A stretch of DNA of 32,000 nt, from positions 90,001 to 122,000 of the forward strand of contig NZ_JHUX01000004.1 in assembly GCF_000619845.1 (NCBI RefSeq), in the 5' to 3' direction. Positions 1-32,000 of the stretch are shown one piece after another. Position numbers and translations under genes: made by a program. Position 1 is the stretch's first letter, and each line of letters begins with the position of its first letter. The notes below the pieces were generated by a model. It did not search any database, was not told the DNA's origin, and saw nothing but the letters and a program-made list of their open reading frames with translations. This DNA is from Alkanindiges illinoisensis DSM 15370 (GTDB lineage Bacteria > Pseudomonadota > Gammaproteobacteria > Pseudomonadales > Moraxellaceae).

Positions 1-15870: not shown

Positions 15871-16053
15871 TTATGCAGCATCCGCTCTATGGTTTTTCAA
15901 GAACCAGTACCAATAGGCGCGCTCTTGCTTGGGCAAGCGTTGTACCTGTTTGGGGTTCTGCGCATAAAATGTTTTGGTTCTATCACAAATGACTGAAATG
16001 TTAAGTCCGGTTTCGGATTCAGCCGATTTGATCGTTTGAGAGAGTGCTTCCAT
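15871..16053 (-). CDS. Small conserved protein of unknown function (60 aa), 'RLPK..RAYWYWFLK' family, paralogue 2
   Basis: See 11217-11417. I re-set the start to the ATG at 16053 (MEALSQTIK...). The track's 52-aa N-terminal extension has no counterpart in the paralogue. Confidence 0.6.
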   Translation of the reverse strand: MEALSQTIKSAESETGLNISVICDRTKTFYAQNPKQVQRLPKQERAYWYWFLKNHRADAA

Positions 16054-16456
16054 GAGCTTCGTACCGTGGTCAACTTTTAGACAAATTCTATACAATAAAT
16101 TAGCACTAATTGTGAATTTGATCACATTTAATACGACTAAAGTTGTAAACAAATAATTAATCACAAGCCAAAACACTGTAATGATGGGCAAAATATGTAT
16201 TTTGCTCACTTACTGGCAGTCACGTTTCCTACGCTTTAACATTCCATCCTTGCATGATTAAAGATCAGTAACAACTTGGCTTAAATATAGCAGTAGCCGT
16301 ATAAAACAAGTAGTTCTCATTACCAAACTTTTCAAATAACGCATCACAACTGTAATGGCGGCAGTATTGCGTAACGGGATTTCATTACAAAACCAACTTA
16401 TTTTTTAGTGATTTAAGTCACAATATTTTTTCTTATCCCTCTGCTATTGCCAACTT

Positions 16457-16630
16457 ATGTTTTTTACCTTGAGTTTATGTCCGGATTGTGGTGCTGCGTT
16501 ACCTCGACAGGCCAGGGTATGTCAGGTTTGCGGTTGCACCGATATTAAGGACTGGTCCAAATTTTTTATGATCACCAATGTGGTTCTGCTGGGCATTGCC
16601 TTTTTGTTGATGCTAGTGTTTAGTTTCTAA
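16457..16630 (+). CDS. Unlisted 57-aa zinc-ribbon plus single-TM miniprotein
   Basis: Translation by eye: MFFTLSLCPDCGAALPRQARVCQVCGCTDIKDWSKFFMITNVVLLGIAFLLMLVFSF. It has a CxxC...CxxC pair followed by a hydrophobic helix. It falls below the 60-aa cut-off of the track. No clear Shine-Dalgarno sequence is present. Confidence 0.4.
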   Translation: MFFTLSLCPDCGAALPRQARVCQVCGCTDIKDWSKFFMITNVVLLGIAFLLMLVFSF

Positions 16631-17593
16631 GCGACGATCCAGTTCAAGCTCGGCTCGGGAAGTTTTTTTGCTGCGCTTATAAAAATACATTTGCTGATCG
16701 GCTTGCGAAATAGCCTGCTGCAAGCCAAAGGAAGGATGACGCAAGGCAAACCCAATGGATGCACTAACCTGCGCCTCTGTTAAGGCCTGACCAATGCGCT
16801 CAAACAGGCTTTCAGCTCCGGCATGATCCACCTCTATACTTAAAATCGAAAATTCATCGCCACCCAGCCGCGCCACCACATCACTCTTGCGCGCCACCTG
16901 ACGCAGGGCTTCAGCCGCACGCTGAATCAATTGGTCACCTGCTGCATGGCCCTGGGTGTCGTTGACTTCTTTTAGTCCATCCAGATCAATCACATAGACT
17001 GCCGACAAATTCCCATAACGCTGGCTACGCTCTTCTTCCAAAGCAATAAAATGCTCCCAGCCGCCACGGTTATACAGCTGGGTGAGTTCATCTGTCATGG
17101 CCTTGGCTTGCAGACGCTCAATCTGGCGCGCTTGCTCGGTTTGCTTGAGTTCAATTTGCAAAATATGGTTCAGCAAGGCAGCCATAAATTCAATCAGGTC
17201 TTTTTCCTGGACTAAACTGTCTGCTTTTGGATTGGGGTCAATTGCACATAAAGTACCAAACAGTTCACCATCGCTCTTAACCAGAGGCTGGCCGATATAA
17301 GCCTGAATATTCACCTGCTTGGCAATCGGCGCTGCCGCGTATAGCTCTATGTCATTGGAACGCGGGGCAATACAGGGGGCATTGCCTTTCACCATGTGTG
17401 AACAAAAGGAATCCGCCCAGCGAAAGACCTGACCGGGTTTGACGCCATAGCCATGATCTTCAGTTTGCAGGACAATCCAGTCCTCACCTTCGGTACGGGT
17501 GATCATCCACAAATCAAATCCCAGCCGTTGGTGCAAAAATTTCAGGATGGCCTGGCCTGCACTTTCAAAGCTGTTGAAATTCCACGGTGTCAT
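16613..17593 (-). CDS. GAF-domain diguanylate cyclase (GGDEF) with an intact I-site
   Basis: The active site is RLGGDEFSIL, and RKSD lies five residues upstream (an RxxD inhibitory site). The N-terminal ~150 aa is GAF-like. DELTQLYNRGGWEHF is the usual start of a GGDEF domain. Confidence 0.85.
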   Translation of the reverse strand: MTPWNFNSFESAGQAILKFLHQRLGFDLWMITRTEGEDWIVLQTEDHGYGVKPGQVFRWADSFCSHMVKGNAPCIAPRSNDIELYAAAPIAKQVNIQAYIGQPLVKSDGELFGTLCAIDPNPKADSLVQEKDLIEFMAALLNHILQIELKQTEQARQIERLQAKAMTDELTQLYNRGGWEHFIALEEERSQRYGNLSAVYVIDLDGLKEVNDTQGHAAGDQLIQRAAEALRQVARKSDVVARLGGDEFSILSIEVDHAGAESLFERIGQALTEAQVSASIGFALRHPSFGLQQAISQADQQMYFYKRSKKTSRAELELDRRLETKH

Positions 17594-17741
17594 GCTGTAA
17601 ACCCTATTGTTGCTCTGGCTAGCTTACCTGATAAATAATTCAGTCATAAGGCTGTCTGTAGGTCAATCATCATGTTTTTTAATACTTTTATAGTAAAAAA
17701 CTGTTTTCTTGCACTTTCAACGCCTTAAACCAGCCTGGAAC

Positions 17742-18539
17742 TCATACTTGCGCCGTGTCGTAAAATTGCTGCCAGAGTTTTTGTCCCACCTGATCCAGTT
17801 GTTGCACATCCTGGACAAATTGGTGGCGGGCAGCTTCATCAATAAATGGTAGCGGCAACAGCGGATCTGCGGTGAGCAAGGGAATAGCTTCACGGCCCAG
17901 CAATAGTGACTCACGTGCAGCCTGCTCTACATCACACTCATGGGCTTGTGCCAGCCATGCCTGAATTTTCTGGCTAATACTGGCATAGGTGTGATTAAGG
18001 GTTTCGCCATGCCATAAGCTGGCAACTTTCTGGCTGCTGGCCGTATCCAGATGGCTCACCCGGAATATATTGGCGTCCGGCTCCAGGCCATTTAAGATTA
18101 AGCGCTTAAAAGTTTCATCAAAGCTTTCTGCCAGATTATCAGGCCGGATAAACAGGCCGGTTTGCAGCTCACGAAAACCATGCTGACGCAATGCCCTTTC
18201 ACGACGCTTTAATGCGGTACGGTCTACCCGGCCCAGTGCACCAGTAAACACAGCCAGATAATCGTGATTCCATGGTTTGGTGGCCTGAATACCCTGCTTG
18301 CGCTGAAGCATGTCAGTGGCCCATGCCTGCCACTGCTGGGTAAACTGGTACTTGCCTCGCCCTGCTGATTCAATCATGCCATCACTGGACAAACGGGTAA
18401 CGGCAACCCGGATGCTGTTTTCGCTAAAGTTAAACAGGTTGGCTGCCAGTAACAATTGCCGGATGGTGATTGGCGCGCCATCTGATCCCATTATTAAATC
18501 AATGATTAAATGACGGGCATTCATTTTTGCAGAAGTCAT
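17742..18539 (-). CDS. PaaX-family transcriptional regulator
   Basis: An N-terminal winged helix (ITIRQLLLAANLFNFSENSIRVAVTRLSSDGMIESAGRGKYQFT) and the overall length are typical of PaaX-like repressors. No paa catabolic genes lie nearby. Confidence 0.65.
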   Translation of the reverse strand: MTSAKMNARHLIIDLIMGSDGAPITIRQLLLAANLFNFSENSIRVAVTRLSSDGMIESAGRGKYQFTQQWQAWATDMLQRKQGIQATKPWNHDYLAVFTGALGRVDRTALKRRERALRQHGFRELQTGLFIRPDNLAESFDETFKRLILNGLEPDANIFRVSHLDTASSQKVASLWHGETLNHTYASISQKIQAWLAQAHECDVEQAARESLLLGREAIPLLTADPLLPLPFIDEAARHQFVQDVQQLDQVGQKLWQQFYDTAQV

Positions 18540-18699
18540 GGCAACCTGTATAATAAAAAGCGCATGATTAATATTACATAAAATTATATTAAATGCAAAT
18601 TAATGAAATATTAATCTATAGGTTTTAAAAATTTCTGTTCCTGTTTTAATCTGTTGACCAGTGCGTTGCTGACCTGAAAAATTCAGATTTAGAGAAAAT

Positions 18700-18930
18700 T
18701 TAGGGAATGGCAATGGACTGGTCATGTATTCTTTCCAGCGCATCCACCCTGACCAGTTCCTGTGGATTAAAGGTCTTCTGGCGCATCAGGGCAATTAACT
18801 GCTGCTGGCCTTCCTGACTTAATGACCTGTTATTTAAGATCTGGTCACGCTGGCTCAGGTAATCCGTCATGCGCCTGTTCCACTGCTCGGTTTCACGATC
18901 CAATGCTTCCAGTCGGTCAGCAGCTTCTGG
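18700..18930 (-). pseudogene. C-terminal relic of a lipase-specific chaperone (Lif/LipB-like foldase)
   Basis: The open frame reads PEAADRLEALDRETEQWNRRMTDYLSQRDQILNNRSLSQEGQQQLIALMRQKTFNPQELVRVDALERI. This matches my recollection of the conserved C-terminal pattern of lipase foldases. The frame is closed by a TAG at 18931-18933 and has no ATG or ribosome-binding site. No lipase gene is adjacent. Confidence 0.45.
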
Positions 18931-19060
18931 CTATAAATACGGGTTAAGAAGAAGGAGTCGCTCTAAAAAACCAGTAGGTGTTACTAAAAAATTACGCTTT
19001 TAATCGTTCAAGTTTTTTAGGAAATATAAAAATAAAAAATTTTATTAAAATAAGGGCTTG

Positions 19061-19630
19061 CTAACTACAAAGCGCTGTTTTATGACACATGAGTGTTGCC
19101 TCCAACAGCGGCCAAATGCCATTAAAAACCAGATGATCATCACGTGCATTGGAAAGCATGCCATCCAGCATATTCATCAATAAACTACCAAGCACCTCAG
19201 GCTGCTTGACCTGAAACTCAACCAGCTGCTGCTTGATTAAATTAAATTGCCATTTTTTATGCTGGTCAATAATATCAAAAATACTGCCATCTTCTGGCAG
19301 GAACGTGCTGGCTGCCTTATGAAACAGGCTGCCGTTAAATTGATCAGCCTGCACAAACTCATAATGCCACTTATAAATGGCCTGTAATTTTTTTAAAGGG
19401 TCTGAGGTATTGCTCTTCATCAGATGGCTATTGAGTGAATTCTGGATCGTTAGGCTTTCCAGCTTCAGGCATTCCTCAATCAAACGGATTTTAGTAGGAA
19501 AATACTTATAAAACGTCATTTTGGCTGTATTTGACTCTGCAACGATTCTATCAACCCCGACATTGCTAAAGCCTTCACGATGAAAAAGCGACAACGCCGT
19601 TTTTAAAACATGTGTTCTTTTTACTGTCAT
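19061..19630 (-). CDS. TetR/AcrR-family transcriptional regulator
   Basis: N-terminal HTH: LKTALSLFHREGFSNVGVDRIVAESNTAKMTFYKYFPTK. I re-set the start to the ATG at 19630 (MTVKRTH...). The track's 62-aa upstream extension looks non-coding. Confidence 0.8.
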   Translation of the reverse strand: MTVKRTHVLKTALSLFHREGFSNVGVDRIVAESNTAKMTFYKYFPTKIRLIEECLKLESLTIQNSLNSHLMKSNTSDPLKKLQAIYKWHYEFVQADQFNGSLFHKAASTFLPEDGSIFDIIDQHKKWQFNLIKQQLVEFQVKQPEVLGSLLMNMLDGMLSNARDDHLVFNGIWPLLEATLMCHKTALCS

Positions 19631-20041
19631 ACCAAACTTAAGATAAACCTGAAAATAGTCAAAAAAATGCCCAGTAATAACCGTAGCATTTGCCAATACA
19701 GATTTTGCCGGTATAAAAATCCAGCAGTTTACCTGTGCGCTAAAAGTTGTCTGGCAAAAGCTGCCTAATAAAAAATGCCTAATAAAAACTTGCCTGAGAG
19801 ATGCCGAGGCAATCAAAAAACAGGCTTAGAAGAGTCTTATATTGGGCAATGCCCTATTGGCCAAACGTTAAGCATTACCCATTTGAATAGGTTTTTTGCA
19901 ACCTGGCGCCCAGTATTACCCTTTAGTCAAATGCAACTTTATTCAACCCGCTACAGTGGAGTAAGCTTGACAAAACTGCCAGCAAATATGAACAGTCATT
20001 AATGACAATCTTATGGCGGATCGCGACATAAGGACAAAGCC

Positions 20042-20980
20042 ATGGAAATAGGTATTGTTGTTTATCCTGCTGCACACCTGCCCTCGGTATGGGGACTGAC
20101 TGACCTGCTAAAATATGCCAGTAACTTTGTGGTGGCGCGACAGTTCCCGGATTTAAGAATTAGTCACTGGAAAGAACAGGATGGCCAGATCATCAAAATC
20201 TTTGACACCCATCCTGATGCTGACAATACAGTGAATCTGGTGGTGATCCCGCCCAGTTTTGAGCCTCCTATTTCCAAGCAGGACGCCCAGGCTTATTCAG
20301 CATGGCTTAACCGGCTTTATGACAATGGTGCCATTCTGTGTGCCATTTGTTCAGGCATTTTTACCCTGTTGGAAACCGGGCTTCTGGACGGTCGGACCGT
20401 GACTGCGCACTGGATGCACAGTGAAGCTATTCAGCAAAACTATCCTACCGTGACGCTGGATAACAGAAAGCTGATTGTGGATGACAATGAAATCATCACC
20501 CTGGCAGGGCTTTTATCATGGATGGATCTGGGGCTAAAGATTGTTGAAAAAGCCTACGATGGCGCAACCATGCGCGAATTTGCAAAATACCTGCTGGTTG
20601 ACCCGCCGTCACGTGAGCAATCCTACTATCATGCATTTTCACCAAAATTTGATCATGGCGATGTGACCATTGTTAAAGTCCAGCACTGGTTGCAGGGCAA
20701 TTATCAAAAGAAAATTACGCTTGAAGTGCTGGCCCAGCATATTGCGCTGGAAAAAAGAACCCTGTTACGGCGCTTTAAAAAAGCCACCGGCATGACCGTA
20801 ATTGAATATTGCCAGAACCTGCGAATTCAAAAGGCACAAGAGTTGCTGGAAACCACCAGTTTGAGTTTTGAAGCCATTTCCTGGCAGGTGGGCTATCAGG
20901 ACAGCTCATCGTTTAACAAGATTTTTACCAAAGTCATTGGGCTTACCTCAAAAGAGTACCGCAAGCGCTTTAAAAGTTAA
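20042..20980 (+). CDS. GlxA-type regulator: DJ-1/PfpI (GATase1-like) domain fused to an AraC-family HTH
   Basis: The N-terminal domain has the nucleophile-elbow-like motif AICSGIFTLLETGLLDGRTVTAHW. The C-terminal AraC double HTH reads LEVLAQHIALEKRTLLRRFKKATGMTVIEYCQNLRIQKAQELL...GYQDSSSFNKIFTKVIGLTSKEYRKRF. Confidence 0.8.
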   Translation: MEIGIVVYPAAHLPSVWGLTDLLKYASNFVVARQFPDLRISHWKEQDGQIIKIFDTHPDADNTVNLVVIPPSFEPPISKQDAQAYSAWLNRLYDNGAILCAICSGIFTLLETGLLDGRTVTAHWMHSEAIQQNYPTVTLDNRKLIVDDNEIITLAGLLSWMDLGLKIVEKAYDGATMREFAKYLLVDPPSREQSYYHAFSPKFDHGDVTIVKVQHWLQGNYQKKITLEVLAQHIALEKRTLLRRFKKATGMTVIEYCQNLRIQKAQELLETTSLSFEAISWQVGYQDSSSFNKIFTKVIGLTSKEYRKRFKS

Positions 20981-21213
20981 TCTGCTGTGATTAGCCAGAC
21001 CCTGATTGACCTTAATAGCCGCTAGCCTAACCCATTATGGCTTGACTCGGCGTGAATCGTGGATTAGATATAATCAAGGCCAACCCCTACCGCATGGCTG
21101 TTATGATGGCTGTTGCGGGTGCACACTCCATAAACGATGCAATACGATTTTGTGGTTTAGGTCAGAAGTAAAAAAATTCTGCTGATTGCTTCAATATCCC
21201 CAAATTTTATTCA

Positions 21214-22935
21214 ATGAATACAAGAAAGGACTCTATCGTGACCTCAATGACCCCCCAGGTACATTTTGCCACTGAACCCGAACTGGATCAGGCTATTTTG
21301 GAACTGAAATCCGGTGCAGCCAAATGGGCAAGCCTTGATCTTCAGCAGCGGATTGAGCTGCTTAAAGCCACCCATGCCAGTATTGCAACGGTGGATGAAG
21401 CATGGGCACTTGCTGCCATTGCTGCCAAGGGAACGCCCGCAGGCCCGCTTGAAGGTGAAGAGTGGATGTCTGGCCCCTATGCCACGCTGGCGGGTTTTGC
21501 AGCCACAATTGAAAGTCTGGAAAAAATGGCTCACGGCCAGTCATCCCTAAACGGCATTAAGGCAGGAAGCGCGCCGGGCAACCGGGTAAAATTCCAGATG
21601 CTGCCAAGCAACCTGTATGAATACAACCTGTTTCATGGCTTCCGTGCCGAGTTATGGATGGAACCGGGCATTTCCGAAGCCGAAGCACGGGCCAGTGCCG
21701 GACTGGGGGCAAAGCGGCCGGGTGAAAATGGTGGAGTTGGACTGGTGCTTGGTGCAGGCAATATCAGTGCGATTGCCCCGCTGGATGCCCTGTATGAGCT
21801 GGTTGCCTATAACCGCGTAAGTATCATCAAGCTCAATCCCACGTTTGGTACGCTCATCACTATTTATCAACAGGCATTTGCGCCATTGATTGAGGCTGGG
21901 TTACTCAGGCTGGTTAATGGTGGAGCCGAAGTAGGCACTTATTTAACCAGTCACCCAGATATTGCGCATGTGCATATTACCGGAAGTGGTGTTACCCATG
22001 ACATGATTGTCTGGGGGTCTACCTACGATAAAACCGGTACGCCAAAGCTGACCAAGCCAATTACCAGTGAACTGGGCGGGGTTTCCCCAATTATTGTCAT
22101 TCCCGGCAACTGGTCGAAGGAAGACCTAAGATTTCAGGCCGAACACGTTGCAACCCAGCGCCTGCATAACGGTGGGCATAACTGCATTGCTGGCCAGGCT
22201 CTGATTTTAAGTCAGGACTGGCCACAGCGCGCTGAATTTCTGGCAGAGCTGCGTGCGGTGCTGCGTGAAGTTCCTGCCAGAACCGCATGGTATCCGGGTT
22301 CAGACAAAAAAATTAGCCTTGCTACTGCAACTTACCCGCAAGCCGAAACCATCAATGGCAGAATACTGATTGAGGTGAATCAACATACGGCGCAGGATTT
22401 ATTCAATACCGAGTATTTTGCCCCAGTACTCGGCCACACCAGCCTGCCCGGCACAGGCCTTAGCTTTTTCCGTGCGGCCATTGAGTTTGCCAATACGCAG
22501 CTTGATGGTAGCTTGGGAGCCAGCATTATTGTTGCACCCGCTGACCATAAAAGTATGGGCAAAGCGTTTGATGAAGCCTTGGTTGAACTGCGTTATGGCA
22601 CCATTGGCGTTAATGTCTGGAGTGCCATTGGCTTTCTGTTGCCTACGCTGGCCTGGGGGGCGTTTAAAGGCAATAGCCTTGACCGTGTGGGTAGTGGCAT
22701 TGGCGTGGTGCATAATTCTCATCTGGTGGAACGCCCCGAGCGCAATGTCATCTGGGGGCCATTTAGACCGTTTCCCCGCTCGGTTTTTCATGGTGAATTT
22801 GCACTTTCCCCCAAACCGGCCTGGTTTATTACCGCGCGTTCTGCCGCCTCTACTGCCAAAAAACTGACCGCATTTACCGCCAAACCCAGCTGGCTTAAAA
22901 TGCCTGCAATCTTTCTGGCTGCCTTTCGCGCCTGA
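21214..22935 (+). CDS. Aldehyde dehydrogenase superfamily protein, unusually long (C-terminal ~70-aa extension)
   Basis: The catalytic Glu is in ELGGVSP and the catalytic Cys is in NGGHNCIAGQ. The start is ambiguous: the ATG at 21214, or the GTG at 21238, which has AAAGGA 7 nt upstream. Confidence 0.75.
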   Translation: MNTRKDSIVTSMTPQVHFATEPELDQAILELKSGAAKWASLDLQQRIELLKATHASIATVDEAWALAAIAAKGTPAGPLEGEEWMSGPYATLAGFAATIESLEKMAHGQSSLNGIKAGSAPGNRVKFQMLPSNLYEYNLFHGFRAELWMEPGISEAEARASAGLGAKRPGENGGVGLVLGAGNISAIAPLDALYELVAYNRVSIIKLNPTFGTLITIYQQAFAPLIEAGLLRLVNGGAEVGTYLTSHPDIAHVHITGSGVTHDMIVWGSTYDKTGTPKLTKPITSELGGVSPIIVIPGNWSKEDLRFQAEHVATQRLHNGGHNCIAGQALILSQDWPQRAEFLAELRAVLREVPARTAWYPGSDKKISLATATYPQAETINGRILIEVNQHTAQDLFNTEYFAPVLGHTSLPGTGLSFFRAAIEFANTQLDGSLGASIIVAPADHKSMGKAFDEALVELRYGTIGVNVWSAIGFLLPTLAWGAFKGNSLDRVGSGIGVVHNSHLVERPERNVIWGPFRPFPRSVFHGEFALSPKPAWFITARSAASTAKKLTAFTAKPSWLKMPAIFLAAFRA

Positions 22936-22949
22936 TCCCGAACTGCTCA

Positions 22950-22997
22950 ATCAACCCTAAAGTAAGACGACAAAGGCGCTAACTTTAGGGTTGATTT
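22950..22997 (+). terminator. Terminator after the aldehyde dehydrogenase gene
   Basis: A 13-bp stem pairs TCAACCCTAAAGT (22950-22962) with ACTTTAGGGTTGA (22981-22993) and is followed by TTTTAAATTT. The loop is rather large (18 nt). Confidence 0.6.
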
Positions 22998-23168
22998 TAA
23001 ATTTCCTGCCATAATTTTTAATCTCATATTTATTTGTTTTTAATAATTTTTTACCAAAATTAAATCTTTGTAATTCGTTTACAAAAAATAGCTATCCCAA
23101 AAAATCACTATCAATATCCAAAATAAATATTTCTCATTATTTTTAAAAAAAAGCACTATCTGGCCAAG

Positions 23169-23180
23169 TTGTTATAACAA
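23169..23180. promoter_or_regulatory. Perfect 12-bp palindrome TTGTTATAACAA; candidate GntR/HutC operator
   Basis: The palindrome lies 25 bp upstream of the GntR-family gene's ATG. Its core GTTATAAC fits the GT-n-TA-n-AC type of palindrome generally reported for HutC-subfamily operators. Confidence 0.45.
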
Positions 23181-23204
23181 GTTACTGCTTGCCAGGAAGC
23201 ATGT

Positions 23205-23960
23205 ATGAACCAGCCGATTGCCCGTAGCGCCAGCAAACCCCTGTACAACCAGATTCGTGATGAATTGCTGCAAAAAATCACCAATGGCACTTATCCGGCC
23301 AACAGCCAGATTCCTTCCGAAAATGAACTGGGCGAACTGTTTCAGGTAAGCCGCATTACGGTACGCCAGGCACTAACCCAGCTCCAGCAGGAAGGGTTTA
23401 TTTTCAAGGTGCATGGCAAGGGATCTTTTGTGAGCAAGCCCAAGGCTTTCCAGAATGTGACCCATTTGCAAGGCTTTGCTGAGGCCCTGAGCACGCTTGG
23501 TCATGAAGTTATTAACGATGTCCGGCAGTTTGAATTTGTGACTGCGCCTATTCATGTGGCAGCAAAACTGCAATTGCCTGTAGGTAGTACGGTTACCGTG
23601 ATCAAGCGGATACGCCGGGTTAACCAGCAGCCGGTTTCCTTTGAAATCACTTATTTGCCGGAAAGTCTGGGACGTGAACTGCAACAGGTGAATCTGGTCA
23701 CCACCGATATTTTTCTGGCGCTGGAAGACGTATGCCAAATCTCACTGGGCCATGCCGATTTGACGATTGATGCCGTGCTGGCCGATGCGGAATTGGGTGA
23801 CCTGTTACAGGTTGACAGCCATGCGCCCATATTACGGGTTGAGCGCCTGACCCATAACTCGGCGGGTCAGCCCATTGATTTTGAATACCTGTATTTCTCG
23901 GGTGATGCCTTCCAGTACCGCTTACGGATTGATCGGCAAGCGCCCGGCAGCACACACTAA
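23205..23960 (+). CDS. GntR-family transcriptional regulator, HutC subfamily (winged HTH plus UTRA effector domain)
   Basis: N-terminal motif: LYNQIRDELLQKITNGTYPANSQIPSENELGELFQVSRITVRQALTQLQQEGFIFKVHGKGSFV. The ~170-aa C-terminal domain has the length and pattern of a UTRA domain. Confidence 0.85.
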   Translation: MNQPIARSASKPLYNQIRDELLQKITNGTYPANSQIPSENELGELFQVSRITVRQALTQLQQEGFIFKVHGKGSFVSKPKAFQNVTHLQGFAEALSTLGHEVINDVRQFEFVTAPIHVAAKLQLPVGSTVTVIKRIRRVNQQPVSFEITYLPESLGRELQQVNLVTTDIFLALEDVCQISLGHADLTIDAVLADAELGDLLQVDSHAPILRVERLTHNSAGQPIDFEYLYFSGDAFQYRLRIDRQAPGSTH

Positions 23961-24019
23961 TTTGTTGATTACTGTTTTCTCGATATTTGTTTTCTTGTTT
24001 TACGGTTAGGGGTAACACC

Positions 24020-25798
24020 ATGCAAACACAGTTACTGGAATATGATCTGGTGGTTATTGGCGGTGGTACAGCCGGGCCGATGGCTGCCATCAAGGCCAAA
24101 GCGGCCAATCCTGCCTTGCGCGTGCTGCTGATTGATAAAGCCAACGTCAAGCGTAGTGGCGCCATTTCCATGGGCATGGATGGCTTGAATAATGCCATTA
24201 TTCCGGGGCATGCCACGCCGGAGCAATACACCAAGGAAATTACCATTGCCAATGATGGCATTGTCAATCAGGCCACCGTGTATGCCTATGCCAAGCACAG
24301 TTTTGAAACCATTCAACAACTGGACAAGTGGGGCGTCAAGTTTGAAAAGGACGAAACCGGTGATTATGCAGTCAAAAAAGTGCATCACATGGGCGCCTAT
24401 GTGCTGCCTATGCCTGAAGGCCATGACATCAAAAAAGTGCTGTACCGCCAGCTTAAACGCGCACAGGTCAAGATCAGCAACCGGATTATCACCACGCGCC
24501 TACTGACAGATGTTGATGGTGCCATTAATGGCGTGATGGGTTTTGACTGCCGCTCCGGTGATTTTTATGTGATCAAGACCAAAGCAGCTATTTTGTGTTG
24601 CGGCGCTGCTGGACGGCTGGGTTTACCCTCATCCGGCTACCTGATGGGCACCTATGAAAACCCCACCAATGCCGGCGATGGTTATGCCATGGCTTATCAC
24701 GCGGGTGCTGAACTTTCCAACCTTGAATGCTTCCAGATTAACCCACTGATTAAGGACTATAACGGCCCGGCCTGTGCTTATGTGACTGGGCCGCTGGGTG
24801 GTTTTACTGCCAACAGCAAAGGCGAACGCTTTATTGAGTGCGACTACTGGAGCGGGCAAATGATGTGGGAGTTTTATCAGGAACTGCAAAGTGGCAATGG
24901 CCCGGTGTTCCTGAAACTGGATCATCTGGCTGAAGAAACCATTCAAACCATTGAAGAAATCCTGCATACCAACGAACGTCCCAGCCGTGGCCGTTTCCAT
25001 GAAGGCCGCAACATCGATTACCGTGAAGACATGGTGGAAATGCACATTTCCGAAATTGGTTTTTGCAGCGGCCATAGTGCCTCTGGCGTCTGGGTCAATG
25101 AAAAAGCTGAAACCACGGTGAAGGGTTTATATAGCGCTGGTGACATGGCTGCCGTACCGCACAACTATATGCTGGGTGCATTTACTTATGGCTGGTTTGC
25201 CGGGGTGAATGCTGCTGAATATATCGCCAGCCGCGATGCAAATGGCCAGTTTGGCGAGCTGGATCAGGCCCAGATTGAGGCTGAGCAACAGCGGGTGTTT
25301 GCGCCGCTTGTGCGTAGCCAGCAGGGTGAACCAGGACTGGCGCCTGAACAGGTGGAATACAAGCTGCGCCGCATGGTAAATGACTACCTGCAACCACCCA
25401 AAACCCGCCAGAAAATGGAAATTGGTCTGCGTCGTTTTGAAGAAATCAAGGCCGATATTGCCCAGATCAAGGCCAATAATCCGCACGAACTCATGCGTGC
25501 TGCCGAAGTATCCGTAATTCGTGATTGTGCCGAAATGGCGGCGCGTGCCTCGCTGTTTCGTACCGAAAGCCGCTGGGGCTTGTATCACTATCGCGCTGAT
25601 TTTCCGCAAAAAAATGATCAGGACTGGTTTTGCCATGCCCATCTGAAAAAAGATGCCAGCGGCAATATGGTCAGCCTGAAAAAACCGGTTGAACCCTACC
25701 TGATTCCGATTGAGCAGGATGAAGCGCAATCCTACCAAAAACTGCGTATTCCGCAAGGCAACAAAGAACCGGGCAATAAGCAACTGGCTGAAATTTGA
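24020..25798 (+). CDS. AprA-like FAD flavoprotein (adenylylsulfate reductase alpha / fumarate reductase flavoprotein superfamily)
   Basis: YDLVVIGGGTAGPMAAIKA is followed by LIDKANVKRSGAISMGMDGLNNAI, which parallels the AprA pattern KAxVERSGAVAQGLSAIN. The late motif is GLYSAGDMA. I re-set the start to the ATG at 24020, which has AGGGG upstream. Confidence 0.7.
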   Translation: MQTQLLEYDLVVIGGGTAGPMAAIKAKAANPALRVLLIDKANVKRSGAISMGMDGLNNAIIPGHATPEQYTKEITIANDGIVNQATVYAYAKHSFETIQQLDKWGVKFEKDETGDYAVKKVHHMGAYVLPMPEGHDIKKVLYRQLKRAQVKISNRIITTRLLTDVDGAINGVMGFDCRSGDFYVIKTKAAILCCGAAGRLGLPSSGYLMGTYENPTNAGDGYAMAYHAGAELSNLECFQINPLIKDYNGPACAYVTGPLGGFTANSKGERFIECDYWSGQMMWEFYQELQSGNGPVFLKLDHLAEETIQTIEEILHTNERPSRGRFHEGRNIDYREDMVEMHISEIGFCSGHSASGVWVNEKAETTVKGLYSAGDMAAVPHNYMLGAFTYGWFAGVNAAEYIASRDANGQFGELDQAQIEAEQQRVFAPLVRSQQGEPGLAPEQVEYKLRRMVNDYLQPPKTRQKMEIGLRRFEEIKADIAQIKANNPHELMRAAEVSVIRDCAEMAARASLFRTESRWGLYHYRADFPQKNDQDWFCHAHLKKDASGNMVSLKKPVEPYLIPIEQDEAQSYQKLRIPQGNKEPGNKQLAEI

Positions 25799-25835
25799 AA
25801 CACTATTTTTTAAAAACAGTTTTCTGGAGAACATC

Positions 25836-26081
25836 ATGGCATTTATTGCACGTGAAACTGGACACCGTACCGCCGCTCCTGTGCTGGTGGATGAAGACAA
25901 ATGTATTGCCGACAAGGGCTGCACCGTGTGTGTGGATGTTTGCCCGCTGGACTTGCTGGCGATTGATCCAGTTAAGCAAAAAGCCTACATGCAGTTTGAT
26001 GAATGCTGGTACTGCATGCCGTGTGAGAAAGACTGCCCTACCGATGCCATTTATGTGGGCATTCCCTACTTATTGAAATAA
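25836..26081 (+). CDS. AprB-like 2x[4Fe-4S] ferredoxin (81 aa)
   Basis: The two cluster motifs are CIADKGCTVCVDVCP and CWYCMPCEKDCP. The intervening segment LDLLAIDPVKQKAYMQFDECWYC resembles the AprB pattern NDLM..D....KAYN.EPD.CWEC. I re-set the start to the ATG at 25836, which has GGAGA upstream. Confidence 0.7.
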   Translation: MAFIARETGHRTAAPVLVDEDKCIADKGCTVCVDVCPLDLLAIDPVKQKAYMQFDECWYCMPCEKDCPTDAIYVGIPYLLK

Positions 26082-26104
26082 TTACTTTTTATGAGAAATG
26101 CTCA

Positions 26105-27520
26105 ATGAAAATTTTACTTAAAACATTACCAGTCGTGTTGACGGCAACTACCTTACTTAGTACCCAGTCTGTACTGGCCGAAACCATCCGGGTGGCCATT
26201 GGTACACAGGACACCACCATCAATTGCGCTACCGGGGGCCTGCTGATTCGTGAATTGAATCTCCTGAATAAATACCTGCCCAAAGATGGCAAATATAAAG
26301 ATGTGAAATACGATATTGTCTGGAAAAACTTTACTTCCGGTGCCCCGCTCACCAGTGAAATGGTGGCGGGACGGCTGGATTTTGGGGCAATGGCCGATTT
26401 TCCCGGCGTCAATAATGGTGTGGCCTTTCAAAAAACAGGCAAGCAAAGTGTGTTTTTAAGCGTGCTGTCCGGCAGTACCACGGGAAGCGGCAATGGCATT
26501 GTCGTGCCGTTAAATTCTAAAGTGCAATCCATTCGTGACTTAAAAGGCAAAACCATTTCCGTGCCGTTTGCCTCAACCGCACATGGCTTGCTGCTACGCG
26601 CAGTGGCTGCACAAGGCTGGGACCCCAAGCGTGATGTCAAAATTATTGCACAGGCGCCTGAAGTGGCAGGCCCGGCGCTCAAGAGCAACAAGATTGATGC
26701 GCATGCCGACTTTGTGCCATTTGCCGAGCTGTTCCCGTACCGGGGTTTTGCTCGCAAGATTTATGATGGCTCACAGTCCAATGCACCGACGTTTCACGGT
26801 TCACTGGTGAGCCGCGAGTATGCGCAAAAATATCCGGAGATTGTTAATGCCTATCTGCGCGCGGCCATTGAAGCCAACCAGCTGATTGCCCGTGAACCGG
26901 AAAAATACAGCTTGCTGATTTCAAAGGTGACTGGCGTTGAACCTGAGGTGGTATATCTGTTCCACGGTCCACTGGGTCTGCAAACCCGCGACCTGACCTG
27001 GAAACCGGAATACCGCAAGGCCACCCAGACTGCTATTGACACGCTCAAGCTGCTTGGCCGCACTGATGTCAACCTGAACGTCAACCAGTTTATCTCTGAC
27101 AGCTATATCAAAAAAGCCTTTGCCAGCGCTGGCCTGAATTACGATGCCCAACTGAAAAACTACGGCAAACTGCTGCTGGTTGCCAATGATGCGCTAACTC
27201 ACCAGCCGATTAAAACCTTTGAACGGGTAACGCAGGTCTGGGTACGCGATGAAGCCAAAGTGCGCAGCTACCAGAATGCGGAAAATGCCTTTAAGGATTT
27301 AAAACGCCTGCATCAAGCCGGTAAAAATATCCGGGTGGTTTACATTCAGGATCGTAACAGTGGCATCAAGCTGCTGGCCAATCAGGCGTGGTTTGCCACT
27401 GATAAACAGGGCCAGATCAATGGTTTCCTCCTGCGTGGCAATGCCGATCAGTGGGCCAAAGCGCATGGTGGCAAGGTCTATGACTTCAACAATGCCCAGA
27501 AACTGGTGAAAGCAGGTTAA
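26105..27520 (+). CDS. Periplasmic substrate-binding protein, NitT/TauT (sulfonate/nitrate/taurine) type, with an extra ~120-aa C-terminal domain
   Basis: Signal peptide: MKILLKTLPVVLTATTLLSTQSVLA/ET. The SsuA/TauA-like core spans aa ~25-345. An additional domain spans aa ~350-471. The gene is adjacent to a cognate permease and ATPase. Confidence 0.7.
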   Translation: MKILLKTLPVVLTATTLLSTQSVLAETIRVAIGTQDTTINCATGGLLIRELNLLNKYLPKDGKYKDVKYDIVWKNFTSGAPLTSEMVAGRLDFGAMADFPGVNNGVAFQKTGKQSVFLSVLSGSTTGSGNGIVVPLNSKVQSIRDLKGKTISVPFASTAHGLLLRAVAAQGWDPKRDVKIIAQAPEVAGPALKSNKIDAHADFVPFAELFPYRGFARKIYDGSQSNAPTFHGSLVSREYAQKYPEIVNAYLRAAIEANQLIAREPEKYSLLISKVTGVEPEVVYLFHGPLGLQTRDLTWKPEYRKATQTAIDTLKLLGRTDVNLNVNQFISDSYIKKAFASAGLNYDAQLKNYGKLLLVANDALTHQPIKTFERVTQVWVRDEAKVRSYQNAENAFKDLKRLHQAGKNIRVVYIQDRNSGIKLLANQAWFATDKQGQINGFLLRGNADQWAKAHGGKVYDFNNAQKLVKAG

Positions 27521-27532
27521 GCCTGCGTTGAT

Positions 27533-27562
27533 GCTGGTACTGGCTAAAAGATCAGTACCAGC
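27533..27562 (+). other. Intercistronic perfect 10-bp stem-loop (GCTGGTACTG / CAGTACCAGC) between the binding-protein and permease genes
   Basis: Arms at 27533-27542 and 27553-27562 flank a 10-nt loop. No U-tract follows, so it is more likely an mRNA stability or decay-barrier element than a full terminator. Confidence 0.55.
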
Positions 27563-27577
27563 GTTAGGGAGCTAATC

Positions 27578-28432
27578 ATGAAAGTACTGACTCAATCTGC
27601 CGCGCTGGACCAACCGACTACCGCCAGCATTCCCTATCTGTCCATACAGCGGCTGGCTCAACTACGCCAAGTGGTAATGCGGGTACTGGCTGTGGCGGAC
27701 TGTGTGCTGCTGTGGCATGTGCTGGCACATTTCAAGCTGGATCTGGGCGTGGTGAGCTTTGTCAATGTGCCCACCCCTGTTGAGGTGCTACATGCCTTTG
27801 TCCAGTTTAGTCACTTGCCAGATGCGCTCAGTCACTTAAAGGCCAGCCTGTGGCGGGTACTGGCCGGTTTCCTGGCGGCTGCAATTGCTGGCATTGCTTT
27901 GGGCGTGCTGATTGGCCGCTCCAGACTGGCCTGCAACCTGCTCATGCCACCGCTTGAAGTGCTGCGTCCCATTCCTGCGGTGGCATGGATTCCACTGGCT
28001 GTGCTGATGTTTCCCTCGTCTGAAATTTCCATGATTTTTATTACCTTTCTGGGCGCGTTATTTCCCATTTTACTCAATACCATTCATGGCGTAGAAGACG
28101 TTGACCCACGCTTGATTGCCTCGGCAAAAAGTCTAGGAAGCAAGCGCTGGTCTATTTTTAGCGAAGTCGTGTTGCCTGCCGCCACGCCCAATATTGTGAC
28201 TGGGCTTGCCATTGGCATGGGCACCTGCTGGTTTTGTTTAATTAGCGCCGAAATGATTTCAGGCCAGTTGGGCATTGGTTATTTCACCTGGGAATCATTC
28301 ACCCTGCAAAACTATGCCGACATTGTGGTGGGGATGCTACTGATTGGCGCACTGGGTTTGCTCAGCAGCGCCCTGATTCGCTGGACTGGCAAACAACTCA
28401 CGCCGTGGTATCACACAGGACGCAAATCATGA
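27578..28432 (+). CDS. ABC transporter permease (SsuC/TauC-like)
   Basis: Six hydrophobic segments and the EAA-type loop ASAKSLGSKRWSIFSEVVLPAATPNIVTGL. Confidence 0.8.
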   Translation: MKVLTQSAALDQPTTASIPYLSIQRLAQLRQVVMRVLAVADCVLLWHVLAHFKLDLGVVSFVNVPTPVEVLHAFVQFSHLPDALSHLKASLWRVLAGFLAAAIAGIALGVLIGRSRLACNLLMPPLEVLRPIPAVAWIPLAVLMFPSSEISMIFITFLGALFPILLNTIHGVEDVDPRLIASAKSLGSKRWSIFSEVVLPAATPNIVTGLAIGMGTCWFCLISAEMISGQLGIGYFTWESFTLQNYADIVVGMLLIGALGLLSSALIRWTGKQLTPWYHTGRKS

Positions 28433-29277
28433 CACAGACCATTTCCAACAAGCAGGGCCATGTCAGCATTCAGCACTTAAACCTGCATCTGGGACAGGCT
28501 GACAAGCGTTTTGAAGCCCTGCATGATGTTTCCTTTGACATTCAGCCTGGTGAATTTGTCTGCCTGCTGGGGCCTTCCGGCTGTGGCAAATCCACCTTGC
28601 TGGGGGCGCTGGCCGGGCATTTGCCGTTTACGTCAGGTCAGTTGCTGCTGGATGGCCAACCCATTAAGGCACCCGATTCTGAACGCGGACTGGTGTTTCA
28701 GCATCACACCCTGTTTCCGTGGAAAAGCGTGCTGGACAATGTCAGCTTTGGCCTGAAAATGAAAGGCATTGGCAAGGCAGAACGCGAGAAACAGGCCCGT
28801 GAATTGTTGCATCTGGTCGGGCTATCCGGCTTTGAAAACCGCTATCCAGCCGAGCTGTCCGGTGGGATGCAACAGCGGGTTGAAATTGCCCGTGTGCTGA
28901 TTAACAAGCCCAAAGTGCTGCTGATGGACGAACCTTTTGGTGCGCTGGATGCCCAGACCCGCCTGATGATGCAGGAACTGCTGCTGGACATCTGGAATGA
29001 AATTCAAACCACGGTGCTGTTTATTACCCATGATATTGATGAAGCCTTATTTCTGGCTGACCGGGTACTGATTATGAGCCACCGCCCCGGCCAGATCATT
29101 GAAGAAATTCTGCTGACCTCAAAGCCTGATTTTACCCGCCCGCGCAGTACTGATCTGGTGACCTCACCTGAGTTTATGCAGCTGAAAAAACACTGCATCC
29201 AGACCCTGCGGCAACCACCTACGGCTGAGCTAAAACGGCTTAATCCACTGGGTATTCTGCCCAAAACCCCAGCCTGA
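28429..29277 (+). CDS. ABC transporter ATP-binding protein (SsuB/TauB-like)
   Basis: Walker A is GPSGCGKST, the signature motif is LSGGMQQR and Walker B is LLMDEPFGALD. The ATG at 28429 overlaps the permease stop codon (ATGA). Confidence 0.85.
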   Translation: MTQTISNKQGHVSIQHLNLHLGQADKRFEALHDVSFDIQPGEFVCLLGPSGCGKSTLLGALAGHLPFTSGQLLLDGQPIKAPDSERGLVFQHHTLFPWKSVLDNVSFGLKMKGIGKAEREKQARELLHLVGLSGFENRYPAELSGGMQQRVEIARVLINKPKVLLMDEPFGALDAQTRLMMQELLLDIWNEIQTTVLFITHDIDEALFLADRVLIMSHRPGQIIEEILLTSKPDFTRPRSTDLVTSPEFMQLKKHCIQTLRQPPTAELKRLNPLGILPKTPA

Positions 29278-29322
29278 TTTTAAAAATAAATCATATCCCG
29301 TTAAGACATAGGGTAAATCATT

Positions 29323-30327
29323 ATGACGCTCACCACCCAGACTTACTATCCGGATTTAAGCCCCGATTTGAGTATTGATGCGGAGTATTTAAGCCTTCAT
29401 CGCCGCTTGAATCAGGATGATGCCGCTGTTCGCCGCATTACCATTATGGATATTGCCGATGAGGAAAACAGTGAATTGCTACCGTGGCTACATTTTGCAG
29501 TCAAGCATGACCCTGCCCCTGAAGTAAGGCAGGAAGCTGCCACTCGGCTGGAAGGCTGGGAAGATCACGACACTATACATGCCTTAAGTATGGCGCTGCT
29601 GGATTCCAGTCTTTTGGTTAAACAGGCTGCTGCGCAAAGCCTGAGCGAAATCAAACAGGCAGAATCCATTGAACCGCTATTGCCCCTGCTGGCGCATGCA
29701 GACAGCTATGTGCGTGCTGCGGCCTTGCGGGCCATCCGTGAGTTACGTCCTGTGCAAGCCATTAATGCCATTGTGGCCAATATTCATCATGCCGATGTGC
29801 AGGTGCGCCGTGAAGCAGTCAGTACGCTGGGCTGGCTTAAACAGGCTTCAGCGCAATCCTTGCTGGCTGAACTGGCGATCAATGACACTGATGCCGAAGT
29901 ACGCCGTATTGCGACCGGGGCGCTTGGAATTAGTGAACAGACCACGCCTGCCATTGAACAGGCGCTGCTTAAAGCCCTAACCGATGAAATCTGGCAAATC
30001 CGGGTTGAAGCGGCCCTGACGCTGGGCAAGGTTAAGCCGCAGTCCGCCATTATTCCGTTAATTACAGCGCTTGCCGACTCCTATTGGCAGGTGCGTATTC
30101 CAGCCGCACGCAGTCTGGGCAAACTTAAAGCCACTCAGGCTTTAGAAGCGCTGGCCCTGCCCCTGCAACATGAGATTAGTAACCTGCGTAAGGAAGCCGC
30201 TCTGGCCCTGGGCGAAATTGGTGGCCACCGTGCCTTGCAACTTCTGCAACAGGCAGAAACAGACAGTGATCCCGAAGTGCGAAAGGCAGTACGCATTGCC
30301 ATCAATCAAATTGGTCAGGCGGATTGA
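29323..30327 (+). CDS. HEAT-repeat (PBS-lyase-type) protein, about 9-10 repeats
   Basis: A ~31-aa unit recurs with the D.xVRxxAAxALGxI pattern. Examples: DPAPEVRQEAATRLEG, DSYVRAAALRAIREL, DVQVRREAVSTLGWL, DAEVRRIATGALG, YWQVRIPAARSLGKL, DPEVRKAVRIAINQIG. Confidence 0.8.
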   Translation: MTLTTQTYYPDLSPDLSIDAEYLSLHRRLNQDDAAVRRITIMDIADEENSELLPWLHFAVKHDPAPEVRQEAATRLEGWEDHDTIHALSMALLDSSLLVKQAAAQSLSEIKQAESIEPLLPLLAHADSYVRAAALRAIRELRPVQAINAIVANIHHADVQVRREAVSTLGWLKQASAQSLLAELAINDTDAEVRRIATGALGISEQTTPAIEQALLKALTDEIWQIRVEAALTLGKVKPQSAIIPLITALADSYWQVRIPAARSLGKLKATQALEALALPLQHEISNLRKEAALALGEIGGHRALQLLQQAETDSDPEVRKAVRIAINQIGQAD

Positions 30328-30329
30328 AG

Positions 30330-30617
30330 ATGAAACCTGAGCACATCAAGGTCGATGTATCACAACAAATCCTGCACCTGTATTGGCCGGATAGCAAGGT
30401 GCAGGCATTAAGCCATCAGGTGTTGCGTGAGCAGTGTCCCTGTGGTTTTTGCCGGGCAAAACGCTTAAGACAGCAAGAGATTATTGCAGCACCAGATACT
30501 ACAATTACTGCCATGTTTGATCAGGGCTATGGGGCACAGATTTGTTTTAGTGATGGGCATGACAAGGGAATTTTTCCATGGACTTATTTATATGAAATCC
30601 AGCAAGCTGAGCTATAA
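30330..30617 (+). CDS. DUF971 family protein (gamma-butyrobetaine-hydroxylase N-terminal-like zinc domain)
   Basis: The pattern LREQCPCGFCR...GYGAQICFSDGHDKGIFPWTYLYEI matches the DUF971 consensus (LR..CpCa.C ... f.DGH.tGiy.w.yL). The start is the ATG at 30330, 2 nt after the HEAT stop codon; an overlapping TTG at 30324 is also possible. Confidence 0.7.
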   Translation: MKPEHIKVDVSQQILHLYWPDSKVQALSHQVLREQCPCGFCRAKRLRQQEIIAAPDTTITAMFDQGYGAQICFSDGHDKGIFPWTYLYEIQQAEL

Positions 30618-30774
30618 CTTATGAGCCTTTACCTTAACAAATAATTATTTATCATCTTCATCCGCTAAAAATTTTAGCTGTAGTGGATGATTTAAATGCG
30701 CTGGACAACCTCACGTTCTCAATCCTTTAAACCATCTACACGATGGCCCATAAATTTTTATAGGCATAAAAAAA

Positions 30775-30802
30775 CCCTTAACCATTGCTAGTTAAGGGTT
30801 TT
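30775..30802. terminator. Bidirectional rho-independent terminator
   Basis: An A-run precedes the stem CCCTTAAC (30775-30782), the 8-nt loop and GTTAAGGG (30791-30798), and TTTT follows. Confidence 0.65.
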
Positions 30803-30968
30803 AGGCTCATATCACCGCAAGTAACGGCATATGAATTTAAGCAAATGGTAGAGATGGCGTCAACTGAACAATAATCATAAGTTACTGATATTAAATTAAA
30901 ATTTAATTAGTAAAACTCTCAGGATACACCGCAGGATACAAAATAATTTTCGTTGCTCTACTTAATAA

Positions 30969-31505
30969 TTACTTTGGTGATCGTGTTGGAAGCTTACCAC
31001 CCTTCTTTATGGCTATATTGATAGCACTAGAAAGTTTAGCTACATGATCCAAACCAAAAAAAGCCGAATACTCTTTTAAAGGCGTGGTCATCTTTTCCCT
31101 CATCATTTCATGATTTTTTTTAAGCTCAGGATAATCATCATTTTCGTTAAAGGCATTAACCGCTATGTCATCGCCCACATACAAACGTCCACCATTAGAA
31201 AGACAATACTCAGTTAAATAATCAAGTAAATCATAAATAAATTTTCTTGGAACATTAGTTATATGAGAGAGCATATAAACATGAGAAATATGTAGAGAAG
31301 ATATTCCATTCTCAAGTTTGCTATATCCGGATTTTGATATACCACCCAATTGAAAACCCATGATTTCCTGACTTACATCTAACTCTGTCCTGAATAGATA
31401 TAAGATATAGCCAAATAAACTATCAACCGAACACCTAAAAGTCCTCTGCTGATCTTCTAATATTTTCATTGTTTCATCGAAAGAAAGATGATCACTATTT
31501 TTCAT
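30969..31505 (-). CDS. XRE/cI-like HTH protein with an uncharacterised C-terminal domain, in AT-rich (foreign-looking) DNA
   Basis: HTH: LFRTELDVSQEIMGFQLGGISKSGYSKLENGISSLHISHVYMLSHI. The codon usage is much more AT-rich than in the rest of the window. The gene is divergent from a small HTH gene. Confidence 0.6.
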   Translation of the reverse strand: MKNSDHLSFDETMKILEDQQRTFRCSVDSLFGYILYLFRTELDVSQEIMGFQLGGISKSGYSKLENGISSLHISHVYMLSHITNVPRKFIYDLLDYLTEYCLSNGGRLYVGDDIAVNAFNENDDYPELKKNHEMMREKMTTPLKEYSAFFGLDHVAKLSSAINIAIKKGGKLPTRSPK

Positions 31506-31738
31506 ACTAGCCTCCTTTATTTCGCTATTGTATCATAAAAAAAATAATAACCACCAATCCGTCACTTTTAATCATATAAATATTTAAAGTTTCCTAAAAG
31601 AGTCTATTCACTCATAAGAATTTATGTGTTATTTTGAGTCCGTGAAATTAAAAGCTATGAAAACCCCTACTGAACTAGCAGTGGCAATTCCATACGCAAA
31701 TGCTTTTCACGCGTTAATGATTATCAAGAGGAAAATAT

Positions 31739-31987
31739 ATGAATACTGAATTTTCACAACTTTCCCAAAAGTATCTGATTAGTCAGAAAGATTTGGCAAG
31801 AAAGCTTGGGATGAGCGTAGATGCCCTACGCAAGCTGCAAAAAATTGATCCTGTATTTGCCCAAGCTATGATTAAAATGGGTTCAACTCGACAAGCTGCT
31901 GTTTTTTACATAGTCGCTGAAATTTTAAAGTGGATTGAGTCAAAAAAAACTCAGAACGTGTTTAATCAAGCTATTGAATGCAAATGA
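31739..31987 (+). CDS. Small Cro/excisionase-like HTH protein (82 aa)
   Basis: ISQKDLARKLGMSVDALRKLQK is HTH-like. A good ribosome-binding site (AAGAGGAAAA) is present. The gene is divergent from the XRE-like gene across a 233-bp AT-rich region. A further ORF begins at 31984 (an ATGA overlap) and runs off the window. Confidence 0.55.
   Translation: MNTEFSQLSQKYLISQKDLARKLGMSVDALRKLQKIDPVFAQAMIKMGSTRQAAVFYIVAEILKWIESKKTQNVFNQAIECK

Positions 31988-32000: not shown

What the first reader, a model, noticed from the sequence alone, without database searches (positions are those of the whole stretch)
23169..30617. APS-reductase-like flavoprotein/ferredoxin pair embedded in a sulfonate-type ABC importer cluster with HEAT-repeat and DUF971 proteins, and no sat, aprM or qmo
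The 592-aa flavoprotein and the 81-aa di-cluster ferredoxin resemble AprA and AprB in diagnostic stretches (KANVKRSGAISMGMDGLNNAI; QKAYMQFDECWYCMPCEKDCP). Canonical AprAB works with ATP sulfurylase and membrane electron-transfer complexes in sulfate reducers and sulfur oxidisers, and none of those genes is present. Instead the pair is followed, with short gaps or overlaps (ATGA at 28429; 2-nt gap at 30328), by a NitT/TauT-family binding protein, a permease, an ATPase, a ~10-repeat HEAT protein and a Cys-motif DUF971 protein. A HutC-type GntR regulator with a perfect palindrome (23169-23180) in its promoter heads the cluster. The layout looks like a single catabolic or assimilatory unit for an imported small anion. 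The AprA chemistry (a flavin N5-sulfite adduct) suggests an organosulfur compound. I cannot match this gene set to any pathway I know.
Basis: partly seen in the sequence, partly recalled or inferred. Interest (0 to 1): 0.7.

Follow-up and report, generated by a model that had tools for sequence, protein, structure and literature searches.

The report
Uncharacterised AprAB-like sulfur-scavenging gene cluster
A widely conserved but uncharacterised operon pairs a sulfonate-type importer with a cousin of APS reductase that has lost the AMP-binding residues, so it probably frees sulfite from an imported sulfur compound by a reaction nobody has described.

Summary
The window is from Alkanindiges illinoisensis.

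The cluster is a real, co-inherited unit. It recurs in 80 gamma- and betaproteobacterial genomes. A core of flavoprotein, ferredoxin and HEAT protein, usually with DUF971, also occurs in Alphaproteobacteria, Acidithiobacillus, Cyanobacteria and Actinobacteria. In Actinobacteria the flavoprotein and HEAT protein are fused.

The flavoprotein belongs to NCBIfam NF006131, which carries only a generic name. In a tree it is sister to the APS/PAPS reductase clade. It keeps Asn74, His398 and His446 but has lost Arg265, Trp234 and the tested AMP contacts. It is therefore not an APS or PAPS reductase.

It is also not AsfA of the arylsulfonate asfRABC system (21-27% identity). That system is the closest known one by architecture.

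Sulfur context is strong. The binding protein has a TauA/SsuA fold. The binding and HEAT proteins are sulfur-poor. Flanking genes are often sulfur-scavenging genes. FdxA, ferredoxin-NADP reductase or another NAD(P)H flavoprotein sit in some clusters, which points to a reductive reaction.

Best reading: an imported X-SO3- compound is reductively cleaved to sulfite. The substrate is unknown. I found no literature on this family.

The parts
23167..23182 (.). 16-bp palindromic operator AGTTGTTATAACAAGT (family consensus ACTTGTYATRACAAGT), 23 nt upstream of the regulator start codon
   Evidence: Read directly from the sequence. One match in the window against 0.02 expected. Conserved upstream of the regulator gene in 73 of 82 upstream regions with at most 2 core mismatches.
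23205..23960 (+). GntR/HutC-family regulator (GntR HTH domain plus UTRA effector domain), first gene of the unit
   Evidence: Pfam GntR 68 bits and UTRA 119 bits. Below every NCBIfam equivalog cutoff (HutC, PhnF and others). Present in 80 of 82 loci. Its gene overlaps the flavoprotein gene in P. citronellolis.
24020..25798 (+). 592-aa FAD flavoprotein of family NF006131/PRK08275, sister clade to AprA and PAPS reductase alpha; the predicted catalytic subunit
   Evidence: NF006131 scores 1122.6 bits against a cutoff of 587. The aprA models fall far below their cutoffs. PDB ranking is, the tree and the active-site residue table.
25836..26081 (+). 81-aa ferredoxin with two [4Fe-4S] motifs, resembling the ferredoxin domain of AprB but without the AprB C-terminal tail
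   Evidence: Eight Cys in CX5CX2CX3CP and CX2CX2CX3CP motifs. Aligns to D. gigas AprB residues 1-62 and to A. fulgidus AprB. The TIGR02060 aprB model gives 40.7 bits against a cutoff of 135.65. The motif CWYC[ML]PC is present in all 81 orthologues.
26105..27520 (+). 471-aa periplasmic binding protein: signal peptide, TauA/SsuA-like core, and an extra C-terminal domain of about 130 aa
   Evidence: SsuA_fam 123 bits, below its cutoff of 163.5. Best PDB sequence hits are SsuA and TauA. The AF2 model has pLDDT 79, and its core matches TauA/SsuA with TM-scores of 0.77-0.83 normalised to the target. Met+Cys content is 0.64%.
27578..28432 (+). ABC permease of the NitT/TauT family
   Evidence: Pfam BPD_transp_1. 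Best NCBIfam hits are SaoP, NtrB, TauC and SsuC, all below cutoff.
28429..29277 (+). ABC ATPase of the NitT/TauT family; its start codon overlaps the permease stop codon (ATGA)
   Evidence: Pfam ABC_tran. Best NCBIfam hit is the taurine ATPase model at 264 bits, below its cutoff of 357. The junction is read.
29323..30327 (+). 334-aa HEAT-repeat protein of the PBS-lyase/alphaRep type, a partner of the flavoprotein
   Evidence: Pfam HEAT_2 187 bits. Matches the C-terminal half of the fusion model NF010374. Fused to the flavoprotein in Actinobacteria. Retained in loci that lack the ABC genes. Met+Cys content is 0.60%.
30330..30617 (+). DUF971 (GBBH-like N-terminal domain) protein with CPCGFC and DGHDKG motifs, a Cys3-His metal site
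   Evidence: Pfam PF06155 62.8 bits. PDB hit 3luu. Both motifs are conserved in orthologues. Present in 69 of 82 loci. In Nostoc a DUF59-Mrp/NBP35 gene occupies its place.

Best explanation
The unit is a sulfur-scavenging module.

Shown:
- It is a co-inherited operon.
- A HutC-type repressor gene heads it, and a conserved palindromic operator sits just upstream.
- The binding protein has the TauA/SsuA fold.
- The flavoprotein and ferredoxin are the closest relatives of APS/PAPS reductase. They keep the residues that hold the sulfo group at flavin N5 (Asn74, His398) but not those that hold AMP.

Inferred:
- The ABC system imports an anion that carries an -SO3- group. This could be an organosulfonate, a sulfate ester or a thiosulfonate. 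Its identity is unknown.
- Electrons flow from NAD(P)H to a ferredoxin-NADP reductase, then to FdxA, then to the two [4Fe-4S] clusters of the small ferredoxin subunit and finally to FAD.
- Reduced FAD attacks the sulfur atom, forms an N5-sulfite adduct and releases sulfite. The sulfite enters cysteine synthesis through sulfite reductase.
- The HEAT protein is a stoichiometric scaffold that holds the tail-less ferredoxin on the flavoprotein.
- DUF971 delivers or protects the Fe-S clusters.
- The regulator releases the operator when the substrate or a product is present.
For: Co-conservation:
- The order GntR, flavoprotein, ferredoxin, (SBP, permease, ATPase), HEAT, DUF971 recurs in 80 further genomes.
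- The core recurs in Alphaproteobacteria, A. caldus, Nostoc and Actinobacteria.

Enzyme:
- Nearest solved relatives are MtPAPSR and AprA.
- The family is sister to that clade, with bootstrap 99 for the joint node.
- Asn74, His398, Lys267 and His446 are kept. Their roles in AprA are described in PMC2211403.
- The ferredoxin keeps the AprB-type Cys motifs and tryptophan.

Sulfur context:
- The SBP core matches TauA/SsuA.
- SBP and HEAT proteins are sulfur-poor across orthologues, with medians of 0.91% and 0.62% Met+Cys against 2.99% for flanking ORFs.
- Flanks recurrently carry the family-2A encapsulin, cysteine desulfurase, rhodanese and acetyltransferase operon (12 loci). That operon is induced about 10-fold by sulfur limitation in Acinetobacter (PMC10836720).
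- Flanks also carry TauD, luciferase-like monooxygenase, NlpA/MetQ, a sulfatase, and sulfate and sulfonate ABC genes.

Reductive direction:
- FdxA lies inside the cluster in 6 loci, an Fpr-type ferredoxin-NADP reductase in 2, and a 1153-aa Pyr_redox_2 protein in 4.

Accessory proteins:
- Flavoprotein and HEAT protein are fused in Actinobacteria.
- DUF971 is linked to Fe-S maintenance by cofitness with Mrp, BolA and YggX (bioRxiv 10.1101/072470).
- A DUF59-Mrp/NBP35 gene replaces it in Nostoc.

Operator:
- Conserved in 73 of 82 upstream regions.
Against: - No experiment bears on this family, and the substrate is unknown.
- Arg265 and Trp234 are invariant in the active centre of true APS reductases. 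Here they are Leu and Tyr, so the N5-sulfite chemistry may not be retained.
- Flavin-driven reductive cleavage of a C-S or an ester S-O bond has no precedent that I know of.
- About 13 loci lack the ABC genes, so import by this particular transporter is not obligatory.
- More distant relatives (36-43% identity) sit beside TctABC, NhaC-type or YeiH-type transporters with no evident sulfur context. The wider clade may therefore act on varied anions.
- In the window itself the flanking genes are not sulfur genes.
- Induction by sulfur limitation is inferred from amino-acid composition and neighbouring genes. It was not measured.
Confidence: 0.45

Rival explanations
1. The flavoprotein and ferredoxin act only as an electron-transfer pair, as has been proposed for AsfA/AsfB. 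They would supply electrons to a separate oxygenase encoded elsewhere (for example SsuD or another monooxygenase), and that oxygenase would desulfonate the imported compound.
For: The architecture (flavoprotein, dicluster ferredoxin, SsuA-like binding protein and ABC genes) parallels asfRABC. In asfRABC this role is the accepted reading (PMC4267179; PMC2864759). Luciferase-like monooxygenase and TauD genes lie near some loci.
Against: - No oxygenase gene is conserved with the cluster.
- The flavoprotein is 21-27% identical to AsfA and sits in a different clade.
- It retains AprA substrate-site residues (Asn74, His398, His446) that a pure electron carrier would not need.
- Where electron-input proteins are present (FdxA, ferredoxin-NADP reductase), they feed into this pair, which makes it the end of the chain.
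Confidence: 0.15
2. The substrate is an inorganic sulfur oxyanion or a sulfane carrier, such as thiosulfate, a polythionate or S-sulfocysteine. The enzyme would be a ferredoxin-dependent reductase that splits it into sulfite plus sulfide or thiol, possibly linked to mobilising sulfur stored in the neighbouring encapsulin.
For: - The encapsulin, cysteine desulfurase and rhodanese operon is adjacent in 12 loci.
- That rhodanese uses thiosulfate (PMC10925157).
- A thiolate is a chemically good leaving group for attack at the sulfo sulfur (inference).
- NitT/TauT-family binding proteins also carry inorganic anions: NrtA and CmpA are among the fold matches.
Against: - The binding-protein core is closest to the organosulfonate binders TauA and SsuA, not to NrtA or CmpA.
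- A substrate-specific HutC-type repressor is more typical of organic effectors (general knowledge of the family).
- Adjacency to the encapsulin operon is seen in only 12 of 82 loci.
Confidence: 0.15
3. The unit has nothing to do with sulfur supply. It would be a catabolic or detoxifying reductase or dehydrogenase for an imported organic acid, acting on a C-C or C-N bond as other members of the fumarate-reductase superfamily do.
For: - The protein belongs to the fumarate-reductase superfamily.
- Relatives at 36-43% identity lie next to TctABC, NhaC-type and YeiH-type transporters.
- HutC-type regulators commonly control catabolic operons.
- The window's own flanks are not sulfur genes.
Against: - The position equivalent to the catalytic Arg of fumarate reductases (which is AprA Arg265) is Leu.
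- No further catabolic enzymes are conserved in the cluster.
- The binding and HEAT proteins are sulfur-depleted across orthologues.
- Sulfur-scavenging neighbours recur in several phyla.
- The binding protein has the TauA/SsuA fold.
Confidence: 0.1
4. It is a genuine assimilatory APS or PAPS reductase of the AprAB type, like the M. thermolithotrophicus enzyme.
For: The best solved relative is the MtPAPSR alpha subunit (E 1e-65). AprAB-like pairs in anaerobes are tied to sulfate assimilation (PMC8477390; PMC10322725; the Ilyobacter locus with cysC and cysD).
Against: - Arg265, Trp234-Tyr235, Tyr95, Val273-Gly274 and Leu278 are all replaced, whereas MtPAPSR and the Ilyobacter protein keep Arg265 and Trp-Tyr.
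- The aprA models score far below their cutoffs.
- No sat, cysC or cysDN gene is found in the cluster in any of about 95 loci.
- The family forms its own clade.
Confidence: 0.03

Closest known systems
Dissimilatory APS reductase AprAB (A. fulgidus 1JNR/2FJA; D. gigas 3GYX)
   Same: - FAD flavoprotein of the fumarate-reductase superfamily paired with a ferredoxin carrying two [4Fe-4S] clusters.
- Asn74, His398, Lys267 and His446 equivalents are kept.
- The ferredoxin keeps the Cys motifs and the tryptophan next to cluster I.
- Sister-group relationship in the tree.
   Different: - 34% identity over aligned columns.
- Arg265 is Leu, Trp234-Tyr235 is Tyr-Glu, Tyr95 is Glu, Val273-Gly274 is Ala-Cys and Leu278 is Thr.
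- The ferredoxin has 81 aa against 150-166 and lacks the tail that wraps AprA.
- No sat, qmo or aprM gene.
- Curated aprA and aprB models are far below cutoff.
AprAB-like assimilatory PAPS reductase of Methanothermococcus thermolithotrophicus (PDB 8A8O; PMC10322725), and the AprAB-like pairs of Clostridia and others (PMC8477390)
   Same: - Best solved match (E 1e-65, full-length alignment).
- Short beta subunit.
- Assimilatory rather than respiratory setting.
   Different: - That clade keeps Arg265 and Trp-Tyr, and it sits next to sat/cysDN/cysC genes.
- The window family has lost those residues and sits with a sulfonate-type importer, a HEAT protein and DUF971.
- The two are separate clades: the relative P0151 falls under NF005331, the window protein under NF006131.
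asfRABC arylsulfonate desulfonation cluster (Pseudomonas putida S-313; asfA marker gene; C. metallidurans CH34 AsfA/AsfB)
   Same: - Same kind of system: sulfur-controlled, with a flavoprotein of the same superfamily, a small dicluster ferredoxin, an SsuA-like binding protein and NitT/TauT ABC genes.
- The AsfA clade is the next outgroup to the AprA and window-family supergroup in the tree.
   Different: - The flavoprotein is only 21-27% identical.
- The published asfA and asfB primer sites are absent from the window and from the Variovorax copy of the window family, but present in 34 metagenomic asfAB loci and in CH34.
- AsfA lacks Asn74 and His398.
- The regulator is LysR (AsfR), not GntR.
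- No HEAT or DUF971 gene is found.
SsuABC / TauABC sulfonate importers
   Same: - The binding-protein core has the same fold (TM 0.77-0.83 normalised to the target, 22-24% identity).
- The permease and ATPase give their best hits to SaoP/TauC/SsuC and to the taurine ATPase model.
   Different: - All components score below the equivalog cutoffs.
- The binding protein carries an extra C-terminal domain of about 130 aa with a weak NosL resemblance.
- No SsuD or TauD oxygenase gene is in the unit.

Membership tests
Dissimilatory APS reductase alpha subunit (AprA) | Scores above the curated cutoff of the aprA models (TIGR02061, NF005331) | tested here: not met
   199.1 bits against a cutoff of 641.75, and 296.3 against 557.
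Dissimilatory APS reductase alpha subunit (AprA) | Invariant active-centre residues Asn74, Trp234, Arg265 and His398 (PMC2211403) | tested here: not met
   Asn and His are kept. Trp234 is Tyr and Arg265 is Leu throughout the family, including the actinobacterial fusion.
Dissimilatory APS reductase alpha subunit (AprA) | AMP-binding residues (Tyr95, Val273, Gly274, Leu278, Arg317, His446) | tested here: not met
   The equivalents are Glu, Ala, Cys and Thr; only His446 is kept. Arg317 lies in a stretch that did not align, so it could not be tested.
Dissimilatory APS reductase beta subunit (AprB) | Ferredoxin domain with two [4Fe-4S] clusters and a tryptophan between cluster I and FAD | tested here: met
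   Eight Cys and the CWYC motif are present. The protein aligns to AprB residues 1-62.
Dissimilatory APS reductase beta subunit (AprB) | C-terminal beta-sheet domain and tail that clasps AprA; score above the TIGR02060 cutoff | tested here: not met
   81 aa against 150-166. Score of 40.7 bits against a cutoff of 135.65.
Dissimilatory sulfate reduction / sulfur oxidation module | Genomic partners sat, qmoABC or aprM | tested here: not met
   None in the window and none in the related loci.
AprAB-like assimilatory PAPS reductase (MtPAPSR type, NF005331) | Retains the AprA catalytic residues and is encoded with sulfate-activation genes | tested here: not met
   Arg265 and Trp-Tyr are lost. No cysC, cysD, cysN or sat gene is nearby, unlike in Ilyobacter. 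The two families form separate clades.
NCBIfam NF006131 (PRK08275, generic name 'fumarate reductase/succinate dehydrogenase flavoprotein subunit') | Scores above the curated cutoff over the full length | tested here: met
   1122.6 bits against a cutoff of 587, covering profile positions 4-574 of 577. This is membership of a family that has no assigned function.
asfRABC arylsulfonate desulfonation system | Flavoprotein orthologous to AsfA (the clade defined by the published primers asfAF1all and AsfBtoA and by CH34 AsfA/AsfB) | tested here: not met
   21-27% identity to 18 primer-defined AsfA proteins (19 were extracted; one gave no BLAST hit) and 23% to the CH34 copy. The Variovorax copy of the window family lacks the primer sites. 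The primers were not run against the window itself. By eye its homologous motifs differ: LSNLEC against the primer-encoded LSGMEF, and CWYCM against CFMCE. AsfA forms a separate clade with bootstrap 99. Caveat: the P. putida S-313 sequence itself was not available.
asfRABC arylsulfonate desulfonation system | Architecture: flavoprotein, ferredoxin, SsuA-like binding protein and ABC genes, with a LysR regulator AsfR | tested here: inconclusive
   The architecture is shared. The regulator is GntR/HutC, not LysR.
SsuA/TauA sulfonate-binding proteins | Type II periplasmic binding fold closest to SsuA/TauA | tested here: met
   Foldseek ranks TauA and SsuA first, with E-values of 5e-21 to 3e-19 and TM 0.77-0.83 normalised to the target. 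The sequence search agrees.
SsuA/TauA sulfonate-binding proteins | Scores above the curated cutoff of SsuA_fam or the taurine-binding models; binds a sulfonate | tested here: not met
   123.1 bits against a cutoff of 163.5, and 74.7 against 304. Ligand binding cannot be tested with these tools.
GntR family, HutC subfamily | N-terminal GntR winged helix plus C-terminal UTRA domain; palindromic operator with GT..AC half-sites | tested here: met
   Both Pfam domains are above cutoff. The conserved palindrome is shown. Actual binding was not tested.
DUF971 (PF06155) | Pfam score above cutoff and the Cys3-His metal motif | tested here: met
   62.8 bits against a cutoff of 22.8. CxCxxC and DGHxxG are conserved.

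The most novel reading that the evidence does not exclude
The flavoprotein, ferredoxin and HEAT complex would be a new enzyme class: a ferredoxin-driven, oxygen-independent reductive desulfonase or desulfatase. It would cleave X-SO3- directly to XH plus sulfite through a flavin N5-sulfite adduct.

This would give aerobic soil, plant-associated and clinical bacteria (including A. baumannii, Burkholderia and Pseudomonas) a route to organosulfur that needs no oxygenase. It would come with its own scaffold (HEAT) and Fe-S service factor (DUF971 or Mrp).

By extension, the whole AprA, window-family and AsfA supergroup would be sulfo-group enzymes. AsfA might then be a catalyst rather than a mere electron carrier.
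Probability: 0.3. Interest if true: 0.85.

Novelty: new variant of a known kind. Interest (0 to 1): 0.62.

Why it matters
Most soil sulfur is bound in sulfonates and sulfate esters. Every characterised aerobic route that frees sulfur from sulfonates uses an oxygenase (SsuD, TauD, MsuD, or the asf system together with ssu). Anaerobes use glycyl-radical enzymes.

This cluster is conserved in at least four phyla. It includes thousands of sequenced Acinetobacter baumannii-group isolates, as well as Burkholderia, Pseudomonas, rhizobia and cyanobacteria. Its catalytic subunit still carries only a generic database name.

If it does what the anatomy suggests, three things follow:
- It adds a reductive, ferredoxin-dependent way of releasing sulfite to the sulfur cycle.
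- It gives HEAT-repeat and DUF971 proteins a defined client enzyme.
- It shows how the APS-reductase active site was re-tooled after losing its nucleotide pocket.

The question is directly testable in genetically tractable hosts.

Tried and rejected
1. True APS/PAPS reductase. Rejected on residues, model scores, tree position and missing partner genes.

2. Orthology to asfABC. I recalled the system from memory and then tested it.
- The published primers were scanned against metagenomes.
- 34 loci hold both primer sites at the expected spacing.
- Their flavoproteins are 21-27% identical to the window protein.
- The CH34 AsfA/AsfB locus belongs to that clade.
- Orthology is rejected.
- A protein search meant to find a source-given name 'AsfA' returned only generic names, from Paenibacillus relatives, and did not help.

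3. AlphaFold model of the flavoprotein. The alignment was shallow (sequences at least 81% identical) and the model gave pLDDT 42.6. It was unusable and was not sent to fold search.

4. Promoter and terminator scans. The number of sites found was no greater than in shuffled sequence, so they were uninformative.

5. Literature.
- None found a paper on this family.
- Two actinobacterial sulfur-omics papers were checked and do not mention it.

6. Upstream AraC/FtrA-like and 573-aa ALDH genes as part of the unit. Rejected, because they are not conserved with it.

7. First attempt at ORF clustering in high-GC loci. It produced spurious ORFs and was redone with a GC3 filter.

8. First tree script. 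It timed out and was rerun with a faster bootstrap.

Full report
**What is there**

The window is from Alkanindiges illinoisensis (Moraxellaceae): the flavoprotein is 100% identical to a protein from that species. On the + strand between 23167 and 30617 lie the following features:
- a 16-bp palindrome;
- a GntR/UTRA (HutC-type) regulator gene;
- a 592-aa FAD flavoprotein gene;
- an 81-aa ferredoxin gene with eight Cys;
- a 471-aa NMT1/SsuA-like binding protein gene;
- an ABC permease gene and an ABC ATPase gene;
- a 334-aa HEAT-repeat protein gene;
- a DUF971 protein gene.

The ATGA overlap at 28429 and the 2-nt gap at 30328-30329 are as described. No sat, aprM or qmo gene occurs in the window.

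**It is one inherited unit**

The same order (GntR, flavoprotein, ferredoxin, SBP, permease, ATPase, HEAT, DUF971) is found in P. citronellolis and Cellvibrio. It is also found in the 80 best genome hits, which come from Acinetobacter, Pseudomonas, Paraburkholderia, Burkholderia, Caballeronia, Cupriavidus, Ralstonia and others.

Counting those 82 loci together:
- ferredoxin in 81;
- regulator in 80;
- HEAT in 75;
- DUF971 in 69;
- the three ABC genes in 65-67.

Several of the gaps are contig ends. About 13 loci lack the ABC genes yet keep the flavoprotein, ferredoxin and HEAT genes, and most of these also keep DUF971. These accessory genes therefore belong with the enzyme, not with the transporter.

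The core recurs well beyond these classes:
- Sinorhizobium, Bradyrhizobium and Methylobacterium plasmids carry DUF971, flavoprotein, ferredoxin and HEAT, with a Crp/Fnr regulator and a long-SBP ABC system.
- A. caldus pTcM1 carries the core.
- A Nostoc plasmid carries it.
- Actinobacteria carry it with the flavoprotein and HEAT protein fused into one protein of about 900 aa. This fusion is NCBIfam NF010374.
- A. baumannii carries the full eight-gene cluster.

The upstream AraC-like and 573-aa ALDH genes are not conserved with the cluster.

**The operator**

The palindrome is the core of AGTTGTTATAACAAGT. That pattern occurs once in the window, against 0.02 expected. A site matching ACTTGTYATRACAAGT lies 8-107 nt, mostly 18-70 nt, upstream of the regulator gene in 73 of the 82 upstream regions compared, with at most 2 core mismatches. 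In P. citronellolis the regulator gene overlaps the flavoprotein gene. I infer an autoregulated operon that is repressed at this site. Binding itself was not tested.

**Where the flavoprotein sits**

- It is a full-length member of NCBIfam NF006131 (1122.6 bits against a cutoff of 587). That family has only a generic name.
- The aprA models score 296 and 199 bits, far below their cutoffs. Sdh, Frd and NadB models score lower still.
- Among solved structures the order is: M. thermolithotrophicus PAPS reductase alpha (1e-65), A. fulgidus AprA (1e-49), D. gigas AprA, then SdhA (7e-25), FrdA and NadB.

I built a neighbour-joining tree with 100 bootstraps. It puts the window family together with its 36-43% relatives (bootstrap 85). 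This group is sister to a clade of AprA, MtPAPSR, an Ilyobacter cysC-linked protein and representative P0151 (bootstrap 99). The joint node has bootstrap 99. The A. fulgidus sequence in this tree was partial, transcribed from the PDB alignments.

That criterion is not met.

**Active-site comparison**

Meyer and Kuever (PMC2211403) list the key residues of AprA:
- Asn74, Trp234, Arg265 and His398 are invariant at the active centre.
- Tyr95, Val273, Gly274 and His446 contact the phosphate and ribose.
- Arg317 and Leu278 clamp the adenine.

In the window family:
- Asn74, His398, Lys267 and His446 are kept.
- Arg265 is Leu.
- Trp234-Tyr235 is Tyr-Glu.
- Tyr95 is Glu.
- Val273-Gly274 is Ala-Cys.
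- Leu278 is Thr.

These changes are constant from Alkanindiges to the actinobacterial fusion. MtPAPSR, the Ilyobacter protein and P0151 keep Arg265 and Trp-Tyr. Arg317 could not be aligned.

The two residues that touch the sulfo oxygens next to flavin N5 therefore survive, while the nucleotide pocket does not. The enzyme is not an APS or PAPS reductase. Retention of N5-sulfite chemistry on a different leaving group is plausible but inferred.

**The ferredoxin**

It aligns to the first 62 residues of AprB, including the CW(x)C tryptophan thought to relay electrons to FAD. All 81 orthologues have CWYC[ML]PC. It lacks the roughly 70-90 residues of AprB that form the sheet domain and the tail that clasps AprA.

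**The asf test**

From memory I recognised a similar architecture in asfRABC of P. putida S-313: a 'reductase' AsfA, a ferredoxin AsfB, a binding protein AsfC and a LysR regulator. That system is needed for arylsulfonate desulfonation (PMC4267179). C. metallidurans Rmet_4334/5 are annotated as AsfA/AsfB (PMC2864759). I tested orthology as follows.

- The published marker primers encode LSGMEF in AsfA and CFMCE in AsfB. At the homologous places the window has LSNLEC and CWYCM.
- A metagenome scan with the forward primer gave 34 loci that also hold the reverse primer site 0.76-1.2 kb downstream, nearly all at 1.0-1.2 kb.
- Their flavoproteins, which range from about 520 to 660 aa as called (most near 530), are 21-27% identical to the window protein. 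That is no closer than SdhA.
- They lack Asn74 and His398.
- These loci often carry SsuA-like and ABC genes but never HEAT or DUF971.
- The CH34 megaplasmid holds one such gene pair, with both primer sites, at about 928 kb. It is 23% identical to the window protein.
- The Variovorax paradoxus copy of the window family (71% identity) has neither primer site.

The window cluster is therefore not asfABC. It is a second system built along parallel lines. In the tree the AsfA clade is the next outgroup to the AprA plus window-family supergroup, with bootstrap 100 against SdhA, FrdA and NadB.

Caveat: I did not have the S-313 sequence itself. A search for a source-given name 'AsfA' returned only generic names.

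**Evidence for a sulfur role**

1. Sequence search places the binding protein nearest SsuA and TauA. Its AF2 model (pLDDT 79) matches TauA and SsuA best, with TM 0.77-0.83 normalised to the target.

2. The binding and HEAT proteins are strikingly poor in Met and Cys.
- In the window they have 0.64% and 0.60%.
- Across orthologues the medians are 0.91% and 0.62%, against 2.99% for 603 flanking ORFs.
- This is the known signature of abundant sulfur-starvation proteins (established knowledge).

3. Neighbouring genes are often sulfur-scavenging genes.
- The family-2A encapsulin, cysteine desulfurase, rhodanese and acetyltransferase operon is adjacent in 12 loci from five genera. That operon is induced about 10-fold by sulfur limitation in Acinetobacter (PMC10836720).
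- TauD, luciferase-like monooxygenase and NlpA/MetQ genes each occur in 6-7 loci.
- P. citronellolis has a sulfatase gene next to the cluster.
- Sinorhizobium has TauD, sulfonate ABC and sulfate ABC genes nearby.
- Nostoc has a second sulfonate SBP gene, metX and an O-acetylhomoserine sulfhydrylase gene nearby.

In the window itself the flanks are unrelated genes.

**Direction of the reaction**

- An FdxA-type 7Fe ferredoxin gene lies inside the cluster in six loci: Methylobacterium, Variovorax, A. caldus and three betaproteobacterial MAGs.
- An Fpr-type ferredoxin-NADP reductase gene accompanies it in two of them.
- A 1153-aa Pyr_redox_2 protein accompanies it in four.

These are electron-input proteins. 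I infer a chain from NAD(P)H to FNR, to FdxA, to the small ferredoxin and then to FAD. That makes the enzyme a reductase, as APS and PAPS reductases are in assimilation.

**Accessory proteins**

- HEAT. The fusion with the flavoprotein, the protein's sulfur-poor composition (which suggests abundance) and the missing AprB tail together suggest a stoichiometric scaffold for the complex. This is inference.
- DUF971. It carries a conserved CxCxxC...DGH motif. RB-TnSeq cofitness links it to Mrp, BolA and YggX, that is, to Fe-S cluster maintenance (bioRxiv 10.1101/072470). In Nostoc a DUF59-Mrp/NBP35 Fe-S carrier gene sits where DUF971 sits elsewhere.
- I infer that DUF971 services the Fe-S clusters of this oxygen-exposed enzyme.

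**Mechanism proposed, and its weak points**

Import of an X-SO3- anion is followed by ferredoxin-driven reduction of FAD. Flavin N5 then attacks the sulfur atom, XH and sulfite are released, and sulfite is assimilated.

Weak points:
- The substrate is unknown.
- Arg265 and Trp234 are lost.
- I know of no precedent for flavin-dependent reductive C-S or ester S-O cleavage.
- Some loci lack the transporter.
- Relatives at 36-43% identity sit with TctABC, NhaC-type or YeiH-type transporters and show no clear sulfur context.

**Rivals considered**

- A pure electron-transfer role, as proposed for AsfAB.
- An inorganic or thiosulfonate substrate.
- A carbon-catabolic role unrelated to sulfur.
- A true APS/PAPS reductase, which I consider nearly excluded.

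**Novelty and verdict**

I found no publication on this family in ten full-text searches, and NCBI's model carries only a generic name. AprAB-like paralogues in anaerobes have been noted and tied to assimilation (PMC8477390; PMC10322725). Those are a different clade that keeps the catalytic residues.

I rate this a new variant of a known kind: an AprAB-type flavoprotein-ferredoxin enzyme with a re-tooled substrate site, embedded in a sulfonate-type importer operon with dedicated HEAT and DUF971 partners.

- The finding is real and widespread, and it is testable in tractable organisms.
- Interest: 0.62.

Noticed in passing
window 27122-27517 (C-terminal ~130 aa of the binding protein): This is an extra alpha/beta domain absent from SsuA and TauA. 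It gives a weak NosL match (E 4e-4, 21 bits against a cutoff of 24), and one homologue (P0488) carries a precomputed NosL Pfam hit. The domain is conserved in all orthologues (about 460-490 aa in total). Its role is unknown. In the fold search the structural matches covered only about the first 310-390 alignment columns of the 471-residue model.
   Followed up: partly
L094-L173 (asfAB loci) and the tree: The canonical AsfA clade groups as the next outgroup to the AprA plus window-family supergroup, away from SdhA, FrdA and NadB (bootstrap 100). It nevertheless lacks Asn74 and His398. This raises the question of whether AsfA is only an electron carrier, as the literature assumes. L108 carries two tandem asfA-asfB pairs.
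   Followed up: partly
L002, L004-L006, L018, L022, L030, L032, L036, L040, L068, L069: The family-2A encapsulin, cysteine desulfurase, rhodanese and serine-acetyltransferase-like operon (a sulfur storage compartment) lies next to the cluster in 12 loci from Acinetobacter, Cellvibrio, Paraburkholderia, Pseudomonas and Cupriavidus. A functional link, such as remobilisation of stored sulfur, is possible but untested.
   Followed up: partly
L092 (A. baumannii) 564-5373: Upstream of the A. baumannii copy lie four genes: a sigma-54 Fis-type regulator, an MBL-fold hydrolase, a TIGR01244 phosphatase and a TSUP transporter. Together they look like the FisR-controlled sulfide/persulfide detoxification operon.
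   Followed up: no
L220 10574-14035; L077, L078, L080: A 1153-aa protein has only a Pyr_redox_2 domain recognised (residues 372-576). It follows the cluster in A. caldus and in three betaproteobacterial MAGs, together with fdxA. It may be a dedicated NAD(P)H-dependent electron-input enzyme. Most of its length is unannotated.
   Followed up: partly
window 20042-22935: An AraC/FtrA-like regulator (DJ-1/PfpI plus HTH_18 domains) is followed by an unusual 573-aa aldehyde-dehydrogenase-family protein. Only about 140 residues of the latter match the Aldedh profile. The pair lies directly upstream of the cluster but is not conserved with it.
   Followed up: partly
window 9109-9747 and 14802-15392 (both on the - strand): Two separate BLUF blue-light sensor genes lie within 6 kb of each other. 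They flank a class A beta-lactamase gene (9816-10895) and an HlyD/MFS efflux pair (11612-14555).
   Followed up: no
window 663-8891: This stretch holds a tyrosinase-domain protein (663-2228), a flavin amine oxidase (2350-4026), a 1146-aa STAND-type AAA_16/TPR regulator (4047-7487, - strand) and an ETX/MTX2 pore-forming-toxin-like protein (7890-8891).
   Followed up: no
window 1-1000, 15001-16000 and 31001-32000: G+C content drops to 33-36% in these stretches, against about 50% in the cluster. The right-hand stretch holds two small HTH_3 genes (30969-31505 on the - strand; 31739-31987 on the + strand). This may be a boundary of horizontally acquired DNA.
   Followed up: no
L083, L085-L090 (relatives at 36-43% identity): More distant members of the NF006131-like clade always keep an adjacent small ferredoxin or Fe-S partner. 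Their neighbours are TctCBA, NhaC-type or YeiH-type transporters, aldehyde:ferredoxin oxidoreductase, or a GltD-like protein. They appear to form a broader set of flavoprotein-ferredoxin enzymes for imported anions, all uncharacterised.
   Followed up: partly
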